DNA of 64,000 nt. It comes from Omnitrophica bacterium GWA2_41_15 (GTDB taxonomy: Bacteria > Omnitrophota > Gorgyraeia > Gygaellales > Profunditerraquicolaceae). The stretch is taken from the NCBI GenBank assembly GCA_919901915.1, contig CAKKQB010000013.1:64192-128191 (forward strand), written 5' to 3'. How positions within the stretch are numbered: position 1 is the stretch's first letter; each line of letters begins with the position of its first letter. Made by a program: the position numbers and the translations under genes. Below are positions 1 to 64,000 of the stretch, one piece after another. The notes under the pieces are model-generated. The model saw nothing but the letters and a program-made list of their open reading frames with translations, made no database searches and was not told where the DNA came from.

Positions 1-1933
1 CTTTCGCTTTTTCTCTTATCTGCTTGTTCCAGAAAAATCTTTTTTTGCTTAAAAGAGTTAGGTAAGGAGAGGCCTCTTTGAAACAAACTTCTTCTATAAG
101 AGACATGTTCTCTAAAAGCGCGTTATTTTCCTTAACAGAAAAAAGCAATTCAACCGCCTCTTTTCTTGCCCCCTCACTTTTAGACAAAGCTTCTAACGCC
201 TGCCTCTTCAACAAAGGTGTACCTTTCTCTAAGGAAAGAATCGTAAATTTTTCATCAATCGCGCTTAATTTCTGCATCGCCTTCAATACTTCTATCTTTA
301 TAAACTCATTAGAAAACGAAAAAATATTCTTAAGCGCTTCTATGGCCAAGGCCAAATCAACTGTTTTCAAGCCATCTATAATCCCTAGCATAAATCCTAC
401 ATCAGTATTCTTTTTCTCTAAATTCCCATAAAAAATGTCCTTATGCCCGGGAAAAAACTTAAAAAATAATTTCAAGGCATAAGCGCTAACCTTACCTTCA
501 TTAAATATTTTATCCAGATAAAATTCAACCCCCATAGAGGATTTTTCCAGGGTATCCGCGAAATACTCCAAGTCAGAAGACAGTGGTTCGGCCTCCCCTT
601 GCCGAAGCCGCAAGTCAGAGGACAGTGGTTCGGCCGGCTCCCAAAACAGATTTTCTATTATTTTTGTAACGCGCGTATCCAAGACATCAAGAAAACGGCT
701 TAAATACGGTTTTTGTTTTCTTCCGTCTTTCAAAGCGCCACACAGATATTTAAGATATTGATAATCCTTTACCTTAACTATCTCGGGGAGCTCTTGAGAA
801 ATTTTTTCTATAATCTGCTCGGCCTTTTCAGAGTTTTCCTCTTGCGCGAACATACTCAACAAAATCAAACGGTAATTTTTTTGCAAAATTCCACGGTCAA
901 AAGAAAAAGCTCCCCCGGAAGAAATATCATTAAGCATAGCGCTAATCCTGCCGCGATAAACCTCTGAATCAAGAGAGGCATTGGGTTGGGCCAATAATTC
1001 CTGTATCTTTTTTATTGCTTTAGGATTCTGTTTTAAAGAATCTTTATTGAATGAATCTGTTAAAAAAAGTGAAGCGATGCCCTCCTGCATTTTTTCATCC
1101 GTGAAACGGGAAAATAACTCCAAACTTAAATTATCAAAATTTTCATCTTTTAATATTCCGCTCCAAAGCGCTCCCGCGAAGTCCTCTTCGCTCAAATGTC
1201 TAAAGAATACCTTAATTTTATCTATATTTTCTCCCCCTAAAACATCTTTATGCCTTAAAACTGACCTGAACATCGCGCTAATACAGGTTCTAAATCTTTC
1301 CTGATCATGTTTTTTAAGATAATCTAAAAAGGCCGTCACGCTCTGCCTTAGCTCTTCGTCATTAAGTAAATCATCCGCCTTAAACCTTAGAGCTATCTTT
1401 TCAAAATTATCCGCGAACACGCTTACCTTCTCTGAATCGCCCGAGCCTATTGCCTGAGCGACTAAATATTCCCATACATCCCTAATTTCTTCTCCCTCAT
1501 CTTTTAAAAATTGCGAATAATCCAACTCTTCAATAGATACATGCGCGATATTCTCCTTTTTTAGAATGCCCCCAAGGCCGCCTTGTTTAAAAACTTCTCG
1601 AACAGGTAAAGCTAAGCCGGCAAGAAAATATCTCAATTCCTCAACCGTAGCGCCTTGTTCTATCTGAATACTTCTCAATTTACGACGGTGAAAAATCATG
1701 GCTAATTCAACGCAAAACCCCATTTTCTGCCAATACCTTGAGTCCAAAAACAAAGAATTGGGAGTAACGCCTATTTTTATCGGGTTTAAAAAACCAAACA
1801 CCAAATCAGCGTTTTTTTTAAATTTTTCCACGGAATCTATAAAATAGGGGTGTGTTCCAGAATAAGAGGAGGCATTGTTTATAGCTATACGCAGGCTTTT
1901 AAGAAAATCATTTAAGACTTCTTCTTTATTCAT
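1..1933 (-). CDS. hypothetical protein, 3'-partial (>=644 aa, continues past left window edge)
   Basis: Read by hand on minus strand: ATG at 1931-1933 (MNKEEVLNDFLKSLRIAINNASSYSGTHPYF...) stays open to position 1; missing from ORF track only because no in-window stop; no domain recognised; carries an in-frame 42-bp tandem duplication (AEPLSSDLRLRQGE/AEPLSSDL). Confidence 0.6.
   Translation of the reverse strand, partial: MNKEEVLNDFLKSLRIAINNASSYSGTHPYFIDSVEKFKKNADLVFGFLNPIKIGVTPNSLFLDSRYWQKMGFCVELAMIFHRRKLRSIQIEQGATVEELRYFLAGLALPVREVFKQGGLGGILKKENIAHVSIEELDYSQFLKDEGEEIRDVWEYLVAQAIGSGDSEKVSVFADNFEKIALRFKADDLLNDEELRQSVTAFLDYLKKHDQERFRTCISAMFRSVLRHKDVLGGENIDKIKVFFRHLSEEDFAGALWSGILKDENFDNLSLELFSRFTDEKMQEGIASLFLTDSFNKDSLKQNPKAIKKIQELLAQPNASLDSEVYRGRISAMLNDISSGGAFSFDRGILQKNYRLILLSMFAQEENSEKAEQIIEKISQELPEIVKVKDYQYLKYLCGALKDGRKQKPYLSRFLDVLDTRVTKIIENLFWEPAEPLSSDLRLRQGEAEPLSSDLEYFADTLEKSSMGVEFYLDKIFNEGKVSAYALKLFFKFFPGHKDIFYGNLEKKNTDVGFMLGIIDGLKTVDLALAIEALKNIFSFSNEFIKIEVLKAMQKLSAIDEKFTILSLEKGTPLLKRQALEALSKSEGARKEAVELLFSVKENNALLENMSLIEEVCFKEASPYLTLLSKKRFFWNKQIREKAK
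571..646. repeat. in-frame 42-bp tandem duplication inside gene A derived from a ~45-bp mini palindromic element
   Basis: caagtcagaRgacagtggttcggcc x2; homologous to 9768-9813 in opposite orientation. Confidence 0.7.
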
Positions 1934-2070
1934 CGTACATTAGCAACTTGAACCCGGATTTTGCAATAGAAACGACATTCGCCGGCAAATCGGTTTCGGC
2001 TATAGGAAGCCGAACCATAGCCTTGTGGCTAAAAGAGCGCATCTTCATCATTTTAACAGGAACCGGAATA

Positions 2071-2106
2071 AGTGTAGAAACGAGGCACTGCCTCGTCTCT
2101 ACACTT
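2071..2106. repeat. family D hairpin (GTAGAGACGC stem, variable loop)
   Basis: agtgtagaaacgaggcactgcctcgtctctacact. Confidence 0.6.
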
Positions 2107-2145
2107 ATTTCTGGCGCACCCTTCACATTATTTACAAAAGAACCA

Positions 2146-2376
2146 TTATTTTTGGGCTTTAATTTTCTCGATATTTATATCTTTACCTCTTAAATACTCA
2201 AAGGCCTTAGCTACTTCCTCTTCATCTCCCTCTAAGCCAAGTATAGCCCAACCGGAATACATAGAGAATGACGCCTCAAATATATTCAAGTTAATATTAA
2301 AACTTTTACACAAATAACAAATTATAGACTCATCCTTTAAATTGCCGGGAAAGGTTAACCCAATCAATACTTTCAT
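2146..2376 (-). CDS. small NIL/ACT-like domain protein
   Basis: 76 aa; ILGLEGDEEEVAKAFEYLRGKDINIE segment resembles stand-alone NIL (MetN C-terminal type) domain. Confidence 0.45.
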   Translation of the reverse strand: MKVLIGLTFPGNLKDESIICYLCKSFNINLNIFEASFSMYSGWAILGLEGDEEEVAKAFEYLRGKDINIEKIKAQK

Positions 2377-2401
2377 CTAAAAATCTCCGTAATCGATTCC
2401 A

Positions 2402-4114
2402 CTAAGCCTCCTCTGTTACCCGCAATACTTCATCTGGCGTCGTAGAGCCATTCTTGATTTTCTCTATGCCATCTTCGTATATGGTACGCGAACCTAAGAT
2501 TATCGCCTTTTTCTGAATTTCACGGCCAGGCATTTTAGCAACAACCATACTCTTAAGTTCATCATTCATCACCAGAAACTCAAAAATACCGATACGGCCA
2601 AAATATCCAGTATTCTTACAATTCTGACAGCCCTTTCCGCGATAAAATTCACCCTTATAATCTAATTTTAAATCACGCAACATCTCGTCAGAAGGCATAT
2701 AGCTTTCCTTACATTTAGGACAAATTACCCGCACTAACCTCTGCGCTAATATTCCAGTAACAGAAGTGGCAATTAAAAATGGCTCAATGCCCATATCCAA
2801 GAGCCGGGTCAGAGAACTAACGGCATCATTGGTATGCAGTGTAGAAAGCACTAAGTGCCCTGTTAAAGATGCCTGGATAGCAATCTCGGCAGTCTCTTTG
2901 TCGCGAATTTCACCTACCATTATTATATCCGGGTCCTGGCGCAAAATATTACGCAACCCATTAGCAAAAGTCAGGCCCGCAAGGGGATTAACCTGCGTTT
3001 GACGAATAAGAGGAACATCATATTCTACGGGATCCTCAATGGTAATGATATTTTTTTCTATGCTATTTATTACAGATAAGGCGGCGTAGAGGGTCGTGGT
3101 CTTACCTGAGCCAGTCGGCCCGGTAACTAAAATTATTCCATTGGGCCTTGTGATTAACTTTTCAAAGCCCTTTAGGTCTTTATCGGAAAAACCCAATTGG
3201 CTTAAACCTAAAATCACGTTGGATTTATCCAAAATTCTTAAAACTATATTTTCTCCGTTAATCGTAGGAAAAGAAGAAACCCTTAAATCAAGATTCTTGT
3301 TTTCCATCTTAATCTGAATCCGGCCATCTTGGGGCCTGCGCGTCTCAGCTATATCCATTCTCGCCATCACCTTAACACGCGAAACAAAAGCGCCCTGAAG
3401 GTATTTGGGAAGCTGCTGGGCCTCATGCAAAATTCCGTCAATGCGATAACGAATAAGTATCTTGCCTTGGGCTGGTTCAATATGGATATCGCTGGCGCGG
3501 TCTTTAACTGCCTGCATAATAATTAAATTTACTAATTTTATAACCGGCGCCTCCTCGGTAATATCAACTAATCCCTCGGGAACAAGCTTCTCTGCGCCTG
3601 TTGAAAAAGGAGACAAACCTTTAGGGCCTTTCGCCTGAACAGATAATTTTTCTTCGGTTAAATCTTCTATTAATTTTTTGACATCCCCTGCTGCCCCATA
3701 ATACTGGTCAATCATTTTTTCGATTGCCCCGGGTGAAGCCAGCATCGGCTCAATTACGTCTATACCGCTACTTTTTCTTATTTCATCTAACACCATAATG
3801 TTATGAGGATCTGCCATTGCCACTGTAAGAGAATTACCGATTTTAAATAAAGGCATGGCCTTGAATCTTTTTGCCATTGCCTCCGGAATAAATTTTATTA
3901 TCGCGGAATCAATCAAATAATCCGCCAAATCTATAAATGGAACACCTATTGAACCAGCCCATGCCTTCAAAATATCCACTTCGGAAATAAATCCCAGGCG
4001 TTCCAGGGCCTTCTCTAAAAGAAGACCTGTTTTTGCCGCCTCTTCCTGACCCTGGACAAGCTGCTCTCGCGTAATTATGCCTTCCTGAATAAGAAAATCA
4101 ACGCTTGCGCTCAT
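2402..4114 (-). CDS. pilB: type IV pilus assembly ATPase PilB (GspE family)
   Basis: 570 aa; N-terminal T2SSE_N-like region, Walker A GPTGSGKTTT, Asp/His boxes, tetracysteine CPKC...CQNC zinc motif. Confidence 0.9.
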   Translation of the reverse strand: MSASVDFLIQEGIITREQLVQGQEEAAKTGLLLEKALERLGFISEVDILKAWAGSIGVPFIDLADYLIDSAIIKFIPEAMAKRFKAMPLFKIGNSLTVAMADPHNIMVLDEIRKSSGIDVIEPMLASPGAIEKMIDQYYGAAGDVKKLIEDLTEEKLSVQAKGPKGLSPFSTGAEKLVPEGLVDITEEAPVIKLVNLIIMQAVKDRASDIHIEPAQGKILIRYRIDGILHEAQQLPKYLQGAFVSRVKVMARMDIAETRRPQDGRIQIKMENKNLDLRVSSFPTINGENIVLRILDKSNVILGLSQLGFSDKDLKGFEKLITRPNGIILVTGPTGSGKTTTLYAALSVINSIEKNIITIEDPVEYDVPLIRQTQVNPLAGLTFANGLRNILRQDPDIIMVGEIRDKETAEIAIQASLTGHLVLSTLHTNDAVSSLTRLLDMGIEPFLIATSVTGILAQRLVRVICPKCKESYMPSDEMLRDLKLDYKGEFYRGKGCQNCKNTGYFGRIGIFEFLVMNDELKSMVVAKMPGREIQKKAIILGSRTIYEDGIEKIKNGSTTPDEVLRVTEEA

Positions 4115-4132
4115 AACTGATACTCCTTCATT

Positions 4133-6085
4133 TTAAAGACGCGAACGTACAAATTTTGAGATAATTTTTTTATCTTTAGTTTTTAAATTTATAAATTCAA
4201 GGCCCAGCTTATATTCTTTAACGCCAATTCCCGGTGCCTCTTCTATATATTTTATCCAGGCCACATCCGCCATAACACAAAAAGGCTTTACTTTAGGAAA
4301 TTTCAATTTAACCTGTATCCGGCTGTCTGTTTCTATCTTTCTCTTAGCTATAAAACAAATTCCGCCTTCAGAGATATCAATAGTTTGAGAAGATTCTATC
4401 TCTTCCCCGGGCAATAAAATCTCAATATCCGCTTTATAAAAAATCCTGCGAAAACGCCTCTTTTCTAAGCCAACGCGTATCTTCTTAATATTGATACTGC
4501 TTATAAGCCGCGAAGCAGGAAGAGATTGAGATTTAGAATCATACGGCAATACTCCTAAATTTATAAAAACATTCTCTAAATTCTGTGCCGCGAAATATTT
4601 TCTTATTCTATTCTTGAGTAAATCGCAAAATTTTACGGCCACCTCTTCTCCTGCCTTTAAAAGCAGGATACCAATTTCTCCTTCTTTATAATTCTCTAAG
4701 CATACCCGCGGGGAACAGGCAGATATATCCCCCGCGCCTAATTTCTCAAATGTTTCCTCAAAAAATACCTTTAAATTACCAAGTAACCCTATGGAGTCAA
4801 TATTGAATTCTTTCTGGAATTGCGCGTAATTAACAATCAGCAAATTAACCAAATAAACAGGCAGGCTTTCTTCCGCTAAATTATTAATCTTATCCCTGAT
4901 ATCCTTGCTTAATATTTTATCCGTATAAAATCTGGGCAGGGTAAAATAAAATTTACTGCCCACGCCCAATTCAGATTCAACCCAAATCTCTCCACCGTGT
5001 TTTTCTATCAATTCTTTCGTGATAAAAAGCCCCAACCCGACTCCTTTTCTCTTTACTTGAGATTCACTGGCAAGCTGAATAAACTTATTAAATATTTTAG
5101 GTAAATCTTGTTTGGCTATCCCAATACCCGTGTCCATAACAACTACTCTAACCTTATCCTCCAAAATTCTGACTTCAATCCTAATCTTTCCGTTTTGTTC
5201 GGTAAACTTTATAGCGTTATTAACTAAGTTCGCGATAACCTGATTTATTCTTCCGGCATCTATAAATATATTTATTTCTTGGCCCTGAGGCAAATCATAC
5301 TCCAAACCTACGCCCTTTTGCTCTGCCAATTTTTTAAAAAACGCGAAAGAATCCATTAGTAAATCGCTAAGATTAACTAACGAATAACGCATTTTAATCT
5401 TACCTCTTTCAAATCTAGAAATATCAAGCAGTTCTTCTATTATATCATTTAGGCGCGCTATATTATTTTTTGCCTTCGTAAGTATTTCTTTCTGCTTAGA
5501 AATTAATGGGCCCGCAACCTCATCGATAAGAAGCATTACCGCGTCTTTAATAATCGCTAGTGGTGTCCTAATCTCATGAGAAACAACAGAAACAAATTCA
5601 GACTTCATTCTATTTAATTCTTCCAATCCTTCTATTTTTTTGCAAATCAACGCCTTTTCTTCTCTCAAGCGCTCAAATTGCATGCGCTGGGTAATATCCC
5701 TGGTAATACCAATAAGGCCGACAATCTTACCTTTATTGTCGTATCTGGGTATCTTGGTTGTTGACGCGTAATTATCAACGCCGTCTACCCGTGTAGCCCT
5801 TTCAATTTTATCAATTATAGGCTTACCGGTCGTCATAACATGCAAATCATCCTTAGCCATTTCCCGCGCCCGTTCCCGGGGAAAAATATCAAAATCCGTT
5901 TTCCCAACTACCTCTTCGGGCTTAAGGCCCAAGCCCTTAGCATGGGTCTGATTAACCATAATCAGCCTCCCCCGGGTATCTTTAAAGTAAATAACATCCG
6001 GCACCATATCCATAAGATCGGAAAGAAGTTTATACTTATTCTCTAACTCTTTATATTTCTTTTGTAACTCTTTAAAATTATTCAT
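4133..6085 (-). CDS. PAS sensor histidine kinase with C-terminal PilZ (c-di-GMP binding) domain
   Basis: 650 aa; PAS (aa ~20-135), HisKA H-box SHEIRTPL, HATPase_c (N/G boxes), C-terminal RRFRRIFY...DISEGGICF PilZ signature (RxxxR + D/NxSxGG). Confidence 0.85.
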   Translation of the reverse strand: MNNFKELQKKYKELENKYKLLSDLMDMVPDVIYFKDTRGRLIMVNQTHAKGLGLKPEEVVGKTDFDIFPRERAREMAKDDLHVMTTGKPIIDKIERATRVDGVDNYASTTKIPRYDNKGKIVGLIGITRDITQRMQFERLREEKALICKKIEGLEELNRMKSEFVSVVSHEIRTPLAIIKDAVMLLIDEVAGPLISKQKEILTKAKNNIARLNDIIEELLDISRFERGKIKMRYSLVNLSDLLMDSFAFFKKLAEQKGVGLEYDLPQGQEINIFIDAGRINQVIANLVNNAIKFTEQNGKIRIEVRILEDKVRVVVMDTGIGIAKQDLPKIFNKFIQLASESQVKRKGVGLGLFITKELIEKHGGEIWVESELGVGSKFYFTLPRFYTDKILSKDIRDKINNLAEESLPVYLVNLLIVNYAQFQKEFNIDSIGLLGNLKVFFEETFEKLGAGDISACSPRVCLENYKEGEIGILLLKAGEEVAVKFCDLLKNRIRKYFAAQNLENVFINLGVLPYDSKSQSLPASRLISSINIKKIRVGLEKRRFRRIFYKADIEILLPGEEIESSQTIDISEGGICFIAKRKIETDSRIQVKLKFPKVKPFCVMADVAWIKYIEEAPGIGVKEYKLGLEFINLKTKDKKIISKFVRSRL

Positions 6086-6104
6086 AAAAAAGATTTTTCC
6101 GTAA

Positions 6105-6255
6105 ATAGGGACTGCCCGACTGGACCCCGGCTTCCGCCGGGGTGACGAGCTAACATTGTCATTCCCTCGGTCAGCCTCATTACCATCGTCGTCATTCCGG
6201 CGAAAGCCGGAATCCAGAAAGAAATCTTGTCCACCTCGTAGGCGCGCGCTTATCT
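6105..6255. repeat. composite of family A-type hairpins between REC gene and HK gene
   Basis: ctggaccccggcttccgccggggtgac and gtcattccggcgaaagccggaatccag in opposite orientation. Confidence 0.65.
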
Positions 6256-6298
6256 TTACTCGTATTCACCTACCAGGTGGACTCTGGTTCCCTAAATG

Positions 6299-6670
6299 CT
6301 AACCAAGTAACTGGCGAATCTTCTCTAATAACACGTGGGCATCAAAAGGTTTAGTAATATAAACGTCGGCGCGCACATCTTTAGCTATTTCTTTATCAGA
6401 TTCATCAGCGCGCGCGGTAAAAATAATAATTGGAATATTTTTATATTTCTCGTCAAACTTTAGCAACCGGCATACTTTATAACCGTCCATTTTAGGAAGC
6501 ATTAAATCTAATATAATAAGGTCTGGATTCTCTTTTTTCGCTTTCTCTAAACCCTCCAGGCCATCCCCCGCGGAAATAACCTCATAATCATTAGCCTCTA
6601 ACCGCAGGCTGACAGTTTCAACCAAATCACTCTCATCTTCAATAATCAATATTCTCTTTTTACTCATCAC
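6299..6670 (-). CDS. stand-alone response-regulator receiver (CheY-like)
   Basis: 123 aa; ILIIEDE...DLIILDLMLPKMDG...K conserved REC residues; no output domain. Confidence 0.85.
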   Translation of the reverse strand: MMSKKRILIIEDESDLVETVSLRLEANDYEVISAGDGLEGLEKAKKENPDLIILDLMLPKMDGYKVCRLLKFDEKYKNIPIIIFTARADESDKEIAKDVRADVYITKPFDAHVLLEKIRQLLG

Positions 6671-6691
6671 ACGATACCTCCCTTAAAAATT

Positions 6692-6768
6692 TGGTGACGG
6701 CGGGTGGATTTGGACCACCGACTTAACGGGTATGAGCCGTTTGCTCTACCAGACTGAGCTACGCCGCC
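6692..6768 (-). tRNA. tRNA with CAT anticodon (elongator Met or Ile2/lysidine type; not initiator)
   Basis: Minus-strand GGCGGCGTAGCTCAGTCTGGTAGAGCAAACGGCTCATACCCGTTAAGTCGGTGGTCCAAATCCACCCGCCGTCACCA folds as cloverleaf; anticodon loop CTCATAC; anticodon stem lacks the 3 G-C of initiators; encoded CCA; T-loop reads TCCAAAT (C at position 55 unusual). Confidence 0.75.
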
Positions 6769-6775
6769 TTAATCC

Positions 6776-7264
6776 TTACTGTTCCAAGATAAGTTCAATA
6801 TTTCTAGAGCCGTTATTCAAAATAACCCTGTCAAGCTTTATATCAACTACAGTATGGACGCCAATCTTATCTCCCACTTTTACAATATTATCATTTATTA
6901 TCGCCAAAGAAGCTTTTTTATCACAAATTATACCCATAAGTTTTAAGCCAATTATTTCTTCGTCGCAAAAATAAGTCTTACCGCTAAAAGGGCATCTTCC
7001 CTGAACATGTCCTTTGTCCGGCGGCGATTGCCTCGCGGTCCGTGGCTCCTCCGAGAAGCGGGTAAAACTAGGAACCTGCTTGTCTAACGGGTTAATTATC
7101 GCGGATACACCAGGATTTGTTCCGTTAAGAGGTTCTTTTCTCATGGAAGGAACGGCATTGGTCAAGGACCTTTTCTTAATCACCTTTAGGGTATTTCCCC
7201 AGGCAAAAATAAAAACCAGAATTAACACTCCTGTAATAATTATTTTTACGCGTTCCTTATCCAT
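6776..7264 (-). CDS. PilP-like pilus assembly lipoprotein/periplasmic protein
   Basis: 162 aa; N-terminal TM helix; C-terminal GLKLMGII...INDNIVKVGDKIGVHTVVDIKLDRVILNNG matches PilP/GspC HR-domain pattern; position after pilO. Confidence 0.55.
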   Translation of the reverse strand: MDKERVKIIITGVLILVFIFAWGNTLKVIKKRSLTNAVPSMRKEPLNGTNPGVSAIINPLDKQVPSFTRFSEEPRTARQSPPDKGHVQGRCPFSGKTYFCDEEIIGLKLMGIICDKKASLAIINDNIVKVGDKIGVHTVVDIKLDRVILNNGSRNIELILEQ

Positions 7265-7430
7265 ATTGTCACAAAAAGAGTATTATAGTTTCCACTGAAA
7301 AAGTGGAAACTATATGATTACAACGATTAAAAAATAGATTACAGTGATTAATGTCCGACGAGAAAAAATCTCCGTAATCTTTTTAAAATCTCCGTAATCA
7401 AGTTACTGCTGGGTTTTTCAGCAGTAACTA

Positions 7431-7991
7431 TTATGGAACCTTTTTAAACAAATAAACAGAAATTTGCAAAACAGCTTCTAAACAAATTTGACCTTCCCCC
7501 GCGCCCTGAATCTTAAGCTCTCTTATCCTTACAAGAAACACGGGATTATTCCTTAAAATATCTAAATATCTATTTATGGCTATAAATTCACCTGCCAAAT
7601 TAAAAGTTATAGGCAACTCTTCTATATCATAACCCGAAACAGGAGTTTCTATTGGGCGCCTGCTCGAACTGCTAAGATTTTTAATTTCGATATTTAAATT
7701 CTTTGCTGTCTCGGATAGATTATTTATTACTATTTCTTCCTTATTAAGCAGTTGGCTTTCAATTTTATTCAGTTGCGCTCCCATACCATTTAATGCTTCC
7801 CCTACATCCTTGCCCTGAAGAATACCTTTTATTTCTAAAATCTGGCTATCAGCATCCTTCAATTGATTCTTTATCAAAGCAAACCTCCGTATCTGGGGAG
7901 AATAAACAAACTGCCAGAACAAAAACAAAAACACCGCCGCGGCTACAGCAAAATAAATAATTTTCCTCTGTTCTTTGTTTAACACTATCAT
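7431..7991 (-). CDS. PilO-like inner-membrane pilus assembly protein
   Basis: 186 aa; single N-terminal TM (IIYFAVAAAVFLFLFWQFVY) then coiled coil; gene order pilMN-pilO-pilP. Confidence 0.6.
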   Translation of the reverse strand: MIVLNKEQRKIIYFAVAAAVFLFLFWQFVYSPQIRRFALIKNQLKDADSQILEIKGILQGKDVGEALNGMGAQLNKIESQLLNKEEIVINNLSETAKNLNIEIKNLSSSSRRPIETPVSGYDIEELPITFNLAGEFIAINRYLDILRNNPVFLVRIRELKIQGAGEGQICLEAVLQISVYLFKKVP

Positions 7992-8012
7992 AGCAATATT
8001 AATTTAACACGA

Positions 8013-8218
8013 ATTCTCATGGGGCTGTTGCGAAATGCCATTTTTCGTCATTCCGGCGAAAACCGGAATCCAGAACTCTTTGATTTTAATAGACTTATGG
8101 ATACCGGCGACCGAGGGCGAAATGACCGAGGAAGTGTCGGAGCCTAACTGGGCTCGACCTTTCGCCAATATGACGATTTTAATGTATTTTGCAACAGCCC
8201 CCTCATGGATTTATCCGT
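8013..8218. mobile_element. MITE family A (~200 bp) with ~20-bp TIRs CATGGGGCTGTTGCGAAAT and internal hairpin GTCATTCCGGCGAAARCCGGAATCCAG
   Basis: near-identical copy at 51988-52171; TIRs read directly; spurious ORF 8035-8259. Confidence 0.8.
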
Positions 8219-8255
8219 GTTTATCCGTGTTCTTTTATCCGTGTCAATCCGTGTT
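8207..8255 (-). promoter_or_regulatory. cluster of 4 direct TTATCCGTGT (minus: ACACGGATAA) motifs with 10-14-bp phasing, just after pilMN stop / upstream of pilO
   Basis: ttatccgtgtttatccgtgttcttttatccgtgtcaatccgtgtt. Confidence 0.6.
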
Positions 8256-16071: not shown

Positions 16072-17286
16072 CTACCCCGGCCTAAACAATTTAATCAAAT
16101 TCCACATCGGCAGGAATATAGCCAAAGCCATAATTAAAACCATAATCCCTAAAACAAAAATTAATATAGGCTCAATATAAGTAGTCAAATTCCTGATCAT
16201 ATAAGCTGTTTCCCTGTCATAATAATCCGCCACATTTATAAGCAATTCGCCCATCCTGCCTGTTTGTTCTCCGGTTGAGACCATCTGAACTACAACAATA
16301 GGAAACAAATTGCTTACCTTCATCGGTTCAGACATACCCTTGCCCTGGTTAACATTTTCCTTGATATGCCCGATTGCCCGCGCGACAATAATATTTCCGG
16401 ACGTGTTTGCCGTTAAATCCAACACCTCTAAAATAGACACGCCGCTTTCCATTAATATGGCGGTAACACGCGCGAAACGCGACATAATAAGCAAGGTTAT
16501 CAACGGCCCCAAAACCGGAATCTTTAATTTAAGATTATCAAAAATAGGCCTGCCTATTTTTGAATTAATGAAACTCCTTAAACCAAAAATACCTGCTCCT
16601 GTCAACAAAATAAATAAATACCAAAATTTCTTGATACTAATACTAAGGGCGATTAAAATCCTTGTCGGAAGAGGCAATAACGTATTAAACTGGCTGTAAA
16701 TAACCGCAAAACGCGGAATGACAAAGGTAATCACAATAAGAAAAGCTACACATAAAGCAGAAAATGCCAACATCGGATAACGCGTGGCCGCGTTTATGCG
16801 GCTGGAAGTATCAATCTCCTGCTCTAATAACCCCGAGAGCCTTTCCAAAACACCCACTATATTACCGCTGGTCTCCGCGACCTTAATCATCGCGACGTAG
16901 ATACCATTAAAAATTTGGGATTGCTCTTTTAAGCTATCAGAGAAACTTAAGCCTCCTTTAATATTGAGGGCAATTTTTTCAATAACAGATTTAAAATATC
17001 TATTTTTTGTTTGTTGTGCCAGCGTCTCTAAGTTTGATAACAAAGGAAGCCCCGCCTTTTGCATAGAATAAAGCTGGCGCGTAAAAACATCCAACTCTTG
17101 AAGCCCCACGCGCTTAAACCGCTTAAGAATCTTTCCAACGCCCAAATCACGCGCTTCAATAATGGATATGGGAATATAGCCCATATCCGCCAGTTCTTTC
17201 GCGGCAAAATCGCTGGTTTCAGCGACAATCGTGCCTATAGCAAGCTTAGAAAATTTATCACGCGCCTTATATTTAAAATTAGCCAT
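16072..17286 (-). CDS. pilC: type IV pilus platform protein PilC (GspF family)
   Basis: Start at [10 protein letters not shown]; two GspF repeats, 3 TM; start ATG (17286) overlaps carB stop (ATGGCTAA). Confidence 0.85.
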
Positions 17287-18916
17287 ACGTAGAATAATAA
17301 TAAGGTGTAGCGGCATGGAACTCCGCGGCACAGGTATCTACAAGTTTATACACGGGAAAAATATTAAATGATTCGCGTAATTTATACATGTCTTCTTCAT
17401 TTTTACCTAGTAAACGACTCAACTGCCTATCGCTAAAACCAAATTCCTTCGCTTGAGTAAGGAGCTCTTTTGTAATATTATTCTTGTTTTTTATAATCTC
17501 TTTCTCTAAATCAATTATTTCTTTTATATTTGCCAAAAACCAACGGTCAATCTTGGTTAATTCATTAATTTTTTCTATATCCACCCCTATCCTTAAGGCA
17601 TCGCCAATATAAAAGATCCTTTCAGCGTTAGGTATTCTTAACTTTTGCTCAATCTTTTCCCACGCGCCATTATCCAATTCGCCTAAACTTTCTAAACCAT
17701 ACTTTTTAATCTCCAGAGAACGCAGGCCCTTCTGCAAAGCCTCCTTAAAAGTCCTCCCTATCGCCATTACCTCACCAACGGACTTCATAGAAACTGTAAG
17801 CGTGGGATCAGCGGATGGAAATTTTTCAAAAGTAAAGCGGGGAATTTTTACCACGCAATAATCTATTGCCGGTTCAAAACAAGCGGGCGTTTCTTTGGTA
17901 ATATCATTAGGGATCTCATCTAAGGTATAACCCACGGCTAACTTCGCGGCAATTTTCGCGATGGGAAAACCAGTCGCCTTAGACGCCAGAGCAGAGCTTC
18001 TTGAAACCCTTGGATTCATCTCAATAATAACCATGCGCCCGGTTTCAGGATTAATCGCGAATTGAATATTAGAGCCTCCTGTACTAACGCCTATCTCTCT
18101 TATGCAGGCAATTGAGGCGTCGCGCATTTTTTGATATTCTTTATCAGTTAACGTTTGAATAGGCGCGACAGTAATACTATCTCCTGTATGTACGCCCATC
18201 GGATCAAAATTTTCAATGGAACAAACTATTACCACATTATCCATTGAATCCCGCATTACCTCTAATTCAAACTCCTTCCAGCCAATTACCGATTCCTCAA
18301 TAAGAATTTCGCTGTTCATGCTGGACTCAAGGCCATACTTTGCCAAATCCTTAAATTCTTCTATATTATAAGCAACACTTCCGCCTGTTCCGCCTAATGT
18401 AAAACTCGGCCGAATAATCACCGGAAAACCTATCTCTTTAACCGCCTCTATGGCCTCATTTAAATTATAGGCCTTTTTACTTTTAGGCAGGTCCAGGCCA
18501 ATTTTTTGCATCGCCTTTTTAAAAAGCTGCCTGTCTTCGCCTTTTTTGATTGCCTTTATATCTACGCCAATGGTTTCTACCTTATATTTTTTAAGGATTC
18601 CTTTTTCCGCTAAATCTATAGATATATTTAAAGCGGTCTGCCCTCCCAATGTAGGCAATAACGCGTCCGGCCTTTCTCTGGCGATAATCTTTTCTATGAC
18701 CTCTACGGTCATTGGCTCAATATATGTCGCGTCTGCCATTTGAGGGTCGGTCATAATAGTAGCAGGATTTGAATTTATTAAAACTACTTTATAACCTTCC
18801 TGCCTTAAAACCTTGCAGGCTTGAGTTCCGGAATAATCAAATTCACAACCCTGGCTGATAATAATCGGGCCTGAACCAATAATTAGAATCTTCTTTATGT
18901 CAGTACGTTTAGGCAT
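17279..18916 (-). CDS. carB: carbamoyl-phosphate synthase large subunit, N-terminal half only (split carB)
   Basis: [35 protein letters not shown]...; ends ...[14 protein letters not shown] exactly at the boundary between the two homologous halves (cf. E. coli ...YMYSTYEEE...). Confidence 0.85.
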
Positions 18917-18922
18917 AATAAT

Positions 18923-19029
18923 TAGCGTAGAGCGTAGAGCGGATAGTAAAATTAGCATTTAGCGTAGAGCGTAGAGCGTTTAATAAAAGTCTTTTGCCTT
19001 TTCTCTACGCTCTACGCTATACGCTATCC
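18923..19029. repeat. heptamer-array palindromic repeat, family F (AGCGTAG/AGCGTAT/AGCGGAT units), between carA and carB
   Basis: tandem 7-bp units in inverted arrays around AT-rich spacers. Confidence 0.85.
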
Positions 19030-20102
19030 TTCATCATCTCTATAAATTTCCCAAATAGGTATTTCGTATCATGCGGACCAGGAGATGCCTCGGGATGAAA
19101 CTGAACAGAAAAAACAGGCAATTTCTTATGCCGCATTCCTTCCAGGGTATCGTCATTTAAATTTATATGCGTAAGCTCTATATCTTTCTTATCCAAAGAA
19201 TCTATGTCCACGCAAAAACCGTGATTTTGCGCTGTTATACAAACTTTTCCTGTCTTTAAGTCCTTAACCGGATGATTCGCGCCATGGTGGCCGAATTTAA
19301 GTTTATAGGTTTTACCGCCAAAAGCAAGCCCTAACATCTGATGGCCAAGGCAGATTCCGAATATCGGCAATTTACCAATTAAGCCTCTTGTTGTTTCTAC
19401 AACATATTTTACTGCTGATGGATCTCCCGGGCCGTTAGAAAGCAAAACCCCGTCAGGTTTAAGCTCTAAAATATCCTCTGCTCTTGTTTCAGCCGGCACA
19501 ACTACTGCTTCGCAATTATGCTCAACGAGCTCTCTTAAAATATTATATTTTACCCCGCAATCAATCACTACAACCTTATATTTAGCTTTCTTTAAACTAG
19601 GCCAGATATATTTTTTGGCACAACTTACCTCTTTAACTAAGTCTATTCCCGTCAGTCCCAATGACTTTTTTACTTTTTCCACTAAACTCTTTTCATCCAA
19701 ATCTCGCGTAGATAAAACTGCCTTCATCGCGCCTTTTTCTCTGACATGCAAGGTTAGCGCTCTTGTATCTATCCCTTCAATACCCATGATATTATTTTCT
19801 TCTAAGTATTCTCCTAATGACTGCTCCTTGCGCCAATTACTGGCAATTTTACTATATTCTTTTACCGCGAATCCTTCCAGAAACAACCCTGCTGACTCTG
19901 TATCAAGCCTGTTTACGCCATAATTACCAATTAAAGGATACGTCATCGTAACAATCTGGCCTTTATAAGAAGGGTCTGTCAAGATCTCCTGATACCCTGC
20001 CATACTGGTATTAAAAACTATCTCGCCATAGCTTTCGCCAGAAGCGCCAAAAGATTTACCCCTAAATATCATTCCGTCTTCTAATACAAGAATTGCTTCC
20101 AT
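19017..20102 (-). CDS. carA: carbamoyl-phosphate synthase small subunit (glutamine amidotransferase)
   Basis: 361 aa; CarA N-domain + class I GATase (ICLGHQ, catalytic His/Glu). Confidence 0.9.
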   Translation of the reverse strand: MEAILVLEDGMIFRGKSFGASGESYGEIVFNTSMAGYQEILTDPSYKGQIVTMTYPLIGNYGVNRLDTESAGLFLEGFAVKEYSKIASNWRKEQSLGEYLEENNIMGIEGIDTRALTLHVREKGAMKAVLSTRDLDEKSLVEKVKKSLGLTGIDLVKEVSCAKKYIWPSLKKAKYKVVVIDCGVKYNILRELVEHNCEAVVVPAETRAEDILELKPDGVLLSNGPGDPSAVKYVVETTRGLIGKLPIFGICLGHQMLGLAFGGKTYKLKFGHHGANHPVKDLKTGKVCITAQNHGFCVDIDSLDKKDIELTHINLNDDTLEGMRHKKLPVFSVQFHPEASPGPHDTKYLFGKFIEMMKDSV

Positions 20103-20107
20103 ATTTT

Positions 20108-20136
20108 TAGCGTATAGCGGATAGCGTAGAGCGTAT
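20108..20136. repeat. family F heptamer array (single arm, 4 units) between purF and carA
   Basis: agcgtat agcggat agcgtag agcgtat. Confidence 0.7.
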
Positions 20137-20157
20137 AATAGTATAAATTATTATCTT

Positions 20158-21525
20158 TTACTCCAATATGTACTTTGATATTTTTTTCGGCGGCTCTATG
20201 AGGTATTTTCCATCAAAACAAGCAGTGCAAAATTTATCTTTTGGTAAAGGCATAGCTTCCAGCATCCCTTCTTTGCTTAAATATTCAAGGCTATCCGCGC
20301 CGATAAAATCACGTATCCAATCAATGCTATGCTTAGCGGCAATAAGTTCTTTCTTGGTGGGAAAATCAATGCCATAAAAACAAGGGCTGATAAGCGGCGG
20401 GCAGCTTACCCGCATATGCACCTCTTTTGCTCCTGCCTCACGAATAGTTTTAATCCTGACCTTTGAGGTTGTGCCGCGCACAATTGAATCCTCAATAACC
20501 ACAACCTTTTTATCTTTTAAAATCGGCTTCACCGGATTAAGTTTTACCTTCACCCGGAAATCCCTCTGGGCCTGATCTGGCTGAATAAAAGTCCTGCCAA
20601 TATAATGATTACGCATCATTCCCATTTCATAAGAAATGCCTAAATGCTGCGCGTAACCTAACGCGGCGCAAGTACCGGAATCAGGGACAGGCATAACAAT
20701 ATCAGCCTTAACAGGAAATTCCCGCGCAAGCTGTTGGCCTAATTTTTTTCTTGTCTGATAAACATTCTCTTCAAAAATATTGCTGTCCGGCCGCGCGAAA
20801 TAAATGTATTCAAAAATACAAAACCCACAATCTTTTTTTATAACCGGCCTAATCGAATCTATTTTATCCTTTTGAATAAAGACAGTCTCCCCCGGCAAGA
20901 TATCCCGGACATATTGAGCGCCGATTAAATCAAATACACAGGTTTCACTGGCTAGGACATACGCCGCGCCTAATTTTCCTAAACAAAGCGGACGAAATCC
21001 TAAAGGGTCTCGTGAACCAATTAGAATATTATTAAACATTAAAACTAAGGAATACGCGCCTTTTAACTGCGCAAGCGCCCACGGGATTGCCTCTTGATAA
21101 TCTCTCTTAGGGCTATGGGCGATAAGATGCGCGATCACCTCTGAATCCATAGTCGTCTGAAACAACGCGCCCTTATCTTCTAATTGCCGCTGTAATTGAA
21201 ACGCGTTGACAATATTTCCATTATGGGCTATAGCAATATGACAGTTTTTAGTTTTTACATAAAACGGCTGGGCATTTTTTAAGGTACTGCTTCCTGTTGT
21301 GGAATAGCGCACATGACCAATCGCTAAATCGCCTTTGAGGCTAGAAATAGCTTTCTTATCAAATACCTCACTAACCAGGCCAAGGGCTTTATGGATATGG
21401 GGCTTCGAGCCATTGTGGGTAACTATGCCGGCAGATTCTTCGCCACGATGCTGAAGCGCGTATAATCCAAGGTAAGTAATTTTTGCGGCTTCTTTATGCG
21501 GATAAATCCCAAATATTCCACACAT
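20158..21525 (-). CDS. purF: amidophosphoribosyltransferase
   Basis: MCGIFGIY N-terminal nucleophile, PRTase domain, C-terminal Cys cluster. Confidence 0.9.
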   Translation of the reverse strand: MCGIFGIYPHKEAAKITYLGLYALQHRGEESAGIVTHNGSKPHIHKALGLVSEVFDKKAISSLKGDLAIGHVRYSTTGSSTLKNAQPFYVKTKNCHIAIAHNGNIVNAFQLQRQLEDKGALFQTTMDSEVIAHLIAHSPKRDYQEAIPWALAQLKGAYSLVLMFNNILIGSRDPLGFRPLCLGKLGAAYVLASETCVFDLIGAQYVRDILPGETVFIQKDKIDSIRPVIKKDCGFCIFEYIYFARPDSNIFEENVYQTRKKLGQQLAREFPVKADIVMPVPDSGTCAALGYAQHLGISYEMGMMRNHYIGRTFIQPDQAQRDFRVKVKLNPVKPILKDKKVVVIEDSIVRGTTSKVRIKTIREAGAKEVHMRVSCPPLISPCFYGIDFPTKKELIAAKHSIDWIRDFIGADSLEYLSKEGMLEAMPLPKDKFCTACFDGKYLIEPPKKISKYILE

Positions 21526-21610
21526 CTTCTATTTATAGTATAAAAAGTTATGCCTAAGCATCTCTATTATTATCTCTTTATAAATAAAAATTAAGTAGTT
21601 AATACTAAAA

Positions 21611-21772
21611 AAGTGGCATTCAGGCTGTCTCGCAATCCTTATCGTGTCATTGCGAGGGCTGATTTATCAGCCCGTGGCAATCTTTTTACGACGAAGAATG
21701 TTAAAAAGATTGCTTCGCTTCGCTCGCTCTTGACACGCATTTTATTATTGTGATACAGTCTCAATGACACGA
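21611..21772. repeat. family C palindromic repeat (TGTCATTGCGAG...CTCGCAATGACA with GAAGCAATCTTTTTAAAAAGATTGCTTC core)
   Basis: direct reading; between purF and TA pair. Confidence 0.7.
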
Positions 21773-21898
21773 AAATGAGGACTTTTCAGCGCTAACTAAC
21801 TAAGTATAACATATTCCTTTAGTCCGTCAACATAAAACGCAACTTAATTTGGGAATGATACCATAAAAGCGATAAAAAGGGGAAAAGTTAAAGTAGTT

Positions 21899-22276
21899 TC
21901 AGGCAGTTTCGATAGCTCTTGTAGGCCGAGTAATATGAACTTTGTCTTTTTTTACAATTACCATGGCATTTTCAAAGGAAGCAAACATCTTTTTTTCTAC
22001 TAAGGGGTTCAAGATGTTAAGAAGGGCATCGGGAGCGAAAGGGTTAATTCTAAAAAATACAATTCCTTTATGGGTTCCTAAGGGGAATCTATAAAGACTG
22101 GTGAAATCATTATCTAAGGTAAGAATAATTCTATTTTCTTTTCTGCAAAACGAAACTATCTCTTCATCACTAGCCTTTTGCAATCCCACATCTAAGGCTT
22201 TAATAATATCGTAGCCATTCTTACGCAAGAGTTCTACGCCACAGCTAAAGAAACAATGGTCAGCAAATAACTTCAT
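21899..22276 (-). CDS. DUF5615/Mut7-C-like PIN-fold putative toxin
   Basis: 125 aa; pairs with upstream DUF433 gene, abutting (stop/start adjacent). Confidence 0.55.
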   Translation of the reverse strand: MKLFADHCFFSCGVELLRKNGYDIIKALDVGLQKASDEEIVSFCRKENRIILTLDNDFTSLYRFPLGTHKGIVFFRINPFAPDALLNILNPLVEKKMFASFENAMVIVKKDKVHITRPTRAIETA

Positions 22277-22522
22277 TTAGTTAACCTCTTGGACAAAAAC
22301 TTCTTCGTTTTTAAAGATACAGGCAGCGTAATGAATGCAGGCTTTAATATCTTCGGGGGTAATATCAGGATAGCATTGTTTAATAATTTCCTCTATAGCC
22401 AGCCCTTGTTCAATAAGTTCCAGAACCATATAAACAGGAATTCTGGTTTCTTTAATACAGGGTTTTCCAAAGCAGATGTTGGGGTTAATAGAAATTCTAT
22501 CTTCCAGAGAATTATTTGCCAT
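22277..22522 (-). CDS. DUF433 family putative antitoxin
   Basis: Start moved to MANNSLEDR (strong AGGAGG 8 nt upstream at 22531-22536). Confidence 0.55.
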   Translation of the reverse strand: MANNSLEDRISINPNICFGKPCIKETRIPVYMVLELIEQGLAIEEIIKQCYPDITPEDIKACIHYAACIFKNEEVFVQEVN

Positions 22523-22869
22523 TGTTTCCACCTCCTGGCTGAAATATAACACGAACTTATATAAGCGTCAAGTTTTATCTCACAAAAATCAGGCCAGCCC
22601 ATATAAGTATAGATGGAAATTAGGGGAAATTAGGGACAGCGACCGTTTTTCTGTAATAAAATAGTCGCTGACCCTATTTTCCGCAATTTCGCAATTTCGA
22701 AATTATTATGAATAATATTGCCCCAAAGCAACCGCTTTCTTTTTTACCCCTTTTGGTATAGAAATCCCATAATTTATAGTGTATACTTTATTACAAAAAT
22801 ACATATCAGCTATCAGCTGTTGATGAACCGCGGTTCGTGGGATTATTATGATTAACAAAAATAACAACA

Positions 22870-22897
22870 TAGAGACGCCCCAGTGGGGCGTCTCTAC
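22870..22897. repeat. family D hairpin
   Basis: tagagacgccccagtggggcgtctctac. Confidence 0.6.
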
Positions 22898-23069
22898 AAA
22901 ATTCTTATCTTTAATTCTCTGCTTCTCTCTCCTACTTCAGCAGACAGGCTTGGCTCAGGCTCTGCCTTCTCTTTCTCAGCCTCAACCTCAGCCTTTGCTC
23001 CGCTATCTCTCCGTCAACTCCGCCAATCCCAATAATTATTTTAATTTCCTGATGGATAAGGGTAGTAAC

Positions 23070-23178
23070 GTGTCATTGCGAAGAGGAGCGCTTTTTAGCG
23101 ACGACGAAGCAATCTTTTTACGAAGTAACTCTTTAAAAGATTGCTTCACCCTCGCTAACGCTCGGGTTCGCAATGACA
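23070..23178. repeat. family C palindromic repeat, possibly with AATAATTA target-site duplication
   Basis: gtgtcattgcgaag...cgcaatgacaca; aataatta at 23031-23038 and 23196-23203. Confidence 0.65.
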
Positions 23179-23223
23179 CATTACTTTCCACAATAATTAC
23201 GAATGACTCCTAATTTGTGCTAT

Positions 23224-23513
23224 TTACTTAGGTAACCTCTTCTATCGGCAGGAGAAAGGCTTTTACGCCTTCCTTATTTAAGGTTTCTCTCAATTTTCTT
23301 ACGCGGGATAAAAGTTTCTTAGCCAAATCATCCTCGCAAGCCACCGCTAAAACATTATTTAGGCCCGGCCATACGTTACTATCTAAATGCGGCTCACTTA
23401 CTTTGCCTTTACCTAAAACACGCTGCCATTTAGTAAAATGTTAATACCGCAGGCCTCTAAGGCATCCATAACCTCTATGTCAATTGCTTCATTATAAGTA
23501 ATCAAAACTAGCT
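23224..23513 (-). pseudogene. PII-like small protein (family commonly next to CzcA/RND pumps), interrupted by -1 frameshift
   Basis: MKLVLITYNEAIDIEVMDALEACGI... stops after 34 aa; +1 frame continues KWQRVLGKGKVSEPHLDSNVWPGLNNVLAVACEDDLAKKLLSRVRKLRETLNKEGVKAFLLPIEEV; shift near 23440-23450. Confidence 0.5.
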
Positions 23514-26500
23514 TCATTGTTTATGCCTCCTGCCTTTAATAAGCGCGTAAATAACCGGGACTAAAACTAATGTAATGAGAGTAGAAATACTTAGGCCTCC
23601 GATCATGCTGATACCTATGGGCCTCCAAGTTTCCGAGCCTTCCCCGCGGCTAAAGGCAAGCGGAATCATCCCGAACAAGGTAGTGATGGTAGTCATTAAA
23701 ACCGGCCGCAAGCGGTTTGCGCCGCCGGTAACCACCGCGTCAGCAATAGAGAGCCCGCGGGAACGCAATATATTTATATAATCAACTAAAACAATCGCGT
23801 TATTTACGACGATACCGACGAGCATAATCAGGCCGATAAAAGAAGCAATATTTAAGGTTGTCCCTGTAACAAAAAGGCTAAAAGCCACGCCCGTAAAAGC
23901 AAAAGGCACGGAAAACATAATAATAAACGGGTCAATTAGGGAGCCGAATTGGCTGGCCATTACCATGTAAACCAAAAGCGCCCCCAGTAAAAATAAAAGA
24001 AATAAATCCCGGAAGGATTTTGCCTGTTCTTCCACATCTGCGCCCAGATTTACTGTTATGCCCTGCGGGATATTTTCCGTCTCAATTATTTTGCGCACAT
24101 CTTTAGCCACCTCACCTAAGGAACGCCGGAAAACATTCGCCTCTACCTTAATAATGCGCTCTTGATTCTGGCGTTCAATCTGTATGGGTCCGGTCTTATA
24201 AACTACTGCCGCTATACTGCTTAAACGGATAACCTTGCCCGCGGAATTCAGCAAAGAAATATTTTCTATATCACTTATACTGGCGCGGTCCTCGTCTTTA
24301 AGCCGCACAAAAACATCATATTCTTCTCCTGCCTCGCGGTATTTGGTAGCAGCACTCCCGTAAAAATAAGTACGCAACGTATCTGTAATCTGGCGCATGC
24401 TTAGCCCTAATAAAGATGCCTTGGTACGGTCAACCTCAATTTGTAGCTCTGGTTTGCCTATGTCGCGCGAAATACTTGTATCAACCACGCCGGGGATACG
24501 TTCCATCTTATCTTTAATTTTATTAGCAAGTTGGCCTGTAATTGTAAAATCATTCCCAAGGATTTCTACAGAGACAGGTTTGCCTGCCCCGAACATCAAT
24601 CGGGAAATCGGACTAATGGAAGAAATATTTACTTTTTTTACCCCGAGGATAGTTTTAAGCTTTGGTCGCAGACTTTCTCCGATTTCCTTGGCAGAGCGGC
24701 TGCGCTGTGTTGTTTTGCTTAATTTAATCCCGACAGTCGCGACATTTGAGCCGCTTTTTGCGCTAAATACCGAACCGAACCGACCGCTTGTGGTTGATTG
24801 TCCGCTGCGCGAATATACCTGTTTAGCCTCCGGAACTTCTCCATAGATAATTTTTTCCATTGCCCTTGCCGCGCGGTCAGTCTCTTCTACGCGCGTACCA
24901 ACCGGCATCTCTACTGTAATGGTCAAATCGCCGGAGTCTTCTTCCGGAACAAATTCCGTTCCAACGCGGGAAATAAGAAAAATACTAAAGATAAATACGC
25001 CAATAGCAATAAAAATAGTTGCACCTTTAAATTTAAGCGCTTGAGTTAAAATTTTCGCGTAAGTATAATCAAAAAAAGAAAGTAGTTTTCCGCTTTTCTC
25101 ATAAAGAAACCGCCAAAGGTCTTTTTTGTCCTTTACAGGTTCTGCCGCGGGATTTTTTAACCATAAAGAAGAGAGCATCGGGCTGAAGGTGAGAGCAGTA
25201 AAAAGCGAAGCCAGAAGCGTAACCGTAATCATTACTGCTAATTGTCTAAAGAAAACCCCGACTATTCCGGTAATAAAAACCATCGGCAGAAAAACAACTA
25301 CAGTGGTAAAGGTTGAGGCGCTGACTGCCGAGCCTACTTCAGAAGAGCCAAAGATTGCCGCCTCTTTCGGTTTCTGGCCGCGTTCAAGTTTGCGCACGAT
25401 ATTATCCACAATTACTATCGCGTTGTCCACGACCATTCCGATGGCAATAGCCAGGCTGGAAAGGGAGATGATGTTAATTGTGTAACCGAAAAAATACATA
25501 AAGGTAAAAGCGATAATCAGGGAAAACGGGATAGTCAGGGTAATGATTAGGCTGGGTAAAAATTGGCGCAGGAAAAAGAAAACCACAATTACCACAAAAA
25601 TTCCCCCCCAGTAAATAGTCTGAGACAAATCATTAATTGACTGTTCAATATGTTCGGCATTATCCATAAGCACGGCAAACTTAATTCCTTCTGGTAGGAG
25701 AGGTTGGAGCCGCAATAGTTCCTTGCGCACACTCTTAACGATATCCACGGTATTGGCGCCGGAACGTTTCTGTATCATCATCATTACACTGGGGACATTA
25801 TTTGAGCGCACAAACATTGTCTCTTCCTTAAAAGAATCCGCTACACTGGCAACATCCTTAAGATAAACGGTTTTTTCAGCCTGCTGGGTGAGGATGATGT
25901 CTTTTATCTGTTCGGGATTGCTGAATTCTCCGGGCACGCGCAGGCTGTAATCGGTAAAACCAATTTTTAGGCCGCCGGCAGGAAGGGTGATATTTTCTTC
26001 AGAGAGCCTGTTGATTACCTGTTGGGGGGAGATGTTATATGCCTCTAGGCGGCCGCGGTCAAGGCTGACATTAATCTGGCGCTCTCTTCCGCCAGAAATC
26101 TGCACTGCCCCGACCCCGGGAAGCCGTTTAAGCGCCTCAGCCACATTTTTATCCATCAGATGGTATAATTGGGTATAGTATTTTTCGGAGCTGACAGAGA
26201 AATAAAGAATAGGGATCATTGAGGTGTTAAACTTAAAGACAATCGGCGTATCAATTTCCTCAGGGAGGAGTCGTTTGGCAAATTCTAATTTATCGCGGAT
26301 ATCATTTGAGGCCTCATCAAGATTAACCCCCCATTTAAAACGGCAGGAGACTACGGATGTTCCCTCCATAGAACGCGAGGTAAGCTTGTCTAAGTTAGCA
26401 ACAGTGGCAAGGTTATTTTCTATAACCTCGGTAACCTTACTTTCTACATCTTCCGCGGAAGCCCCTTCATAAACAGTAATAACAGAAATTGAAGGCGGTT

Positions 26501-26621
26501 CAATTTCAGGCATCAAATCAAGAGGAAGCCGAAAAAAAGAAACTATCCCCCAGACTAGGACCGCGAAAAAAATCATCAGATTTGCTACCGGGTATTTTAC
26601 GCCGAATTCAGGTAATTTCAT
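23514..26621 (-). CDS. RND efflux transporter (AcrB/CzcA, HAE family)
   Basis: 1035 aa, 12 TM with two large periplasmic loops. Confidence 0.9.
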   Translation of the reverse strand: MKLPEFGVKYPVANLMIFFAVLVWGIVSFFRLPLDLMPEIEPPSISVITVYEGASAEDVESKVTEVIENNLATVANLDKLTSRSMEGTSVVSCRFKWGVNLDEASNDIRDKLEFAKRLLPEEIDTPIVFKFNTSMIPILYFSVSSEKYYTQLYHLMDKNVAEALKRLPGVGAVQISGGRERQINVSLDRGRLEAYNISPQQVINRLSEENITLPAGGLKIGFTDYSLRVPGEFSNPEQIKDIILTQQAEKTVYLKDVASVADSFKEETMFVRSNNVPSVMMMIQKRSGANTVDIVKSVRKELLRLQPLLPEGIKFAVLMDNAEHIEQSINDLSQTIYWGGIFVVIVVFFFLRQFLPSLIITLTIPFSLIIAFTFMYFFGYTINIISLSSLAIAIGMVVDNAIVIVDNIVRKLERGQKPKEAAIFGSSEVGSAVSASTFTTVVVFLPMVFITGIVGVFFRQLAVMITVTLLASLFTALTFSPMLSSLWLKNPAAEPVKDKKDLWRFLYEKSGKLLSFFDYTYAKILTQALKFKGATIFIAIGVFIFSIFLISRVGTEFVPEEDSGDLTITVEMPVGTRVEETDRAARAMEKIIYGEVPEAKQVYSRSGQSTTSGRFGSVFSAKSGSNVATVGIKLSKTTQRSRSAKEIGESLRPKLKTILGVKKVNISSISPISRLMFGAGKPVSVEILGNDFTITGQLANKIKDKMERIPGVVDTSISRDIGKPELQIEVDRTKASLLGLSMRQITDTLRTYFYGSAATKYREAGEEYDVFVRLKDEDRASISDIENISLLNSAGKVIRLSSIAAVVYKTGPIQIERQNQERIIKVEANVFRRSLGEVAKDVRKIIETENIPQGITVNLGADVEEQAKSFRDLFLLFLLGALLVYMVMASQFGSLIDPFIIMFSVPFAFTGVAFSLFVTGTTLNIASFIGLIMLVGIVVNNAIVLVDYINILRSRGLSIADAVVTGGANRLRPVLMTTITTLFGMIPLAFSRGEGSETWRPIGISMIGGLSISTLITLVLVPVIYALIKGRRHKQ

Positions 26622-27499
26622 TCTCCTCTTCCCTCTCTATCAACGATTATTGCCGCGCCGTCTTTTAGGTCCTGCTGGCCGAAAACAATCACTATATCTC
26701 CTTCTTTTATCCCGGTTAATATCTCAAGCCTGTTGTTATCGCGCCGGCCCGTAGTAACCTTAGTTTTATTAGCAATATTACCCTCTGCCAAAAAGACAAA
26801 TTTTTCTCCTCCATCCTGCACAACGGCGTCTTGAGGTAAAACCAAAACATCGCTTAAAACTGAGGCAATAATTTTAATCCGGCAAAACATCCCGGATTTT
26901 AAATGATGGCTGTTATTCGGGATAGAGATTTCTATTGGCAGGGTGCGGGTTTGCGAGTCAACCATCTCGCTGACGCGCCAAACCTCTCCGAAAAATTCTT
27001 CACGCGGATAAGCCTCTACCGCAATGACTGCTCTAAGACCGCGTTTCATATAAGGTATATCCTGCTCAGGGATATTCAGCTGGACAATTACCTCATCCAT
27101 ATTTACGACAATTGCTACCGCGCTTAAGCCGGGCGTAAGGCTAGCCCCTTTATCAAGAAGGATTCTTCCGACAATGCCGGAAATCGGAGACTCAACTTTG
27201 GCTAATTCAAATTTTAATCCGGTTTCATCGCGGTCAATATTTGCCAGCGCCTGGCCTTTTTGCACTACATCCCCCTCCTCAACCAAATATTCAAAAAGCT
27301 TCCCGGTAACTTTAGAAAAAACCTTTGCTTCGTCTTTTGCCTTAAGGCTACCGACATAATCAAAGGATAAAGTAAAATTTTCTTTTTTTACCGGCGCGGC
27401 CTTAACAACTTGTTTCGCTTGCTCTGCCATGGCAGGGCAGACGAACAATAGAATAAAAAGATAAAGACAAATTTGCATTCTATATTTTGCATTTTTCAT
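26618..27499 (-). CDS. RND efflux periplasmic adaptor (membrane fusion protein)
   Basis: 293 aa, signal peptide, HlyD/AcrA-like lipoyl/beta-barrel pattern; 4-nt overlap with RND. Confidence 0.85.
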   Translation of the reverse strand: MKNAKYRMQICLYLFILLFVCPAMAEQAKQVVKAAPVKKENFTLSFDYVGSLKAKDEAKVFSKVTGKLFEYLVEEGDVVQKGQALANIDRDETGLKFELAKVESPISGIVGRILLDKGASLTPGLSAVAIVVNMDEVIVQLNIPEQDIPYMKRGLRAVIAVEAYPREEFFGEVWRVSEMVDSQTRTLPIEISIPNNSHHLKSGMFCRIKIIASVLSDVLVLPQDAVVQDGGEKFVFLAEGNIANKTKVTTGRRDNNRLEILTGIKEGDIVIVFGQQDLKDGAAIIVDREGRGE

Positions 27500-27501
27500 T
27501 T

Positions 27502-28764
27502 TTATATCCCTCCTGTTGCCTGCTCAAACTTTGCCTTAGCGATAATGTAATCGTAAATTGCCTGCTTTTGATTAAACAAAGAAACCTCGTATTTTAGCCC
27601 GGCATCACCCAAATCAAGGGAACTGCTCTGGCCGGCTTTGTATTTTTCCTGTAATACTAAAAATGTATTTTTATAAAGGCCCTCCTCGGTTTGGCTGGCC
27701 TTTATTCTGGCAATAGCGTTCTTCAGCTCTAAATAAGTATTTTTTAATTCCAAAGCGATATCCTTAACGGTTTTTTCTTTAATAAGACGCGTTGCTTTTA
27801 AATCCACGATTGCCTGCTCAATCTTAGCCTTGGTCAACCAACCATCAAATATAGGCCCGGAGAAAGTCAGGCCAATCACATTATAATCATTCTGGTTTTT
27901 TTCCATAGCTGTACTTGCGCGCGAACGGCCGTAATAATCCCAAGAGGCATAAATATCCGGACGGTTACCCGCCTTGGCAATTTCAATTGACCTCTTATCC
28001 GCGTTCTCCTGCGCCTCATATTGCTTTATTTCCGGCCTATTACGCATCGCTTTTAAAAATGCTTCATCAAAAGCAATCACGCGCTCTTCATAATTAAACA
28101 CGCCCGTTAATTTTATCCGCGCGTCAAAACCTAAATATAATAAATTTCTCAAAAGCTCTTCGCCTGTTTCAACCTGATTTAAAGACGCGCTATAAGCCTC
28201 TTCTGTTACGGCAAGCGACAACTGAATACCTAAAATATCAGATTCAGAAACCTCTCCGTTTTTATAACGTAAAAGTAAAGAATTCAAATGTTCTCGCGCG
28301 TTTTCAAGTATCCCTCTATTTAACCGCGTAAATTCCTCACTGAGAAGTAAAGCATAAAATGCCTTTGTTACGTCTAAAACTAATTCTAATTTTGTCTTAT
28401 CCATAATAGCCCGCGCCACTTCAAATTTAGCGTTATTATACCGGATAGTATTAACAACCTCGCCACCTCTATAAAGGTATTGTTTTAAAGCGGCTCCAGC
28501 AGTAGTTTGCGCCAAGTCCTTCGCGTAATACCCCCGAGTATCTGTCAGGCTTCCAGTAAGATTTAGCGTCGGGAAAAAACTGGCTTTACTCTCAGAGATT
28601 TTCTCTTTCGCTTTTTTAACATCTTCTGCCTTAAGCAAAATGCCGCGGTTATCCCGCAAGGCAATAACTATCGCTTCATCAAGAGTCAAAGTTATCTCTT
28701 GCGCGTGGACAATAGACGGTAAAAAAAAAGTAAGTACGATTAACAAAAAAAATAGTCTTTTCAT
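27502..28764 (-). CDS. outer-membrane efflux protein (TolC-like OMF)
   Basis: 420 aa, signal peptide, two OEP repeats. Confidence 0.8.
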   Translation of the reverse strand: MKRLFFLLIVLTFFLPSIVHAQEITLTLDEAIVIALRDNRGILLKAEDVKKAKEKISESKASFFPTLNLTGSLTDTRGYYAKDLAQTTAGAALKQYLYRGGEVVNTIRYNNAKFEVARAIMDKTKLELVLDVTKAFYALLLSEEFTRLNRGILENAREHLNSLLLRYKNGEVSESDILGIQLSLAVTEEAYSASLNQVETGEELLRNLLYLGFDARIKLTGVFNYEERVIAFDEAFLKAMRNRPEIKQYEAQENADKRSIEIAKAGNRPDIYASWDYYGRSRASTAMEKNQNDYNVIGLTFSGPIFDGWLTKAKIEQAIVDLKATRLIKEKTVKDIALELKNTYLELKNAIARIKASQTEEGLYKNTFLVLQEKYKAGQSSSLDLGDAGLKYEVSLFNQKQAIYDYIIAKAKFEQATGGI

Positions 28765-28766
28765 TT

Positions 28767-29117
28767 TTAAACGAAATTTTCTTGAACCAACATCTCCTTT
28801 ATTCGCGTCAGAATACGCAGGTAATCAAGCCGATCTTTTTCTGAAATCTTGCTAAAAATTTTAATAATCATCTCTCGCCGCTGGACATTGATCTTCTTAA
28901 CCAGCTTCGTACCGCGCAAGCTAAGTTTTACTTTAATAATCCGCCTGTCTTTAGAATCATCCTGTCTTAAACAATATCCGCCCCTAACCAGCCTATCCAC
29001 AGTGCCGGTCATCGCGGCGGTAGTCACGCGCATAAAACGCGCCAAAGCGCTCATCTTAGATTCGCCTACACGGTTTAAAGACTCCAAAATCAAAATTGTC
29101 AAGGAGTAACTACTCAA
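28767..29117 (-). CDS. MarR-family transcriptional regulator (short; TTG start in ORF track)
   Basis: wHTH ...SALARFMRVTTAAMTGTVDRLVRGGYCLRQDDSKDRRIIKVKLSLRGTKL; N-terminal dimerisation helix apparently missing; start immediately after terminator T-run, no SD. Confidence 0.65.
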   Translation of the reverse strand: MSSYSLTILILESLNRVGESKMSALARFMRVTTAAMTGTVDRLVRGGYCLRQDDSKDRRIIKVKLSLRGTKLVKKINVQRREMIIKIFSKISEKDRLDYLRILTRIKEMLVQENFV

Positions 29118-29124
29118 TAAAAAA

Positions 29125-29156
29125 AGCGCCTCTGCTTTCGCAGAGGCGCTTTTTTT
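29125..29156. terminator. bidirectional rho-independent terminator separating GOGAT-family gene/MITE region from marR-efflux operon
   Basis: A7-AGCGCCTCTGC-tttc-GCAGAGGCGCT-T7. Confidence 0.7.
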
Positions 29157-29161
29157 GTAAT

Positions 29162-29421
29162 AGTTCAGCTCTCGGAAGTACCCGTCGGTGTCATTGCGAG
29201 CCCGAAGGGCGAAGCAATCTCTTTAAAAAGATTGCTTCGTCGCTATCGCTCCTCGCAATGAGACTGCGTCATAATTCGGTTTTGGTGTCATTCCGGCGAA
29301 AGCCGGAATCCATTCTCCGGCAATAACACAACTCACTGGATTCCGGCTTTCGCCGGAATGACGAATTTTTAACGATTATGACACAGTCTGAATGACACAA
29401 GTACTTCCAAGAGCTGAACTA
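29162..29421. mobile_element. ~260-bp composite MITE bounded by 20-bp TIRs (AGTTCAGCTCTYGGAAGTAC) carrying a family C hairpin and a palindromic pair of family A hairpins
   Basis: TIRs at 29162-29181 and 29401-29421; internal gtcattgcgag...ctcgcaatgag (29188-29264) and 29286-29362. Confidence 0.7.
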
Positions 29422-29466
29422 TTACCTTTTTTTGTATTTCTTAAAACAGAAAACTCCTTAAGTCCA

Positions 29467-31110
29467 TTAGGCCGCCTTCATGATCTTCTTTGCCTTGGCA
29501 TCAGCCGCATCTGTAATAAACGCGATTCCGGTTTCCTTTTCAGTCTCACGGTTGGCAGAGAAAATATCATCCCGGGTAATTGTCTTGAGCGAAAATCTCC
29601 TCGCGCCAGCCATTAACTGCTGAACCCCTGCGGCTAATTTATCCGCCAATGTCCAAACAGCAACCGCGCCATACGGAATATTTTTCATTTCATCCTTGCC
29701 AACCTTTTTCTGCACATCATAGTATCCGGAAAATATCTCATCAACAGTAGCTCCGAATTCAGCAACCGAAGCAGGAAGCTTATCCCAATTGCCACAAACT
29801 TTTTCTTTTACTGCCGGATTCAATGCTCCCTCGATATTCGAGCCCAAAAATCCGGGAATCATCAACGAGCGGCCCATACAAACAAGTTTCGTATACGGAG
29901 CGCCTAAAGCCAACGCCTTAAAAATATGGTCTTCACGGGCTAGACCGCCAGCAAAAGCCATATCCACAACTTTCTTATCTTTTTTAGTAAGCATTTGCGC
30001 GTACTCATAAGCCTTAGCATGCAAAAGAAGAGAAGGAACTCCCCATGCCTCCATCATATTCCACGGGCTCATTCCAGTTCCGCCGCCTGAACCATCAATA
30101 GTAAGCAAGTCTAATTTCGCGTCAGTAGCGTATTTTATAGACATCGCCAAAGCTTCCATTCCGTAAGAACCGGTTTTTAAAGAAATGCGCTTATAACCGA
30201 TTTTACGCAAATATTTAACCGCCTTCATAAAATTTTCTCTCACAGCGTCAGAAGAAGATAGGCTTGTATAACCTAAACGGCTGTGGCGCGCGAATGACTT
30301 AATTGCTTTGTGTTTAAAAGCCTCTTGAACTTCCGGAATCGTAGGATCAGGGTCAACCACATAACCTCTTTTCTTTAAGAAAAGGGCGTAGTCAAGGCTA
30401 TTTACCTGAATTTCTCCACCGATACACTTTGCTCCCTGGCCCCACTTAAGTTCAATAATCGCCTTATCACCATATTTCTCAATCACGTATTCAGCAACGC
30501 CATTACGCGTATCTTCCACATTCATCTGCACGATAATCGCGCCATATCCGTCATAATAACGTAAAAATGTCTCAATCCTTCTATCTAATTCCGGCGCCTT
30601 CAAAATCCTGCCGTCTTTTATTTCCGCTTTCTGATCAATACCAACTACGTTTTCGCCAACTACAATTGGAAAACCTACTAGCGCCGCGCCTACAGCAAAA
30701 GATTCCCAATATTTAGCGGCAATAAATGTTGAGCCTAACGCGCCGGTCATCACAGGAATTTTAAACTTTGTCTTTACTTGCTGCCCAAATTCACCCTCAA
30801 GGCTTACATTCGGAAAAATACAATCATCTTCAGAATTGGATAACCCTTTTGGCAAACCAGTAACTCCGTAATTATATCCATTTATACGCAAAGAATTATA
30901 GCAAACACCCGTATGAGAGGTATTGGAACTGCCTGCTGTAGTAAAACTATAATCCCTGGGGTAGAGCATTTTTCTTCCCTTAAGGCTCGAAAGCCATGTT
31001 TCACATTTTCCCATACAATCAGCCCGGCACAAGGTGCATAAGCCTGATTCCGCGGGATTGCCTCTATTCACACTCCCTAAAGCATCATTTGTCTTTGGCC
31101 ATTGAATCAT
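29467..31110 (-). CDS. glutamate-synthase-family FMN-binding domain protein (archaeal-type GltB central domain, stand-alone) with N-terminal Cys cluster
   Basis: 547 aa; CTLCRADCMGKC; TIM-barrel FMN region with DGSGGGTG motif. Confidence 0.7.
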   Translation of the reverse strand: MIQWPKTNDALGSVNRGNPAESGLCTLCRADCMGKCETWLSSLKGRKMLYPRDYSFTTAGSSNTSHTGVCYNSLRINGYNYGVTGLPKGLSNSEDDCIFPNVSLEGEFGQQVKTKFKIPVMTGALGSTFIAAKYWESFAVGAALVGFPIVVGENVVGIDQKAEIKDGRILKAPELDRRIETFLRYYDGYGAIIVQMNVEDTRNGVAEYVIEKYGDKAIIELKWGQGAKCIGGEIQVNSLDYALFLKKRGYVVDPDPTIPEVQEAFKHKAIKSFARHSRLGYTSLSSSDAVRENFMKAVKYLRKIGYKRISLKTGSYGMEALAMSIKYATDAKLDLLTIDGSGGGTGMSPWNMMEAWGVPSLLLHAKAYEYAQMLTKKDKKVVDMAFAGGLAREDHIFKALALGAPYTKLVCMGRSLMIPGFLGSNIEGALNPAVKEKVCGNWDKLPASVAEFGATVDEIFSGYYDVQKKVGKDEMKNIPYGAVAVWTLADKLAAGVQQLMAGARRFSLKTITRDDIFSANRETEKETGIAFITDAADAKAKKIMKAA

Positions 31111-31398
31111 TTTAATTCTCCTTTTCTATTTGTTACACAATTTCTCTGCCTATAGCTTTGGCTATCGAAAGCCAAAGCTAAAAATTAAAAAGACACCTTA
31201 GAAAGTATTCAGAACGTCTTTGTTCTATACTTCTTTCGAAAAACCCAACCTGCTTCTTTGCAAGTTCCGGCTGTCTTAAATTATTGACAAAATCTTAGCA
31301 CCGAAACAACTTTTGTCAAGAAAAATAAACACGAATTACCACGAATTTTCACCCCACACCAATACATTAGTAACCCGCTTTGTCGTATCGAGCGCTCT

Positions 31399-31466
31399 TT
31401 TTGGGCGAGCAAGCTCGCCCCTACGAATCGTCGTATACATCGCGTAGGGGTGGGCTTGCCCACCCT
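31399..31466. repeat. family E triple overlapping hairpins (GGGCGAGCAAGCTCGCCC / CCCCTACG..CGTAGGGG / GGTGGGCTTGCCCACC) downstream of pyrG
   Basis: 29-bp core TTTTGGGCGAGCAAGCTCGCCCCTACGAA shared with 33203-33231. Confidence 0.65.
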
Positions 31467-31527
31467 ATGTTGATTATTAAATTCGTAACTATGTTCACAA
31501 TAAATACAAAACAACGAAAATTTGCTA

Positions 31528-33186
<1,659 letters not shown>

Positions 33187-33202
33187 TCATCTTATAATTT
33201 CT

Positions 33203-33300
33203 GTTTTGGGCGAGCAAGCTCGCCCCTACGAAAAATTATCATCGTCCGGTCAAACCCCGGAATCGTACGGGACAGGCATGGCTACCCCCTACACGAGCGA
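33203..33300. repeat. family E copy upstream of pyrG
   Basis: same 29-bp core. Confidence 0.65.
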
Positions 33301-33322
33301 CAATCCCTATTATAGGATATTT

Positions 33323-34750
33323 TTAGATAATCGGCAAATTATTTTCTTGCGTCAAATACTTATCCATAAAATCAGCGCAGCGCCTTCCTTCTGAAATGGC
33401 CCAAACAATTAAAGACTGACCGCGACGCATATCTCCACAAGAAAAAACGCCTCGCCGAGAAGTCAGAAAACTTTCTTTTAACAAGTTGTTTCTCTCTGGG
33501 GGCAAAAAACCCAAGGCTAAAATTACCAAATCCCCATCGAGTTCAAATTCGCTTCCGGAAATTTCTTCCATTACAGAATGGCCTGATTCATTCTTCTTGA
33601 ATTCAACCCGGCAGCAAGAAAGCTTTTTTACGTGTCCATTCTCACCAATAAACTTTTTTGTGGAAACCGACCAATCGCGAATTCCAGCTTCTTGGTGGCT
33701 GGTAGTAGCCTTAAGAAGCAGCGGATACTTTGGCCAGGGATAATCACGCGTGCGGGATTCAGCCGGCCGCGGCATAATTTCAATCTGGGTGACGCTCTTC
33801 GCGCCTTGCCTATGCGCGACGCCGATACAATCCGCGCCGGTATCCCCGCCGCCAATCACCACAACTTTTTTATCTTTAGCATCAATAAGTTCATCCGAAG
33901 AAAATTTTACGCCTTGCGCTCTTTTATTTGATTGAATCAAATAATCCATCGCGAAATATATGCCTTTTAATTCCCTTCCTTCTATCTTTTCAGCCGCAGG
34001 CTGATCCGCCTTCGGCGGAAGATCCCGAGGAATACGAGAACCGCAAGCTAAACAAATCGCGTCAAACTCTTTTCTTGAATAAGGCGCCTTTAAATCCATA
34101 CCCACATTTATGCCCGGCATAAATTTTATTCCTTCCTTTTTCAAAATTTCTAAGCGCCGATCCAAAATCCTTTTTTCTAATTTAAAATCCGGGATCCCAT
34201 AGCGAAGAATACCGCCAATTTTATCATCCCGCTCAAACACCACTACATTATGCCCCGCCTTGTTTAATTGATCCGCGCAAGATAAGCCCGCAGGGCCAGA
34301 ACCAATAATTGCCACTTTTTTTCCGGTGCGCCTCTTAGGCGGATTAGGCTTAATAAATCCATGTTTAAACGCGTACTCAATTATTGCCAACTCATTCTCT
34401 CTTGTAGTTACCGCCTCATCATTAATCTCTAAAACACAGGCATATTCGCAAAGAGCCGGACAAATTCTGCCGGTAATCTCCGGAAAATTATTAGTAGCCG
34501 AAAGCAGCAAATAAGCCTTTTCCCACTTGCCGCGAAATAACAAATCATTCCATTCCGGGATATAATTACTAATGGGACAGCCCCAAAGACAAAACGGCGT
34601 CCCACAATCCATGCAGCGCGAAGCCTGCTCCATAGAATGTTCGACTGCAGGTAATATGCCCACTTCGCGATAATCTTGGACGCGTTCACAAACAGGCCTG
34701 CATTTAGATACTTGCCTTTTAACTTTTAAGAAACCTTTAATATCACCCAT
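33323..34750 (-). CDS. gltD: glutamate synthase small (beta) subunit
   Basis: 475 aa; two Cys clusters, GSGPAGL FAD and NADPH Rossmann motifs; overlaps gltB by 8 nt. Confidence 0.9.
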   Translation of the reverse strand: MGDIKGFLKVKRQVSKCRPVCERVQDYREVGILPAVEHSMEQASRCMDCGTPFCLWGCPISNYIPEWNDLLFRGKWEKAYLLLSATNNFPEITGRICPALCEYACVLEINDEAVTTRENELAIIEYAFKHGFIKPNPPKRRTGKKVAIIGSGPAGLSCADQLNKAGHNVVVFERDDKIGGILRYGIPDFKLEKRILDRRLEILKKEGIKFMPGINVGMDLKAPYSRKEFDAICLACGSRIPRDLPPKADQPAAEKIEGRELKGIYFAMDYLIQSNKRAQGVKFSSDELIDAKDKKVVVIGGGDTGADCIGVAHRQGAKSVTQIEIMPRPAESRTRDYPWPKYPLLLKATTSHQEAGIRDWSVSTKKFIGENGHVKKLSCCRVEFKKNESGHSVMEEISGSEFELDGDLVILALGFLPPERNNLLKESFLTSRRGVFSCGDMRRGQSLIVWAISEGRRCADFMDKYLTQENNLPII

Positions 34751-37700
34751 CTGATGCCTCCACCAACTCTATTTTCTCTTCTGTTTTTCTGCCTCCTAAT
34801 ACACGTTTATATTCAATGGGCATAACTTTTACAAATTTTTTTAATTCAGGAGTAAAATTATCTAAGATATTTTTCGCGCTGGAACTGCGCGTATAATGAT
34901 AGTGATTAGAAAGCAACTTCTCGATTGTTCGCGCGTCTTCTTCGGCCACGGCCTCAAGTATTACCATTTCCATATTGCACTTATTCTTAAAATCTCCGTC
35001 CTTATCCCAAACATAGGCGATACCGCCTGACATACCCGCGGCAAAATTTCTTCCGGTTCTGCCGATAACCACAACTCTGCCTCCGGTCATATATTCGCAA
35101 GCGTGATCTCCTACGCCCTCAACCACCGCGTAAAGGCCGGAATTCCTGATACAAAATCTCTCACCGGCAATCCCGCGGATATAGGCAGAGCCTAAAATTG
35201 CTCCGTAAAAAGTAGTATTGCCAATAATAATATTTTCTTCTACTTTGTAATTTGATTGCCTATCCGGATAGATGATAATTTTCCCTCCGGACATACCTTT
35301 ACCTACATAATCATTCGTCAGGCCTTCTAACTCAAGAGTAACTCCTTTGGCAAGCCAAGCGCCAAAACTTTGACCTGCCACACCCTTAAATTTAAAGTGT
35401 ATCGTATTCGCGGGTAAACCATCCTCCCCAAAAATACGACAAACTTCGCCGCTTAACATCGTGCCGACACTACGATTATGATTTCTAATGGATAGCTCTA
35501 TTTTAATTGGCTTCCTATTTTCCAAGGCGCCCCGAGCCAATTCGATAAGTTTTCTATCTAGAATATTGTCAATTCCGTAATCCTGTTTATAAGGAGCCAA
35601 ACCACTGCCCTCTGGCTTGCGGCTCGGGCTATGGGAAGCCCGACCATTGCCCTTTGGCTGATATAAAATCCGGGAAAAATCTATTTTCTTTGCTTTCCAG
35701 GGAAGAATCTTGCTATTTACTTCCAACAAATCAGCGCGGCCAATCAGATCATCTATTTTAACAATACCTAAACTACTCATAATCTGACGCAATTCCTGGG
35801 CAATGAAACGAAAATAATTTTCTACATATTCCGGCTTCCCGCTAAAGCGTTTCTCTAAAAGTTCATCCTGCGTAGCCACGCCAAGAGAACAGTTATTTAA
35901 GTGGCAATGTCTAAGCATAACACATCCCAAAACAACTAAGACTGAAGTACAAAATCCAAACTCCTCCGCGCCCAAAAGCGCGGCCACAGCCACATCCCTG
36001 CCGGTGCGCATTCCTCCGTCAACCTGAAGCCTCACCCTGCTTCTTAAATCATTTAAAACCAGGGTCTGATGTGTTTCGGCAATACCTAATTCCCAGGGAA
36101 GCCCGGCATGCTTAATGGAACTTAAGGGGGATGCCCCGGTGCCGCCATCTCCGCCGGAAATCAAAATCATATCCGCGTGCCCCTTAGCCACTCCCGTGGC
36201 AATAGTTCCTACTCCAATTTCAGAAACAAGTTTTACACTAACGCGCGCGCGCGGATTAACATTTTTTAAATCAAAAATTAGCTGGGCTAAATCTTCAATA
36301 GAATAAATATCATGATGCGGCGGCGGAGAAATCAAAGTTACGCCGGGAGTTGTATAACGAATCTTAGCGATAGCCGCGCTTACTTTGTGGCCGGGAAGCT
36401 GGCCGCCTTCCCCGGGCTTAGCGCCTTGCGCGATTTTAATCTGCAATTCATCAGCATTTACTAAGTAATTCGTAATAACGCCAAAACGCCCGGAAGCAAC
36501 CTGCTTTATAGCGCTGCGCTTAGAATCTCCGTTTGGGAACGCGACAAAACGCGCTGGATCCTCTCCTCCTTCGCCGGTATTAGACCTACCCCCCAATCTA
36601 TTCATCGCGATAGCTATTGTTTCATGGCAAGCCTTACTAATTGAGCCAAAACTCATCGCGCCGGTAACAAAACGCCGGACGATTTCGCTAACCGGCTCTA
36701 CTTCTTCAATGGGAATAGGCTTAACTTCTTTAAATTTAAAAAGGCTTCTTAAAGTAGCAGGATTACTTGATTGATCATTAATGAGTTTCGCAAACTCCTG
36801 GTATTTTTTAGAATCATTATTTCTTACCGCACCCTGCAAAGCGGCAATACTATCCGGATTCCAAAGATGAAATTCACCGTCTTTCTTCCACTGATACAGG
36901 CCGCCAGTTGCTAAAAATGGCCTTTGTAAACCATCGACCGCGAATGCCTCTTTGTGCCTTAGAAGCGCTTCCTTCTCAATAATTCCTAAATCAATACCTC
37001 CAATACGGGAAACTGTTCCGGTGAAATATTTATCAATTACCTCTGAACTTAGGCCCAATGCCTCGAATATCTGCGCGCCCCGATAACTTTGTAAAGTAGA
37101 AATTCCCATTCTTGAGAGTATCTTTAGAATGCCTTTATCCACTGCCTTAATATAATGCTTTATCGCGGACTCTAAATCTAAGTCAACTTCCTTATCTCTA
37201 ATTAAAAAGGCGGCCGCTTCATAGGCAAGATACGGATTAATACAATCCGCGCCATACCCAAACAAGAGCGCGAAATGATGCACCTCGCGCGGAGAAGCGC
37301 TTTGAACAATAATACTTACCTGGGTACGCAGCGCCTTTCTTACCAAATCCTGATGCACACAAGCCGTTGCCAATAACGCGCTAAGGCAGGCCTTATCTTT
37401 ATTTATACCCTGATCACTTAAAATAACAAAAGTAAAACCCTCTTTTATCGCGGCTTCTGTTTCTTTGCAAATCCTGTCTAATGCTTTTTTAAAATTGTTT
37501 TTTTCTGAAATATTAAACAGAAGAGAAATTGTTTTTGTTTTAAAACCGTTCTTTTTTATATCGTGAATCTTTTTCAGATCTTCATTTGTCAAAATAGGAT
37601 TTTTTACTAATAACTTATGGCAATGCCGCGGCTGCTCATCCAAAATATTTTTTTGCGGCCCTAAATACGTATCAAGGCTCATCACCAGCTCTTCCCTGAT

Positions 37701-39386
37701 TGGGTCAATTGCCGGATTAGTAACCTGCGCGAATAACTGTTTAAAATAACTATAAAGCAACTGCGGCTTATCAGATAAAACCGCATGCGGGGTATCATTA
37801 CCCATTGAGCCATTCGGTTCATGAGAATCTTCCACCATAGGTTTAATGATAAATTTAAAATCCTCGCGGGTGTAACCGAAAGCTTTGAATAGAGTTAACG
37901 GATCTACTTTATTAGCGGATAGCGGATAGCTTTTATTAGCGTAGAGCGTAGAGCGTAAAGCGTAGAGCGTTTTGCTTTTCCTATCCGCTATACGCTCTAC
38001 GCTATCCGCTGATAATTTATCCAACTCTAACATATTTTTTTTAAGCCATTCTCCATACGGCTTAGAGCTTGCCATTGTTTCTTTTATTTCCTTATCTTCA
38101 ATTATGCGGCCTTCTTCTGTATCAACAAAAAGCATCTTTCCCGGTTCAAGCCTTCCTGAGATAGAAATATCATCCGGCGCGATATCTAAAACCCCTGCCT
38201 CTGAAGCCATAACTACCAAATTCTTTTTGGTCACAATATAGCGGCTAGGCCTTAAACCATTTCTGTCTAAAACCGCGCCAATCCTTACGCCATCAGTAAA
38301 GGCAATGGCTGCCGGTCCATCCCAGGACTCAATAAGACAAGTGTGGTATTTATAAAAATCTCTTACATTTTGACTCAAAAGATTATTCTGCTCCCAAGCG
38401 CTGGGTATTAACATCATCATCGCGTGAGACAAAGATCTACCCGATAAAACTAAAAGTTCAAAAACATTATCAATAGCCGCGGAATCGCTTCCCCCGGGAA
38501 CAATCACCGGAAAAATTTCCTTTAAATCCTTACCAAATAATTTACTTTTTAGTAAACCTTGGCGGGCAGTCATCCAATTTATATTCCCTTTTAAGGTATT
38601 TATCTCTCCATTATGCGCCAAGAACCGAAAAGGCTGCGCCAGATCCCAAGTGGGAAAAGTATTGGTACTATAACGGGAATGCACTAAACAAATCGCGCTT
38701 TGAAGAGCGCTGTCTTTTAAATCCAAAAAGAATTTCTCCAACTGCTCAGGCATAAGCAGGCCTTTATAAGAAAGCGTGCGGCAAGAAAGATTAGTAATAT
38801 AAAAAAATGATTTTTGTTTTAAGAATAAAGAGCGGATTTCGTTTTCTATTTTCTTGCGGATAATATAAAGCCTGCGCTCAAAATCAAGGCCATCCTTACC
38901 TATACTTAGACCTTTACCTTTACCTATAAAAACCTGCTCAATCACCGGTTGAGTAAGCTTTGCGGTTTTGCCAATCGCGGAATTATCAACCGGGACAATC
39001 CGCCAACCAAGCAAGGCCTGGCCCTCTTCTTTAATAATTCTAGCAAAGATACCCTTACATAACGCGCGCTCTTTTTTGTTAGTGGGAAGAAATACCATGC
39101 CTATCCCATAATCGCCAGAGGACGGTAAAATAAAATTTTCCTTCGCGCAGGCTTTTGCCAAAAATTCATGTGGCGCCTGAATAAGTATGCCTGCGCCATC
39201 CCCGGTCTCTGGGTCGGCGCCAGTTGCCCCGCGATGAGAAAGACGGCCTAAAACCTCCATGCCCTGTTTAATAATTTCATAAGATTTTTTGCCTTTGACA
39301 TCGCAAACAAATCCTACGCCGCAGGAATCATGTTCAAAACGGGAATCATACAACCCGTATTTTTCTAATTTCTGACGATTATCCAT
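34743..39386 (-). CDS. gltB: glutamate synthase large (alpha) subunit; carries in-frame heptamer-repeat insertion
   Basis: 1547 aa; MDNRQ..CGVGFV Ntn glutaminase, FMN and GXGXG domains; residues ~459-492 encoded by palindromic repeat at 37912-38010. Confidence 0.95.
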   Translation of the reverse strand: MDNRQKLEKYGLYDSRFEHDSCGVGFVCDVKGKKSYEIIKQGMEVLGRLSHRGATGADPETGDGAGILIQAPHEFLAKACAKENFILPSSGDYGIGMVFLPTNKKERALCKGIFARIIKEEGQALLGWRIVPVDNSAIGKTAKLTQPVIEQVFIGKGKGLSIGKDGLDFERRLYIIRKKIENEIRSLFLKQKSFFYITNLSCRTLSYKGLLMPEQLEKFFLDLKDSALQSAICLVHSRYSTNTFPTWDLAQPFRFLAHNGEINTLKGNINWMTARQGLLKSKLFGKDLKEIFPVIVPGGSDSAAIDNVFELLVLSGRSLSHAMMMLIPSAWEQNNLLSQNVRDFYKYHTCLIESWDGPAAIAFTDGVRIGAVLDRNGLRPSRYIVTKKNLVVMASEAGVLDIAPDDISISGRLEPGKMLFVDTEEGRIIEDKEIKETMASSKPYGEWLKKNMLELDKLSADSVERIADRKSKTLYALRSTLYANKSYPLSANKVDPLTLFKAFGYTREDFKFIIKPMVEDSHEPNGSMGNDTPHAVLSDKPQLLYSYFKQLFAQVTNPAIDPIREELVMSLDTYLGPQKNILDEQPRHCHKLLVKNPILTNEDLKKIHDIKKNGFKTKTISLLFNISEKNNFKKALDRICKETEAAIKEGFTFVILSDQGINKDKACLSALLATACVHQDLVRKALRTQVSIIVQSASPREVHHFALLFGYGADCINPYLAYEAAAFLIRDKEVDLDLESAIKHYIKAVDKGILKILSRMGISTLQSYRGAQIFEALGLSSEVIDKYFTGTVSRIGGIDLGIIEKEALLRHKEAFAVDGLQRPFLATGGLYQWKKDGEFHLWNPDSIAALQGAVRNNDSKKYQEFAKLINDQSSNPATLRSLFKFKEVKPIPIEEVEPVSEIVRRFVTGAMSFGSISKACHETIAIAMNRLGGRSNTGEGGEDPARFVAFPNGDSKRSAIKQVASGRFGVITNYLVNADELQIKIAQGAKPGEGGQLPGHKVSAAIAKIRYTTPGVTLISPPPHHDIYSIEDLAQLIFDLKNVNPRARVSVKLVSEIGVGTIATGVAKGHADMILISGGDGGTGASPLSSIKHAGLPWELGIAETHQTLVLNDLRSRVRLQVDGGMRTGRDVAVAALLGAEEFGFCTSVLVVLGCVMLRHCHLNNCSLGVATQDELLEKRFSGKPEYVENYFRFIAQELRQIMSSLGIVKIDDLIGRADLLEVNSKILPWKAKKIDFSRILYQPKGNGRASHSPSRKPEGSGLAPYKQDYGIDNILDRKLIELARGALENRKPIKIELSIRNHNRSVGTMLSGEVCRIFGEDGLPANTIHFKFKGVAGQSFGAWLAKGVTLELEGLTNDYVGKGMSGGKIIIYPDRQSNYKVEENIIIGNTTFYGAILGSAYIRGIAGERFCIRNSGLYAVVEGVGDHACEYMTGGRVVVIGRTGRNFAAGMSGGIAYVWDKDGDFKNKCNMEMVILEAVAEEDARTIEKLLSNHYHYTRSSSAKNILDNFTPELKKFVKVMPIEYKRVLGGRKTEEKIELVEASDG
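37912..38010. repeat. family F heptamer-array palindrome inserted in frame inside gltB
   Basis: agcggat x2 ... agcgtag x4 ... ctatccgct atacgct ctacgct atccgct; translates LSADSVERIADRKSKTLYALRSTLYANKSYPLSANK. Confidence 0.85.
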
Positions 39387-39391
39387 ATTTT

Positions 39392-39558
39392 TAGCGTATA
39401 GCGTATAGCGTAGAGCGTAGAGCGTATAGCGTATAGCGTAGAACGTAGAGCGTAGAGCGGATAGCGGATAGTAAAAATCTATGTTTTAACTATATGTTAT
39501 CCGCTATTCCTACACGCTTTCTTTCCTATCCGCTAAACGCTATACGCTCTACGCTAAT
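39392..39558. repeat. largest family F locus (11-unit left arm + degenerate right arm) between glnN and gltB
   Basis: direct reading of tandem heptamers. Confidence 0.85.
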
Positions 39559-39589
39559 ATAAAATACCTCATAGACCTACGAGGCATAT

Positions 39590-41785
39590 TTAGTTTATAA
39601 ATAACATCTCCCTATATTTGGGAAGATCCCAGGTATCATCCGGAACAACAGATTCCAATGAGTCCACGTGCCTGCGGATATGCTCCATTAACGGCTTAAG
39701 CTCCTCAAAATAAATCTGCGCGCGTTTTTCGCTGCCTACCTGTTTAGCCCTATCAAGCAGTTTAACCATCGCCAGAGAATTTTTACGCACATAATAAATC
39801 TTTGAAACTACCTCACAAAGATGCTCTTTTTTATCATTTAATACCGCCTCATTTATTTTTAGGCCCGCGCTTTTCTTAAGCTTAACTAATTCATCCAAAG
39901 TAGAAGCCAGTAATTTCTCATACTTATAACCCGCTGGCACCACCGAAGCATTAACCATCTCATTTAAAGTATTAGCTTCGATTTCCAGAATGAGATTATA
40001 CATATGGATCCAAATGTGATACCGCGCAGCCAACTCCTCTTTAGAAAAAACCTTATATTTTTCAAAAAGAGCGACATTTTCTTTTTTATTTAAAGCTTCC
40101 AGCGACTCATAAGTAGCAGCGACATTCGCTAAACCGCGTTTTTTAGCTTCCTTGACCCACTCCTCTGAATAGTTATTTCCTTCAAAACGAATATACTTAG
40201 TTTCTTTAACGATTTTAGAGATCACCTGCAAAACGCCAGCGTTAAAATCCTTTCCCGCGGAAACAGCTCCCTTAATCTGCTCAGCAACATAGTCTAAGCT
40301 TTCAGCAATTATCGTGTTGATTACCGTAATCGACGTAGAGATATTCTGCGATGAACCTACAGCGCGGAATTCGAATTTAGCCCCGGTAAAAGCAAACGGT
40401 GAAGTACGATTCCTATCCGTTGAATCCTTGCTAAACTTAGGCAGACGAGCGATACCAAAATCCATAATATCAGCTTTAGAAACTTTTGACTTAACCCCTT
40501 TTTCAATCATATCCAAAATATTAGTCAATTGCTCGCCCAGAAACACACTAATGATCGCCGGAGGCGCTTCATTTGCCCCTAAACGATGCTCATTGCCGGC
40601 TAATGCCACAGAGGCGCGCAAAAGATCGCCATGCGAATAGACTGCTCTTAAAACCGCGGCTAAAACCGCTAAAAATTGCAGATTATCTTCCGGAGTCTGG
40701 CCGGGATTAAGCAAATTATTACCTTGATCATCCGCTAGCGACCAGTTCAGGTGTTTTCCGCTTCCGTTTATACCGGCAAATGGTTTCTCATGCAAAAGGC
40801 AAACCAGATTATGCTTTAAGGCAACCTTCTTCATCAACTCCATAAGTAATTGGTTATGATCAGCGGCAATATTTGATTCCTCAAACATTGGAGCAAATTC
40901 ATACTGATGCGGAGCAACTTCATTATGACGGGTTATTACCGGTATGCCCAACTTATAAGCCTCTTGAGCCACCTCAAACATAAAATTAACTACGCGCTCT
41001 TTAATCGTTCCGAAATACTGATCTTCTAATTGCTGGCCTTTAGGGCTTGGCGCGCCAATCAAAGTGCGGCCGGTCATAATTAAATCCTGGCGTAAATTAT
41101 AATAGTTTTTATCAATCAAAAAGTATTCCTGCTCCGCCCCGCAAGTTGAAAAAACTTTTTTGATCTGCTGATGGCCAAAAAGCTTAAGCAATTCCAATGC
41201 GGATTTATTTAAAGCTTCATCAGAACGCAGAAGCGGAAGCTTCTTATCCAATGCCTCACCATGATAAGAAATAAATATCGTCGGAATACAGAGAGTCTTA
41301 CCCAGCGCGCTTTCAATAATAAAAGCGGGGCTGGAAGGATCCCATGCGGTGTAACCTCTGGCTTCAAAAGTCGCGCGAATGCCGCCTGAAGGAAAACTCG
41401 ACGCATCAGGCTCGCCTTGAATCAGTTTATTCCCGGAAAATTTCTCAATAACTTTACCCGGGCCAATAATCGAAATAAAACTATCATGTTTTTCCGCGGT
41501 AAGCCCGGTCATCGGCTGAAACCAATGCGTATAATAGGTAGCGCCCAAATCAGTCGCCCAATTTTTTATAGCATCAGCAATCTCATCAGCTTGAACCAAA
41601 CTTATAATCTTACCCGCAGACATCCATGTCTTAAACGCCTCAAAAGTATCCTTAGAAATATGTTTCTGCATAGTTTCAAGGCTAAAAGTATTCTGCCCGA
41701 AATACGTAGAAACTTTATCCGGCGCCTCCACCTTATCTAATTCTAAACTTTTAATCCTAAACAAAACTTTCTGTCTTATACTCAT
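39590..41785 (-). CDS. glnN: glutamine synthetase type III
   Basis: 731 aa, GSIII length and N-terminal/catalytic architecture; RBS AAAGGAGG. Confidence 0.85.
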   Translation of the reverse strand: MSIRQKVLFRIKSLELDKVEAPDKVSTYFGQNTFSLETMQKHISKDTFEAFKTWMSAGKIISLVQADEIADAIKNWATDLGATYYTHWFQPMTGLTAEKHDSFISIIGPGKVIEKFSGNKLIQGEPDASSFPSGGIRATFEARGYTAWDPSSPAFIIESALGKTLCIPTIFISYHGEALDKKLPLLRSDEALNKSALELLKLFGHQQIKKVFSTCGAEQEYFLIDKNYYNLRQDLIMTGRTLIGAPSPKGQQLEDQYFGTIKERVVNFMFEVAQEAYKLGIPVITRHNEVAPHQYEFAPMFEESNIAADHNQLLMELMKKVALKHNLVCLLHEKPFAGINGSGKHLNWSLADDQGNNLLNPGQTPEDNLQFLAVLAAVLRAVYSHGDLLRASVALAGNEHRLGANEAPPAIISVFLGEQLTNILDMIEKGVKSKVSKADIMDFGIARLPKFSKDSTDRNRTSPFAFTGAKFEFRAVGSSQNISTSITVINTIIAESLDYVAEQIKGAVSAGKDFNAGVLQVISKIVKETKYIRFEGNNYSEEWVKEAKKRGLANVAATYESLEALNKKENVALFEKYKVFSKEELAARYHIWIHMYNLILEIEANTLNEMVNASVVPAGYKYEKLLASTLDELVKLKKSAGLKINEAVLNDKKEHLCEVVSKIYYVRKNSLAMVKLLDRAKQVGSEKRAQIYFEELKPLMEHIRRHVDSLESVVPDDTWDLPKYREMLFIN

Positions 41786-41803
41786 GTGTTCCTCCTTTTA
41801 ATA

Positions 41804-41850
41804 GTGTATAGCGGATAGTTTTACTTTTTTTTATCCACTAACCTACCCTT
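41804..41850. repeat. family F-derived short hairpin with T9 loop between amt and glnN
   Basis: gtgtatagcggatag-T9-atccact. Confidence 0.6.
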
Positions 41851-41865
41851 TATAACTAACAATTA

Positions 41866-43023
41866 CTAAGCATCAAGAAATTCTTCAGCATCCGCGTAGG
41901 CCTCTGCTCTTCTGCCAAAAAGCGAAAGTATTAATCCCGAGATATACCCACTAACAAAAGCTAGTACAACAGCAATAACAATACCTGTCCACTGCTTTCT
42001 GCAATCTAATCCGCTTACAACAAACATCGCGGCAATACCGCCCATTAAACCGGGTAGCCCATGTAAACACATAACACCGCAAGTATCTACTTTCTTAATT
42101 TTATTCTGCAACCATGGGAGAATAACAGCAAAACCAAATACCGACAAGGCTCCGGCTAATAATCCGATTACCATTGAACTAACTGGGTTCGCGTAATCAC
42201 AAGTAGAACCAATAGCCACGCCGCCAGCCAATGACGCGTTCGCGATATCACTAATTGAAATCTTGCGCCTCAAAACACAAGAAGTAATATAGGTAGCTAA
42301 CGTCGCGCCGCAAAGAGCAATAACCACATTAATTACCGTTTGTGGCACCTTTGCCGTTGGCACAAGCGCCGCGCAAAAACTTGGCCAAAAAAACCACAAG
42401 ACCATACTCCCCAACATTGAGAATCTGTCGCTTACAACATCCGTTTCTATGGGTGTATCAAATTCTTTTTTTGTGGTCAAATTCATTATCAGGCCAAACC
42501 CAAAAATAGCTCCGAAGGCATGGATTATTATAGAACCTCCAGTATCCGCGAAACCGCCATTAGGCAACAATCCAAAGCCGCCTGAAAGAATTATCCATTC
42601 ATTCAACATATAACAAGGAACAAAAAGCAACCCTAATATAATATATTGAATCATTTTTAATCTGCCTAACACCGCGCCGGCACAGATCAAAAGGCCTGCT
42701 CCCGCGAACTCTGCCAAAATCAAGCCGTCTATACCTGTCTGAACATTTCCAAATAAACCTAAACTATTGAGACAAATATATAACGGTACTGCCACGCTTA
42801 CCAGCAAGAATGTCGCTGTCAACGCGGAGCGCCCATACTTTTTAACAAAAACCATCAAAAAACCAAACCCAACTAAAAGCATTGCCATTATATGTATTGC
42901 CCGATCACATTTTTGAACATCTGTAACTGGGCCTAAAAAATCCTCTGCCGAACTAACACGCAGAAAAATTAACGACGCAGCCAACACCAACAACAATATT
43001 AACATCCAACGATTTTTTTTCAT
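41866..43023 (-). CDS. amt: ammonium transporter (Amt/Rh family)
   Basis: 385 aa, 11 TM, Amt signature DFAGG...; leader with promoter/operator/terminator. Confidence 0.85.
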   Translation of the reverse strand: MKKNRWMLILLLVLAASLIFLRVSSAEDFLGPVTDVQKCDRAIHIMAMLLVGFGFLMVFVKKYGRSALTATFLLVSVAVPLYICLNSLGLFGNVQTGIDGLILAEFAGAGLLICAGAVLGRLKMIQYIILGLLFVPCYMLNEWIILSGGFGLLPNGGFADTGGSIIIHAFGAIFGFGLIMNLTTKKEFDTPIETDVVSDRFSMLGSMVLWFFWPSFCAALVPTAKVPQTVINVVIALCGATLATYITSCVLRRKISISDIANASLAGGVAIGSTCDYANPVSSMVIGLLAGALSVFGFAVILPWLQNKIKKVDTCGVMCLHGLPGLMGGIAAMFVVSGLDCRKQWTGIVIAVVLAFVSGYISGLILSLFGRRAEAYADAEEFLDA

Positions 43024-43083
43024 TTTATCCTTTCTTTGCCTAAAAAAGTAACTTCCCTTAATAAGCTGAAGACGTCCCTGTCC

Positions 43084-43119
43084 TTAAAAACAAGAAGCCC
43101 CAAAACATTTTGGGGCTTC
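43084..43119 (-). terminator. intrinsic terminator inside the amt 5' leader (attenuator)
   Basis: minus GAAGCCCCAAAATGTTTTGGGGCTTC followed by TTGTTTTTAAGG; 60 nt upstream of amt ATG. Confidence 0.7.
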
Positions 43120-43130
43120 TTTGCCTTTGA

Positions 43131-43175
43131 CTTAATTGTCAATTAAGATCATAGCATATTTCATATTCTTGTCAA
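43131..43175 (-). promoter_or_regulatory. amt promoter (minus-strand TTGACA-16-TATGAT) with 8-1-8 palindromic operator CTTAATTGWCAATTAAG spanning the predicted TSS
   Basis: -35 at 43170-43175, -10 at 43148-43153, palindrome 43131-43147. Confidence 0.6.
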
Positions 43176-43201
43176 GAAAAAAAATGCAAGGGGAGGGGAA
43201 T

Positions 43202-44635
43202 TTAGGTTCTTTCGTCTTTAAGGTAGTTAATTATTGAAAAAGCGGCTTTCTTAGCCATGCCCATTGCCTCAATAACCGTGCCTTCTCCACCCACGATATC
43301 TCCGCCGGCAAAAACGCCTTTAATAGATGTCTCCATAGTTTGGGGGTTTACGATAACATCTTTGTATTTATCGGTTTTTAACTCCGATGTAACATTAGTT
43401 AAAACCTGATTTGCCTGCAAACCCACGGCAATAATCGCTATATCGCAATCTATTCCAAAATCGCTTCCCTCTACAGCAACCGGCCTTCTTCTCCCGGATT
43501 CATCCGGCTCTCCCAAGCGGCACCTAAGACACCTTAACTTTTGCACCTTTCCTTCCTCATCGCCGATAAACTCTACTGGCTGAACCAAAAATTCAATTTT
43601 TATTCCCTCTTCCTTAGCATGTTCGATTTCCAATCTTCTTGCCGGCATCTCAACTTCAGTCCTACGATAAAGAATTGTGGTGTTAGGGCTAAACCCATTT
43701 ATTATTTGCAATCTTAACGCGGCTCGAGCAGCATCCAAAGCTGTATTGCCTCCGCCAACAACTAAGACCTGCTTACCTATATTAATAGGGGTGTGAAACT
43801 GAGGAAACTTGTCAGCTAACATCAAATTAACCCGAGTTAAGAATTCATTGGCTGAATAAACATTGCCTAAATTCTCGCCTTTTATTTCTAAAAATGACGG
43901 CACACCCGCGCCCAACCCCAGAAATATAGCAGAATATCCTTCGCTAAAAAGCTCATCTAACGCCTTAACTTTTCCCACAATAAAATTAGGGATGAGTTGA
44001 ACCCCCAATTTCTTTAACTCATTTATTTCATAATCAAGAACATCGCGCGGCATCCTAAAAGGGGGTATCCCATACCTTAAAACTCCGCCCGGTTTATGCA
44101 AACTCTCAAAGATATCCACCTTTACTCCCTGCCTTGCCAATTCACCGGCGCAAGCCAAACCAGCCGGACCAGAACCCACAACCGCGACTTTAAACCCAAA
44201 CTTAACAAATTTCTGATCCTTGCCTGCTGGCGCCTCCAAATTATTCTTTACCCCATAATCACCGACAAATCTTTCCAAAAAATGAATATTGATTGCCTGC
44301 TCTGAAGCAAAAGAGGCGGTCTTTTTTGTCAAAACACAAGCCCTGCGGCACTGATATTCCGCGGGACAAACCCTTCCGCAAATAGAGGGAAAATCATTCT
44401 TTTCCCGAAGAATAAAATAAGCCGCCCTATAATCTTTTTTGGTAATCCAAGAGATAAACTCCTTTATATTTATTCCTACGGGACAACCGAATTGACAAAT
44501 AGGGTTCGGACACTGCAGACAGCGGTTAGCCTCAATAAGCGCCTCTTCTTCTGTGTATCCTAAAACTACCTCATCAAAATTCTTTATTCTTTCTGAAGGA
44601 TTTAATTCTCTTACTTTTACTGCTTCTTTTTTCAT
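43202..44635 (-). CDS. nfnB: NADH-dependent reduced ferredoxin:NADP oxidoreductase large subunit (NfnB/SudA, GltD-like)
   Basis: 477 aa, 2x[4Fe-4S] Cys motifs, FAD and NADPH Rossmann folds. Confidence 0.8.
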   Translation of the reverse strand: MKKEAVKVRELNPSERIKNFDEVVLGYTEEEALIEANRCLQCPNPICQFGCPVGINIKEFISWITKKDYRAAYFILREKNDFPSICGRVCPAEYQCRRACVLTKKTASFASEQAINIHFLERFVGDYGVKNNLEAPAGKDQKFVKFGFKVAVVGSGPAGLACAGELARQGVKVDIFESLHKPGGVLRYGIPPFRMPRDVLDYEINELKKLGVQLIPNFIVGKVKALDELFSEGYSAIFLGLGAGVPSFLEIKGENLGNVYSANEFLTRVNLMLADKFPQFHTPINIGKQVLVVGGGNTALDAARAALRLQIINGFSPNTTILYRRTEVEMPARRLEIEHAKEEGIKIEFLVQPVEFIGDEEGKVQKLRCLRCRLGEPDESGRRRPVAVEGSDFGIDCDIAIIAVGLQANQVLTNVTSELKTDKYKDVIVNPQTMETSIKGVFAGGDIVGGEGTVIEAMGMAKKAAFSIINYLKDERT

Positions 44636-44661
44636 CCTCTTATTTTTAATGTTTTAGTATT

Positions 44662-44741
44662 TAGCGGATAGCGTATAGCGTATATATAGGTTTTACTATC
44701 CGCTATACGCTCTACGCTATACGCTATACGCTTGATATTTT
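44662..44741. repeat. family F palindrome between nfnB and nfnA
   Basis: agcggat agcgtat agcgtat / atccgct atacgct ctacgct atacgct atacgct. Confidence 0.85.
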
Positions 44742-45569
44742 AAGATTACAGATATGCTTTTCTTTATCTAAATAAACACTGTTCCTCTTTGTCAATTCAT
44801 CCCAATTTACTTGAGTTCCGTCAAATTCCGGGCCATCAACGCAAGCAAATTTCGTCTTACCTGCCACAGTTACACGGCAACAGCCGCACATTCCAGTAGC
44901 ATCTACCATCAAAGGATTCAAAGAAACAATGGTTTTAACTTTAAAATCGCTAGCAACCTCGCAAACTCTTCTCATCATCGGTATCGGGCCGACTGCGTAA
45001 ATTAGCGAATAGCGGATAGCGGATAGTGAATAGCTTAATACCTCCTGCAAAATATCAGTAACAAAGCCTTTCCTGCCGCAAGAACCGTCATCAGTGGTTA
45101 TATAAAGCTCATCGCAAAACACCTTTAGCTCCTGCTCCAAAATCAATAAATCATTGTTTCTTGCGCCCAGTATAGTAGTAGTATGGTTTCCCGCTTCTTT
45201 CAAAGCCTTGGCAACCGGATAAATCTCCGCAATTCCTACGCCTCCGCCTACAAGAATTAAATTTCCAAAATTTTTAATCTCAGTAGCATGCCCCAGGGGC
45301 CCGGCCAAAGCGTATAATGAATCACCAACCTCCATCTTGCCCAGCAACTTAGTAGTTAAGCCAACCTCTTGAAAGATCAAGGTAATTGTGCCTATGTCAG
45401 AATTTTTATCTACTATAGTTAGAGGTATCCTTTCGCCTTCCTCGCATACCATAAGAACAACAAATTGGCCCGGTCTTACTTTCCTGGCAATAAGCGGGCT
45501 TAAGATTTCAAAGCGCTTAATTGTTACGTCTTGCGTTTGTGCTAAAATTTCTTTTTTGATTATCCGCAT
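44724..45569 (-). CDS. nfnA: NfnA/SudB (PyrK-like FAD/[2Fe-2S] subunit); in-frame heptamer-repeat insertion
   Basis: 281 aa; C-terminal CGCC...C 2Fe-2S; segment LSYSLSAIRYSLI encoded by repeat 45003-45036. Confidence 0.75.
   Translation of the reverse strand: MRIIKKEILAQTQDVTIKRFEILSPLIARKVRPGQFVVLMVCEEGERIPLTIVDKNSDIGTITLIFQEVGLTTKLLGKMEVGDSLYALAGPLGHATEIKNFGNLILVGGGVGIAEIYPVAKALKEAGNHTTTILGARNNDLLILEQELKVFCDELYITTDDGSCGRKGFVTDILQEVLSYSLSAIRYSLIYAVGPIPMMRRVCEVASDFKVKTIVSLNPLMVDATGMCGCCRVTVAGKTKFACVDGPEFDGTQVNWDELTKRNSVYLDKEKHICNLKISSV
45003..45036. repeat. family F single arm inserted in frame in nfnA
   Basis: agcgaat agcggat agcggat agtgaat. Confidence 0.75.
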
Positions 45570-45607
45570 AGAAAAAATTGATTACCGAAAGAAAAGGATT
45601 CGTTGAT

Positions 45608-45728
45608 GGGACTGTTGTGAAATACCAAACCTTGCGTCATTCTGAGGCCGAAAGCCGAAGAATCTCGACGCTGATAAGATCCTTCGCTTCGCTCAGGATG
45701 ACGAAAAAGGGTATTTCGCAACGGTCCC
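45608..45728. mobile_element. MITE family B: same TIR family (GGGACTGTTGYGAAATAC) with different internal hairpin GTCATTCTGAGGCC...GCTCAGGATGAC
   Basis: TIRs at 45608-45626 and 45709-45728. Confidence 0.7.
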
Positions 45729-45740
45729 TTGATCGGAATC

Positions 45741-46478
45741 TTACTTTACATCACTGTAATCATTCTTATTTTTTAATTCGGCAGTTAAAATAATTGCTTC
45801 GGCGATTTCGCGCATGGACTTACGTTTATCCATACTCTGTTTTTGAATTAATCTGTAGGCCTCGGATGGTTTTACATCTGCCTCCTGGGAAAGTATATCC
45901 TTTGCCCGTTCAATCAGCTTGCGGGTAACTAAGGCTTCTTCAGCGCTATGCGCCCGCAAAGATAATTCAGCATTTTCAATGGCCATAGCCGTCTGATTGG
46001 CCAAAGTTGTAAGAAGACTTATCTCGGATTTTGTAAACTTATGTCTTTTTGAGGTATAACAATTAAGCACGCCGATTACTGTCCCTCTTACTGCCAAAGG
46101 GACACTAGCCAAAGAACAAAGCCCTTCTTTTTTAGCGATGTCCCTATTTAAGTAATCCGCGTCTTCCCTGACATCCAAAACAACCATTGATTTATTATCC
46201 CGCGCAACCGCTCCCGCAATCCCCTCTCCTAATTTTATATTGGGTTTTTTATTGTAGCTTTGAGAAATAGACTGGGTCGCGCGTACAACTAATTCTTTCC
46301 TCTCGGAATCAAGAAGCATCAAAGAAGAGATTTTTAAATTCATCACCTGGGCAGTAACCTCAACAACTAAACGAAGAAGCTCGTCCAGATACAAGCCTGA
46401 AGTAATCAGGTTCGCGACCTTAGAAATCGCCTCAATCTGCTTTGTATAAACCTGATAACCCTTTACCTTTTTAATCAT
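45741..46478 (-). CDS. GAF-ANTAR RNA-binding antitermination regulator
   Basis: 245 aa; N-terminal GAF; C-terminal ANTAR (EAYRLIQKQSMDKRKSMREIAEAII). Confidence 0.8.
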   Translation of the reverse strand: MIKKVKGYQVYTKQIEAISKVANLITSGLYLDELLRLVVEVTAQVMNLKISSLMLLDSERKELVVRATQSISQSYNKKPNIKLGEGIAGAVARDNKSMVVLDVREDADYLNRDIAKKEGLCSLASVPLAVRGTVIGVLNCYTSKRHKFTKSEISLLTTLANQTAMAIENAELSLRAHSAEEALVTRKLIERAKDILSQEADVKPSEAYRLIQKQSMDKRKSMREIAEAIILTAELKNKNDYSDVK

Positions 46479-46484
46479 AATTAG

Positions 46485-47642
46485 TTAACGATTCCTCTTC
46501 AAAAAACTTTCTATTCTACTTAACGCCTCTTTCAAATTATCAAAACTTGCGGCATAGGATATGCGAATATTGTCCGCGAACTGAGCGCCAAAAGCTGTGC
46601 CCGGAATAACCGCGACCTTTTCCTCCTTTAAAAGCTGTTGGCAAAAATCCATCGCCTTAAGACCGCTGCTTTTTATGCTGGGAAAAGCATAGAAAGCACC
46701 CTGCGGCTTTGAACACTCAAGGCCGATGCGATTCAGCTCACTAACCACAAACTCTCTTCTTCGTTTATATTCACGCTTCATCTCTTCCACTGATTTTCTG
46801 CCTGAATGCATCGCTTCAGAAGCAGCTATTTGAGAAGTAATAGACACGCACATAATGGTATACTGATGAATCTTAGTCATAGCCGCGATAATCTCTTTTG
46901 GGCCGCAAGCAAAGCCCACACGCCAGCCAGTCATCGCGTAACTTTTGGAAAAACCATCAAGATAAACAGTCGAATTTTTTGCTTGAGGCAATGTCGCGAA
47001 AGGCGTATGAGTAAAATCATACGTCAAATCTCCATAAACCTCATCGCTGATACAAAGCAGATTATACTTCAACGCGATCTTCTTAATTTCCTCTAATTCT
47101 TTTTTAGTATAAGATACGCCCGTAGGATTAGTAGGGTAGTTCAATATAATTGCTTTAGCTTTCTTGTCTATGCTCTTCTCCAAGCTTTCCGGTGTAAGCT
47201 TAAAATTGTTTTTACTTGTATCGATATAAACAGGTATACCGCCGGCTAATTCACTAACCGGGCCGTAAGAAACATAACATGGCTCGGGTATAATTATTTT
47301 ATCACCCGGATTTATAATGGAACGCAAAACTAAATCCAAAGCCTCGCTTACCCCAACAGTAATCAAAATCTCTTCATCCGGACAATAATCCAAACCGTAT
47401 TTATTTTTTAGGTATTGTGAAATGGTCAGCCTTAATTTATACAAGCCCTTATTTGAGGTGTAAGAGGTAAAACCCTCTTCTAATGAAGCTATCCCTGCTT
47501 CGCGTATCTGCCAAGGCGTAACAAAATCCGGCTCACCCACGCCAAGGGAAATTACATCCTTCATGCCTAATACTAAATCAAAAAACGCGCGAATTCCGGA
47601 GGGATGCATTTGCTTAACTTTTTCGGAAACCAAATCTTTCAT
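46485..47642 (-). CDS. class I/II PLP-dependent aminotransferase (aspartate aminotransferase-like)
   Basis: 385 aa; NPTG, SKSYAMTGWRVGF PLP-lysine region. Confidence 0.85.
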   Translation of the reverse strand: MKDLVSEKVKQMHPSGIRAFFDLVLGMKDVISLGVGEPDFVTPWQIREAGIASLEEGFTSYTSNKGLYKLRLTISQYLKNKYGLDYCPDEEILITVGVSEALDLVLRSIINPGDKIIIPEPCYVSYGPVSELAGGIPVYIDTSKNNFKLTPESLEKSIDKKAKAIILNYPTNPTGVSYTKKELEEIKKIALKYNLLCISDEVYGDLTYDFTHTPFATLPQAKNSTVYLDGFSKSYAMTGWRVGFACGPKEIIAAMTKIHQYTIMCVSITSQIAASEAMHSGRKSVEEMKREYKRRREFVVSELNRIGLECSKPQGAFYAFPSIKSSGLKAMDFCQQLLKEEKVAVIPGTAFGAQFADNIRISYAASFDNLKEALSRIESFLKRNR

Positions 47643-47650
47643 CGTTTTCA

Positions 47651-47718
47651 GCGTTTAGCGGATAGCGTTTAGCGTATAGTTTTTTTTATCCGCTATACGC
47701 TCTACGCTATACGCTATT
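47651..47718. repeat. family F palindrome between lrp and aminotransferase
   Basis: arms around T8 loop. Confidence 0.85.
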
Positions 47719-48202
47719 AATACGATATAGCTATCCTCTTATTCTCTTCCCTGTGCTTCAAAATCACTCCATCTTCCTTATATTTTTTTAATAAAAAGTG
47801 CGTGACTATGCCGCGGATATTCTCGAGGCAAGAAAGTTTCTCCGCTACAAATTGTGAAACTTTTTGTAAATTCTTGCCCTCAACTATAACCAAAAGGTCA
47901 TACGTGCCGGAAATCAAGCAACAGTCAGTTACCTCCGGAAACGAATAAATACGCTCAGCAATTTTATCAAAACCAATATCCTTTTGCGGAGCAATATTAA
48001 CCTCTATCAAAGCCCTGACGGAAGGCTCTTCGGTTTTAATTAAATCCTTATTTATTACTGTTTTATATTTTAAAATTATCCCCTCTTTTTCATACTTTTT
48101 TATCGCCTCTTTTATTGCCTCCGGCTTTTTCTTTAACATTTTCGCGATCTCTTCCGGAGTTACAAGCGCGTTCTTTTCTAATATCTCTAATATTTCGTCC
48201 AT
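47717..48202 (-). CDS. lrp: Lrp/AsnC-family transcriptional regulator
   Basis: 161 aa; HTH + RAM domain. Confidence 0.85.
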   Translation of the reverse strand: MDEILEILEKNALVTPEEIAKMLKKKPEAIKEAIKKYEKEGIILKYKTVINKDLIKTEEPSVRALIEVNIAPQKDIGFDKIAERIYSFPEVTDCCLISGTYDLLVIVEGKNLQKVSQFVAEKLSCLENIRGIVTHFLLKKYKEDGVILKHREENKRIAISY

Positions 48203-48225
48203 TACCTCGCTCCTTTCAGTCGCTC

Positions 48226-48288
48226 GGAGAGAACAGATTACAGAGTACGGATTACTGAAAGATTTTTCTGTGCTCTGTTCTCTGTGCT
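48226..48288. repeat. family G heptamer palindrome (CAGAGAA/CAGAGCA units) forming nadE 3' end
   Basis: gagagaacagattacagag ... ctgtgctctgttctctgtgc. Confidence 0.8.
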
Positions 48289-49008
48289 TTCTTTAATATA
48301 GCATATTTTCGGCCCTTCCCTCTTATGCTCTGATTTCTTTACCATATTTTTTACTTTATTTACTTTCTCTTTTGATAAGACCTGTTTCTTCTTGTTTTCC
48401 AAACGCTCCAATATGTCATCTAACTCGTTATAGGTAAGCCCCATTTCTCCTTCATCGGTCTGGCCTGGCCAGAGTCCGGCAGTAGGCGGCTTAGTAACAA
48501 TGGATTCGGGAATCTTTAATTCTTTAGCCAATGCCCTTACCTGTTTTTTTAATAAACCGCCGATTGGCAAAATATCCGTTGCCCCGTCGCCATACTTGGT
48601 AAAATAACCGACTTCAATTTCAGATCTATTTCCTGTGCCGCAGACAAGATAATTAAGTTTATTGGCAAAATAATATAAAACTAACATCCTTAAGCGCGGT
48701 TTTAAATTTGCCAAAGCTAACGGCCCCGCTTTGGGTAAAATTTTCATGACATTGTCGTAAATATCAGCCAAATCAATTAATTTTATTTTTATCCCAAATT
48801 TCCTTGCCACTAACTTTGCGTCATCTAAATCCTGTTTTTGACTATGACAGCCAAGAAACAAAACCAAAAGTTTTTGTTTACCCAGCGCTTCCCTGGCTAA
48901 AACAGCTACCACCGCGGAATCTATCCCCCCGCTTAAACCCATAACAATACCCTTTGCCTTAGCCGCTTTGACCTGCTGCCTAATCCAAGAAATAATTTTC
49001 TTTTTCAT
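48238..49008 (-). CDS. nadE: NH3-dependent NAD+ synthetase; C-terminus supplied by heptamer repeat
   Basis: GLSGGIDSAVVAVLA PP-loop; last 16 aa STENRAQKNLSVIRTL encoded by repeat 48226-48288. Confidence 0.85.
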   Translation of the reverse strand: MKKKIISWIRQQVKAAKAKGIVMGLSGGIDSAVVAVLAREALGKQKLLVLFLGCHSQKQDLDDAKLVARKFGIKIKLIDLADIYDNVMKILPKAGPLALANLKPRLRMLVLYYFANKLNYLVCGTGNRSEIEVGYFTKYGDGATDILPIGGLLKKQVRALAKELKIPESIVTKPPTAGLWPGQTDEGEMGLTYNELDDILERLENKKKQVLSKEKVNKVKNMVKKSEHKREGPKICYIKESTENRAQKNLSVIRTL

Positions 49009-49107
49009 ATTTTATTTAAAAATATCACCTAAATAAACCGGGACCGAGAACCGCCCCTGTTTCTTGCCCCTGCTTCTCACAATATTGCACTTTTAAGCAA
49101 TGCTCGT

Positions 49108-49815
49108 TTACGCGGCTTCGCGCAAAAAATTTGTACCCCTGCAGGCGCCGACGCAAACTCCGCAAACATATTGATCTGCTAATCTCTGCTTTTGAAACTC
49201 CTTTAACTTCTCAAAACACTTGATATGATCAAATTCTGTTGCTTCCTCTTTTATTGCTCCAGAGGGACATATTTTAGCACAAAGCATACAACTACCGCAA
49301 TCTTTTTTTACCGGCTTATCTATTTTCAAAGGCATATTGGTAAGTATGGTAACTAAGCGAAATTGACTTCCTAAGGTTTCGTTAACCAATAAATTATTCC
49401 TGCCAATCCAGCCTAAACCAGCTAAGACACCTATCTTTTTATGCGAAAGATGCGCCTTTTGGTTCTGCCAATCTAAAATTATTGAAGCAGGAATTGGCAA
49501 GGCAAGAAAACTTTTTTTCTGTATGTAATTACATATTTTAAGGCTACTCTGATCCAAAAACGCGTTGACTACGCGATAATGATGAAAATAAAGACGGGTA
49601 GGACTATCAACAATTTCTTCTAAAATACTCCCGGATAACCTTACGCCCAGGCAAACCGCGCTATCTAATTTATCAATGGCCTTGCCAGATAAAAGAAAAT
49701 CCTTTTTTATCTCTTTGATATCCGCGACACCAAATAAATCTATACCTAAATCCTGACAGAATTTCTTTAATTGCGAATAATTTTTATTTTTGCTTACACT
49801 CTCTTGCATATACAA
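49108..49815 (-). CDS. epoxyqueuosine reductase (QueG)-like 4Fe-4S protein, short form
   Basis: 235 aa; GLGWIGRNNLLVN...LGSQFRLVTILT like QueG core; CGSCMLCAKICPSGAI ferredoxin motif. Confidence 0.5.
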   Translation of the reverse strand: MYMQESVSKNKNYSQLKKFCQDLGIDLFGVADIKEIKKDFLLSGKAIDKLDSAVCLGVRLSGSILEEIVDSPTRLYFHHYRVVNAFLDQSSLKICNYIQKKSFLALPIPASIILDWQNQKAHLSHKKIGVLAGLGWIGRNNLLVNETLGSQFRLVTILTNMPLKIDKPVKKDCGSCMLCAKICPSGAIKEEATEFDHIKCFEKLKEFQKQRLADQYVCGVCVGACRGTNFLREAA

Positions 49816-49832
49816 TTATCAAAAACCACCCT

Positions 49833-49901
49833 GTCATTCTGAGGCCCTGAAGGGGCCGAAGAATCTCGACGCTAATAAGATCCTTCGCTTCGCTCAGGAT
49901 G
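49833..49901. repeat. family B internal hairpin module without TIRs, overlapping mnmG 3' end
   Basis: gtcattctgaggccctgaaggggccgaagaatctcgacgctaataagatccttcgcttcgctcaggatgac. Confidence 0.7.
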
Positions 49902-51773
49902 ACAAAAATGAGATATTTTCTTCAAATACACCATTAAAATAGAAATGGCCGCGGGCGTTACTCCGGAAATTCGCGAAGCCTGGCCCAGATTTAATGGCCT
50001 AAACTTACTTAGCTTTTCTTTAACCTCTCTCGAAAGGCTATTGATAGCAGTATAATCCAACCCCTCCGGAAGCCTGATTTTTTCTAAATTTTTAAATCTC
50101 TCCACATCCTTTAATTGCCTCCGGATAAATCCCGCGTATTTTACCTCAATTTCAATCTGACGTAAAGCTAATTCCGGAAAATTATTGAAAAAATCCTCCT
50201 GGCACAAGTTTTTTAATTTCTCGATGTCAATCTGCGGCCTTTTTAAGAGCTCCTCAAGAGTTACGGATTTCTTTAAAGGAGAACTACTATATTGGGTCAG
50301 CTTATCATTGACCTCCCGCGTTGGCTTAAGACGCGTATTTCTTATACAATTAAAACCTTCGGTTATCGCGTCTTTTTTCCTTTGTAATTTTTCATAATCC
50401 TTGCTATTTACCAATCCTAAATCATACCCTATTTTTCCAAGGCGTAAATCCGCGTTATCTTCGCGCAAGATCAAGCGATATTCCACGCGCGAAGTAAACA
50501 TCCGGTATGGCTCAAGAGTTCCCTTAATAGTTAAATCATCTATCAATACGCCAATATAGCTGGTCGCGCGATCCAAAATCAATGCCTCCTTAGATTTTAC
50601 TCTTAAGGCCGCGTTTATTCCCGCGATTAAACCCTGGGCTGCTGCTTCCTCATAACCGGTAGTGCCATTAATTTGTCCGGCAAAATATAAATTCTTAATC
50701 AATTTTGTTTCTAAAGAAAGCTTTAGCTGGGTAGGCTCTGCCACAGTATGCTCTATTCCATAACCAAAACGAATAATTTTAGCATTCTCTAATCCTTCAA
50801 TTGAATGTATTAAGTCCGATTGCGCGTCTTCAGGCAAACTTGTGGACAGGCCATTCGGATACACCTCATCCGTAGACAAACCTTCTAGCTCCAGAAACAC
50901 CTGGTGCCTTTCTTTATCAGAAAATTTAACAATTTTGTCTTCAACTGACGGACAATAGCGGACTCCCGTTGCCTTGATAAGGCCGGTATAGAGCGGAGAA
51001 CGGCATAAATTATCAAGAATAATTTTATGAGTTCTTTTATTTGTATAGGTTATATGGCAGGGAACTTGTTTTTGTATTAACTTTTCACTTGAAAAAGAAA
51101 ACGCTCGCGCCGGATTATCCCCTTCCTGAACTATAAGCTTAGAAAAATCTATTGTATTCTTATCTAAGCGGCTGCAGGTCCCGGTTTTAAATCTAAGCAA
51201 ATAGAAACCTAACTCCTTTAGGTTATTTGTCAGGCCTATCGCCGCTGGCTCATTGATGCGCCCCGCGCTAAAAGACTTAAGGCCAACATAGATTAAGCCA
51301 TCTAAAAACGTGCCCGGACAGATAACCACGGTTTTGGATAAAATCTCCTCGTCCTTACTCGTAACCACCCCCATCACTATATTATCAGAAACTACCAATC
51401 TTTTTACCTCCGCCTCTTTGATAAAAAGATTTTCCTGTTTCTCCAATATTTCCTTCATATACTGGCTGTATATTTCCATATCCACCTGCGCGCGGGATGA
51501 TTGCACAGCCGGCCCCTTAGAGGCATTAAGAATTCTAAACTGAATTCCGCTAAAATCAGCGGCCTTCGCCATTTGCCCGCCCAAGGCATCAATCTCTTTT
51601 ACAAGCTGGCCCTTGCCTACTCCGCCAATCGCCGGATTACAGCTCATCAAGCCTATTGTTTTCACGCTCAAAGTAATAATAAGCGTCTTGCAGCCCATCC
51701 GCGCTGAAGCCAACCCTGCCTCAATTCCAGCATGGCCGGCGCCAATAATTATAACGTCGTAATTTTGAGTCAT
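49872..51773 (-). CDS. mnmG: tRNA uridine-5-carboxymethylaminomethyl modification enzyme MnmG; C-terminus runs into MITE
   Basis: 633 aa; IIIGAGHAG FAD motif; terminal HFCHPERSEGSY encoded by repeat 49872-49901. Confidence 0.95.
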   Translation of the reverse strand: MTQNYDVIIIGAGHAGIEAGLASARMGCKTLIITLSVKTIGLMSCNPAIGGVGKGQLVKEIDALGGQMAKAADFSGIQFRILNASKGPAVQSSRAQVDMEIYSQYMKEILEKQENLFIKEAEVKRLVVSDNIVMGVVTSKDEEILSKTVVICPGTFLDGLIYVGLKSFSAGRINEPAAIGLTNNLKELGFYLLRFKTGTCSRLDKNTIDFSKLIVQEGDNPARAFSFSSEKLIQKQVPCHITYTNKRTHKIILDNLCRSPLYTGLIKATGVRYCPSVEDKIVKFSDKERHQVFLELEGLSTDEVYPNGLSTSLPEDAQSDLIHSIEGLENAKIIRFGYGIEHTVAEPTQLKLSLETKLIKNLYFAGQINGTTGYEEAAAQGLIAGINAALRVKSKEALILDRATSYIGVLIDDLTIKGTLEPYRMFTSRVEYRLILREDNADLRLGKIGYDLGLVNSKDYEKLQRKKDAITEGFNCIRNTRLKPTREVNDKLTQYSSSPLKKSVTLEELLKRPQIDIEKLKNLCQEDFFNNFPELALRQIEIEVKYAGFIRRQLKDVERFKNLEKIRLPEGLDYTAINSLSREVKEKLSKFRPLNLGQASRISGVTPAAISILMVYLKKISHFCHPERSEGSY

Positions 51774-51823
51774 TCGTAAATATTATGAAGTAATTATCGT
51801 AAATATTTAATAGACAACCTGAT

Positions 51824-51987
51824 AACGAAAGTTCCTGTTTGCGCACGAAATTTTTTGCCATGCGCTACGGTTTACTCCTCGTTTCCGCAGTGACTTACCA
51901 AAAAAAACAAGTGCTCCAACTCGTCGTAAATCCTTGCGCACATTTGGCAAAAAAATTTCTAATTGTGCGCAAACAGGAACTTTCGTT
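51824..51987. repeat. 164-bp element bounded by 23-bp perfect inverted repeats (AACGAAAGTTCCTGTTTGCGCAC) adjacent to MITE A copy 2
   Basis: arms at 51824-51846 and 51965-51987. Confidence 0.65.
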
Positions 51988-52171
51988 GAGTCTGTTGCGA
52001 AATGCCATTTTTCGTCATTCCGGCGAAAGCCGGAATCCAGAACTCTTTGATTTCAATAGGCTTATGGATACCGGCGACCGAGGGCGAAATGCCCGAGGAA
52101 GTGTCAGAGCCCAACTGGGCTCGACCTTTCGCCGGTATGACGGTTTTAATGTATTTCGCAACAGTCCCTCG
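51988..52171. mobile_element. MITE family A, second copy
   Basis: ~95% identical to 8013-8218 including TIRs. Confidence 0.8.
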
Positions 52172-52280
52172 TTATCTGACAACCATCATTTTTTATCACA
52201 TTATTTACGAAAGAACCATAATTTTCCATATAAATTAAAAAAAATGCTATAATTTAGATTCTTTCGTATTTAAAATAATC

Positions 52281-52310
52281 CGTAGGGGCGGTTCGTGAAC
52301 CGCCCTTACG
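52281..52310 (-). terminator. 30-bp perfect palindrome CGTAGGGGCGGTTCGTGAACCGCCCTTACG downstream of apgM (terminator or repeat family)
   Basis: GC-rich 12-bp stem; minus strand followed by ATTATTTTAAAT. Confidence 0.5.
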
Positions 52311-52353
52311 ACGAAACATAAATCATTGAAACGGTTGATTGGCGCGTTTAATA

Positions 52354-53637
52354 TTATTCTCTCGCGCTTTTCACGAGGAGAGGCATGATATCCCGGCCAA
52401 GAAGCTCGCCAAGCGAACCAAGCGATGCCGCTTTTTCAGAAAAACTTAAAGAACCGTCGGGCTTAATGTTTCCACCCGAGATAAGCAAAGGAACGGGGTC
52501 AGAGGAATGGGCTTTTATGACGCAAACAGTAGAATGATCCGCGGTTACAGCAATAATCGTATTGTTTATATCTATTTTTGGCAAAAAGCTTGAAAAAAAA
52601 TACTTATCTATCGCTTCAATAATGTCTTTCTTTTTATTAAAATCTCCGTCGTGCGCTGGCTCATCAGGGCCTTTGATATGCACATAAATACCATCATATT
52701 TCTTCATTGATTCCAAAGCCACCTTAGCCCAAACAGGATAATCCACATCTAAATGCCCGCTTGCATCAGGAACATCAATTATATCCATACCTGTTAATAA
52801 GGCAATCCCTTTTTCTACAGGCATCTGCACAAATGAACCAAACTTTACATCGTAAAAACTCTGAATAGGGGGAAATTTAGGGATGTGGTCCCCCGCGTCA
52901 CGCGATAAAATCACATTGCCGGGCATCTTATTTTCAGAAATCCTCTTTTTATTAACTAAGGAATCATTTAAAACTTTATGGGATTTCTGGGTAAATTCAT
53001 TTAAAAGCGCGGCCGCCTCCTTTGACTCGGGTGAATTCTCGTATCCGGGCATAGGAATTGACTCAACCACAAAATTCTCAAATTTCTCCTTGGCAACACC
53101 AAACACACCCTCCCTGTCATACGCGGGATCAGTATTAGTAATCCATCCGGATAATCTAGAGCGAACCCCTCTTATCACCAAAATTCCGCGATGCCCAATA
53201 GTACTTTTAAATTCAAAAGTCGCGCTTGAAAGCGTAACCTTTGAATTAATTTCTTTTGATAAAGCGACAGCCTCTTCAGTGGTAAGATTTCTTCCCACGC
53301 GCCTATCCTTAATTGTCAAGCCATCTGGCGCCACTGTGGCAAAATTAACCCGGAAAGCCACATCACCATCATTTACAACCAACCCTTCCGCGAAAGATTC
53401 TAAGGGCCCTCTGCCTGTATAATATTTGTGCGCGTCATAGCCTAAAAGACTGATTACCGCGATATCCGACTCCGGAGCAATTCCCTTAGCAACAGGATAA
53501 ACAATACCGGTTCTGCCTTTTTGAGCAAGACGATCAAGATTAGGCGTTAAAGCCGCCTCTAAAGGAGTTTTATTACCTAATTCCTTAACCGGTAAATCAC
53601 CTAAACCATCGAGAACTATATAAATAATTTTTTTCAT
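52354..53637 (-). CDS. apgM: archaeal-type cofactor-independent phosphoglycerate mutase
   Basis: 427 aa; MKKIIYIVLDGLGD metalloenzyme N-terminus. Confidence 0.85.
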   Translation of the reverse strand: MKKIIYIVLDGLGDLPVKELGNKTPLEAALTPNLDRLAQKGRTGIVYPVAKGIAPESDIAVISLLGYDAHKYYTGRGPLESFAEGLVVNDGDVAFRVNFATVAPDGLTIKDRRVGRNLTTEEAVALSKEINSKVTLSSATFEFKSTIGHRGILVIRGVRSRLSGWITNTDPAYDREGVFGVAKEKFENFVVESIPMPGYENSPESKEAAALLNEFTQKSHKVLNDSLVNKKRISENKMPGNVILSRDAGDHIPKFPPIQSFYDVKFGSFVQMPVEKGIALLTGMDIIDVPDASGHLDVDYPVWAKVALESMKKYDGIYVHIKGPDEPAHDGDFNKKKDIIEAIDKYFFSSFLPKIDINNTIIAVTADHSTVCVIKAHSSDPVPLLISGGNIKPDGSLSFSEKAASLGSLGELLGRDIMPLLVKSARE

Positions 53638-53644
53638 ATTTTAT

Positions 53645-53700
53645 TAGCGCGGATAGCGTTTAATTTTTTCTATACGCTATACGCTCTACGCTATACGCTA
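53645..53700. repeat. family F palindrome between nrdJ and apgM
   Basis: agcgcggat agcgttt ... atacgct atacgct ctacgct atacgct. Confidence 0.85.
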
Positions 53701-53710
53701 AAACTTTTAT

Positions 53711-56068
53711 TTAACATTTACTAAATCCGCACCCCTGACATTTGACACAACCCTCTTCGTGACGCAATGTTCCTCCGCAATCAGGACAAACACCCATAAT
53801 CTCCCCATGCAATTTAGCGTTAAAAATAACAGCTTCATCACTAGAAGAGTGCTTCATAGCCATATCTACGGATTCTAAAGAAGCTACAGCCGAGGCGCCA
53901 TTTATCAACCTTTTCTCAATCACACGGGCAATAGCATCAGCGCAAGAAAATATTCGCTGCCCCTTTTCCCATGATGGACTGGGACAACGGATATTGCGCA
54001 ATTGCTCAATAATGGATTTTACCTCAATGCCTGAACGAAAAGCCAGAGAAACCAACCGGCCAATAGCTTCGAGCTGAGAAGCAGCGCAACCACCGGCTTT
54101 ACCCATCTGAGTAAAAAGCTCAAAAGGCATACCTCCTTCATCACTATTGGTTGTTATATATAAGTTACCGCATCCTGTAGCGACTTTGGTCGTTGTGCCG
54201 CTAATTACTTCCGGCCGCGGCTGCGGAGCAATTTCTTTCTTAGTCTCTGGAGTTTTTGTATCCTGTTTTTGCTCATTATGCGCGATATTTAAAACCTGTT
54301 CTTCACGGCTCCTATCACGATATATGGTAATACCCTTACAACCCAATTCATAAGCCAGCTCATAAGCGCGCTCGACATCTTCTATTGTTGCCTCATGAGG
54401 AAAATTAATAGTTTTGGATACAGCGTTATGTGTATATTTCTGAAAGACAGCCTGCATACGCACATGCCACTCAGGCGAAATATCGTGCGAAGTAACAAAT
54501 ACCCTCCTTATGTCTCCGGGAATATCCTTAAAATCATGAATAGAACCTTTTTCAGTAATTCTTTGTATCAACTCGCGGCTATAAAAACCTCTTTCACGCG
54601 CCACCTTTTCAAATAACGGCTCAACCTCCATCAATTTATTATTATCCATTACATTACGATAATAGGATAAAGCGAATAACGGCTCTATCCCTGAAGAACA
54701 GGGCCCGGCAATAATACTAATTGTTCCGGTAGGAGCAATAGTAGTTAAAGTGGCATTGCGCAGACGCAACCCCTTAGAACCTTCTTTTTTATCATAAATA
54801 CTGCCTTCAAAAACAGGAAATAATCCTTTCGTCTTGCCTAATTCCTGCGACTTCTTAATTGCCTCATTTAACACAAAAGACATCACCTTATCGGCAAGGT
54901 TAACCGCTTCATCGCTATTGTAAGGAATATTAAGCTGTATTAATAAACTTGCCCAACCCATAACGCCTAAACCGATTTTACGCGTTAATTTTGTGGCTTT
55001 TTCTATAGCAGGTAATGGAAATTTATTTACATCAATAAGATTGTCCAGAAAATACACGGCTAAATGCGTTACGCTTCTTAATTTATCCCAATCAATCCGT
55101 TCGGCGCACTTTGTTTGCTCAGGATTGATGGTGAGCGTAGTCGAACCATCAATTTCACAGCCTCCTGCTCCTTTTTCCTTAATCATCCGCGCCAAATTTA
55201 CAGAACCTAAATCACAACTTTCATAAGGCAAAAGTACTTGCTCACCACACGGATTTGTTGATTCATATCTTCCCAATTTCGGCGTGGGATTAAAATCATT
55301 CATCCTATCAATAAAAATAAGTCCTGGTTCGCCATTCTTATGCGCCTGTTTTACGATTAAATCAAATACTTTTTTCGCGCTAAGCTGCCGGACGGCTTTA
55401 TTTGTATGGGGGTCAATCAAATCATACTCTTGTCCATTTTGTAATTTCCGCATAAAATCATGAGTTATGGCAACCGAAATATTGAAATTAGTAATCTCTT
55501 TATTACTGTTCTTACAAGTAATAAATTCCAATATATCCGGATGGTCTACACGCAAAATACCCATGTTAGCGCCTCTGCGGCAACCGCCCTGCTTTACCGC
55601 CTCTGTTGCCGCATCATAAACTCTCATAAAAGAAATCGGGCCTGAGGCAACCCCTCCAGTGGTTCTAACCATAGAGTTTTTAGGGCGCAGGCGAGAAAAA
55701 GAAAACCCTGTACCTCCACCGGATTGATGAATCAGAGATGTTGCTTTTAATGTTTCAAATATCGACTCCATAGAATCTTCAATGGGAAGTGTAAAACAAG
55801 CGCTCAATTGAGCAAGCTCTTTTCCCGCGTTCATAAGGCAAGGCGAATTCGGCATAAATTCCAAGGCAGTCATAATACGATAAAAAGCCTCTTCTAATTG
55901 AGCTATCTCTTCTTCTGTCTTACCATAAAGTTTATCCGCGCTGGCAATCGCTTTTGCTACACGGCGAAATAACTCTTGCGGCTTTTCGACAACACAACCC
56001 GTCTCATCCTTGCTCAAATATCTTTTTTCTAATACCTTTAAAGCATTCTCAGAAAGTTTTAATGTCAT
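53711..56068 (-). CDS. nrdJ: class II (adenosylcobalamin-dependent) ribonucleotide reductase
   Basis: 785 aa; LKVLEKRYL N-terminus, catalytic Cys loop, C-terminal CPDCGG...CVKCQGC zinc ribbon. Confidence 0.9.
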   Translation of the reverse strand: MTLKLSENALKVLEKRYLSKDETGCVVEKPQELFRRVAKAIASADKLYGKTEEEIAQLEEAFYRIMTALEFMPNSPCLMNAGKELAQLSACFTLPIEDSMESIFETLKATSLIHQSGGGTGFSFSRLRPKNSMVRTTGGVASGPISFMRVYDAATEAVKQGGCRRGANMGILRVDHPDILEFITCKNSNKEITNFNISVAITHDFMRKLQNGQEYDLIDPHTNKAVRQLSAKKVFDLIVKQAHKNGEPGLIFIDRMNDFNPTPKLGRYESTNPCGEQVLLPYESCDLGSVNLARMIKEKGAGGCEIDGSTTLTINPEQTKCAERIDWDKLRSVTHLAVYFLDNLIDVNKFPLPAIEKATKLTRKIGLGVMGWASLLIQLNIPYNSDEAVNLADKVMSFVLNEAIKKSQELGKTKGLFPVFEGSIYDKKEGSKGLRLRNATLTTIAPTGTISIIAGPCSSGIEPLFALSYYRNVMDNNKLMEVEPLFEKVARERGFYSRELIQRITEKGSIHDFKDIPGDIRRVFVTSHDISPEWHVRMQAVFQKYTHNAVSKTINFPHEATIEDVERAYELAYELGCKGITIYRDRSREEQVLNIAHNEQKQDTKTPETKKEIAPQPRPEVISGTTTKVATGCGNLYITTNSDEGGMPFELFTQMGKAGGCAASQLEAIGRLVSLAFRSGIEVKSIIEQLRNIRCPSPSWEKGQRIFSCADAIARVIEKRLINGASAVASLESVDMAMKHSSSDEAVIFNAKLHGEIMGVCPDCGGTLRHEEGCVKCQGCGFSKC

Positions 56069-56149
56069 TTTTTTTCTCCCTATCGTATTACATTTGACAC
56101 TATCATATTACACGTATTGTCAAAAGTATTTAGTTAATTCTTTTATATC

Positions 56150-56225
56150 TGCTGGCTCTTGTCATTCCGGCGAAAGCCGGAATCCAGTCTTCTGGACCCC
56201 GGCTTTCGCCGGGGTGACATCTTAA
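56150..56225. repeat. pair of family A-type hairpins upstream of nrdJ
   Basis: gtcattccggcgaaagccggaatccag + ctggaccccggctttcgccggggtgac. Confidence 0.65.
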
Positions 56226-56338
56226 ATTTTCTATAATAAGTATAACCTATACAAAAATTTTTGTCAAGAAAAAAACACAATCTATAGTATTATATTAAAT
56301 TAAGTATACAATATGCTGTATTTTACCTCGAGTGGGGT

Positions 56339-57367
56339 TTAACCGGGATTTAAAGGTTGACAGGATTCCCTGATAATTAATTCTGATGGCAAAATTATTT
56401 TTTCTATTTTCTCATTATTCCCCGGACGCATAAGCAAGTTTATTTTTTTTACGCTTTCCTCGCCCATCTTAATCAGGGGCTGCCGGACTGTAGTTAAAGC
56501 TACCGGGCCATAAAGACCGGATGGATTATCATCAAAACCTACGATAGACAAATCAGCAGGTATCTTTTTGCCCAATTCTCTGGCTACGCTCATTACCTCC
56601 AAAGCCATAGCATCCGAAGAAACAAATACAGCAGAAGGCCCGTCTTGCATCTTAAGCAAATTTTCCGCGGCACTCCTGGCCTGGCCGCGAGAATAATCCG
56701 TTCTAAATATATATTTTTCGTCTAACGTGATATTGTTCTTCTCTAAAATATGCTTATACCCCTCAAAACGCTGAGTTGCCGCTTGCGTAGCCAAATCGCC
56801 CGTAATATGCGCTACTTTTCTATGCCCCAAACTAATTAAATAATTAACTGCTACCTCCGCTCCGCCTGTATTATCAACAGCAATACAATTAACATTTAAG
56901 TCTTCAATGAAATTATTAATTACCACGCAAGGAATATTATTATCCAGCACGTCTAAAAGCTGTTGGCGATTACCGATAATATCAGCAAAAATTATGCCGC
57001 CTAAACCGCTTAAATTTAAAAATGCCTGCCTATTAGTAAGATGTAACAATAAATCTAATTTTAACGCGTCGCAAAGCGTGCCGATACCGCGTATCAACTC
57101 CAGCGCGTAAAATGAATAAAAAATCCCTTCATATTGCGGCATAACCAAAGTTACTACATTGCTTTTTCCTGTGGCAAGCCTTTGCGCGAATATTGATGGT
57201 TTAAATTTAAGCTCCTCAATTACCTCCAATACCTTAGCGCGATTCTTTTCTCCTACTGTGGGAATTTTATTTATCACACGCGAAACTGTAGTAATAGATA
57301 CCCGGGCTTTACGGGCAACATCCTCTATGGAAATAGTCTTGGAAGGAGTTTTTCTAATGCGGCTCAT
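56339..57367 (-). CDS. LacI-family transcriptional regulator
   Basis: 342 aa; N-terminal HTH (ISIEDVARKARVSITTVSRVIN) + periplasmic-binding-fold sugar domain. Confidence 0.85.
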   Translation of the reverse strand: MSRIRKTPSKTISIEDVARKARVSITTVSRVINKIPTVGEKNRAKVLEVIEELKFKPSIFAQRLATGKSNVVTLVMPQYEGIFYSFYALELIRGIGTLCDALKLDLLLHLTNRQAFLNLSGLGGIIFADIIGNRQQLLDVLDNNIPCVVINNFIEDLNVNCIAVDNTGGAEVAVNYLISLGHRKVAHITGDLATQAATQRFEGYKHILEKNNITLDEKYIFRTDYSRGQARSAAENLLKMQDGPSAVFVSSDAMALEVMSVARELGKKIPADLSIVGFDDNPSGLYGPVALTTVRQPLIKMGEESVKKINLLMRPGNNEKIEKIILPSELIIRESCQPLNPG

Positions 57368-57384
57368 TCATTAAATCACAAATA

Positions 57385-57460
57385 TACACGAATTTTTTAA
57401 CACGGATTTTCACGGATCTATCCGTGCCCATCCGTATCTTATTTATTCGTGTATATCAAG
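57385..57460 (-). promoter_or_regulatory. cluster of 6 motifs in both orientations (incl. palindrome CACGGATCTATCCGTG) upstream of LacI-family gene
   Basis: acacgaattttttaacacggattttcacggatctatccgtgcccatccgtatcttatttattcgtgt. Confidence 0.6.
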
Positions 57461-57462
57461 TG

Positions 57463-58326
57463 CTATCTAACAACATCCCCGATCTTAACGGGAAACATTT
57501 CTCTCTTTATATCACAAGCCGCGATATTGCTGCGAGTCTGAATCACTTCAAGAGAAGCGATAAGTTGATCTTCTCTATAAACCCGAAAGATATCACCTAC
57601 CTTGGCGCCCGCGTCAAACCCTAAATTTATAATCACGAAATTACTCTCTTTATTTATTGCTAATACTTTGCCCCTAACGGGCACGACAGGTATTTCCCGC
57701 GCTTCGGGTTCTGCCGATGGACGCACCACAATGGGAGATAGCTCTATGGCTTTTATACCATCCCTTACCTCTTCGGCCTTAGGTATCCGCGGCCCGGGCG
57801 CGCTTTGAATAACATCCGGCTGTTCTTTAAGGTTATCTACCTGCGCTACAGGGCTTGGTATTATCTGCTCTTCTCCTTCAAAACTTTGTTCAACCTTTAT
57901 CTTCTCTTTTTGTGAATCCTGAAATTTTTTCTCCAGATCATTCTTTTGCTCGTTCAACTTACTTAATTGCCGCGTTAGAATCTTATTATCATTTTTTAAT
58001 ACCTCAAATCTCTGCTCTAATAGAGCCTTGGCATTCTTCTCTTCCTCTAATTCACTCGTTATACTATCTATTGCTTTTTGAAGGCCATCCTTTTCCGAAG
58101 AAATCTCATCCATCCCAGCGCTTAAAGAATTAAGCTTTTTTTCATAATCATGCGCGTCGCTTTTAAGCTTATTAATACCATTCTCTAATGTTACCTTTTC
58201 CTCTTTTAAAACTTCTTTATCTCTTATTAATTGCTGCTTAACGCCTTGGGCTTGTATAAAAAGAAGAAAAAAAACTATCGCGAAACCCGCAAGACCTATT
58301 ATAATAAATTTTGTTTTTTGCTCCAT
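57463..58326 (-). CDS. membrane-anchored coiled-coil protein with C-terminal small beta domain (unknown function)
   Basis: 287 aa; N-terminal TM, ~150 aa coiled coil, Pro-rich linker, C-terminal VRGKVLAINKESNFVIINLGFDAGAKVGDIF..VKIGDVV. Confidence 0.5.
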   Translation of the reverse strand: MEQKTKFIIIGLAGFAIVFFLLFIQAQGVKQQLIRDKEVLKEEKVTLENGINKLKSDAHDYEKKLNSLSAGMDEISSEKDGLQKAIDSITSELEEEKNAKALLEQRFEVLKNDNKILTRQLSKLNEQKNDLEKKFQDSQKEKIKVEQSFEGEEQIIPSPVAQVDNLKEQPDVIQSAPGPRIPKAEEVRDGIKAIELSPIVVRPSAEPEAREIPVVPVRGKVLAINKESNFVIINLGFDAGAKVGDIFRVYREDQLIASLEVIQTRSNIAACDIKREMFPVKIGDVVR

Positions 58327-58364
58327 CAGTTCTCCTCAGAAAAGAAAACTTATACTTACTCTAA

Positions 58365-59591
58365 TCAAACAAATGTTTTCTGCATAACAAGGCTTGCCGC
58401 GCCTAATGCTACCGCGTTTTCTCTTAGCTGGGAATAAACTATCCTTAAATCATCGGTTGCCTCCCTAAAAGCCCAAGACTTAACCGTAAAATTAACCTTA
58501 CTTAAAAAATCATCTCCTGCTTCTTCAAGCCCGCCTCCGATAACAACAGTCTGGGGATTAAGCAAATTCACAAGATGCGCGATTTTTATACCTAACCTTC
58601 TGGCTGCCACTTCTAAAACTGAAAGCGCGATTTCATCCCTTGAGCGCACAGCTATAAATACACTTTTTAAATCCACATTATCTATATTACTTGAGGTAAG
58701 CTTAAAAAACTTTTCCGCCTTCTCCTTATCCTTAGCCAGCATTAACTTCACATCGCTGACAATACCCATATCCATTTCCCAATGCTTTATAAAACAACTG
58801 TTGCCGAGAGAACAATTAAAATCATCCTGCTCCTTATAATTAGAAATTGAAACTTCTCCGGCGTAACCTTGAGACCCGCGGTAACAATCGCCATTAATCA
58901 TAATTCCGCACCCCACACCTGAGAACATAAATATAGCATTACTAATATCACGGTTTAGAACAAACCATTTCTCGCCGAAACAAGCGGCGGTCGCGTCATT
59001 TTCAATTAATACTGGTAAATTAAATTCTTTTCCTAATAGATCGCCTAAAGGAAAATCTGCCGAAGCATACGTATAACAATGATCCATCTTTTGAGGCCAG
59101 TGTATGGAACCATTTTTTTTGTTAATCAAACCGGCAATACCTACACCAATGCCTCTTATTTTAGGAGTATACTCCTTTGAGCGCCTGAAAATCTCCCGAA
59201 CAATCTCAAGCAGGCATTCAGCAATATCTTTAACAGAAGGCCTTGGACGGACAATCTGTGTTTTGGTAATGATGTTGCCTTTTAAATCTATCAAAAGGCC
59301 AACCATGTTCATAAGATTTAATCCTACCCCGATAACATAACCGGCTTGAGAATTTAAATCCAAAAGAACAGGCCTTCTTCCGCCTTCCGAAGTATCTAAT
59401 TCTTTCTCGTAAATTAAATCCTGTTTTATAAACTCATCGATATAACTAGAGATAGTTACTACATTTACGCCCATCTCTTTAGATATATCCGGACGGCTTA
59501 TAGGCCCATGCCTTCTTAATATTTCCAATATATCAATATTGCGTTTCTCTTTTTCTGATAAAATTTCTTTTTGAAGGTTTAATGAAGACAT
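58365..59591 (-). CDS. ROK-family transcriptional regulator (HTH + sugar-kinase-like domain)
   Basis: 408 aa; N-terminal wHTH, ROK signature with Cys/His zinc motif. Confidence 0.85.
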   Translation of the reverse strand: MSSLNLQKEILSEKEKRNIDILEILRRHGPISRPDISKEMGVNVVTISSYIDEFIKQDLIYEKELDTSEGGRRPVLLDLNSQAGYVIGVGLNLMNMVGLLIDLKGNIITKTQIVRPRPSVKDIAECLLEIVREIFRRSKEYTPKIRGIGVGIAGLINKKNGSIHWPQKMDHCYTYASADFPLGDLLGKEFNLPVLIENDATAACFGEKWFVLNRDISNAIFMFSGVGCGIMINGDCYRGSQGYAGEVSISNYKEQDDFNCSLGNSCFIKHWEMDMGIVSDVKLMLAKDKEKAEKFFKLTSSNIDNVDLKSVFIAVRSRDEIALSVLEVAARRLGIKIAHLVNLLNPQTVVIGGGLEEAGDDFLSKVNFTVKSWAFREATDDLRIVYSQLRENAVALGAASLVMQKTFV

Positions 59592-59737
59592 CTAGCGCAC
59601 CATAAGTATAATTTTTATAAAATTTTCGTACCCGCCATTAACTATTTATACTACTAAAAATAGGGCAAGTCAAGAAAAATCGTAGAGATTATTTCGTGTT
59701 TAAGGTAATAAACGTAGATTAAATATAAAAGATATTT

Positions 59738-59767
59738 GTAGGGGCGGTTCGCGAACCGCCCAAATAA
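59738..59767 (-). terminator. near-identical palindrome GGGGCGGTTCGCGAACCGCCC downstream of GH gene
   Basis: minus strand followed by AAATATCTTTTATATTT. Confidence 0.5.
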
Positions 59768-59775
59768 TAGAATTA

Positions 59776-61116
59776 TTAATGAAATTTTTTCTTGGCTTTT
59801 TTTGAGATACACAAGGCGGGATTTTTCCAAAACTCTTTGAGCGTATAATAAGCTTTGCGGGGAGAGCGTTTATTCAACCTTTGTCCTGCCGGGTCTTTAC
59901 TGCCTAATAAGGCATCCTCAGGCTCTTGCGACAATGCCACAATACCAAACCACTCTTCATTCATATTTTTATTGCCTTCTACCTTTATATCAAAATAATA
60001 GTTTCCGTTAGACCAATTCGAACCAGTATCATGCTCGAGCCACGTATCAGAGGCATGCTCATCATACTTCCACCATTCATCTGACCACTCAAAAATAACG
60101 CCGCCTAAACAATTGCCCGCGCCTTTCTTATTACCCGCCAGATTCCCATAAATCTGACACCATTGAGATTCCAGGAAAAATGCCTGCATATCCTGATCTT
60201 CCTTTTTTAAATAGGCATCATAACAATCAGCACCAATTTCTACCAAAAGAATTGGCTTGTCAAAAGTTAATTTTAAAGATTTAAAAAGGTTTCCAAAGGT
60301 CTTACCTCTATAGATAATGCAAGCAATCAAATCTACGTCAGGACAATATTCCTTCGCGTATTCCAACCCTGTCAACTCGCCATTCCCCAATGCCACAGGA
60401 TGTTGAGGGTCGAGTTCATGGACAGCTTTCGTCAAATCATTTACATAAGAATAATAAATCCTGGAACGTATGGCTCCTTGTTTCTGGGGATCTGGTTCTT
60501 TTTCTGCTTCTTCGCAGGCCCAAGGATTAACACGGCCTAAACAAGAATAGTTATTTTCATTGCCCATAATCCACATAAGCAATCCGGGCTCGTCCTTATA
60601 TAAGCTGACCATATCCAGGACATCTTTCTTTATTCTTTCCTGAAAACCCTTATCTCCATAGAATGGGCCGGGATACTCCCAAAAAGATAACCAATGGCCT
60701 AAAATTGTGCGTATTCCGTAAAGCTGATAAAGCTCGCTAATTACTTTTTTTACCGCTTCTGGATTATCTCCCGGCTGATAAATTCTTATGGTATTAACCC
60801 CCATCTCATGCATCAGTTTTCCGTCTACAATCCAAGGTTTATTGGGGTCAGACCACCAGTCATATTCGTGATTCTTACCAATAGGAACAGGATTATAACA
60901 AACCCCTTTTACGATGTAAGGTTTTTTATCTACTATCAACTGGTAGTAATTATTTTTAAGTTTTTTAATATAAACTCCGGGCTTTGGCTTTGAGGCCATA
61001 CCCATTAAAAACAGAACACAGAGCACAGAAAACAGAGAACAGAATATTTTTCTCTGTGCTCTGCGCTCTGTTCTCTGTGCTCTATTTTCCGTTCTCTTAT
61101 TCATACTTAATTTCAT
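59776..61116 (-). CDS. putative clan GH-A (TIM-barrel) glycoside hydrolase; N-terminus encoded by heptamer repeat
   Basis: 446 aa; MGVNTIRIY, IMGNENNY (acid/base), GGVIFEWSDEWWK (nucleophile region); paralog of 62381-63961; start uncertain (alternative Met at MGMASKP). Confidence 0.65.
   Translation of the reverse strand: MKLSMNKRTENRAQRTERRAQRKIFCSLFSVLCVLFLMGMASKPKPGVYIKKLKNNYYQLIVDKKPYIVKGVCYNPVPIGKNHEYDWWSDPNKPWIVDGKLMHEMGVNTIRIYQPGDNPEAVKKVISELYQLYGIRTILGHWLSFWEYPGPFYGDKGFQERIKKDVLDMVSLYKDEPGLLMWIMGNENNYSCLGRVNPWACEEAEKEPDPQKQGAIRSRIYYSYVNDLTKAVHELDPQHPVALGNGELTGLEYAKEYCPDVDLIACIIYRGKTFGNLFKSLKLTFDKPILLVEIGADCYDAYLKKEDQDMQAFFLESQWCQIYGNLAGNKKGAGNCLGGVIFEWSDEWWKYDEHASDTWLEHDTGSNWSNGNYYFDIKVEGNKNMNEEWFGIVALSQEPEDALLGSKDPAGQRLNKRSPRKAYYTLKEFWKNPALCISKKAKKKFH
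61001..61074. repeat. family G heptamer palindrome forming 5' end of GH gene
   Basis: aacagaacacagagcacagaaaacagagaacagaa / tctgtgctctgcgctctgttctctgtgctct. Confidence 0.8.
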
Positions 61117-62290
61117 CTAAATAAAATGTTACTCCTTGCGGATTATTGTCAAGATTAGCCGCCCAGCAGAAACCACCGATAATATAGGACATATCCTTGC
61201 CCTTTAAATCAATAGAATACTGTGTCCATTCTTTGTTCAGGATAACCGGGCCAATATTAGCTGAATCAGAATCAGAATATTCCCCCATTATTCCGCCAAC
61301 CTTAAATTCCTCGATACGCTCTCCTCCATTTTCTCCGTGCGCCCAAAAGGATAATTTAACAGCCTTGGACAGATCATAACCCGCGTCTATTGTTCCCCAG
61401 TTATTAGCCGGCTCCTGCCAAAACATCCCCGCCCAACGACTGCCTTGAGAAGCCTTATTACCATAAATAATTTTAATACAAGTATCTCCTAAATAAGGGT
61501 TCTCCTTCGACGTTCCATTAAATTTCAAATCACTGTAATCACCCATCCAACCCGAAGAAATAAAGTGGTTTATGGAAGACCTATCAGCATAAACATAGAA
61601 AGGCATCTCCTTTTGTTTTTTGCCTTCCGGTTTCATAGCTGAATCAACCTCAAACTTTATATCGTCAATAAAAAATTTGGCTCCTTCGAGATTCAAATCA
61701 GCGGTAGTAATCCACGAGAAACCACCGCTTACACAAGATAAGTCTTTCCCCGCAAGATTAATTGTATATTGCTTCCATACATCAGTAAGTTCGATCGGCC
61801 CCATTTGCGCGTCTACTGAATCTGGATATGTATTTTTTGGCTCAATACCAATTCCGCCGACCTTTACCTTCTCTATCACTTCCCCGCCTTTAGCGCCTCT
61901 TGCCCAAAAAGTTAACTTAGTCATCCCGGTTAAATCATACCCGCCTTTTTTGCTTCCCCAATTATTAGCCGGATTCTGCCAATAAACACCTACCCATTCC
62001 TTGCCTTGCGATCTCTTGGCGGTATATTCAAATTCAATGCAAGTACTTCCTGAATGAGGGTCTTCCGTAGACTGATCATTCATCTTAACATCGCCATAAT
62101 CACCCATCCATCCGGAAGGGGCATAATGATTTTCACGGCTATTTCTATCCGCGTAAACCACGAATTCCTTAGTGCCCGCGACACTCTCAACAACTTGAGT
62201 TGTTTCTCCGGTTTCCCCTGCTTCCTGCGCCATTACGCAAAAAGGCAACGCCAAAATCGCTGCTACTAACACCACTAACAACTTCTTCAT
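61097..62290 (-). CDS. secreted protein with two tandem ~170-aa carbohydrate-binding-module-like repeats
   Basis: 397 aa; signal peptide; internal duplication YADR.S..NHY.PSGWMGDY...W.G..WQ.PANNWG..GYDL..L.FWA.G..GGE.IE..KVGGI. Confidence 0.55.
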   Translation of the reverse strand: MKKLLVVLVAAILALPFCVMAQEAGETGETTQVVESVAGTKEFVVYADRNSRENHYAPSGWMGDYGDVKMNDQSTEDPHSGSTCIEFEYTAKRSQGKEWVGVYWQNPANNWGSKKGGYDLTGMTKLTFWARGAKGGEVIEKVKVGGIGIEPKNTYPDSVDAQMGPIELTDVWKQYTINLAGKDLSCVSGGFSWITTADLNLEGAKFFIDDIKFEVDSAMKPEGKKQKEMPFYVYADRSSINHFISSGWMGDYSDLKFNGTSKENPYLGDTCIKIIYGNKASQGSRWAGMFWQEPANNWGTIDAGYDLSKAVKLSFWAHGENGGERIEEFKVGGIMGEYSDSDSANIGPVILNKEWTQYSIDLKGKDMSYIIGGFCWAANLDNNPQGVTFYLDEIKYE

Positions 62291-62308
62291 TTTACCCCTC
62301 CCATTTTT

Positions 62309-62378
62309 CGTATTACGTGATGCGTGACGCGTATCGCGTTAAAATTTTCGCAATACGCACAACGCACGACGCAATACG
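62309..62378. repeat. family H heptamer palindrome (CGTGACG/CGTATCG units) between CBM and GH genes
   Basis: cgtatta cgtgatg cgtgacg cgtatcg ... gcaatac gcacaac gcacgac gcaatac. Confidence 0.75.
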
Positions 62379-62380
62379 AA

Positions 62381-63961
62381 TTACCTCCACATCTTCTTAT
62401 ACTGATAATACGACTTCCTCAACTGCCTTAAAAAAGGGCTTACCTTCCCATCCCCTTGGCCGCAAATACCTAGCCACTCCTCATGCATAAAACCATCGGG
62501 AAACGGCCCGGTCCATAAACCCTTTGTATCATGCATTGAAGGCTCGTACGCTTTCCACCATTCATCTAACCACTCAAAAACAACCCCGCCTATGGAATTA
62601 CCATCTCCCGCGCAAAATGCCGAATTCTTAAGTATGTCATCCCATGTAGCGCTGTGATATTGAGCCTGCAAATTCTCGGCTTCATCAGAAGTTTTTCCTT
62701 CAGCATAAGCAGGACAGCCATACTCTGTAATAAACACCGGCTTATCCGCCTCTTCTTTTACCTGACGCCAAATTTGGCCAAAACCGTAATTGCCTCGATA
62801 AGCATTAGTGCCAAAAATATCTATATCCGGGGCATCTTTGCCAAACTTATCTAAAAACAAAACGTCACCGCTGCATATAGCTACCGGGTGTTCAGGGTCA
62901 ATGGATTTAATACGTATAGCTACCTCATTAGCAAATTTAAAAAAAGCATCCGGCTCCTTATCCGCGTTGCAAGCATAACCATAAACATTTTCATTACCCA
63001 AAAGCCAGAAAAGCACAAATGGCTCATCTTTAAATTCCATAACCATATCCGTTACGGATTTCATCATATTTTTCTTATGTTCCTGATTATTATAATCTGT
63101 TCCGGGATTCCAGGACGCGCCTGAACCAATGGCATACTTACCTAAAAAGTCCCCCATAATCACCCTAATACCGTATTTATCATAAAGTTCACGCAGAAGT
63201 TCCTTATCTATTTTTTGCGGATGATGATACAGCCTTATAGTATTTACACCCATCTCCTTCATTAACTTAAAATCTCCCACTGCCGGCTCATTCTTATCCC
63301 AAAGATTATTTTTATTTTTATCCACAAAACTATCATATGGGCCGTCAGGCTTGCCATTACCATTAAAATCCTCATTCATCCAATTTCCCATCGTACCTTC
63401 ATCCGGAGATTGACCAACTTTCGTAGGCGCGTAAGTTACACCACGGATTTGGTAAGGTTTTTTATCCACGAATAGTTCCCAGTCACCGGTTTCATATTGG
63501 ATAAGATTGACCTTACCACTGCCTAACCTCTTTTTTATACTTAACAGGCTTTTATCCGGCTTAAACCTTAATTTTTCTAAAATATTTATCTTAACAAATT
63601 TTCCCGGATTAGCAATTACCACATCGTTAGAAACATCGTTATCGAAACCATTTTCTATCCTTACGTAAGCGTCGGCAAGCTTGTAACCTAACTGGGGATT
63701 CTGCCGCAAGAGAAAATTTATCTTAGAAATAGCGGCTTGCGCCAAATACCATGGCGTATGCCAATAAGTCCAGCCGTAACTTCCCGGAAAATGCACTAAA
63801 ATAGCGTAGTAACATTTTATCGCTTGTTTTACCAACCCGGACTTTTCCAACATCAACGCGGTATAAAATAATTTTACGCCTGTCGGCTCAGGCGCGGTTT
63901 GCCATTTTAAAAATGCCGCTTCTAAATCCGGCGAATGCATAAAATCCCAATGCGAACCCAA
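62381..63961 (-). CDS. putative clan GH-A glycoside hydrolase (paralog), 5' end may extend beyond window
   Basis: 526 aa; MGVNTIRLY, LLGNENVYG, GGVVFEWLDEWWK; ORF-track start is TTG at 63959-63961 with open frame upstream to 64000. Confidence 0.65.
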   Translation of the reverse strand: MGSHWDFMHSPDLEAAFLKWQTAPEPTGVKLFYTALMLEKSGLVKQAIKCYYAILVHFPGSYGWTYWHTPWYLAQAAISKINFLLRQNPQLGYKLADAYVRIENGFDNDVSNDVVIANPGKFVKINILEKLRFKPDKSLLSIKKRLGSGKVNLIQYETGDWELFVDKKPYQIRGVTYAPTKVGQSPDEGTMGNWMNEDFNGNGKPDGPYDSFVDKNKNNLWDKNEPAVGDFKLMKEMGVNTIRLYHHPQKIDKELLRELYDKYGIRVIMGDFLGKYAIGSGASWNPGTDYNNQEHKKNMMKSVTDMVMEFKDEPFVLFWLLGNENVYGYACNADKEPDAFFKFANEVAIRIKSIDPEHPVAICSGDVLFLDKFGKDAPDIDIFGTNAYRGNYGFGQIWRQVKEEADKPVFITEYGCPAYAEGKTSDEAENLQAQYHSATWDDILKNSAFCAGDGNSIGGVVFEWLDEWWKAYEPSMHDTKGLWTGPFPDGFMHEEWLGICGQGDGKVSPFLRQLRKSYYQYKKMWR

Positions 63962-64000
63962 AAGCCTTTTTTGCTCCTTTGCCTTCTTAAATTCGGGGTC

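Follow-up and report, generated by a model that had tools for sequence, protein, structure and literature searches.

Introduction

Small mobile and repeated elements of bacterial genomes can act on DNA and on RNA: IS elements and MITEs can delete the DNA next to them, Correia elements (CREE) can alter mRNA processing, and both REP/BIME and Correia elements can work as RNA-level stabilisers, RNase III sites or attenuators. Members of the IS66 family have inverted repeats (IRs) of 20-30 bp that begin with GTAAGCG and are accompanied by 8-bp direct repeats (PMC11946415), and ISDge4 of the IS66/ISBst12 group carries the terminal inverted repeat (TIR) GTAACTGCTCAGCA together with an 8-bp repeat (PMC12898284). 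In Neisseria, pairs of dRS3 repeats that flank RS elements define the NIMEs, for which a 2007 study reported no occurrence outside this genus (PMC1797815).

Here we analyse a 64-kb stretch of Omnitrophota DNA (hereafter the window) that carries an element, supported below as composite, non-autonomous and MITE-like, between a gene for a GOGAT-family protein and a marR gene that heads an RND efflux operon. Read in this way, the element would add another small non-autonomous transposon to a phylum with barely described mobile DNA, would show a MITE landing in the A-tract of a terminator without destroying that terminator, and would document MITEs with a cargo of independently recurring hairpin modules, one of which is nearly identical to the Neisseria dRS3. 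Overall, we see fairly ordinary selfish DNA beside a broken regulator, and of the loose ends of the locus, the match of its hairpin modules across phyla intrigues us most.

Results

A 269-bp near-palindrome bounded by 25-nt inverted repeats

The window has a GC content of ~40% and all of its genes lie on the minus strand, in the order amt, GS-III, GOGAT large and small subunits, CTP synthase, the 547-aa GOGAT-family gene (hereafter the GOGAT-like gene), the element, marR, OEP, MFP and RND (Table 1). An identical locus is found on an ENA contig (NODE_67, 95 kb, 33.2x) from groundwater sample ERZ1292638.

The original prediction, made from the sequence and its open reading frames, had placed a 260-bp composite MITE with 20-bp TIRs (29162-29181 and 29401-29421) in the interval between the GOGAT-like gene and the efflux operon. 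A repeat search of the window recovered inverted repeats at this very place, but their arms are longer, 25 nt each, 24/25 complementary (96%) and 219 nt apart, and they delimit an element of 269 bp; the range originally given for the right 20-mer was one base too long. The TIR 20-mer occurs at two places only in 64 kb, both of them arms of the element, with 0 occurrences expected from shuffles. As predicted, the arms bracket a family-C hairpin and a palindromic pair of family-A hairpins. The former (77 nt) folds at -38.4 kcal/mol, and the 26-nt arms of the latter are 100% complementary, forming a perfect doublet around a 24-nt spacer with a fold of -54.9 kcal/mol.

When the left half of the element is aligned with the reverse complement of the right half, a mirror-image arrangement T-D-A : A'-D'-T' emerges over the full length, in which module D is a 20-nt inner inverted repeat. 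The sole major asymmetry between the halves is a 65-nt C hairpin that is present on the left only, situated between GTGTCATT and the AGACTG of module D. As DNA, the element folds into one long hairpin (-87.3 kcal/mol, z = -16). It contains no ORF, with frequent stops in all frames, and the public contig has no gene call there. The end sequence of the element reads GTAATAGTTCAGCTCTYGGAAGTAC.

Table 1. Positions of the element, its modules and the neighbouring genes in the window.
Feature	Position	Strand	Remarks
Composite MITE-like element, no ORF	29157..29425		269 bp near-palindrome; boundaries from IR and TSD; folds as one hairpin
Left terminal inverted repeat (module T) GTAATAGTTCAGCTCTCGGAAGTAC	29157..29181	+	25 nt
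Right terminal inverted repeat	29401..29425	-	24/25 match to left arm
Left TSD copy CTTTTTTT	29149..29156		Adjoins left arm
Right TSD copy CTTTTTTT	29426..29433		Adjoins right arm
Family-C hairpin, outer arms GTGTCATTGCGAG / CTCGCAATGAGAC, inner palindrome 29210-29239	29188..29264		Left half only
Module D, left copy CAATGAGACTGCGTCATAAT	29256..29275	+	Inverted repeat with right copy
Module D, right copy, reverse complement GTGTCATTCAGACTGTGTCATAAT	29375..29398	-	From inverted repeat (20 nt, 29375-29394) and half-versus-half alignment
Family-A hairpin, dRS3-like core ATTCCGGCGAAAGCCGGAAT at 29290-29309	29287..29312	+	From repeat search and blastn match to Neisseria gonorrhoeae repeats
Family-A hairpin, inverted orientation	29337..29362	-	Pairs with first family-A hairpin
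Intrinsic (bidirectional-type) terminator of GOGAT-like gene	29119..29156	-	Intact
GOGAT-family (Glu_synthase domain) gene, 547 aa	29467..31110	-	Element now in 3' UTR
5'-truncated marR remnant, 116 aa, TTG start	28767..29117	-	Without ~35-42 N-terminal codons, native promoter and operator
Intact efflux genes downstream of marR remnant	23514..28764	-	OEP 27502-28764, MFP 26618-27499, RND 23514-26621

An 8-bp direct repeat abuts both arms

A search for a target-site duplication (TSD) was answered by an 8-bp direct repeat, CTTTTTTT, which directly abuts both arms and is absent from the original prediction. This 8-mer is of low complexity, with 28 occurrences in the window; identical flanking 8-mers at the spacing of the TSD are found at 5 of 63,715 window positions, the element site included. 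The window has 20 inverted-repeat pairs whose arms measure 14 nt or more, and besides the element's pair just one of them is flanked by a repeat of at least 3 bp, namely a pair with 15-nt arms and a 5-bp repeat (3468-3961) that lies inside the ORF at 2402-4114 and that we take as chance.

The direct-repeat match at the element ends runs on through GTA to a total of 11 bp. Because the copy of the terminus that we found elsewhere (see below) begins at the same G of GTAATAG, the GTA is part of the element, which leaves a duplication of 8 bp; an 11-bp TSD, CTTTTTTTGTA, was rejected for this reason. The element is thus short (269 bp, under ~600 bp) and non-coding, and has TIRs and a flanking TSD (a low-complexity 8-mer), all of which are properties of a MITE, whereas dispersed copies, the remaining property, are represented by one full copy in ~77 kb of contig and one 38-nt solo end.

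The element lies between the GOGAT-like gene and its intact terminator

On the plus strand, the left TSD copy coincides with the T-run arm of a terminator, and on the minus (gene) strand the same bases, AAAAAAAG, form the A-tract upstream of the terminator stem. This terminator has the GC-rich stem-loop and U-run of an intrinsic terminator: a stem of 17 pairs, 10 of them forming the GC-rich core, is capped by a GAAA loop and followed by a U7 tail (-30.9 kcal/mol, z = -8.6). A simple terminator scanner missed it because the A/T arms are absorbed into the stem. To place it in a comparative frame, we collected 80 loci with genes for relatives of this GOGAT-family protein and inspected the 16 closest Omnitrophota loci (85-88% identity). 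By inspection, a terminator (GC-rich hairpin and T-run) is located 20-45 nt past the stop codon in 15 of these 16, and marR-RND is not found downstream of the GOGAT-like gene among the closest relatives inspected (L013-L045).

In-silico removal of the element and one repeat copy leaves the stop codon followed by 33 nt and A7G-stem-loop-stem-CT7, the same layout as in the 15 relatives. This restored layout indicates that the element entered the A-tract between the gene and the terminator stem and left the terminator intact. The predicted pre-insertion (empty-site) junction reads GAAATACAAAAAAAGCGCCTCTGC. We also considered the terminator as a part of the mobile element and rejected this, as its sequence is unique in the window and the relatives carry one at the same position.

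One full copy and one solo end

Searching 185,579 species-representative genomes (GTDB representatives) with the exact TIR 20-mer (one Y) returned 0 matches, and the same pattern returned a single match in metagenome contigs, a solo end (locus L003). There, 38 nt (GTAATAGTTCAGCTCTCGGAAGTACCCGTCGGTGTCAT; loci L003 and L124) are identical to the left end of the window's element, comprising the 25-mer and the next 13 nt, before the sequences diverge. The solo end starts at exactly the same G as the element and ends exactly after GTGTCAT. It is located on NODE_43 (33.8x), and the common sample and matching coverage make it very probable that this contig comes from the same genome as the element contig NODE_67. 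The TIR, whose recurrence elsewhere bore on the original prediction, therefore does recur, yet as a solo 38-nt end in one further copy, which comes close to its not recurring at all.

Short-read data agree with this count. A k=31 unitig breaks exactly at the point predicted by a two-copy 38-nt repeat, and a Logan unitig that starts in the unique flank, in the GOGAT-like gene, continues unbranched for 70 nt inside the element's right end and stops only at the family-A hairpin, which indicates that the right end is single-copy in that sample. A fuzzy TIR search (at most 5 mismatches in 25) over 1.3 Mb of fetched related loci yielded only the window's own contig and L003. In viral contigs the TIR 16-mer gave 22 matches, none longer than the 16-mer, about the number expected by chance for a collection of this size. 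A protein-database search with the longest open frame of the element produced no candidate, and in a blastn search against plasmids and phages the internal hairpins of the element found matches and the TIR did not. Finally, no IS66-type transposase with ends matching the element was found in ~77 kb of contig, and none of the Pfam-annotated called genes of this sequence encodes a transposase or RAYT (Y1_Tnp).

The genome also carries a second, cleaner MITE family with three copies, ~38-nt IRs starting with GGGG/GGGA, 5-bp TSDs and a hairpin cargo.

Hairpin modules recur in the window and resemble repeats of other phyla

Family A (GTCATTCCGGCGAAAGCCGGAATCCAG) is represented in 64 kb by 6 exact or near-exact units and 4 diverged variants, all between called ORFs. 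Beyond the element it recurs at 6191, 8047, 52014 and 56161, and doublets are seen elsewhere at 6120/6191, 56161/56192 and 8047/8158. Copies related to family C are located at 21644-21770 and 23070-23180, and sequences related to module D at 12398, 21614 and 21750.

As abundant extragenic imperfect palindromes arranged in inverted doublets, the family-A repeats of the window are like REP sequences, and the likeness to REP/BIME/REPIN sequences extends to their density (~8 short palindromes per 77 kb) and to their position at gene 3' ends before terminators. Unlike REP and REPIN sequences, they lack a GTAG/GGAG head and begin instead with GTCAT or GTGTCAT. In contrast to the REPIN-RAYT system, no RAYT gene is among the called genes of the 77 kb, and REPINs make no target duplication, whereas the element does.

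Family A also resembles repeats of Neisseria. By blastn the dRS3-like unit matches N. gonorrhoeae (E = 3e-6 for the best match), with 16-17 matching places per chromosome, and the family-A hairpins (CTGGATTCCGGCTTTCGCCGGAATGACGAATTTT) differ from the Neisseria sequence (CTGGATTCCCGCTTTCGCGGGAATGACGAATTTT) in one stem pair, at which the change is compensated, and have almost identical flanks. The Neisseria dRS3 is a 20-bp unit with a 6-bp terminal inverted repeat, ATTCCC-N8-GGGAAT, and the window's family A departs from this definition with ATTCCG-N8-CGGAAT. Like a NIME, the element has its family-A pair inverted around a short spacer and mixed with other repeat modules; the pair flanks 30 nt (29310-29339), and the RS elements of NIMEs measure 19-214 bp and, with their dRS3 pairs, often occur in arrays. 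Unlike NIMEs, however, the pair belongs to a host of a different phylum and sits within TIRs and a TSD, both of them lacking in NIMEs, and long arrays are absent in the window. Neither an Nf-type phage nor an IS110-type recombinase was found in the examined sequence.

With Correia elements the element shares a size of ~100-270 bp, TIRs of ~26 bp, a long hairpin and a transcribed intergenic position. It differs from them in that CREE duplicate TA and occur in hundreds of copies, whereas the element duplicates 8 bp, and the two have no sequence similarity.

Outside Neisseria, plasmids of Methylosinus and Methylocystis carry a hairpin to which the family-C arms are 94-97% identical over 32 nt. 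Tentatively, the hairpin modules of the element may be members of tiny-palindrome families that are cosmopolitan, span several phyla and insert into one another and hitch-hike in TIR-bounded MITEs, an idea that we regard as possible though doubtful. If true, such modules would form a NIME-like mosaic system outside Neisseria, and some recombinase that recognises a conserved GTCAT...CCAG hairpin would serve them. The hairpin motifs concerned are GTCATTCC-N-GGAATCCAG and GTCATTGCGAG. As separate observations, the dRS3-like unit is almost base for base as in Neisseria, repeats similar to it are found in Azospirillaceae and sphingomonads, and the hairpin CATTGCGAG is common to the window and Methylocystaceae plasmids.

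Transposition versus growth in place

The independent recurrence of all internal modules (A, C and D) in the window raises a different origin for the element, that of a mosaic of palindromic units grown in place, like the BIMEs of E. coli or the NIME arrays of Neisseria. There would then be no unit transposon: the modules would have been gathered by recombination or hairpin-targeted insertion, the outer arms would be an inverted duplication, and the flanking T-runs would be coincidental. Several findings speak for such a history. GTGTCAT, the shared module head, occurs 9 times in the window, always in intergenic positions, and the solo T end stops exactly after this motif. Moreover, the mirror symmetry of the halves extends over the full length, beyond the tips, and the two A hairpins are arranged as dRS3-RS-dRS3, like a NIME unit. 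In copy number the T end is close to unique, and this keeps an in-situ origin alive. On the other hand, an inverted duplication does not produce 8-bp repeats (11 bp with GTA) that abut both arms, for which the chance is about 1e-4 per site, nor does it account for an inverted repeat that stops precisely at the direct-repeat boundary or for an excision that gives back a normal spacing between stop codon and terminator. Growth in place is therefore, in our judgement, an unlikely origin.

We consider it probable that the element is a MITE-like insertion with IS66-like ends and a cargo of hairpin modules; the presence in the genome of one other MITE family with clean duplications was counted for the MITE reading. 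IS66 is the only family we name whose ends would fit, to judge by the 25-bp IRs beginning with GTAA and the 8-bp duplication, and this fit denotes compatibility and not membership. Like IS66-derived MITEs, the element is short and non-coding, with 25-bp TIRs starting with GTAA and an 8-bp target duplication, and compared with the TIR of ISDge4 its GTAATAGTTCAGCT shares GTAA and 10/14 bases. Unlike IS66, its termini read GTAATAG and not the canonical GTAAGCG (TAG versus GCG at bases 5-7), and unlike IS66-derived MITEs it is essentially single-copy, with an interior of unrelated hairpin modules and no IS remnants.

In the scenario that we propose, a DDE-type transposase making 8-bp staggered cuts would have acted in trans to insert the 269-bp element, an IS66-like partner being the presumed source of this enzyme. 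The target would have been the A-tract that follows the stop codon of the GOGAT-like gene and precedes the stem of its native terminator, and insertion would have duplicated AAAAAAAG on the minus strand. The interior consists of small hairpin modules stacked as a palindrome, T-[C]-D-A : A'-D'-T', which are also free-standing in the genome, and the extra C hairpin in one half only shows that modules are gained or lost inside the element.

A stable structure in the 3' UTR of the GOGAT-like gene

The GOGAT-like mRNA, as we predict it, has gained 277 nt of very stable structure before its terminator. Upstream of the intact terminator, the element would now fold into a stem-loop of high stability within the 3' UTR. 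We also considered that it is a selected RNA element, which might stabilise the 3' UTR, be a site for RNase III or attenuate read-through into the promoter-less RND operon. In favour of this, it lies in a transcribed 3' UTR before a terminator and on the coding strand; the RNA fold of 29100-29470 reaches -199.5 kcal/mol (z = -18); REP/BIME and Correia elements act in these ways; and compensatory double changes affect 4 of 8 family-A stem pairs in a small, hand-picked set of 12 variants. However, the palindromy at the DNA level accounts equally well for the fold, the element is absent from all orthologous loci, and a promoter-like site on the gene strand was not found. Rfam searches gave no family at the gathering threshold, and with an E-value threshold they gave sub-threshold terminator look-alikes only. 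A selected function in RNA thus strikes us as improbable, and the most likely effect of the inserted element is neutral or at most stabilising for the GOGAT-like mRNA.

marR is truncated at a separate junction

The original prediction had noted that marR is N-terminally short and starts with TTG directly after a terminator T-run, and had suggested that the insertion may have truncated it. The first two points are borne out. The marR ORF starts one base past the T-run, 39 bp from the element, and the TTG is not preceded by a Shine-Dalgarno sequence and is merely the first start codon of the open frame. In a comparison with ~120 MarR homologues, which, like homologues of a TPR protein, carry the source name Candidatus Omnitrophota, the orthologues are not equally short, with 149-153 aa versus 116 aa in the window (closest homologue 77% identical). 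When a full-length orthologue was compared with the window by tblastn, only residues 43-147 aligned, and no remnant of the marR N-terminus was detected anywhere in the 64 kb. Solved MarR chains align to the window product from about residue 37-40.

The product retains a winged helix-turn-helix (PF01047, 43.6 bits, residues 8-61). Relative to full-length MarR, the winged helix and the C-terminal helices are kept, whereas the N-terminal helix alpha-1 of the dimer interface is missing. The N-terminal helix of MarR proteins, together with the C-terminal helices, contributes to the dimer interface. Upstream of marR, a TTGACA-17-TATATT promoter and an operator-like box, TTGATAGTTAAYATAGTTAAAT, are common to four orthologous loci; both are absent here, and homology of the window's marR to the orthologous loci begins within ~20 nt of the terminator T-run.

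Since 15 of the 16 closest relatives of the GOGAT-like gene have their own terminator and none has marR-RND downstream of it, the marR 5' end lies at a separate junction, directly 3' of the terminator, where a rearrangement specific to this lineage took place. This rearrangement, distinct from the insertion, would have joined the DNA just past the terminator T-run to about codon 36-42 of marR, at the cost of the promoter, the operator and the N-terminal helix used in dimerisation. The order of the insertion and of this rearrangement is one that we infer.

The truncation of marR and its distance of 39 bp from the element might suggest that the MITE insertion itself deleted the marR 5' end, given that IS elements and MITEs can produce deletions beside them. 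Such a deletion would remove one TSD copy and the adjoining DNA, but both copies are intact and so is the complete 38-nt terminator, which is native to the upstream gene and lies, with the TSD copies, between the junction and the element; in addition, the adjacency of the GOGAT-like gene and marR is itself lineage-specific. The insertion can thus not be the cause of the marR cut, and the intact TSD copies point to a simple insertion event inside the terminator A-tract. We accordingly abandon this part of the original prediction and give deletion by the MITE next to no credence.

The truncation would be only apparent if repeats had led the assembler to join a contig with the GOGAT-like gene to one with marR-RND. 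The region is indeed repeat-dense and short-read unitigs break within it. However, the marR junction lies beside a terminator that is unique in the window and not inside a repeat, three contigs of over 50 kb, drawn from NCBI and ENA, are recorded with an identical 116-aa product, and an independent Logan unitig confirms the joint between the GOGAT-like gene and the element. We therefore think a chimeric assembly very unlikely, and continue with a genuine rearrangement at the marR 5' end.

The efflux operon behind the remnant

The gene order marR-OEP-MFP-RND is kept in three orthologous loci (L004, L006 and L008), with a fourth, the short contig L002, showing marR-OEP only, and the upstream neighbour of marR varies in every orthologous locus that shows one. 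A promoter scan for the RND operon on the gene strand of the window returned none. By eye, we noticed a junction-spanning TTGACA (29102-29097) followed by a 17-nt spacer and a weak TTTAAA -10, which fails the criteria of the scanner and is mentioned as speculation.

OEP-MFP-RND thus stands behind a strong terminator without a recognisable promoter, an operator or the N-terminus of its repressor, a constellation that predicts altered pump expression, which would be low or silent, or dependent on read-through. The original prediction had the element affect RND pump regulation by way of marR; any such effect stems not from the element but from the loss of the 5' end of marR with its promoter and operator, which went with an unrelated rearrangement. 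For annotation, the locus teaches that the 116-aa 'MarR' is what remains of a gene truncated at its 5' end.

A solo end of the 269-bp element and the marR junction

A solo copy of the left end of the 269-bp MITE-like element is found on a contig from a groundwater sample (Table), where a TPR gene lies on one side, an ABC-2 permease gene on the other, and two family-A-like hairpins adjoin it. Compared with the 269-bp element, the last identical stretch is GTGTCAT, after which the identity stops exactly. Before the solo end stands CAATTACT, which echoes the GTAAT terminus in inverted orientation over 5-7 nt.

At the rearrangement junction, where the marR remnant (marR') has its 5' end, a perfect -35 hexamer, TTGACA, lies inside that end and is followed after 17 nt by TTTAAA (29102-29074, minus strand). 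Judged by sequence, the junction may have created a weak candidate promoter for the efflux genes; the promoter scanner made no call for this pair. The RND gene has a family-C copy 334 nt downstream, and the marR'-RND block thus has C hairpins at both sides. One orthologous marR-RND operon (L004) carries a 58-aa 23S_rRNA_IVP (four-helix-bundle) gene as an insertion between MFP and RND (8661-8837).

Repeat families in the window

Table. Positions of the solo end and of the repeat families.
Feature	Position	Remark
Solo left end of 269-bp element	L124 11495-11531 (= L003 3739-3776)	38 nt; NODE_43 of ERZ1292638
Second MITE family	8021-8201, 51988-52168, 45608-45728	three sites
Family-A hairpin, copies	6191, 8047, 29287, 29338, 52014, 56161	also L115
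Family-A hairpin, variants	6120, 8158, 52115, 56192	
Family-C hairpin	21644-21770, 23070-23180, 29188-29264	also L121
Heptamer tandem arrays	18913-19049, 20098-20140, 37903-38027, 39382-39562, 44645-44754, 45003-45034, 47639-47732, 53634-53709	

The second MITE family has inverted repeats of up to ~38 nt that start with GGGGCTGTTGCGAAAT or GGGACTGTTGTGAAAT, and all three sites show clean 5-bp target duplications (CTCAT, TCGTT and TTGAT). Family-A hairpins are the cargo of the two 181-bp copies (93% identical), and a different hairpin that of the 121-bp variant. With GGGG-starting inverted repeats and 5-bp duplications, the family is reminiscent of Tn3-derived miniature elements.

Family A is nearly identical to Neisseria dRS3, flanks included, differing in one stem pair that is compensated; among 12 variants compared, 4 of 8 stem pairs show compensatory changes. 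Weaker matches occur in replicons of Niveispirillum, Azospirillum, Blastomonas and Sphingomonas. Family C is laid out as GTGTCATTGCGAG ... GAAGCAATC, loop GATTGCTTC, ... CTCGCAATGAC, and plasmids of Methylosinus trichosporium and Methylocystis rosea carry a hairpin of this architecture with near-identical arms.

The heptamer arrays (units TAGCGTA, GAGCGTA or GGATAGC; up to 11 copies) are intergenic, form inverted pairs, lie mostly between nitrogen- or nucleotide-metabolism genes (carA/B, purF, GOGAT, GS-III, amt) and resemble cyanobacterial STRR-type repeats. A further palindromic type, GGGCGAGCAAGCTCGCCCC and GGGGTGGGCTTGCCCACCC, lies between the GOGAT-like gene and CTP synthase (31380-31470; L123 1-25); a short-read unitig ends there, so this type has more than one genomic copy.

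A 47-nt inverted repeat (571-617 / 9765-9811; 87% complementary, arms 9.1 kb apart) encloses a type IV pilus/T2SS-like gene block. Decamer repeats, TTTATCCGTG, adjoin pilin-like genes at 8210, 14023, 14692 and 15178, and an N_methyl (prepilin-type) gene lies within an exact 464-bp tandem duplication (14714-15598; 1.9 copies, 100% identity).

Follow-up and report, generated by a model that had tools for sequence, protein, structure and literature searches.

The glutamate synthase large-subunit gene (gltB) in the 64,000-nt stretch of Omnitrophota DNA analysed here (the window) carries an in-frame hairpin element built of heptamer units. This element is probably a copy of a dispersed, stereotyped heptamer-hairpin family (family F) that entered gltB once, spread by recombination and later expanded. 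The gene (34743..39386, minus strand) is intact and encodes 1547 aa, as read from the list of open reading frames (ORFs) and the translation. The protein matches PDB entries 7mfm, 6s6s and 1ea0 (each E=0) and contains the Pfam domains GATase_2 (residues 22-447), Glu_syn_central (501-780), Glu_synthase (843-1208) and GXGXG (1299-1485). Genes for a GSIII-type glutamine synthetase and amtB lie before gltB, and a gltD-like gene (33323..34750) follows it and overlaps its end.

The element occupies 37909..38015 on the minus strand (residues ~458-494), as delimited by inverted repeats, TRF, the codon map and the fold. On the plus strand, TRF finds the arrays (TAGCGGA) x2.6 at 37913-37930, (AGCGTAG) x4.7 at 37938-37970 and, inverted, (CTATACG) x4.3 at 37981-38010. 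The inverted-repeat arms match 37909-37935 to 37989-38015 and 37933-37967 to 37981-38015, with 81-88% complementarity. Read on the coding strand, the 5' arm (AGCGGATAGCGTAGAGCGTATAGCGGATAG; 37981..38010, minus strand) consists of four heptamer units and encodes ADSVERIADR. The first part of the 3' arm (ACGCTCTACGCTTTACGCTCTACGCTCTACGCT; 37938..37970, minus strand) is the 4.7-copy array; it encodes TLYALRSTLYA and is base-paired to the 5' arm in the minimum-free-energy fold. The second part (37909..37937, minus strand) is a duplicated 24-nt module (...CGCTAATAAA twice) encoding (N)KSYPLSANK. The duplication appears as a direct repeat (37896-37919 / 37920-43, 75%) and as a TRF array of period 24 (2.1 copies, 37899-37948). 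The coding-strand RNA of the element folds at -50.5 kcal/mol, compared with -30.1 +/- 3.7 kcal/mol for shuffled sequences (z = -5.6; 0/200 shuffles as stable).

The codon map reads L458-SADSVERIADRKSKTLYALRSTLYANKSYPLSANK-V494 and the ORF is unbroken. An earlier note on this DNA had described a heptamer palindrome inside the intact 1547-aa gltB frame, encoding a peptide at about residues 459-492. TRF, the inverted repeats and the unbroken ORF bear out the palindrome, and the codon map returns that peptide at residues 459-493. The window copy is stop-free in one of six frames, and gltB uses exactly that frame. Readings of the hairpin as an intrinsic terminator or of the insert as carrying an internal gltB start site were ruled out: a T-run is absent after the hairpin on both strands, and a start codon is absent after the insert.

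We compared the segment with orthologs and structures. It falls in the Pfam gap at residues 448-500, between GATase_2 and Glu_syn_central, and the domain boundaries at 447 and 501 support the proposed placement between the amidotransferase and central domains. The insert is absent from 114/120 full-length Omnitrophota GltB orthologs and from all 15 close fragment orthologs. In alignments, 7mfm and 6s6s have gaps opposite it, and the GltB proteins of Bacillus and Azospirillum are without the segment. Linkers in Bacillus, Azospirillum and the 114 Omnitrophota orthologs are short and lysine-rich, and those of related lineages are mutually alike. Searching with a 271-aa GltB fragment returned only fragmentary proteins; the nearest full-length relatives surfaced with whole GltB as the query. 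Relative to the modal linker of 28 aa the net gain is ~25 aa, with part of the old linker replaced, so the expected insertion of about 33 aa holds as an insertion but not in its size. AlphaFold2 on the 271-aa fragment (mean pLDDT 69.5) gave a pLDDT of 43-60 for the insert versus 84-93 immediately upstream.

As judged from these sequence comparisons, the segment is an insertion, and derived rather than ancestral, since its carriers all lie within one phylum and form a small minority. The earlier note had treated a homologous peptide at the same site in orthologs from unrelated taxa as the mark of an ancestral segment. Five other alleles do share the peptide, so the insertion is not recent or private, but they come from the same phylum and are few. 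Across orthologs the insertion site is a hypervariable indel hot spot. Unrelated repeat families occupy the same GltB loops in other lineages. A second repeat-derived segment, of a different family (CCAGARGGCAGTGGTTYGGC...), is in frame in the window gltB at 35592..35657 (minus strand; residues ~1244-1265, PKGNGRASHSPSRKPEGSGLAP). It is placed between the Glu_synthase and GXGXG domains, in a region that measures 60 aa in the window GltB versus 50 aa in 109/120 orthologs. Relatives of this repeat occur at 573-629 and, within a PilM-like ORF, at 9795-9809.

Family F is dispersed well beyond gltB. The window contains 33 matches to its two-unit motif AGCGTAGAGCGTAG (<=2 mismatches) where 0.12 would be expected, and six copies in the window are intergenic. 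Repeat arrays, motif matches and Pfam assignments of the flanking ORFs place a hairpin between carA and carB (18924..19025; this and the following four copies have no assigned strand). A half-array found by TRF and upstream context abuts the carA start (...CGCTAAAAAT-ATG; 20108..20137), and TRF and a Pfam scan locate a hairpin between an NfnA/PyrK-like ORF and a GltD/NfnB-like ORF (44662..44732). TRF and upstream context also show two hairpins that stop just short of a start codon, one (47650..47717) 7 nt before ORF 46485..47642 and the other (53645..53700) ~7 nt before ORF 52354..53637. The 5' leader of gltB itself holds a large hairpin (39392..39556, minus strand) with the TRF array (TAGCGTA) x11.4 and an inverted array at 39526-39556. 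The terminal ...CGCTAAAAAT of its 3' arm abuts the ATG at 39386, and a Shine-Dalgarno sequence is absent. The ...CGCTAAAAAT-ATG context is thus common to gltB and carA, and close variants precede ORFs 46485..47642 and 52354..53637.

A metagenome scan revealed more than 120 loci of the family with a stereotyped architecture. The consensus, TAGCGTATAGCGTAGAGCGTATAGCGGATAG-AAAAA-CTATACGCTAAACGCTATCCGCTAAACGCTAA, forms a hairpin of ~70 nt, and each of its six frames is closed by stop codons. It is assembled from GCGTAGA, GCGTATA, GCGGATA and their complements, and the arms lengthen or shorten as units are gained or lost. Most copies occupy intercistronic or 5'-leader DNA and lie in sense orientation 0-20 nt before a start codon; among 64 complete copies, a sense ORF starts within 60 nt downstream in 49, and an antisense start lies on the other side in 10. 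The family is abundant in Omnitrophota and very abundant in groundwater and sediment metagenomes. The ends (TAGCG...CGCTA) form terminal inverted repeats, trivially so for any palindrome. Around 115 inspected copies show no consistent target-site duplication apart from a possible TA at either end. The ten window ORFs scanned include no transposase, a partner IS or RAYT gene was not identified in the window, and no empty/filled site pair was found at high identity. The dispersal of the family suggests that it is mobile. A search of Rfam matched no family and gave only hairpin-like microRNA matches below threshold, and literature searches on the repeat sequence, Omnitrophota repeats and heptamer hairpins did not find this family described.

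In-frame copies are not confined to gltB. KdsB has two clean insertions of 22-23 aa relative to 1vh3, and further copies, in the same frame, occur in a MiaB-like protein, PheT, a PyrK-like protein, a Memo-AMMECR1 fusion and others, sharing the peptide AYSVERIADRK...LNAKRYPL. In the window, a half-array at 45003..45034 (minus strand) lies in frame in the NfnA/PyrK-like ORF 44724..45569, where it encodes SLSAIRYSL with a net gain of ~3 aa relative to 5jca_S. A 25-position profile of the insert, run with HMMER against 1.84 billion representative proteins, had low power but gave 21 matches, including PheT and Memo-AMMECR1. The proposed resemblance to the in-frame insertion of Rickettsia palindromic elements (RPEs) is supported by these interruptions of KdsB, MiaB-like, PheT, PyrK-like and Memo-AMMECR1 proteins. 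It is plausible that the intragenic copies are survivors of a selective filter, because a variant is stop-free only if its orientation, phase, unit order and loop length are all right. The earlier suggestion of selection after insertion is likewise plausible, with the consensus closed in six frames and the window copy open in one. A rule that the reverse orientation is never readable was dropped, as the L006 copy has an open reverse frame.

The insert recurs at an identical codon position and in the same frame in five other Omnitrophota gltB alleles (L002, L003, L004, L006 and L008), which are ~72% identical at the protein level. A separate profile search with the linker alignment, limited by its word index, retrieved 5 candidates. 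The five short carriers have in common the 5' boundary codon, the frame and the replacement of ~8 old linker codons. The unit order and frame of the 5' arm recur in gltB of L002, L003, L006 and L008, and also in in-frame copies in other proteins. The window copy comprises the common 66-nt core and a lineage-specific growth of ~36 nt, most of which is owed to the 24-nt duplicated module on the 3' arm, and the linker region measures 53 aa in the window GltB versus 41-43 aa in the other carriers.

Phylogenetic analysis placed the carriers among non-carriers (bootstrap 92-100%), and the carriers are not sister lineages. Non-carrier linkers of carrier-containing clades resemble one another and distant orthologs, for example P0148. 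L006 is like L002 over alignment columns 360-620 but like L007 from column 500 on, and L006 and L002 share a tract of 800 nt or more. Over the 15 codons flanking the insert on either side, excess third-position identity is +0.15 between carriers and -0.03 between carriers and non-carriers. This mosaic gene structure points to one origin and spread by recombination as the likely history, read from metagenome contigs in which chimeric assembly of co-occurring relatives is possible.

The insert is also conserved at the nucleotide level. Third-codon-position identity reaches 0.77-0.95 in the insert versus 0.41-0.51 in the flanks for all carrier pairs but one; gene-wide it is ~0.45, and synonymous divergence between alleles is saturated. 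Covariation analysis on the five short gltB copies found compensatory change in 0/20 predicted pairs, so conservation of the hairpin is inseparable from conservation of the sequence. Conservation of the insert above its near flanks is not accounted for by a neutral passenger, through either simple vertical or recombinational descent. To explain the excess, the insert must have been under purifying selection at the DNA or RNA level, been homogenised with other copies, or been re-inserted repeatedly.

In a rival reading, the family would have entered the gltB hot spot repeatedly and independently, leaving in each carrier lineage a young copy near the consensus. In the gene tree the carriers are interspersed with non-carriers, and the inserts are far closer to one another and to the consensus than the surrounding synonymous sites are; the family lands in many genes, and other repeat families struck the same GltB loops in other lineages. 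However, independent events are unlikely to repeat the same 5' boundary codon, frame, ~8-codon replacement and 41-43-aa linker. Carriers specifically have raised synonymous identity in the near flanks, and the long tract common to L006 and L002 also argues against this reading, which we consider unlikely. Selection at the nucleotide level could instead mean that the gltB hairpin is a functional RNA or DNA element: an interdomain pause, an RNase or RNA-binding-protein site, or the target of a leader factor. The third-position identity and the strong hairpin speak for such an element, and the family's transcription polarity and position at start codons suggest an RNA-level role for typical copies. 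We find this doubtful for gltB, as 114 of the 120 orthologs function without the insert, covariation is absent, the window copy has been freely altered in length and arm composition, and unrelated repeats in the same loop elsewhere fit a permissive site better. Quite improbable as well is a version in which the hairpin is a transcription-polar RNA module that replaces the Shine-Dalgarno leader in many genes (...CGCUAAAAAU-AUG), the gltB copy being kept for function and passed on by gene conversion. The gltB copy of such a module might, for example, pause translation between domains, or provide a site for processing or binding that is linked to nitrogen-metabolism genes.

Heptamer simple repeats are common in prokaryotes and thought to be expanded by slippage (PMC4679880, PMC4692102), and the window copy has local unit gain and the 24-nt duplication, as would suit a palindrome born in the linker itself through slipped replication and hairpin-templated copying. 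Against this very unlikely origin, the gltB insert follows the family nearly base for base in arm order, loop and 3' arm, and the heptamer seed is absent from non-carrier linkers. Homologous peptides at the same site in six alleles could also be taken as an ancestral linker lost in most lineages, or as an assembly artefact. Both are largely refuted and carry almost no weight with us, given the short lysine-rich linkers of Bacillus, Azospirillum and 114/120 Omnitrophota and the nesting of carriers inside non-carrier clades. An artefact is unlikely because the identical 1547-aa GltB is on record from three contigs and homologous gltB inserts occur in five further independent assemblies (JGI, Logan and NCBI, from different pipelines).

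We therefore return to a single in-frame family copy as the probable explanation. One copy would have become fixed in the hypervariable spacer that separates the amidotransferase domain of GltB from its central domain, taking over most of the old ~10-aa linker. Its translation would give a low-complexity surface loop, probably disordered, which the enzyme would tolerate. The insertion was most likely a single event. Homologous recombination or short-tract gene conversion may then have carried the insert from one diverged Omnitrophota gltB background to another, as the mosaic structure suggests. In the window lineage, growth of ~36 nt would have followed through unit gain and the 24-nt duplication on the 3' arm. 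For proliferation of the family as a whole, we considered a trans-acting transposase, or template switching plus slippage, as possible routes.

Rickettsia is the best-known case of palindromic repeats that colonise essential genes in frame. The heptamer-hairpin family, apparently undescribed, shows RPE-like behaviour in a free-living, uncultivated phylum. As the element is built like a heptamer microsatellite, it joins two repeat classes that are usually handled apart. Its position beside Shine-Dalgarno-less start codons, in sense orientation, makes the family a candidate translation or mRNA-stability module. The gltB copy offers a natural experiment, with synonymous-site conservation far over the gene background and apparent spread by recombination. 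For annotation, peptides of the AYSVERIADRK...LNAKRYPL type in Omnitrophota proteins can be regarded as repeat-derived.

Among known systems, prokaryotic heptamer repeats (cyanobacterial STRR, Beggiatoaceae TAACTGA) are tandem 7-nt arrays, mostly intergenic, often placed between a start codon and the promoter or gene that precedes it, and patchy across phyla (PMC4679880, PMC4692102). Family F resembles them in each of these respects, with period-7 tandem arrays that are mostly intergenic and often upstream of a start codon, and a patchy spread over phyla. It differs in unit sequence and in its stereotyped hairpin layout, where a purine-rich 5' arm, an A-rich loop and a complementary 3' arm take the place of plain direct arrays. 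TAACTGA repeats in forward orientation cannot be translated through (PMC4679880), whereas the Omnitrophota family has in-frame copies in many proteins. The host phylum and the units GCGTAGA, GCGTATA and GCGGATA set it apart from cyanobacterial STRRs.

Occasional in-frame insertion is known for MITEs (review PMC10969869), and GTAG-type REPs have a GTAG tetranucleotide at their ends (PMC3733652). Like MITE and REP/REPIN sequences, the Omnitrophota elements are small, non-coding, palindromic, multi-copy and mostly extragenic, and GTAG occurs within their units. No consistent target-site duplication was seen in ~115 copies apart from the possible TA, and the elements show a strong orientation bias to the downstream gene. 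REP/REPIN sequences are imperfect palindromes of 20-40 nt with a GTAG/CGTC end and are strictly extragenic, whereas the Omnitrophota copies are 66-107 nt long and periodic, and some are intragenic.

The closest parallel in behaviour is with RPEs, which are dispersed palindromes that also occur in frame in housekeeping genes, are translated at permissive positions and can be common to orthologous sites of related lineages. The Omnitrophota element is likewise palindromic with a stable hairpin (81-88% arms; -50.5 kcal/mol), is in frame where orthologs lack it, and has many dispersed copies, intergenic ones included. It too interrupts housekeeping genes, adds an extra peptide and is shared at orthologous sites. 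Membership in the Rickettsia RPE-1 to RPE-10 families is not expected, owing to the Omnitrophota host and the heptamer periodicity. The family differs from RPEs in its tandem 7-nt units, variable arms and typically polar copies abutting start codons, and is likened to them in behaviour.

On the plus strand, positions 37909-38015 contain three heptamer arrays, (TAGCGGA) x2.6, (AGCGTAG) x4.7 and inverted (CTATACG) x4.3, which together form an imperfect palindrome with arms that are 81-88% complementary. The element is enclosed by the ORF of the glutamate synthase large subunit, gltB (34743..39386, minus strand). The gltB product matches PDB entries 7mfm, 6s6s and 1ea0 (each E=0) and contains all four expected Pfam domains. 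The gene is part of a nitrogen-assimilation cluster that comprises amtB, a GSIII-type glutamine synthetase gene, gltB and gltD; the next gene downstream is pyrG. The exact 1547-aa protein is recorded from three contigs, including ENA ERZ1292638 NODE_67 (95 kb), and its nearest full-length relatives (69-73% identity), where named, nearly all bear the label Candidatus Omnitrophota/Omnitrophica. The coding-strand RNA of the element folds at -50.5 kcal/mol, compared with -30.1 +/- 3.7 for shuffles (z = -5.6).

An earlier note had described this palindrome as lying in frame within gltB, in the linker between the Ntn-glutaminase and central domains. The ORF, the repeat arrays and a codon-by-codon map bear out the in-frame position, and the mapped product, L458-SADSVERIADRKSKTLYALRSTLYANKSYPLSANK-V494, is exactly the peptide that the note had given. 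Alignment to orthologs confirmed an insertion. Bacillus and Azospirillum GltB have gaps opposite the element, all 15 close fragment orthologs lack the segment, and the LELD-to-FGY stretch is mostly 26-33 aa (mode 28) in 120 full-length Omnitrophota GltB sequences versus 53 aa here. Residues 459-493 fall in the inter-domain gap, as Pfam GATase_2 spans 22-447 and Glu_syn_central 501-780. An AlphaFold2 model of a fragment (residues 330-600, 101-sequence alignment, mean pLDDT 69.5) gave a pLDDT of 43-60 across the insert, compared with 84-93 in the residues just before it, consistent with a flexible loop. Unrelated extra peptides occupy the same linker in other Omnitrophota orthologs (P0122, P0180, P0218, P0227 and P0181/P0193/P0201); the linker region of P0122 is 69 aa long, and that of P0180 carries tandem KPEGDGLASNSQSH.

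The gltB insert belongs to a dispersed family of hairpins, family F. The window contains 33 matches to its two-unit heptamer motif (0.12 expected), and copies occupy short spacers between co-directional genes at 18924-19025, 20108-20137, 39392-39556, 44662-44732, 47650-47717 and 53645-53700. When metagenomes were scanned with the 22-mer AGCGTAGAGCGTAKAGCGGATA, at least 120 loci matched, and the matches listed reveal a stereotyped element of TAGCGTATAGCGTAGAGCGTATAGCGGATAG, an A-rich loop and CTATACGCTAAACGCTATCCGCTAAACGCTAA. Among the matches listed from a GTDB scan with (AGCGTAG)2.6 (including loci L009-L126), plain (AGCGTAG)n arrays occur in many phyla, often joined in series with arrays of other heptamers; hosts include Bacteroidales, Planctomycetota, Anaerolineae, Gemmatimonadota, Verrucomicrobiota, Atribacterota, Patescibacteria, Haliea, Hylemonella and Shewanella. 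Among these matches, the stereotyped hairpins belong to MAGs of Omnitrophota and to a small number of Atribacteria-like contigs. Simple repeats with a 7-nt unit are, in general, an abundant class already known from prokaryotes (PMC4679880, PMC4692102). An Rfam search with the element gave no corresponding family, and full-text literature searches found no description of family F.

Family F is a polar hairpin adjoining start codons. Among the metagenome matches listed, 75 copies with a 3' arm extend far enough downstream to be counted, and 55 of them are followed within 60 nt (mostly 0-20 nt) by the start of a sense ORF of at least 80 codons. In a symmetric control on 64 copies among the matches listed, 49 had a sense start and 10 an antisense start at the opposite flank. 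In the window, the start codons of gltB and carA directly follow ...CGCTAAAAAT, without a Shine-Dalgarno sequence, and ORFs 46485..47642 and 52354..53637 begin after close variants of CGCTAAAAAT, likewise without such a site; a GGAG-type site is present at many other window genes. ORF 12476..13969 also begins directly after a repeat arm of this kind (...CGCTAAAAAT or a close variant), again with no Shine-Dalgarno sequence. This setting also predominates among the metagenome copies of the control (49 of 64). The arm-start junctions lie at 39387-39392, 20103-20108, 47643-47650, 53638-53645 and 13970-13985.

The gltB copy is common to several lineages. Five other orthologs (P0140, P0159, P0160, P0192 and P0198; DNA loci L002, L006, L003, L004 and L008) have linker regions 41-43 aa long with the sequence PAxSVERRADRKxYTLNAKRYPL. 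The element starts at the identical codon and in the same frame in all five (CCA and then, from the element onwards, GCG yAT AGC GTA GAG CGT AkA GCG GAT AG...), and 1-2 codons of the old linker remain ahead of a conserved Asp. This 5' arm recurs in the window copy, whose 3' side is ~36 nt longer; the added length, which includes a 24-nt module present in duplicate (...CGCTAATAAA repeated twice), is a local expansion in this lineage.

The carriers are not mutual nearest relatives. Bootstrapped NJ trees place P0192 as sister to P0158, a non-carrier (92%), in a clade where P0192 alone has the insert, and P0159 as sister to P0190, likewise a non-carrier (100%). In these clades the linkers of the non-carriers are alike and also similar to the linkers of P0148 and other more distant orthologs, which makes the insert-free state ancestral. 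The element could have inserted repeatedly, or have arisen once and been transferred by recombination; three observations on the sequences favour the latter. The boundary and linker replacement are the same in every short carrier. The codon alignment of Omnitrophota gltB shows mosaic genes: L006 has 0.85-0.91 identity to the carrier L002 over columns 360-620 and 0.85-0.93 identity to the non-carrier L007 from column 500 through the last column, which could reflect recombination between diverged lineages or a chimeric assembly, the latter being possible because the mosaic signals come from metagenome contigs. Within 15 codons of either edge of the insert, third-position identity averages 0.15 above the gene-wide value in 15 carrier-carrier pairs and is 0.03 below it in 12 carrier/non-carrier pairs; in L004/L005, the closest pair overall, it falls to 0.33 beside the insert. 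The insert probably spread by recombination.

The insert itself is more conserved than its surroundings. Third-codon-position identity between carriers is 0.77-0.95 inside it, compared with 0.41-0.51 in 120 flanking codons (the recombinant L002/L006 pair excepted) and 0.39-0.55 gene-wide. A neutral passenger as old as its flanks should have decayed, contrary to the conservation seen. Purifying selection at the DNA or RNA level, homogenisation against the many other copies, or transfer tracts younger than the flanks would indicate could account for this. No compensatory changes occur in the alignment fold of the insert, so selection at the level of structure is not demonstrable.

In-frame insertion is a general behaviour of family F. 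They occur once each in a MiaB-like protein (L173), a 761-aa protein (L103), PheT (P0258) and a Memo-AMMECR1 fusion (P0257), as one full and one half copy in a PyrK-like protein (L112, an Omnitrophota MAG), and 2-4 times in proteins from L162, L208 and P0242. KdsB on contig L177 has two (residues 93-114 and 172-194), across which positions 88/91 and 146/149 of 1vh3 are contiguous. The reading is the same in all of these, (A)YSVERIADRK for the 5' arm and LNAKRYPL(NA) for the 3' arm. The second KdsB insert (L177 ~1560-1640) is a chimera, in which four units of the unrelated heptamer CTCAAAA follow the family-F 5' arm in place of the complementary arm. In the window, an NfnA/PyrK-like electron-transfer subunit (44724..45569, minus strand) contains a half-array (45003-45034) read as SLSAIRYSL, a net gain of ~3 aa versus Pyrococcus NfnI (5jca_S).

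A different repeat, CCAGARGGCAGTGGTTYGGC..., lies in frame elsewhere in gltB (35592-35657, minus strand; residues ~1244-1265), where 109 of 120 orthologs have 50 aa versus 60 aa in this protein. Its family (about CCAGARGGCAGTGGTTYGGCC...GGCCGAAGCCGCAAG) recurs as a tandem pair at 573-629 (plus strand) and at 9795-9809 (minus strand) near the N-terminus of a PilM-like ORF (8256..9980), and is read as ...PEGSG(L/S)A... in both gltB and that ORF. As the related peptides EGHGLASYSQSHKS and KPEGDGLASNSQSH occur in different loops of other Omnitrophota GltBs, several repeat families appear to colonise permissive GltB loops in this phylum. Indel hot spots of Omnitrophota GltB lie near residues 155-166, 192, 624, 885 and 1244 of the window protein. 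Another heptamer palindrome family (AACAGAG/CACAGAG with CTCTGTG) is found at 61008-61097 and 48228-48288. The latter copy overlaps the 3' end of the NAD synthase ORF (48238..49008), taking in the stop codon and the ~20 codons before it. Because the Pfam domain stops ahead of this overlap, at residue 233 of 256, the C-terminal tail may be repeat-derived. A third short-tandem-repeat family, with the 10-nt unit TTTATCCGTG, forms intergenic arrays at 8210-8255, 13986-14046, 14692-14734 and 15178-15198. A perfect 464-bp tandem duplication (14714-15598; 1.9 copies, 100% identity) begins within a TTTATCCGTG array and could be real or an assembly artefact.

The strict family-F consensus has stop codons in six of six frames, and only variants with suitable unit order and loop length can survive within genes; the window gltB copy is stop-free in one of six, the frame actually used. 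This supports the earlier suggestion of selection after insertion. With the in-frame palindrome confirmed, the likeness to Rickettsia palindromic elements (RPEs) is supported too: the element was inserted without breaking the frame, is absent from orthologs and has the same habit in other proteins. The evidence supports refining this RPE-like reading to a polar start-codon hairpin, with a gltB copy shared among lineages, probably spread by recombination and locally expanded.

Follow-up and report, generated by a model that had tools for sequence, protein, structure and literature searches.

A probable ANTAR-type transcription attenuator in the leader of an Rh-type ammonium transporter gene from Omnitrophota

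Here we report that a 178-nt spacer on the minus strand, immediately 5' of an Rh-type ammonium transporter gene, is probably an ANTAR-type transcription attenuator, the leader of an operon that would join the transporter gene to a type III glutamine synthetase (GS-III) gene. The DNA analyzed, called the window throughout, is a 64-kb stretch from a member of the Omnitrophota. In the model we propose, a sigma-70-type promoter would start an RNA with two alternative folds available to its first ~55 nt. By default a 13-bp terminator hairpin, T1 (-21 kcal/mol), would form, and transcription would end at GUUUUU, ~62 nt before the start codon. An active GAF-ANTAR protein would bind the hexaloop hairpins P1 and, especially, P2; as the loop and 3' arm of P2 supply the first 8 nt of the T1 5' arm, holding P2 folded would block T1 and let RNA polymerase read into both genes. 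Nitrogen status, for example 2-oxoglutarate or glutamine, is presumably what the GAF domain senses.

The elements, their mutual exclusion, the motif match, the conserved architecture and the presence of a regulator gene can all be read from the sequence. A sequence-only reading of this DNA had proposed a conditional terminator behind a promoter, and that proposal appears sound. The link it drew to ANTAR antitermination looks stronger than first thought, with a canonical P2 predicted to overlap the terminator.

Genes around the leader

The genes that bear on the argument all lie on the minus strand:

39590-41785, minus strand: GS-III gene, directly downstream of the transporter gene
41866-43023, minus strand: Rh-type ammonium transporter gene (PF00909, 1.9e-46; ATG at 43023-43021)
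43033-43021, minus strand: Shine-Dalgarno-like AAAGGA and transporter ATG, from sequence
43202-44635, minus strand: co-directional upstream gene, GltD/SudA-like
44724-45569, minus strand: sudB-like gene, forming a sudB/sudA-like operon with 43202-44635
45741-46478, minus strand: GAF-ANTAR gene (Pfam GAF_2, 4.9e-22; ANTAR, PF03861, 3.8e-17)

Homologues of the transporter carry the source name "ammonium transporter Rh". The transporter gene and GS-III probably share one transcript, since only 80 nt separate them and this spacer holds no terminator; the next one lies at 39587-39564.

The GAF-ANTAR gene, noticed earlier and now confirmed by both Pfam domains, lies two genes upstream of the transporter gene on the same strand. 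Its product has no receiver domain, and its ANTAR domain aligns to those of Rv1626 (1s8n), EutV (6wsh) and NasR (4akk). Orthologues form more than 100 clusters at ~76-82% identity, and those with source names all come from Omnitrophota. We regard this protein as a candidate trans-acting antiterminator of the leader; its binding there, the direction of regulation and the ligand are all three points that we infer. Across all loci analyzed, tblastn placed ANTAR genes close to an Rh gene only in the window and in loci L006, L008 and L009, and the ANTAR gene of L006 lies immediately upstream of the Rh leader. The usual location of the GAF-ANTAR gene is elsewhere, within a conserved Lrp-aminotransferase-glnA-ANTAR block.

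Promoter, transcription start and palindrome

Within the leader and just upstream of the transporter gene we recognize the following elements:

43175-43170, minus strand: -35 hexamer TTGACA, within TTCTTGACAA
43156-43148, minus strand: extended -10 element TGcTATGAT (TG at 43156-43155)
43153-43148, minus strand: -10 hexamer TATGAT, after a 16-nt spacer
43147-43131, minus strand: perfect 8-1-8 palindrome CTTAATTGACAATTAAG, that is CTTAATTG-A-CAATTAAG, overlapping P1
43142-43127, minus strand: P1 candidate UUGAC-AAUUAA-GUCAA, from the covariance-model alignment
43125-43114, minus strand: P2, GGC-AAAGAA-GCC, a canonical ANTAR hexaloop hairpin (A1, G4)
43121-43092, minus strand: T1 hairpin AAGAAGCCCCAAA-ATGT-TTTGGGGCTTCTT, 13 bp, loop AUGU
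43091-43086, minus strand: T1 U-tract GUUUUU, from sequence and terminator scan
43084-43069, minus strand: module 2 hairpin AGGAC-AGGGAC-GUCUU, hexaloop with A1 and G4, 7.7 bits

The promoter claimed earlier is present, with 11 of its 12 hexamer positions agreeing with the consensus. It is the top-scoring promoter-like site across 38000-50000 and the sole one that the promoter scan returned in the transporter intergenic region. By appearance it is of the sigma-70 type; the GG-N10-GC spacing of a sigma-54 promoter, sought by eye in the leader, was not found. Taking the usual 7-nt distance, transcription is predicted to start at ~43141. The scan gave no second promoter-like site between T1 and the transporter ATG, so expression of the transporter would need read-through of T1.

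The perfect palindrome of the sequence-only reading is also there, but it is one of seven of the 8-1-8 type in the window, against ~1.9 in Markov simulations; with spacers of 0-3 nt allowed, perfect palindromes number 22 against 7.5 simulated. It had been taken for a repressor operator, possibly for Lrp. An operator for a dimeric repressor (Lrp/AsnC or other) that replaces or supplements the RNA mechanism would accord with a perfect 17-bp symmetry that adjoins the -10 hexamer and covers the predicted start, in a 178-nt stretch where a palindrome of this type is unlikely to fall by chance. We nevertheless consider such an operator improbable. The window and the relatives hold no other copy; sites with up to three mismatches number 15 in the window, against 14.1 expected by chance; no counterpart was found in related leaders; the sequence fits none of the operator consensuses tested; and the general enrichment of perfect palindromes in the window, together with the overlap with P1, which explains part of the symmetry, also speaks against it. 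The Lrp gene lies four genes away in an Lrp-aminotransferase pair conserved across Omnitrophota, a synteny that suggests a local target, the neighboring aminotransferase gene.

The palindrome was also considered as P1 itself and rejected. As an RNA hairpin it is worth only -1.3 kcal/mol, a loop of 5 or 7 nt would lack A1 and G4, and transcription probably begins downstream of its 5' half; the overlapping UUGAC-AAUUAA-GUCAA is preferred. The distance from the palindrome to P2 is 5 nt, as it is in relatives.

Two mutually exclusive folds

The earlier statement that no ANNGNN hexaloop could be seen by eye was mistaken, since P2 and the module 2 hairpin both carry one. P2 agrees exactly with the published consensus RRGY-AAHGDV-GCYY (Ramesh et al. 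2012, Fig. S2; PMC3369931), its loop AAAGAA fitting AAHGDV. P1 is more degenerate: a 5-bp stem carries the hexaloop AAUUAA, in which A1 is present and U replaces G at position 4, so that the loop departs from the A1-plus-G4 pattern of ANTAR targets. Its AC/GU closing pairs and five of its six loop bases agree with the published consensus, and it is part of the minimum-free-energy fold of the leader and worth -3.3 kcal/mol. The two hairpins stand in tandem, 5' of and overlapping the terminator, and both are aligned by a covariance model of known ANTAR targets (R1, below). The linker between them is only 1-2 nt, shorter than expected of ANTAR targets, and R1 deletes seven linker positions to accommodate it. 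With a start near 43141, the RNA would begin with P1, which could lose one or two stem bases.

T1, claimed earlier as an intrinsic terminator in this leader, has the form of a Rho-independent terminator: 13 pairs, 6 of them G-C, close a 4-nt loop ahead of the U-tract. At -21.1 kcal/mol it is the strongest terminator-like site in a 12-kb scan, and its U-tract ends 62 nt before the transporter ATG. Its 5' arm spans 43121-43109, of which the 8 nt at 43121-43114 are common to P2 and comprise five P2 loop bases and the complete P2 3' arm; P2 and T1 are therefore predicted to be mutually exclusive. P1 and P2 folding together reach -7.8 kcal/mol, and the comparison with T1 fits termination by default with an antiterminator that would be stabilized by protein. 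The fold of the whole leader has a z-score of -4.1 relative to shuffles. A dual motif made of the T1 loop (AAUGUU) and the module 2 hairpin, with a 7-nt linker, was rejected as an antiterminator of T1, because T1 must already exist for it to form.

Match to known targets and conservation among relatives

Model R1 was built solely from 31 published ANTAR targets. Run over both strands of the window with filters off, it gave its top match, of 15.9 bits, at 43141-43114, with an E-value, from a shortened calibration, of ~0.09 window-wide and 2.5e-4 within the leader. The next matches scored 12.3 bits or less; at 12.3 bits, another nitrogen-gene leader shares second place with a site in the Rh coding sequence. 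A search for glnA RNA (RF01739) and other nitrogen-related Rfam families, suggested earlier as a check, gave no match in the leader even at E up to 10, and at gathering thresholds the only Rfam match in the whole window was a tRNA, elsewhere in it.

Thirteen related loci have, between them, 13 more Rh leaders with the P1-P2-terminator layout, representing 11 distinct sequences. R1 scored the Rh leaders of relatives at 26.9 bits in L043, 24.9 in L006, 18.8 in L100, 17.0 in L005, 16.7 in both L038 and L040, 16.4 in L101, 15.5 in L047, 14.6 in L032 and 13.6 in L085, and in most of these loci the leader match was the highest-scoring one. In the R1-matched leaders of relatives, P1 and the terminator both belong to the minimum-free-energy fold and the P2 3' arm lies within the 5' arm of the terminator. 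The terminator stem sequences vary between lineages. P2 is identical in L043 and near-identical in 12 other Rh leaders. The P1 loop of most other related Rh leaders is AGCGUA or similar, with G4; L100 (AACUUA) shares the U at position 4. Linkers in the related Rh leaders measure 4-5 nt, against the 1-2 nt of the window.

Pair counts were made on 16 aligned matches (15 distinct), 11 of them Rh leaders and the rest nitrogen-gene leaders of L037 and L101, with the model-guided alignment in place of a MAFFT alignment that misplaced the P1 of the window and the L006 leader. In this alignment, which was fitted to the model, all cells (100%) are paired and three of four P1 pairs have changed on both sides; the covariation score, likewise from the model-fitted alignment, is 0.498 against 0.161 in shuffles, a value that none of 500 shuffles reached. 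The GGC/GCC stem of P2 is almost invariant among relatives and contributes no covariation.

Related architectures precede other genes of nitrogen metabolism. A promoter followed by a hexaloop hairpin and an overlapping terminator is found 5' of gdh (L098), sudB (L096) and GS-III (L101), and in L037 both 5' of a GltB-like gene and 5' of a cluster with two Amt-like ORFs and gltB. The gene immediately 3' of the P1-P2-terminator element is always an Rh or another nitrogen gene and is co-oriented with it. The upstream neighbors of the Rh leaders differ: a tRNA in L032, the ANTAR gene in L006 and a nitroreductase-like gene elsewhere.

Could T1 be a plain terminator of the sudB/sudA-like operon, with the promoter match and hexaloops fortuitous and the transporter expressed from an unrecognized promoter or by constitutive leak-through? 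T1 does lie 81 nt 3' of the stop codon of the upstream gene, with no other terminator in between; the promoter scan returned fewer matches over the region (19) than in shuffles (26.4); and a module scan for hexaloop hairpins that overlap a terminator, crude but stricter than a naive dual-hexaloop scan, found the amt module alone in the window and 0.35-1.7 modules per shuffled window, so that the architecture is not significant without its position and conservation. Other observations count against a plain terminator. The promoter-like site (11 of 12 positions plus TG) sits between T1 and the upstream stop codon, and the stretch from T1 to the ATG holds no promoter-like site. The same P1-P2-terminator unit precedes Rh genes despite wholly different upstream neighbors, and the conserved P1 and P2 sequences and the match to a published model would be left unexplained. 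We therefore hold the plain-terminator explanation to be quite improbable; a dual role, in which T1 also ends the upstream operon, is compatible with an attenuator. Nor is T1 the terminator of a convergent gene, a possibility raised earlier as a refuting check, since the upstream gene is co-directional and no plus-strand ORF of at least 110 aa was found near the leader.

That the promoter and T1 delimit a ~55-nt stand-alone small RNA, a metabolite riboswitch or a leader-peptide attenuator is very improbable: a promoter with a strong terminator ~55 nt on is small-RNA anatomy too and the leader has weak sub-threshold Rfam matches (Phe_leader, MicC, and rimP at 30.7 bits where the cut-off is 47), but these rest on the terminator hairpin alone, far under gathering scores, no nitrogen-related family matches, the ~30-nt pre-terminator segment is too short for a known aptamer and lacks a leader ORF, and the position 5' of nitrogen genes is constant.

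Relation to known ANTAR systems

Returning to the attenuator that we favor, its closest known relatives are the GnfR targets of Geobacter and the EutV-type targets. The latter belong to the ANTAR-target dual-hairpin RNAs described by Ramesh et al. (2012; PMC3369931), which act with EutV on eut in Enterococcus faecalis, NasR on nasF and AmiR on amiE, and whose predicted targets (Table S2) include ammonium transporters, glutamine synthetases and glutamate synthases. Like them, the window leader has two adjoining short hairpins with six-base loops, its P2, GGC-AAAGAA-GCC, comparing with GGC-AAAGGA-GCC of eutP. As in those targets, the 5' base of an intrinsic terminator contains the P2 3' arm, a gene for an ANTAR protein is close by and nitrogen-assimilation genes lie downstream. 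The differences concern P1, with its U4 and its 1-2-nt linker where the eut linkers span 5-12 nt; the regulator, which has a GAF sensor where those of the known systems have a receiver, NIT or AmiR_N domain; the transporter, which is Rh-type and not AmtB-type; and the host, an uncultured Omnitrophota bacterium. Related Omnitrophota leaders, moreover, include modules with one visible hexaloop hairpin, unlike the dual-hairpin targets. Induction of E. faecalis eutP fell strongly when the G at loop position 4 was changed to A, and likewise with a 3-nt linker; a 14-nt linker also impaired induction.

The Geobacter precedent invoked earlier is real. In Geobacter sulfurreducens, GnfK/GnfR control nitrogen genes by antitermination (Ueki and Lovley 2010; PMC2995071). 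The GnfR site CAGGCAANGGCGCC overlaps terminators in the nifH, glnK and amtB leaders; GnfR was shown to bind the nifH site, and its loss led to premature termination of nifH transcripts (PMC2995071). The window shares with that system a terminator-like hairpin in the leader of a nitrogen gene, amtB and glnK being among the Geobacter cases, and a GGCAAnGnnGCC-type site that overlaps it (AGGCAAAGAAGCC, against CAGGCAANGGCGCC in Geobacter). Geobacter uses a phosphorylated response regulator with a histidine kinase and sigma-54 control, in contrast to the window, where GAF is fused directly to ANTAR in place of a receiver-ANTAR arrangement and the promoter resembles the sigma-70 type.

Mycobacterial ANTAR RNAs have the same dual-hairpin recognition motif, tolerate loop variation and act on translation (bioRxiv 10.1101/660928; PMC8164766). 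Those RNAs overlap start sites and repress translation, whereas P2 in the window overlaps a textbook terminator 62 nt before the ATG, which points to an effect on transcription.

Significance

Taken on its own, the leader reads as a clear but ordinary new example of a known nitrogen-control switch, and it adds only modestly in concept, since work of 2010-2012 had predicted both this class of mechanism and its connection with ammonium transporter genes. At the time of Ramesh et al. (2012; PMC3369931) no GAF-paired ANTAR had been characterized, and full-text literature searches found no later characterization. We propose for a GAF-ANTAR protein a concrete target that can be tested, and with it a first sketch of how ammonium uptake and GS/GOGAT may be controlled in an uncultured phylum, by RNA-level antitermination behind sigma-70-type promoters. 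The related leaders also offer natural variants for dissecting what the ANTAR domain requires, some with U as the fourth loop base, others with loops of 7 nt, very short linkers or single-hairpin modules.

A bolder proposal makes the GAF-ANTAR protein the master regulator of nitrogen assimilation throughout the phylum Omnitrophota, with direct metabolite sensing by GAF and monopartite recognition of single hairpins. We find it doubtful. The target leaders would often have a single hexaloop hairpin that supplies, with its loop and 3' arm, the 5' arm of the terminator; examples are the gdh, sudB and GS-III leaders and modules 2-3 of L037, along with the degenerate P1 of the window. If true, such recognition would depart from the dual-hairpin rule of EutV, NasR and AmiR, and tandem arrays of two or three modules per leader would allow graded control.

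Additional modules and promoters

Downstream of T1, module 2 is a hexaloop hairpin for which the terminator that would overlap it is decayed in this genome; its counterpart in L093, AAGAC-AGAGAC-GUCUU, precedes an intact AGAGACG..CGUCUCU-U8 terminator. The sequence context TTCTTGACAA of the transporter promoter recurs in the window at 31322-31313 and 56270-56261, in each case at another predicted promoter. A naive scan of the window and loci for dual hexaloops followed by a T-run was too noisy to be useful; it did flag a second leader, at 31266.

Gene neighbourhood and architecture of the leader

The ammonium transporter gene lies in a region (33 kb-52 kb) in which every gene is on the minus strand. 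Its homologues carry the source name 'ammonium transporter Rh', the closest named ones being from Candidatus Omnitrophota. Pfam assignments identify the following genes, given in minus-strand 5' to 3' order:

First in order, ahead of the Lrp/AsnC gene, minus strand: nadE
47717-48202, minus strand: Lrp/AsnC gene
46485-47642, minus strand: aminotransferase gene
45741-46478, minus strand: GAF-ANTAR gene
44724-45569, minus strand: SudB/FNR-like gene
43202-44635, minus strand: GltD/SudA-like gene
Between the GltD/SudA-like and ammonium transporter genes, minus strand: 178-nt spacer (the leader)
41866-43023, minus strand: ammonium transporter (Rh) gene
39590-41785, minus strand: type III glutamine synthetase (GS-III) gene
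34743-39386, minus strand: gltB, then gltD

The GS-III gene is probably co-transcribed with the Rh gene, as the 80-nt spacer between them holds no terminator and the next one lies at 39587-39564. In a related locus, L101, the GS-III gene that lies 3' of the Rh gene is preceded by a promoter of its own with two hexaloop-hairpin/terminator modules (1390-1530); the short Rh/GS-III spacer of the window is without such an element.

The promoter, palindrome and terminator described for the leader in the sequence-only reading are all present: TTGACA (43175-43170), a 16-nt spacer and TGcTATGAT (43156-43148) on the minus strand; the perfect palindrome CTTAATTG-A-CAATTAAG at 43147-43131; and a 13-bp hairpin at 43121-43092 (T1), followed by GTTTTT at 43091-43086 and ending 62 nt 5' of the ATG. 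A 12-kb scan ranked the promoter (an 11/12 match plus TG) and T1 first among sites of their type, the promoter scan found no further promoter-like site between terminator and ATG, and the leader folds with z = -4.1 relative to shuffles.

ANTAR targets are defined as two hexaloop mini-hairpins with A1 and G4, the second at the 5' base of a terminator (Ramesh 2012, PMC3369931). That reading had found no such dual hexaloop by eye, yet GGC-AAAGAA-GCC is present directly 5' of the terminator (43125-43114), with a 3-bp stem and a six-base loop with A1 and G4. This hairpin, P2, in its context AGGC-AAAGAA-GCCC fits the published consensus RRGY-AAHGDV-GCYY (Ramesh 2012, PMC3369931) at all positions, and is an element of the same kind as the Geobacter GnfR binding site CAGGCAANGGCGCC (PMC2995071). 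The first 8 nt of the terminator 5' arm (43121-43114) are at the same time five P2 loop bases and the entire P2 3' arm, so that P2 and T1 are mutually exclusive. One base upstream of P2, the P1 candidate UUGAC-AAUUAA-GUCAA (43142-43127) is included in the minimum-free-energy fold of the leader; its closing pairs (AC...GU) follow the consensus, as do five of the six loop bases, while loop position 4 is U, not G. This deviation is not unique to the window, since the P1 loop of the related leader L100 (AACUUA) also has U at position 4. Two copies of the decamer AGGCAAAGAA are present in the leader on the minus strand, one forming the 5' half of P2 (43126-43117) and one just before the Shine-Dalgarno sequence (43041-43032), a duplication that may be due to chance in purine-rich sequence.

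Search with a model of published targets

We aligned 31 published ANTAR targets (Fig. S2 of Ramesh et al.) and built from these, with the published structure and leaving out the window and its relatives, a covariance model (R1). With both strands searched and filters off, its top match in the 64-kb window was 43141-43114 (15.9 bits), in an alignment that places P1 and P2 at their assigned positions; the E-value was ~0.09 window-wide, with shortened calibration, and 2.5e-4 within the 178-nt leader. Other matches in the window scored at most 12.3 bits, a value reached by a hexaloop hairpin in another nitrogen-gene leader and by a site inside the Rh coding region. The score of the leader is kept low by U4 in P1 and by the deletion of seven linker positions.

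Conservation in related Rh leaders

Scans with the transporter protein gave 36 loci from genomes and 54 from metagenomes, and individual homologues led to further loci. Among these, a clade of Rh leaders (L005, L032/L039, L038, L040, L043, L044, L047, L085, L092, L100, L101 and L006, the last from a record labelled Planctomycetia) shares the order P1, P2, terminator upstream of the Rh gene. P1 has the sequence UUCUGC-AGCGUA-GCAGAA or a variant of it, the linker is A-rich and 4-5 nt long, and P2 is GGC-AGAGAG-GCC or GGC-AAAGAA-GCC, with the terminator starting inside it. R1 gave these related leaders 13.6-26.9 bits, a range that includes the score of the window, and the Rh leader was the top match in most of the clade loci. 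Each leader folds as P1 plus terminator, with P2 absorbed into the latter, and the differences in terminator-stem sequence from lineage to lineage argue for selection on structure.

Terminator stems of the leader and of related loci
Window: GAAGCCCCAAAA
L005: GGCCUUAC
L047: GGCCUCAC
L006: GCCCAUUAUGUGC
L037: GAAGCCUCAAG

In 16 model-aligned matches (11 Rh leaders together with nitrogen-gene leaders of L037 and L101), 100% of cells were paired and three of the four P1 pairs had changed on both sides. Covariation scored 0.498, which none of 500 shuffles reached (0.161 in shuffles), figures to be read with the alignment being fitted to the model, the sequences being related and P2 being invariant. 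The units upstream of related leaders differ (a tRNA, unrelated genes or, in L006, an ANTAR gene directly upstream), so the hairpins go with the Rh gene rather than with the preceding unit; several relatives also have a TTGACA-type promoter 5' of P1.

Rh upstream regions from higher-GC Omnitrophota lineages (L003, L004, L041, L042, L095) are without the ANTAR motif and share another conserved block, CTGGACA...GAAGTATCCTACGC-CCAAAAA; in L095 a GAF-sigma54-activator gene lies beside GS-III, amtB and glnB. These observations suggest that the higher-GC lineages use a different regulatory solution.

A second hexaloop hairpin (module 2), AGGAC-AGGGAC-GUCUU at 43084-43069, lies 3' of T1 and scores 7.7 bits with R1. 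In L093, the closest relative with any leader sequence (85% protein identity; the contig ends just upstream), a strong terminator, AGAGACGUCUUC...GAAGUCGUCUCU-U8, comes after the homologous hairpin and overlaps it (L093 1-76). Only CUUC/GAAG of this stem is left in the window, so module 2 appears decayed there, and 43084-43042 looks like what is left of a tandem attenuator.

Proposed mechanism

The calculated stability of T1 (-21.1 kcal/mol, versus -7.8 kcal/mol for P1 plus P2) is consistent with a default state in which T1 would form and the leader would terminate. Active GAF-ANTAR protein would keep P2, and probably P1, folded; T1 would thereby be blocked and the Rh gene transcribed, probably along with the GS-III gene. 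T1 may also end the upstream sudBA-like operon. The attenuator reading is weakened by the U at position 4 of the P1 loop, a linker of 1-2 nt, the location of P1 at the very start of the RNA and the modest window-wide E-value.

The palindrome is genuine but unexceptional; that it is a repressor site is improbable, and nothing supports it. Perfect 8-1-8 palindromes number seven in the window (~1.9 expected), and sequences related to this one were found neither beyond chance elsewhere in the window nor in any relative. It overlaps P1 and is worth -1.3 kcal/mol as an RNA hairpin; transcription from the start site predicted ~7 nt 3' of the -10 (around 43141) would leave out its 5' arm.

Table S2 of Ramesh 2012 (PMC3369931) already has predicted ANTAR-target RNAs from many bacteria, 5' of genes for ammonium transporters, glutamine synthetase and glutamate synthase, and those of Geobacter have been characterised, with GnfR binding demonstrated for the nifH site (PMC2995071). 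In view of this work, the leader may be viewed as a new example of a known mechanism, distinguished by its candidate GAF-ANTAR regulator, Rh-type transporter, Omnitrophota host, and off-consensus P1 and linker, and by the single-hairpin modules of related leaders. The GAF-ANTAR class was noted as uncharacterised (Ramesh 2012, PMC3369931), and we found no later study of such regulators in the literature searched.

The candidate GAF-ANTAR regulator and a possible regulon

The candidate regulator has 245 aa, with an ANTAR domain that aligns to Rv1626, EutV and NasR. For the GAF domain, the nearest matches are uncharacterised GAFs and the GAF domains found in PtsP and NifA-type proteins, a resemblance from which 2-oxoglutarate or glutamine as its signal would be only a guess. 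The best 120 clusters are made up of orthologues at ~76-82% identity, and those with source names are from Omnitrophota.

Three other long Omnitrophota contigs (L096, L098, L099) share the block mnmG ... nadE - Lrp - aminotransferase - glnA (GS-I) - GAF-ANTAR, with sudBA-like genes and gdh nearby. The window has the same block without the GS-I gene (46478-46485 junction), and has GS-III downstream of the Rh gene instead. Sigma-70-like promoters in these contigs, as well as in L037 and L101, have hexaloop hairpins downstream that overlap terminators, the hairpin loop and 3' arm serving as the terminator 5' arm (for example GGAC-AAAGGC-GUCC). Such modules, often in tandem (two or three), precede gdh, sudB and the GS-III gene; those of L037 lie before a GltB-like gene and before a cluster with two Amt-like ORFs and gltB. 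Judged from these sequences, we infer what looks like a nitrogen regulon under one ANTAR protein.

Additional observations

A second candidate ANTAR-type leader (31319-31111, minus strand) lies upstream of the gene for a 547-aa protein (29467-31110) with a Glu_synthase FMN domain only. Its promoter, TTGACA-16-TGcTAAGAT, is followed by the hairpins AACUUGC-AAAGAA-GCAGGUU (31266-31247) and AGAAC-AAAGAC-GUUCU (31226-31211); the terminator after them, AAAGAC/GUCUUU, is weak, and a strong 10-bp hairpin comes next (31178-31153). The L037 orthologue has three hairpin-terminator modules. The decamer GCAAAGAAGC has exactly two copies in the window, one in this leader and one in the Rh leader. A third TTCTTGACAA promoter-like site, TTGACA-17-TTATAC (56270-56230, minus strand), is upstream of gene 53711-56068, and strong promoters in this genome appear to carry the extended -35 context generally.

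In the GS-III/gltB spacer the heptamer TAGCGTA (as read on the plus strand) is repeated 11.4 times in tandem (39392-39471), and ~60 nt away another 4.4 copies lie in inverse orientation (39526-39556); the two arrays can pair into a long imperfect hairpin 5' of gltB. A related motif, TATCCGCTAT, is found at 41815-41806 in the Rh/GS-III spacer. An exact 23-nt repeat, CATCCTGAGCGAAGCGAAGGATC, occurs twice on the minus strand, within the ANTAR gene/sudB spacer (45678-45700) and at 49879-49901, where the mnmG ORF ends in it (C-terminal tail HPERSEGS). The sequence has the look of a small dispersed repeat and may distort the ends of ORFs.

Follow-up and report, generated by a model that had tools for sequence, protein, structure and literature searches.

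The nfnA gene of Omnitrophica bacterium GWA2_41_15, a groundwater bacterium, carries, within the codons of a single loop, a tandem array of heptanucleotides whose units match the repeat family found between neighbouring genes of the same genome. The loop belongs to the NAD-binding domain of the encoded protein, and in related bacteria the same site is filled with arrays of many other units. The explanation that we favour, and to which we give about an even chance of being correct, is that the array is a translated and tolerated single arm of the repeat family, placed in a loop that is recurrently rewritten. The DNA analysed, hereafter the window, is a stretch of 64,000 nucleotides (contig CAKKQB010000013.1, positions 64,192-128,191 of the forward strand); labels such as L161 and L175 denote related loci that were used for comparison. 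The array lies at 45004-45034 on the minus strand and comprises 4.4-4.6 units of AGCGNAT type, which read agcgaat agcggat agcggat agtgaat and then agc on the plus strand (45004-45031); TRF run on the window reports 45003-45034 with period 7, 4.6 copies and 84% matches, and both agree with the array as it was described in the initial annotation. In the mRNA sense it reads (CUAUNCG)n, an orientation that has no stop codon in any frame, and the codons at 45000-45038 (minus strand) encode LSYSLSAIRYSLI, i.e. residues L178-I190 of NfnA. Two ENA assemblies have the same sequence over the 2846 nt around nfnA, and a Logan assembly agrees as well; since the array is the same in three independent assemblies, an assembly artefact is ruled out.

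The repeat family, which we call family F, has the unit AGCGNAN on the plus strand and CGCUANN in mRNA. A search of the window for AGYGRATAGYGRAT with at most one mismatch gave 11 matches against 0.37 expected, and for (CGCTANN)3, also with at most one mismatch, 22 against 0.01, with the nfnA tract (45003-45021, minus strand) among the perfect ones. The nfnA 32-mer is identical at 23-26 of its 32 positions to at least 13 other arms, while shuffles reach at most 21. A 17-mer is common to the array and positions 39456-39472, and the arrangement AGCGGAT-AGCGGAT-AGT is common to the array and the intergenic arms. The proposed membership of the nfnA array in the intergenic unit family is thus confirmed by the search counts and by the identity to other arms. 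The units in nfnA are AGCGAAT, AGCGGAT (twice) and AGTGAAT; among the variants of the intergenic arms AGCGGAT ranks second in frequency, and the dominant unit of the family (CTATACG, or AGCGTAT) is absent from the four. The array is a single arm and not a two-arm hairpin (-2.8 kcal/mol, z +1.75). A comparison of the whole window with Rfam matched none of the arrays above the gathering score, the sole match being a tRNA at 6695-6768.

Family F occupies at least ten sites in the 64 kb, mostly adjoining start or stop codons, and mostly as inverted pairs of arms that form hairpins spanning the distance from one stop to the next start; all the elements named here are on the minus strand. The hairpin between nfnA and nfnB (-32.3 kcal/mol, z -5.1) consists of a 5' arm at 44696-44732 (AGCGUAU x5.3 in mRNA), the first unit of which contains the nfnA stop codon TAG and the last two nfnA codons, and a 3' arm of CUAUACG type at 44662-44684, upstream of the Shine-Dalgarno sequence and start of nfnB. 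Other elements extend from the stop of glnA (GS type III) to the start of gltB at 39386 (39392-39556, with a start-proximal arm of 11.4 units that ends 5 nt before the ATG), and from the carA stop to the carB start at 18916 (18924-19025, found by repeat detection). By repeats and folding, a hairpin at 47650-47717 fills the gap between an Lrp/AsnC stop (47717) and an aminotransferase start (47642), and an element at 53646-53700 lies between the stop of a ribonucleotide reductase (53711) and the start of a phosphoglycerate mutase (53637). The arms stop 5-7 nt ahead of the starts at 18916, 20102, 39386, 47642 and 53637, and before several starts they replace the Shine-Dalgarno sequence. Single arms also exist outside nfnA, e.g. 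before the carA start at 20102 (20108-20137, ending 5 nt ahead of it). The genes associated with arrays in the window are mostly nitrogen- and glutamine-using ones (carA, carB, gltB, glnA and nfnB).

Unlike the typical elements of the family, the copy in nfnA is not situated in a stop-to-start gap but in codons 178-190 of the gene. The only other genic copy in the window is a complete two-arm element inside gltB (37899-38010, in the ORF 34743-39386), which is translated in frame and adds about 26 residues relative to homologues in the PDB (7mfm); its forward units have G or C where an in-frame TAG would fall. With two of about ten sites being genic, and both of them in variable loops or linkers, the view that coding sequences are frequent targets was overstated.

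Homology indicates that nfnA (44724-45569, minus strand, 281 aa) encodes an NfnA/PyrK-like subunit with FAD, NAD and a [2Fe-2S] cluster, and nfnB (43202-44635, minus strand, 477 aa) a GltD-like large subunit with Fer4_20 and Pyr_redox_2 domains; the pair is also present in 129 related loci. NfnA aligns with the NfnI small subunit 5jca_S over residues 3-271 (E=7.6e-85) and with T. maritima NfnA 4ylf_A (E=5.2e-80), and D223, C228, C231 and C243, which we take to be the cluster ligands from the T. maritima structure, are invariant among 63 homologues. The protein is therefore predicted to be the small subunit of an NADH-dependent ferredoxin:NADP+ oxidoreductase. Its Pfam domains are NAD_binding_1 (106-203) and DHODB_Fe-S_bind (219-254), so that the tract is within the NAD-binding domain, in a helix-to-strand loop ahead of the last strand of the domain, and not between the NAD-binding fold and the 2Fe-2S region, where it had originally been placed. 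The AlphaFold model assigns L178-I190 to the end of a helix (170-181), a loop (182-188) and the beginning of a strand (189-193), with a mean pLDDT of 80 in the block 181-190 against 93 and 89 in the adjoining blocks, which bears out the suspicion of a surface loop. The array is translated in frame, as had been stated, but it is not an insert of 13 residues, because homologues have 11-13 residues there, and the extent of 34 nt originally given cannot be in frame. The long form of the loop has four residues more, the net gain of the window NfnA over canonical NfnA being 3-4 residues; from the Leu-Leu to the Leu-Ile codons it measures 42 nt, that is six heptamers, and the canonical form 30 nt.

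Among 271 unique NfnA homologues the loop has 11 residues in 154 and 15 residues in 65, other lengths being 8, 13-16, 18-22, 29 and 38 residues; it is lengthened in about one third of the sequences. A segment of the same length is thus present in many homologues, yet it is hypervariable, with a mean array identity of 41% against 67% in the flanks, and it is built from other heptamers or octamers. At least 12 heptamer unit types and two octamer types (the latter in L171 and L172) were found at exactly this site. The arrays in L015 (CTATCGA x4.4), L128 (AAGCCAC x4.6) and L130 (AGGGTCA x4.3) are perfect and occupy the same codons (174-180), as do further heptamer arrays in L019, L055, L006, L110, L089, L161, L164, L162 and L082; L041, L148 and L170 have a MITE-like or palindromic insert there. 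The long loop is associated with V170 (odds ratio 8.8), a hint that its ancestry is in part shared. On the other hand, L006 (long) groups with L024 (canonical, short) and the two with L015 (long), both with a bootstrap of 100, and the arrays of the two long members have different units, so that they are counted as independent gains. Trees built by neighbour joining, from NfnA alone or, with bootstraps, from NfnA+NfnB, resolve close pairs only and did not settle whether the long loop is monophyletic, which leaves the count of independent events uncertain.

The rewriting can be followed in L161, whose nfnA is the sister of the window gene (bootstrap 100). The flanks of the two are 78% identical in nucleotides, while the arrays agree at only 16 of 39 positions (41%, P=7e-7), have equal length and are made of different units; serine codons in the array are AGC in L161 and TCA or TCG in the window. 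The same-length array of a different unit implies that the array-encoded long loop predates its present content, and the difference between the two implies that at least one of them was overwritten after the split. An array of AGCTTAW type was considered as the ancestral state of the window lineage and rejected, as L175, L164/L174 and L161 are not united in one group.

In two genomes the array in nfnA matches the genome's own family of stop-to-start hairpins, namely in the window (AGCGTAT) and in L175 (AGCTATA/CTTACAG), where the intergenic element runs from the stop codon through (AGCTATA)x5.4, a loop, (CTTAAAG/CTTACAG)x6.4 and a Shine-Dalgarno sequence to the ATG. Both nfnA arrays are a sense copy of the start-proximal arm, in the orientation free of stops. 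Some 14 genomes that have an array are represented by 12 kb or more, and the flanks of all but these two had no copy of their own unit; own-family matching is either confined to some genomes or hidden by the shortness of the flanks. In the nfnA of L082 the F unit has the opposite, forward orientation, with a variant unit agcgtaC exactly where an in-frame TAG would fall, which we count in support of selection against stops. Compared with window arms, the inserts of L082, L162 and L004 are identical at 32 of 34, 30 of 31 and 20 of 21 positions, respectively; this is suggestive of homology, though such matches are largely expected of arrays with the same unit and are no proof of copying.

According to the explanation that we favour, the array fills a helix-to-strand connection on the surface of the NAD-binding domain, presumably on the side remote from the nucleotide site, with the last heptamer supplying the Tyr-x-Leu that opens the strand. 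The loop was long and heptamer-encoded before the split from the closest relative; after it, the content was overwritten without a change of length, yielding family F, which is abundant in the intercistronic gaps of the genome, in the orientation of a start-proximal arm. The overwriting probably took place by template switching or by ectopic copying from another arm via A/T-rich microhomology. Throughout Candidatus Omnitrophota the loop is rewritten time and again with many units, among them octamers, palindromes and a MITE-like element; changes that keep the frame come in three-unit steps (7 residues), and the enzyme presumably just tolerates the segment so encoded. The data establish the family to which the array belongs, its place in the fold, the recurrence of arrays at the site, the replacement since the split from L161 and the own-family match in two genomes. 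It speaks against this reading that none of the four nfnA units is the dominant CTATACG, and that a unit compatible with Tyr-x-Leu has a chance, roughly estimated, of 5-10% to look F-like by convergence.

A tolerated passenger is not predicted to be conserved, however, and arrays of the same type are conserved as much as the flanking codons or more. The F-type arrays of L162 and L173 are identical at 39 of 39 nucleotides and 13 of 13 codons (P ~1e-6), with flanks that are 70% identical and only 45% of same-residue codons identical elsewhere; L164 and L174 agree at 35 of 39 positions and L161 and L175 at 34 of 39, and same-type arrays overall have identities of 72-90%, against 66-75% in their flanks. 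This evidence points to a different possibility, which we nevertheless consider rather doubtful, that (CGCUANN)n in nfnA is a cis-element at the level of RNA or DNA, recognized by the same putative trans-acting factor as the start-proximal arms of carA, carB, gltB, nfnB and the aminotransferase gene. The array would then have to match the genome's own family and be conserved in nucleotides, the protein loop only accommodating the site. Consistent with it are the own-family match in two genomes with different families, the replacement of Shine-Dalgarno sequences by arms, the presence in L119 of an F arm at the place orthologous to that of the carA arm although the upstream gene differs, and the fact that start-proximal heptamers have been proposed elsewhere as binding sites of regulators (PMC4679880; bioRxiv 10.1101/2022.06.06.494920). 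But the factor is hypothetical, in most Omnitrophota the loop is short and has no array, and many long loops have decayed (period-7 self-identity 0.2-0.35). Moreover, the arrays of the window and L162 differ at 9 of their 39 positions, some 370 nt separate the tract from the nfnB start, the tract is unstructured on folding, and most array-bearing genomes have no further copy of the unit nearby.

A broader and similarly tentative proposal, which we think improbable though worth stating, is that the arrays constitute a code for a putative trans-acting factor, peculiar to the lineage, which governs translation in operons devoid of Shine-Dalgarno sequences, the nfnA loop being a long-standing embedded site that is rewritten whenever the family of the genome changes; in a variant of it, a dedicated mechanism would write heptamers and target the nfnA loop. 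If it were true, the coding sequence of a conserved enzyme would carry a regulatory site that co-evolves with a genome-wide repeat family, and if the arrays are binding sites, the stop-hairpin-start elements point to an undescribed kind of translation coupling in operons of Omnitrophota.

It is unlikely, in our estimation, that the array is a purely local microsatellite, generated by slippage in an unconstrained loop and seeded by the TA-N5-TA of Tyr-x-Leu codons, with a likeness to family F that is convergent. Several features of the site would fit such an origin: in 1.9 Mb of related sequence most of the unit types found there occur nowhere else, uniformity is greatest in the central units while those at the ends shade into the Leu codons on either side, the loop length differs by steps of 7 residues, equal to three units (15 in L025 against 22 in the related L169, which has ACCCTAC x6.7; 9 in L014 against 16 in L019), ATACGAT, which differs by one base from the F rotation ATACGCT, is present in the canonical short form, and the NfnB linker has arrays without a change in length. 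However, the array has the 17-mer and the AGCGGAT-AGCGGAT-AGT arrangement in common with intergenic arms. The own-family relation is repeated in L175 with another family, the F unit of L082 is in the orientation that a local seed cannot yield, and the unrelated unit of the sister at equal length is poorly explained by stepwise slippage combined with selection for frame.

The initial annotation regarded the array as a second independent genic insertion of the family. A second genic copy does exist, the one in gltB, but a recent insertion into nfnA is contradicted by the same-length array of L161. That an F arm was recently and independently inserted into a formerly canonical nfnA is suggested by the family identity of the array and by the genuine two-arm insertion in gltB of the same genome; we hold it to be very unlikely, as L161 and many relatives already have a 15-residue loop made from other heptamers, and as the net difference of 12 nt corresponds neither to whole units nor to the length of the tract.

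Phase-variable coding microsatellites are the contingency loci of host-adapted pathogens, and the nfnA array resembles them in being a coding tandem repeat with a unit that is not a multiple of three; perfect arrays of 4-5 units moreover occur in several lineages. Gain or loss of a 7-nt unit would shift the frame, switch NfnA off and remove the Fe-S domain. Such a switch is hardly credible here, because, in contrast to contingency loci, the tract is short, lies mid-gene (at 65% of its length) and resides in a housekeeping enzyme of core metabolism, and no polymorphism of copy number or frame was seen: the tract is the same in all three assemblies, none of 165 loci has a frameshifted nfnA, and there are no variants in loop length within 90% clusters, whose members differ only in called N-termini. 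It is likewise extremely improbable that the tract, complementary to the AGCGUAU arm 270 nt downstream on the same mRNA (44696-44732), acts as the third arm of an RNA switch that competes with the hairpin and tunes nfnB translation, since in both the MFE and the centroid fold of 44630-45060 the local hairpin persists and the tract is not paired with the arm, and the nfnA arrays of relatives have no complementary arm nearby.

Dispersed heptamer repeats have been described in other bacteria, a close parallel being the TAACTGA direct repeats of marine Beggiatoaceae, some Cyanobacteria and Bacteroidetes (MacGregor 2015, PMC4679880). Those repeats and the ones in the window have in common tandem 7-nt units in many dispersed copies, a location mostly a few nt upstream of starts in gaps without a Shine-Dalgarno sequence, forward copies that bear stops and overlap the stop of the preceding gene, and copies within ORFs that are found only in the open (reverse) orientation and encode a 7-residue repeat (LSVISYQ for TAACTGA, LSAIRYS in the window). 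On the other hand, the window elements are mostly inverted pairs of arms that form hairpins from stop to start, and the copies within ORFs of Beggiatoa are found at protein termini or in hypothetical proteins, as opposed to an internal loop of a conserved enzyme that holds other units in many lineages. The cyanobacterial STRR heptamers and the GGGNATC-type repeats of Xanthomonas and Nostoc (Rehm 2015, PMC4692102) likewise show an over-representation of the heptamer period, a preference for about four units, and a location mainly between co-directional genes, less than 50 bp from a start or stop and sometimes over stop codons. However, they are G-rich and were proposed to form quadruplexes, while the window units are not G-rich, and of their genic copies it was reported only that they are under-represented, with no mapping to one recurrent protein site. 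The genic copies studied here are in a stop-free orientation (nfnA) or have variant units that remove stops (gltB, L082), as in the TAACTGA and STRR kind, but their unit, AGCGNAN, is neither TAACTGA nor any of STRR1-3. Finally, Geobacter metallireducens has 49 copies of four tandem GGACCGG heptanucleotides within and between genes, suggested to be regulatory (Aklujkar 2009, PMC2700814); this too is a dispersed genic and intergenic family of about four units, but with a different unit and in a different phylum, and no hairpin architecture, mapping onto protein structure or comparison across lineages was reported for it.

The nfnA loop provides a handle for comparative study, as one homologous position in a universally present enzyme holds at least 12 different heptamer or octamer arrays across one phylum. 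It can be used as a natural reporter of the repeat family that is or was active in a genome, it allows tests of whether repeats spread by copying or arise in place, and it is a clear case of a protein loop made from short non-triplet repeats, with selection for frame and against stops. In 1.89 Mb of related loci the short tandem repeats are dominated by period 7: of the arrays that reach 3.5 copies or more, 64 have period 7, 10 have period 6 and 9 have period 8. Clustering of the units (at most one mismatch, all rotations) was uninformative, as single linkage merged nearly everything, and the proximity of arrays to starts across all loci was not significant (25 against 19.6), with a control that counted internal Met codons of long ORFs as starts. 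Exact sharing of units between sources was observed in 35 pairs against 6.4 expected, 22 of the 35 involving the window's own arrays.

The heptamer array in nfnA is composed of the plus-strand units AGCGAAT, AGCGGAT, AGCGGAT and AGTGAAT followed by AGC (window 45004-45034; according to TRF, period 7, 4.6 copies and 84% matches). It is located in a minus-strand ORF of 281 aa (44724..45569), which exhibits full-length matches to the small subunit of Pyrococcus NfnI (5jca_S, E=8e-85) and to Thermotoga NfnA (4ylf_A, E=5e-80), has its best-scoring homologues in Candidatus Omnitrophota, and is followed downstream by nfnB, encoding the GltD-like partner (43202..44635, minus strand). The array is real: two ENA assemblies, built from different Hainich groundwater samples, show no difference over the 2846 nt surrounding nfnA, and a Logan assembly agrees as well. 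A REP/MITE-like sequence that translates to 'RHPERSEGS...SAFGLRMT' is found at 45578-45740, with the GAF-ANTAR gene on one side and nfnA on the other; its relative with TGTCATTGCGAG ends is present in frame within the nfnA loops of two loci used for comparison, L041 and L148, and also in the NfnB linker of L041.

The initial annotation placed the tract in the same family as the intergenic arrays of the window (family F, unit AGCGNAN on the plus strand, CGCUANN in mRNA), and this is borne out. With at most one mismatch, AGYGRATAGYGRAT occurs 11 times vs 0.37 expected, and (CGCTANN)3, which the tract matches perfectly, 22 times vs 0.01 expected; a 17-mer, AGCGGATAGCGGATAGT, is common to the tract and to 39456-39472. 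The nfnA 32-mer agrees with at least 13 other arms (single tandem heptamer runs) at 23-26 of 32 positions, with shuffles reaching 21 at most. None of the four nfnA units is the dominant AGCGTAT; two are AGCGGAT, the second commonest variant.

Every gene in the window is encoded on the minus strand, and a typical family-F element reads, in mRNA order, upstream stop codon, (AGCGUAU)n, A/U-rich loop, (CUAUACG)n, a spacer of 5-7 nt and AUG. Elements of this kind stand before the starts of carB (18916), carA (20102), gltB (39386), nfnB (44635; a Shine-Dalgarno sequence is present in this case), an aminotransferase gene (47642) and a phosphoglycerate mutase gene (53637); glnA type III is preceded by a degenerate one. 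Arm pairs have folding energies of -30 to -47 kcal/mol (z about -5), whereas single arms are unstructured on folding. Because TAG is part of the forward unit, a forward array halts translation in every frame within 21 nt, and the stop codon of nfnA itself is the TAG in the following element's first unit. The reverse unit has no stop in any frame, and it is in this start-proximal direction that the nfnA tract runs. In gltB (37899-38010) a complete two-arm element is read through in frame, adding about 26 residues relative to 7mfm, with G instead of T precisely where an in-frame TAG would occur. A second family, ACAGAGC/CTCTGTG, shows the same stop-arm-loop-arm-ATG layout at 48228-48288 and 61008-61083. 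Of the nine family-F sites, eight fall within a nitrogen-assimilation cluster (17279-48202; carB, carA, purF, gltB, glnA type III, amtB, nfnB, nfnA, the GAF-ANTAR regulator, the aminotransferase gene and an Lrp gene); a regulon, or no more than local spread, may explain this.

Codons 45000-45038 encode LSYSLSAIRYSLI, residues L178-I190 of NfnA. These residues fall inside the Pfam domain NAD_binding_1 (106-203; DHODB_Fe-S_bind follows at 219-254), so the tract is within the NAD-binding domain and not, as initially proposed, between it and the 2Fe-2S region. In an AlphaFold2 model (mean pLDDT 85, and 80 for block 181-190) helix 170-181 is followed by loop 182-188 and strand 189-193, and the tract is predicted to encode the helix-to-strand connection. 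In Rossmann-type folds a connection of this sort faces away from where the nucleotide binds, and by this topology the tract would do so too. From the conserved LQ.L to YAVGP the segment is only 3-4 residues longer than in solved structures. In a set of 271 unique homologues, the counterpart of EVLSYSLSAIRYSLI comprises 11 residues in 154 (typically ELLSKDKYDLV) and 15 in 65, with further lengths of 8, 13-16, 18-22, 29 and 38; outgroups have 12. Between the Leu-Leu codons and the Leu-Ile/Val codons the long form spans six heptamers (42 nt) and the short form 30 nt.

In 175 loci of comparison DNA, TRF detected arrays of 3.9-5.3 copies at nfnA codons 174-180, built of differing heptamers: CTATCGA (L015), AAGCCAC (L128) and AGGGTCA (L130), all three perfect, CACGAAA (L019), AACACCG (L055), AACTTAA (L006), AACTTAC (L110), TACTCAA (L089), CTTACAG (L161), TTAAAGC (L164), ACGCTAA (L162) and TAGCGTA (L082), the last being the window's unit in the opposite orientation. 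The loop of L169 (ACCCTAC x6.7) has 22 residues, compared with 15 in the related L025. Octamers occur as well: the perfect arrays AGACCGGC x4.5 in L171 (763-798) and AACCGGCA x4.4 in L172 (2868-2902) encode loops of 18 and 20 residues. The loop of L170 contains a palindrome, and some long loops without periodicity look like decayed arrays. Arrays of at least 3.5 copies in the 1.89 Mb of loci have mostly period 7 (n=64; period 6, n=10; period 8, n=9; period 5, n=3) and a modal copy number of 4-5. Period 7 is represented by 13 arrays in the nfnA loop and 54 at other places, with about 24 of these 54 inside long ORFs; by the same TRF criteria the frequency of arrays in nfnA is several times that of the average gene. 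Among the long-ORF cases, a second permissive site is the inter-domain linker of NfnB (Fer4_20 to FAD-binding domain), with heptamer arrays in L015 (11234-11261), L065 (11223-11255) and L079 (11167-11200); linker length is unchanged in L015 and L079, and the linker of L041 carries a MITE-like insert. In L161, the closest relative, a 28-nt tandem repeat (1014-1114, 3.6 copies) runs across the nfnA 3' end and extends the protein to 294 aa. Omnitrophota-like nfnAB genes are present in L015, whose record bears the title Methanosarcinales archaeon, and in several loci with the titles Planctomycetia or Planctomycetales; the taxonomy of these records probably stems from binning or labelling errors.

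The history of the loop was followed on a neighbour-joining tree of NfnA and NfnB (loop masked, 100 bootstraps), which resolves only close pairs. The window and L161 are sisters (bootstrap 100) with flanks 78% identical, while their arrays agree at 16 of 39 positions (P=7e-7) and use different serine codons (AGC in L161, TCA/TCG in the window); one array or both have therefore been overwritten since these two diverged, with length unchanged. L024, with a short, canonical-looking loop (SKEQHGLI), groups with the long-looped L006 (bootstrap 100), and both with L015 (100), which is long with another unit; this nesting implies independent gains. The sisters L014 and L019 (9 and 16 residues) differ by 7 residues. 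Unit types form a mosaic on the tree, the AGCTTAW type of L161, L164/L174 and L175 not being grouped together. The long loop is associated with Val over Thr at residue 170 (odds ratio 8.8, uncorrected for phylogeny), thus some shared ancestry or structural coupling is likely. The independent insertion claimed initially stands as to family and reading frame, but not as to the event: a loop that an array already encoded was overwritten, and it is a net four residues longer than the canonical form.

The best-supported reading makes the tract one arm of the genome's heptamer family, without a partner arm and translated as part of a permissive, repeatedly rewritten loop. Exactly the same relation, with a different family, exists in L175, whose element before purL consists of a stop, (AGCTATA)x5.4, loop, (CTTAAAG/CTTACAG)x6.4, Shine-Dalgarno and ATG, and whose nfnA array is a sense copy of the start-proximal arm. 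A second copy of the nfnA unit was not found in the remaining genomes with such an array, approximately 12 in number and each covered by 12 kb or more. A family-F arm before carA in L119 (13447-13473) is at the position orthologous to window 20108-20137 (CarA 77% identical, upstream gene different), and L025 has one before the gene following nfnB. How the copying happens is an inference; on the best-supported reading the tract is filtered by reading frame, absence of stop codons and the need for Tyr-x-Leu opening the next strand.

Arrays of differing type have a mean identity of 41% vs 67% in flanks. Within one type they are conserved: 39/39 between L162 and L173 (flanks about 0.70, P about 1e-6), 35/39 between L164 and L174 (0.75, P 0.019) and 34/39 between L161 and L175 (0.68, P 0.005). 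L162 and L173 are 73% identical in protein and share 13/13 array codons vs 45% of same-residue codons elsewhere. Such conservation is unpredicted if the array is a passive passenger; nucleotide-level constraint, repeated copying from a conserved family and patch exchange between lineages are possible causes. An RNA-level function of the array is a live alternative.

Among the long repeat periods of bacteria it is the heptamers that are over-represented, with about four units preferred and positions adjoining start or stop codons (PMC4692102). Geobacter metallireducens carries 49 elements of four heptamers each, some inside genes and others between them (PMC2700814). In Nostoc, heptamer repeats close to start codons have been connected with regulation. 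In the literature searched we found neither the two-arm stop-to-start architecture in Omnitrophota, nor one homologous enzyme loop repeatedly occupied by many unit types, nor an nfnA loop matching the genome's own repeat family. The TAACTGA repeats of Beggiatoaceae are directly upstream of start codons without Shine-Dalgarno sequences and overlap the stop codons upstream; within ORFs they are confined to the open orientation (PMC4679880). AGCTGAT arrays (x4.6-4.9) lie 3-6 nt before start codons in L011 (6239-6271), L063 (706-739) and L085 (6421-6452); their rotation CTGATAG is one base from CTGATAA, a rotation of the Beggiatoa repeat. Elsewhere in the window, a 464-bp direct repeat (14714-15598, 1.9 copies, 100% identical) is flanked by arrays of the decamer TTTATCCGTG (14013-14046, 14692-14734, 15178-15198), also found at 8210-8255.

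Follow-up and report, generated by a model that had tools for sequence, protein, structure and literature searches.

A heptamer palindrome within the reading frames of two genes of an Omnitrophota genome: a new NadE C-terminus and a predicted signal peptide

Short palindromes at gene junctions are readily taken for intergenic DNA. The locus described here raises the question of whether two such palindromes have instead become parts of the neighbouring proteins, and what keeps them in place. The window, i.e. the whole 64-kb stretch of DNA analysed, from an uncultured Omnitrophota bacterium, contains two copies of a heptamer palindrome made of CAGAGCA/CAGAGAA units, called family G:

48227..48291, (-) strand: family-G site A, delimited by inverted-repeat and fold evidence; arm 48267-48291 intact, arm 48227-48251 decayed.
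61007..61096, (-) strand: family-G site B; on the sense strand, 5′ arm 61096-61059, loop 61058-61045, 3′ arm 61044-61007.

The explanation we favour, with a probability of about 0.7, accounts for both sites together: stop-free junction palindromes would have been absorbed into reading frames, producing the tail of NadE at site A and the signal peptide of a glycosidase at site B, with the hairpin itself under selection.

The inverted-repeat arms of site A (48227-48251 and 48267-48291) are 25 nt long and 76% complementary, the right one being an array of 3.1 TCTGTGC heptamers. Those of site B (61008-61043 and 61053-61088) are 36 nt long and 81% complementary. Folded as sense RNA, site B (61007-61096) forms a hairpin of 36 pairs at −50.4 kcal/mol (z = −7.9), a value equalled by none of 200 shuffles. 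The site A hairpin is less stable (−26.9 kcal/mol, z = −2.8), because its downstream arm has decayed. An earlier note on this DNA had reported the two palindromes at 48226-48288 and 61001-61074; both were found again with refined limits, and since the site B fold spans 61007-61096, that element extends about 22 nt past the former limit of 61074. The note's claim that both sites carry one DNA element also stands. They have a 21-mer in common, with 1 mismatch, and GCACAGAGAACAGAGCACAGA matches these two places alone in the 64 kb, whether 0, 1, 2 or 3 mismatches are allowed (0.00 expected, from 100 shuffles). Sites A and B are members of one repeat family. Its copy number within the 64-kb window is 2, so that the label “dispersed repeat” is thinly supported for family G. 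Both sequences are identical across three assemblies and at least two read sets (ERZ1292638, ERR3858133, ERR3858135), which rules out a single-assembly artefact.

Family G is one of several heptamer-armed short palindromic repeats at co-directional gene junctions of this genome. Another, family 1, is represented in the window by at least 8 sites, and a family-1 palindrome is translated in frame within glutamate synthase, where the GltB insert was compared with PDB entries 7mfm and 1llw. The family-G unit is free of stops in all frames of both strands: (CAGAGCA)n reads as QSTEHRA and its complement (TGCTCTG)n as CSVLCAL and, given the 7-base period, the peptide is the same regardless of the entry frame. 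These two properties make family G absorbable into reading frames, as happened at sites A and B. A scan of other species' loci with the family-G pattern gave no match. A metagenome scan found (CAGAGMA)n arrays on 14 contigs of 29-66% GC, which shows that the unit recurs in unrelated organisms and says little on this genome. The repeat-encoded peptide, a query too short to serve as a survey, gave one weak match (P0241) among 1.84 billion representative proteins. P0241 is itself a heptamer-palindrome-like ORF.

At site A, the features are as follows:

48238..49008, (-) strand: nadE, NH3-dependent NAD+ synthetase, 256 aa, by profile matches.
48241..48294, (-) strand: 18 extra NadE codons (KESTENRAQKNLSVIRTL), missing in orthologs, followed by the stop at 48238-48240.
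47717..48202, (-) strand: Lrp/AsnC-family regulator gene, downstream of nadE.

NadE ends in ...ICYIKESTENRAQKNLSVIRTL*, and the translation is as the earlier note had it, with the end of the protein encoded by the right arm and the spacer, and the stop codon (48238-48240) within the left arm. Among the 120 closest NadE homologs, 76 are 238 aa long, the commonest ends being ...KICYI/KICYV, and the NCBIfam NadE profile is almost exhausted by about residue 242 of the window protein. The comparison of C-termini across orthologs, which the note had proposed as a check, bore it out: orthologs lacking the repeat stop 18 residues sooner and have no homologous tail, and the 18 residues by which the window protein exceeds them are unrelated to ortholog termini. 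In the closest relative, L081, the nadE junction consists of TAA, 14 nt and ATG. The window has about 75 nt in the position of that stop and spacer, and this is the reason for the 18-residue tail. Two other relatives (L083 and L082) carry other palindromes at this junction, giving other tails, unrelated to that of the window. Having lost its old stop, nadE is read on through one arm, then the spacer, until a stop is reached within the second arm, and so gains 18 residues. Judged from these alignments the tail, being repeat-encoded, is a genuine new C-terminus, in agreement with the earlier note, and it is probably a neutral or tolerated by-product. Immediately past the palindrome, the AAGGAG Shine-Dalgarno sequence of the regulator gene (~48210-48216) is intact. 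AAAG is found on each flank of site A, which at 4 nt is too short to judge as a target-site duplication.

The tail could also be ascribed to a sequencing or assembly error, in which one T was lost from ATT-TAA-AGA in a T/A run, and one T added after TATATT does restore TAA exactly at the ortholog stop. This is hardly credible, given that three assemblies made from at least two read sets are identical, with 33x coverage in one, and that the 75-nt insertion is real with or without the missing T.

Site B lies at the junction of two genes:

59776..61116, (-) strand: glycosidase-like ORF, 446 aa; second in-frame ATG at 61104, 2 nt ahead of the upstream stop.
61097..62290, (-) strand: upstream gene, 397 aa, with a weak choice-of-anchor J match and an ordinary signal peptide of its own.
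60994..61116, (-) strand: glycosidase codons 1-41, proposed signal peptide; cleavage site placed by homolog alignment.

The ORF had no match of its own in Pfam or NCBIfam, and is a putative glycosidase by virtue of homologs carrying PF26410, GH2_C or GH72 matches. Its N-terminus reads MKLSMNKRTENRAQRTERRAQRKIFCSLFSVLCVLFLMGMASKP. The conserved end of the upstream gene, ...FYLDEIKYE*, closed by the TAA at 61097-61099, holds the glycosidase ATG in a different frame, so that the start codon would be made from Leu-Asp-Glu codons at the 3′ end of the upstream gene. With such a start, the glycosidase frame must cross any hairpin situated past the upstream stop.

Whether it does so was examined in 68 loci, each representing one species and all having the same gene upstream. 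Between the upstream stop and a conserved GVCY motif the spacing is 1 mod 3 in 57 of the 68, over some 20 lengths between 172 and 286 nt. In 57 of the 68 no stop interrupts the glycosidase frame, and neither of the other two frames is open in any locus. For the 17 loci that lack the overlap the mod-3 split is 6/6/5, as for a non-coding spacer. In each of the 52 loci that bear a hairpin the frame is kept and open. Measured from the ATG, a landmark of the 5′ arm lies at 37, 40, 43, 49, 112 or 121 nt, always 1 mod 3, which means that the stretch ahead of the hairpin is coding too. Going by frame conservation, these counts show that the stretch across the site B palindrome is translated, most likely from ATG 61116 (or 61104) rather than from MGMASKP.

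Two other readings of site B were weighed against these data. The first takes the palindrome as non-coding intergenic DNA and the long ORF as accidental, the glycosidase starting at MGMASKP (ATG 61003 or 60997). The palindrome indeed fills almost exactly the gap that separates the upstream stop (61097) from ATG 61003, and a “stop - palindrome - own start” layout is found in L004 and L033. An open frame comes cheap with stop-free heptamers, but not one that is kept in every hairpin-bearing locus, the other frames never being open and lengths changing by 3s only. Some database gene calls of homologs begin at MAS.., yet homologs do not conserve the GMAS Met, which is often Ala, also Ser, or replaced by a lipobox Cys. 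A start at M38 (MGMASKP) moreover leaves a protein without any hydrophobic segment, although the homologs with plain signal peptides and lipoboxes show that the family is exported. ATG 61116 lacks a good Shine-Dalgarno sequence, as does ATG 61003. We consider this reading very unlikely.

In the second, the start codon would lie within the palindrome itself, either in its loop or where the 3′ arm begins; the hydrophobic arm alone would then be coding, and the 5′ arm would be a leader that pairs with it and masks the start. Several homolog gene calls do open just ahead of the hydrophobic arm (MLFAAC.., MLLFTAC.., LLVACG..), and some relatives have TTG codons at the loop/arm border. The window, for its part, has no in-frame ATG, GTG or TTG from M5 to a GTG midway through the hydrophobic stretch. 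Indels ahead of the 5′ arm, including palindrome insertions of 69 and 78 nt, are all multiples of 3, a restriction that a leader does not need, which makes an internal start highly improbable.

Two other candidate lines of evidence on the start codon were set aside. No Shine-Dalgarno sequence is found at the usual spacing from ATG 61116; AAGGAG lies 15 nt ahead, and GAAGG about 17 nt ahead in relatives. This purine motif is explained by Pro-Glu/Gln-Gly codons and is uninformative. Likewise, the conservation of MKLSTNK mirrors the upstream ...LDEIKYE* in the other frame, and that of the ATG follows from the LDE motif of the upstream protein, so that neither is independent evidence. A 36-pair hairpin beginning 21 nt past the start codon could be a hindrance to translation.

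Sec signal peptides consist of n-, h- and c-regions, with small residues at −3 and −1 according to the von Heijne rule, and their sequence requirement is reportedly loose (a finding attributed to Kaiser and colleagues, 1987). From their anatomy and their homologs, we infer that glycosidase residues 1-41 act as a signal peptide. The predicted n-region, MKLSMNKRTENRAQRTERRAQRK, has 23 aa with 9 K/R against 2 D/E, and is encoded by the upstream-gene overlap, the 5′ arm and the loop; the predicted h-region, IFCSLFSVLCVLFLM, has 16 aa and corresponds exactly to the 3′ arm; the predicted c-region is G-M-A↓S, with small residues at −3 and −1. The earlier note's description of the two arms as a basic n-region followed by a hydrophobic h-region is thus upheld. 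The Kyte-Doolittle maximum over 11 residues is 2.98 (residues 28-38), to be compared with 3.16 in L009, a homolog with a plain signal peptide. LMGMAS of the window aligns with ...LGMSS/LGMAS of plain-signal-peptide homologs, and the GMA↓S position is occupied in homologs by LGAS, LGAA, LGMS, or the lipoboxes LSAC/LSGC/LAGC. The segment would thus resemble Sec signal peptides in its basic n-region, its hydrophobic core of 15-16 residues and its G/A at −3/−1; it differs from them in the 23-residue n-region and in that the whole n+h sequence is set by a nucleic-acid palindrome. An n-region of 23 residues with 9 K/R is unusually long for a signal peptide.

The favoured explanation would derive this anatomy from the palindrome. 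The purine-rich 5′ arm would give the n-region, long and basic; the reverse complement of this arm has T at second codon positions and would give the hydrophobic h-region; and the conserved G-M-A↓S that follows would be the cleavage site. The hairpin would be kept for its nucleic-acid structure, the encoded peptide being tolerated and then used, since all that a signal peptide requires is charge and, after it, hydrophobicity. The earlier note had gone further, with the repeat creating a secretion signal, and this part has to be given up: palindrome-less relatives carry ordinary signal peptides, MKK followed by a hydrophobic stretch, which means that the family was already secreted before the repeat. 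The repeat, on this comparison, rewrites an existing predicted signal peptide and is not the origin of secretion. As translated hairpins of other families are found in the same slot, the arrangement, a hairpin within the predicted signal peptide, is an old one; family G is its local form here and does not clearly represent a recent insertion. Amplification of heptamers around a common ACAG core may have generated it on the spot.

The slot between upstream gene and glycosidase holds a hairpin in 68 of 68 species, within the reading frame in 52 (median stem 19, median loop 7) and in a non-coding spacer in 16; all 16 plain-signal-peptide loci have such a spacer hairpin. Many unrelated palindrome families hold the slot in different lineages. 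In 27 of the 52 loci with a translated hairpin its position is conserved, with 95% of cells paired. Compensatory changes are seen there at 11 of 15 pairs, against 6.4 +/− 1.4 in shuffles (1 of 500 reached this), and there are 29 additional pair types against 22.1 (0 of 500). RNAalifold recovered the same helix independently. These data point to selection of the slot hairpin as a nucleic-acid structure. Most likely, we infer, it is a stem-loop of the RNA, by which the upstream message has its 3′ end marked or protected, or by which read-through towards the glycosidase gene is attenuated. The covariation could also have another source than RNA selection, namely serial replacement by different perfect palindromes, or hairpin-templated correction.

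The palindromes may, on the other hand, be translated but selfish or neutral, persisting where insertion is harmless, with hairpins of no role for the cell. The presence of unrelated palindrome families at both junctions in different lineages indicates turnover, one arm of site A is decaying, and tolerated in-frame repeats are known in Rickettsia (PMC10969869). The sense-versus-antisense stability is no higher than in the control, and no Rfam family was matched. Decay without selection should however empty many junctions, and the glycosidase junction has its hairpin in every one of the 68 loci, 27 species keeping a single hairpin's position with the compensatory pairs described above. We regard the neutral reading as unlikely, though a serious contender, and hold to selection on the hairpin.

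Several attempts to specify the RNA role were unsuccessful. Folding of sense versus antisense strands gave a sense excess of 7.2 kcal/mol, and glycosidase coding windows gave 7.0; this equal bias in ordinary coding windows means that the difference is compositional. An intrinsic terminator of the upstream gene was also considered, and is a possibility only: a T tract follows about 2 of the 16 non-coding hairpins, and the window copy fails the consensus. With 12 G-C among its stem pairs and a 14-nt loop, the window hairpin does not have the make-up of a Rho-independent terminator, and the terminator scan found no site. In 38 of the 52 in-ORF hairpins of relatives at least 5 of 8 nt are T, T-rich tails being confounded here with Phe/Leu codons. 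In L074 and L036, the slot hairpin outranks every other terminator-like site of its locus. A search of the window and of relatives' hairpins against Rfam 15 gave no family, one tRNA in the window and one chance-level miRNA match at the relatives' hairpin.

A more speculative, and rather doubtful, extension of the favoured explanation is a dual-use element. Its RNA form would end or attenuate the upstream transcript, re-initiating ribosomes would melt the hairpin, and its codons would form the signal peptide, family-G-like palindromes replacing it wholesale. Transcription would proceed only while the glycosidase is translated from its overlapping start, and mobile or amplifying heptamer palindromes could swap the whole element, so that one repeat would be the source of both the regulatory RNA structure and the signal for secretion. 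This would be workable because codons for charged residues, once reverse-complemented, encode hydrophobic residues.

Translated palindromic repeats are known chiefly from Rickettsia, and regarded as tolerated passengers in protein loops. Rickettsia palindromic elements (RPE) were reportedly found in reading frames by Ogata and colleagues in 2000. In-frame fusions of RPEs and other MITEs with host genes have been reviewed (PMC10969869), with no signal-peptide case mentioned. As with RPEs, the repeats described here are short, palindromic, translated within ORFs and tolerated in essential enzymes, and the NadE tail and the GltB insert are in-frame elements absent from orthologs. RPEs however measure about 100-150 bp, belong to defined Rickettsia families and lie in surface loops, whereas the present elements are 65-90 nt long, consist of tandem heptamers, occur in Omnitrophota and are set apart from RPE families by description; one of them makes up a whole predicted signal peptide, in a slot with a hairpin conserved across species. 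We consider the palindrome family a new variant of translated palindromic repeats, of which RPEs are an example.

REP, BIME and REPIN sequences of proteobacteria are extragenic by definition, present in hundreds of copies, and tied to RAYT transposases. Like them, sites A and B are imperfect palindromes of tens of nt, capable of forming stem-loops in mRNA, at junctions of co-transcribed genes, and the REP role as 3′-end stabiliser or attenuator is the one proposed here for the hairpin. Unlike them, both family-G copies lie in open frames and are translated, and two were seen in 64 kb. SPRITE elements are dispersed repeats with intrinsic-terminator anatomy, comparable to the slot hairpins of L074 and L036, but they are non-coding, and the window copy misses the terminator consensus.

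MIRUs, said to have been described by Supply and colleagues in 1997, are reportedly intercistronic operon repeats with small frames overlapping the flanking stop and start codons. The likeness lies in the intercistronic position and in reading frames that overlap the neighbours' stop and start codons; MIRUs differ in being direct tandem units of 40-100 bp, non-palindromic, with separate mini-ORFs that are not part of the downstream protein. The STRR of cyanobacteria are heptanucleotide tandem repeats. Beggiatoaceae have TAACTGA heptanucleotide repeats (PMC4679880), and such repeats share with family G the 7-base unit, the tandem arrays and an intergenic preference beside start codons. Theirs are direct arrays, whereas here two opposed arrays form a hairpin that is translated. 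A search of the literature on Omnitrophota palindromes or signal-peptide-forming repeats brought up nothing specific.

At site B the palindrome would thus constitute an entire module, the predicted signal peptide, at a junction whose hairpin is kept across dozens of species. This offers a concrete, testable case of one DNA stretch under two constraints, base pairing and export-signal chemistry, with a simple rule: a hairpin read purine-rich arm first would give a charged segment, then a hydrophobic one. Protein ends that adjoin repeats, among them the NadE tails and the ...SV* ends, are not to be taken as conserved features. In the annotation of metagenome-assembled Omnitrophota genomes, start choice and secretome prediction will err if palindromes are presumed non-coding; among the homologs listed, some gene calls begin at MAS.. 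or within the hydrophobic arm.

The window has a G+C content of 40.5%, carries nearly all of its long ORFs on the minus strand, and is rich in palindromes whose arms consist of tandem 7-base units. Homologs of both NadE and the glycosidase bear the name Candidatus Omnitrophota (uncultured). The features needed below are as follows; the family G arms come from an inverted-repeat search.

Heptamer palindromes and associated genes (window positions)
Family 1 (TAGCGTA / TACGCTA): at least 8 gene junctions in the window
Third heptamer family (ATTGCGT/CGTGCGT units and complement): ~62300-62380, non-coding spacer
Family G (CAGAGCA / CAGAGAA units): two places in the window, sites A and B
Site A, at the end of nadE: arms 48227-48251 and 48267-48291
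Site B, at the start of the glycosidase gene: arms 61008-61043 and 61053-61088
48238..49008: nadE
59776..61116, minus strand: glycosidase ORF
61097..62290, minus strand: upstream gene, its stop overlapped by the glycosidase ORF

The two family G palindromes described in the earlier note were confirmed by their arms, by folding, by a common 21-mer and by their presence in three assemblies. For site B, the sense RNA forms a hairpin of 36 pairs over 61007-61096 (−50.4 kcal/mol, z = −7.9), and the site A hairpin is weaker (z = −2.8), because one arm has decayed. Searched over the whole window with 0 to 3 mismatches, the site A 21-mer matched at sites A and B only (chance expectation 0.00), and the DNA of both sites was identical in the three assemblies and at least two read sets. 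The site B element runs ~22 nt further than its proposed end.

Other repeats were also seen. ORF 61097..62290 begins with an ordinary signal peptide (MKKLLVVLVAAILALPFCVMA); the third-family palindrome at 62300-62380 precedes it and its Shine-Dalgarno sequence, GGGAGG. A non-heptamer palindrome family (GTCATTCCGGCGAAAGCCGGAATCCA and complement) occupies two sites, 29287-29362 and 56160-56219, with arms 100% and 86% complementary. A perfect tandem duplication of 464 nt (1.9 copies, 100% identity) lies at 14714-15598, and arrays of the decamer TTTATCCGTG are scattered at 8210-8255, 14013-14046 and 15178-15198.

Whether the site B palindrome is translated depends on the glycosidase start codon. 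The glycosidase ORF has no Pfam match of its own and more than 2000 homologs, some of them with PF26410, GH2_C or GH72 matches. Their N-termini are of two kinds. Some are a plain signal peptide, e.g. MKKFYFSALLFLLLALALGMSSRP; most start with M[KR]LS[TL]NK and continue with a basic stretch that varies, then a hydrophobic one, and finally the conserved LG(M)AS(K/R)PKPKVYIKKL. Many homologs have a lipobox (LSAC, LSGC, LAGC) in place of LGMAS and lack the Met, which therefore represents position −2 of a cleavage site and not a start codon.

Raw DNA was analysed at 80 loci from species-representative genomes, which avoids gene-caller bias; the same upstream gene was adjacent in 68, and these were used for frame counts. 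The distance from the upstream stop to the conserved GVCY ranged from 172 to 286 nt, with ~20 different lengths, and was 1 mod 3 in 57 of the 68 loci. The glycosidase frame was stop-free in 57/68, and the other two frames were open in none. The 17 loci without the overlap arrangement (glycosidase ATG inside the last codons of the upstream gene) split 6/6/5 by mod 3, as expected of non-coding spacers. Measured from the ATG, a landmark in the 5′ arm lay at 37, 40, 43, 49, 112 or 121 nt, always 1 mod 3, so the stretch upstream of the hairpin is also constrained in reading frame. Conservation of the ATG itself is not independent evidence, because it arises from the codons for ...FYLDEIK[YF]E*, the conserved end of the upstream protein (ctgGATGAa); the frame data are independent. 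We conclude from these comparisons that translation probably starts at ATG 61116 or at ATG 61104, the latter 2 nt before the upstream stop, rather than at the downstream MGMASKP, and that the palindrome is translated, as the earlier note had proposed. At two loci, L059 and L069, the overlapping ATG has become ACG, with an in-frame TTG directly before it, suggesting a non-ATG start there.

The resulting N-terminus has the anatomy of a signal peptide. Residues 1-23 include 9 K/R and 2 D/E; residues 24-38 (IFCSLFSVLCVLFLM) correspond exactly to the 3′ arm of site B, and their Kyte-Doolittle maximum is 2.98, against 3.16 for a plain-signal-peptide homolog and 2.91 for a lipobox homolog. G39-M40-A41|S42 satisfies the −3/−1 rule. 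By hydropathy, translation from M38 would yield a protein lacking any hydrophobic run. We infer that the glycosidase is exported.

The upstream gene-glycosidase junction of relatives carries a hairpin of its own. In all 52 overlap-arrangement loci the N-terminal coding part contained an inverted repeat, which began ~40 nt after the ATG and had a median stem of 19 pairs and a median loop of 7. The 16 plain-signal-peptide loci examined all had a hairpin as well, of 10-40 pairs, located in the non-coding spacer that separates the upstream stop from their own start codon. At this junction a hairpin following the stop of the upstream gene is thus universal. It matched no Rfam family, and its sequences fall into many families.

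Hairpin types at the junction (L, DNA loci of relatives; P, homolog proteins)
ACAGG-type hairpin: GCTACAGGnCGCAAG ... CTTGCGGCCTGTAGC, read as TG[RY][KR]..LL[AV]ACS
Longer palindrome: GGGACGGTTCTCAA...TTGAGAACCGTCCC, at glycosidase junctions L005, L015, L028, L052, L004 and L068, and at nadE junction L083 (2213-2290)
Family-1-type heptamers in the glycosidase slot: L032
ACAGA-type heptamers like family G in the slot: L039; proteins P0051, P0057 and P0100

The longer palindrome recurs in many Omnitrophota species, translated in some (RDGSQLKAKVSP..GHF…LRTVP) and non-coding in others, and looks like a dispersed element of the whole phylum. Each locus with the ACAGG-type hairpin has a single copy of it, and the distance to the conserved domain is constant. 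In an alignment of 27 loci with this type, 95% of cells were paired, and 11 of 15 pairs had changed on both sides, compared to 6.4 +/− 1.4 in shuffles (1/500); further pair types numbered 29 versus 22.1 (0/500). Pairing was only 28-49% when the partner was slid by 1-3 columns, and RNAalifold recovered the same helix. That the hairpin is universal at the junction and covaries argues for selection on its structure, and a purely selfish explanation appears unlikely to us. Since it directly follows the stop codon of a gene in the same orientation, it may act as a 3′-end stabiliser or an attenuator. The slot hairpin of relatives often resembles an intrinsic terminator; we nevertheless rate the probability of that reading as low, because the T tract falls on Phe/Leu codons, because most of the non-coding slot hairpins lack one, and because the window copy fails the consensus. 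A strand-asymmetry test for a role at the RNA level was uninformative.

By these comparisons family G at the glycosidase is the local occupant of an older slot. As the families share an ACAG core, amplification of a 7-base unit may have turned the ancestral hairpin into it; the further copy, at nadE, shows that the sequence also spread, or was copied, within the genome. The proposal that the repeat creates a secretion signal was not borne out: it rewrites a signal peptide already present. The other part of that interpretation, an altered NadE, stood, as a passive addition.

ORF 48238..49008 encodes a clear NH3-dependent NAD+ synthetase. Among the 120 closest homologs (~70-78% identical), 76 are 238 aa long, the commonest ends being ...SEHKRQGPKICYI or ...KICYV; the window protein runs on past ICYI with KESTENRAQKNLSVIRTL. 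At the junction of the closest relative (L081), TGT TAT GTT TAA is followed by 14 nt including GGAGGGG, after which the same Lrp/AsnC gene starts with its ATG. This junction measures 92 nt in the window versus 17 in L081, and the palindrome is flanked by TATATT and by the AAGGAG that the downstream gene has kept. The tail, judged against the 120 homologs and the L081 junction, is a real new C-terminus, encoded by the repeat and non-homologous to anything in the orthologs. Nothing points to a function, and we regard the tail as passive. Two other lineages (L083 and L082) have different palindromes at the exact nadE junction, each with a different NadE tail. One extra T would restore the old nadE stop, yet the sequence is reproducible across assemblies.

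Codons with a middle A specify charged and polar residues, and their reverse complements, with a middle T, hydrophobic ones. From the genetic code, a hairpin with its purine-rich arm first would thus encode a charged, then a hydrophobic segment, in the order of n-region and h-region, and a 7-base unit would give a peptide repeating every 21 nt in whichever frame it is entered. The family G unit is stop-free on both strands (QSTEHRA and CSVLCAL). The family 1 unit contains TAG on one strand, hence long family 1 arrays close frames. Family 1 palindromes at 19017-19029 (CarA-like gene) and 44724-44754 (ORF 44724..45569) overlap 3′ ends and provide the last residues and stop (…DSV* and …SSV*). A short one at 37933-38015 is read in frame (…LSADSVERIADRKSKTLYALRSTLYANKSYPLSANK…) in the glutamate synthase large subunit (ORF 34743..39386, minus strand), adding ~26 residues to a linker between positions aligning with 447 and 460 of PDB 7mfm.

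Among the closest known systems are the in-frame palindromic RPEs of Rickettsia (PMC10969869), the intercistronic stem-loops REP/BIME, the terminator-like repeat SPRITE, MIRU units, which overlap flanking stops and starts, and bacterial heptanucleotide repeats (PMC4679880). In a non-exhaustive literature search we found no description of a signal peptide formed by a repeat or by a conserved hairpin, nor of palindromic repeats in Omnitrophota.

A single-arm family 1 array at 45001-45033 is in frame (…SYSLSAIRYSL…) in the PyrK/GltD-like oxidoreductase ORF 44724..45569. Arrays of the family G unit, (CAGAGMA)n, were also seen in metagenome contigs (L090-L103) of 29-66% G+C, and therefore in unrelated organisms. 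Palindromic arrays directly follow a stop in L090 and L100, and in L102 the array is in frame in a PheS-looking ORF (…CILCNG-AQRTEHREQKR-CSLCGGKGWLEILG…).
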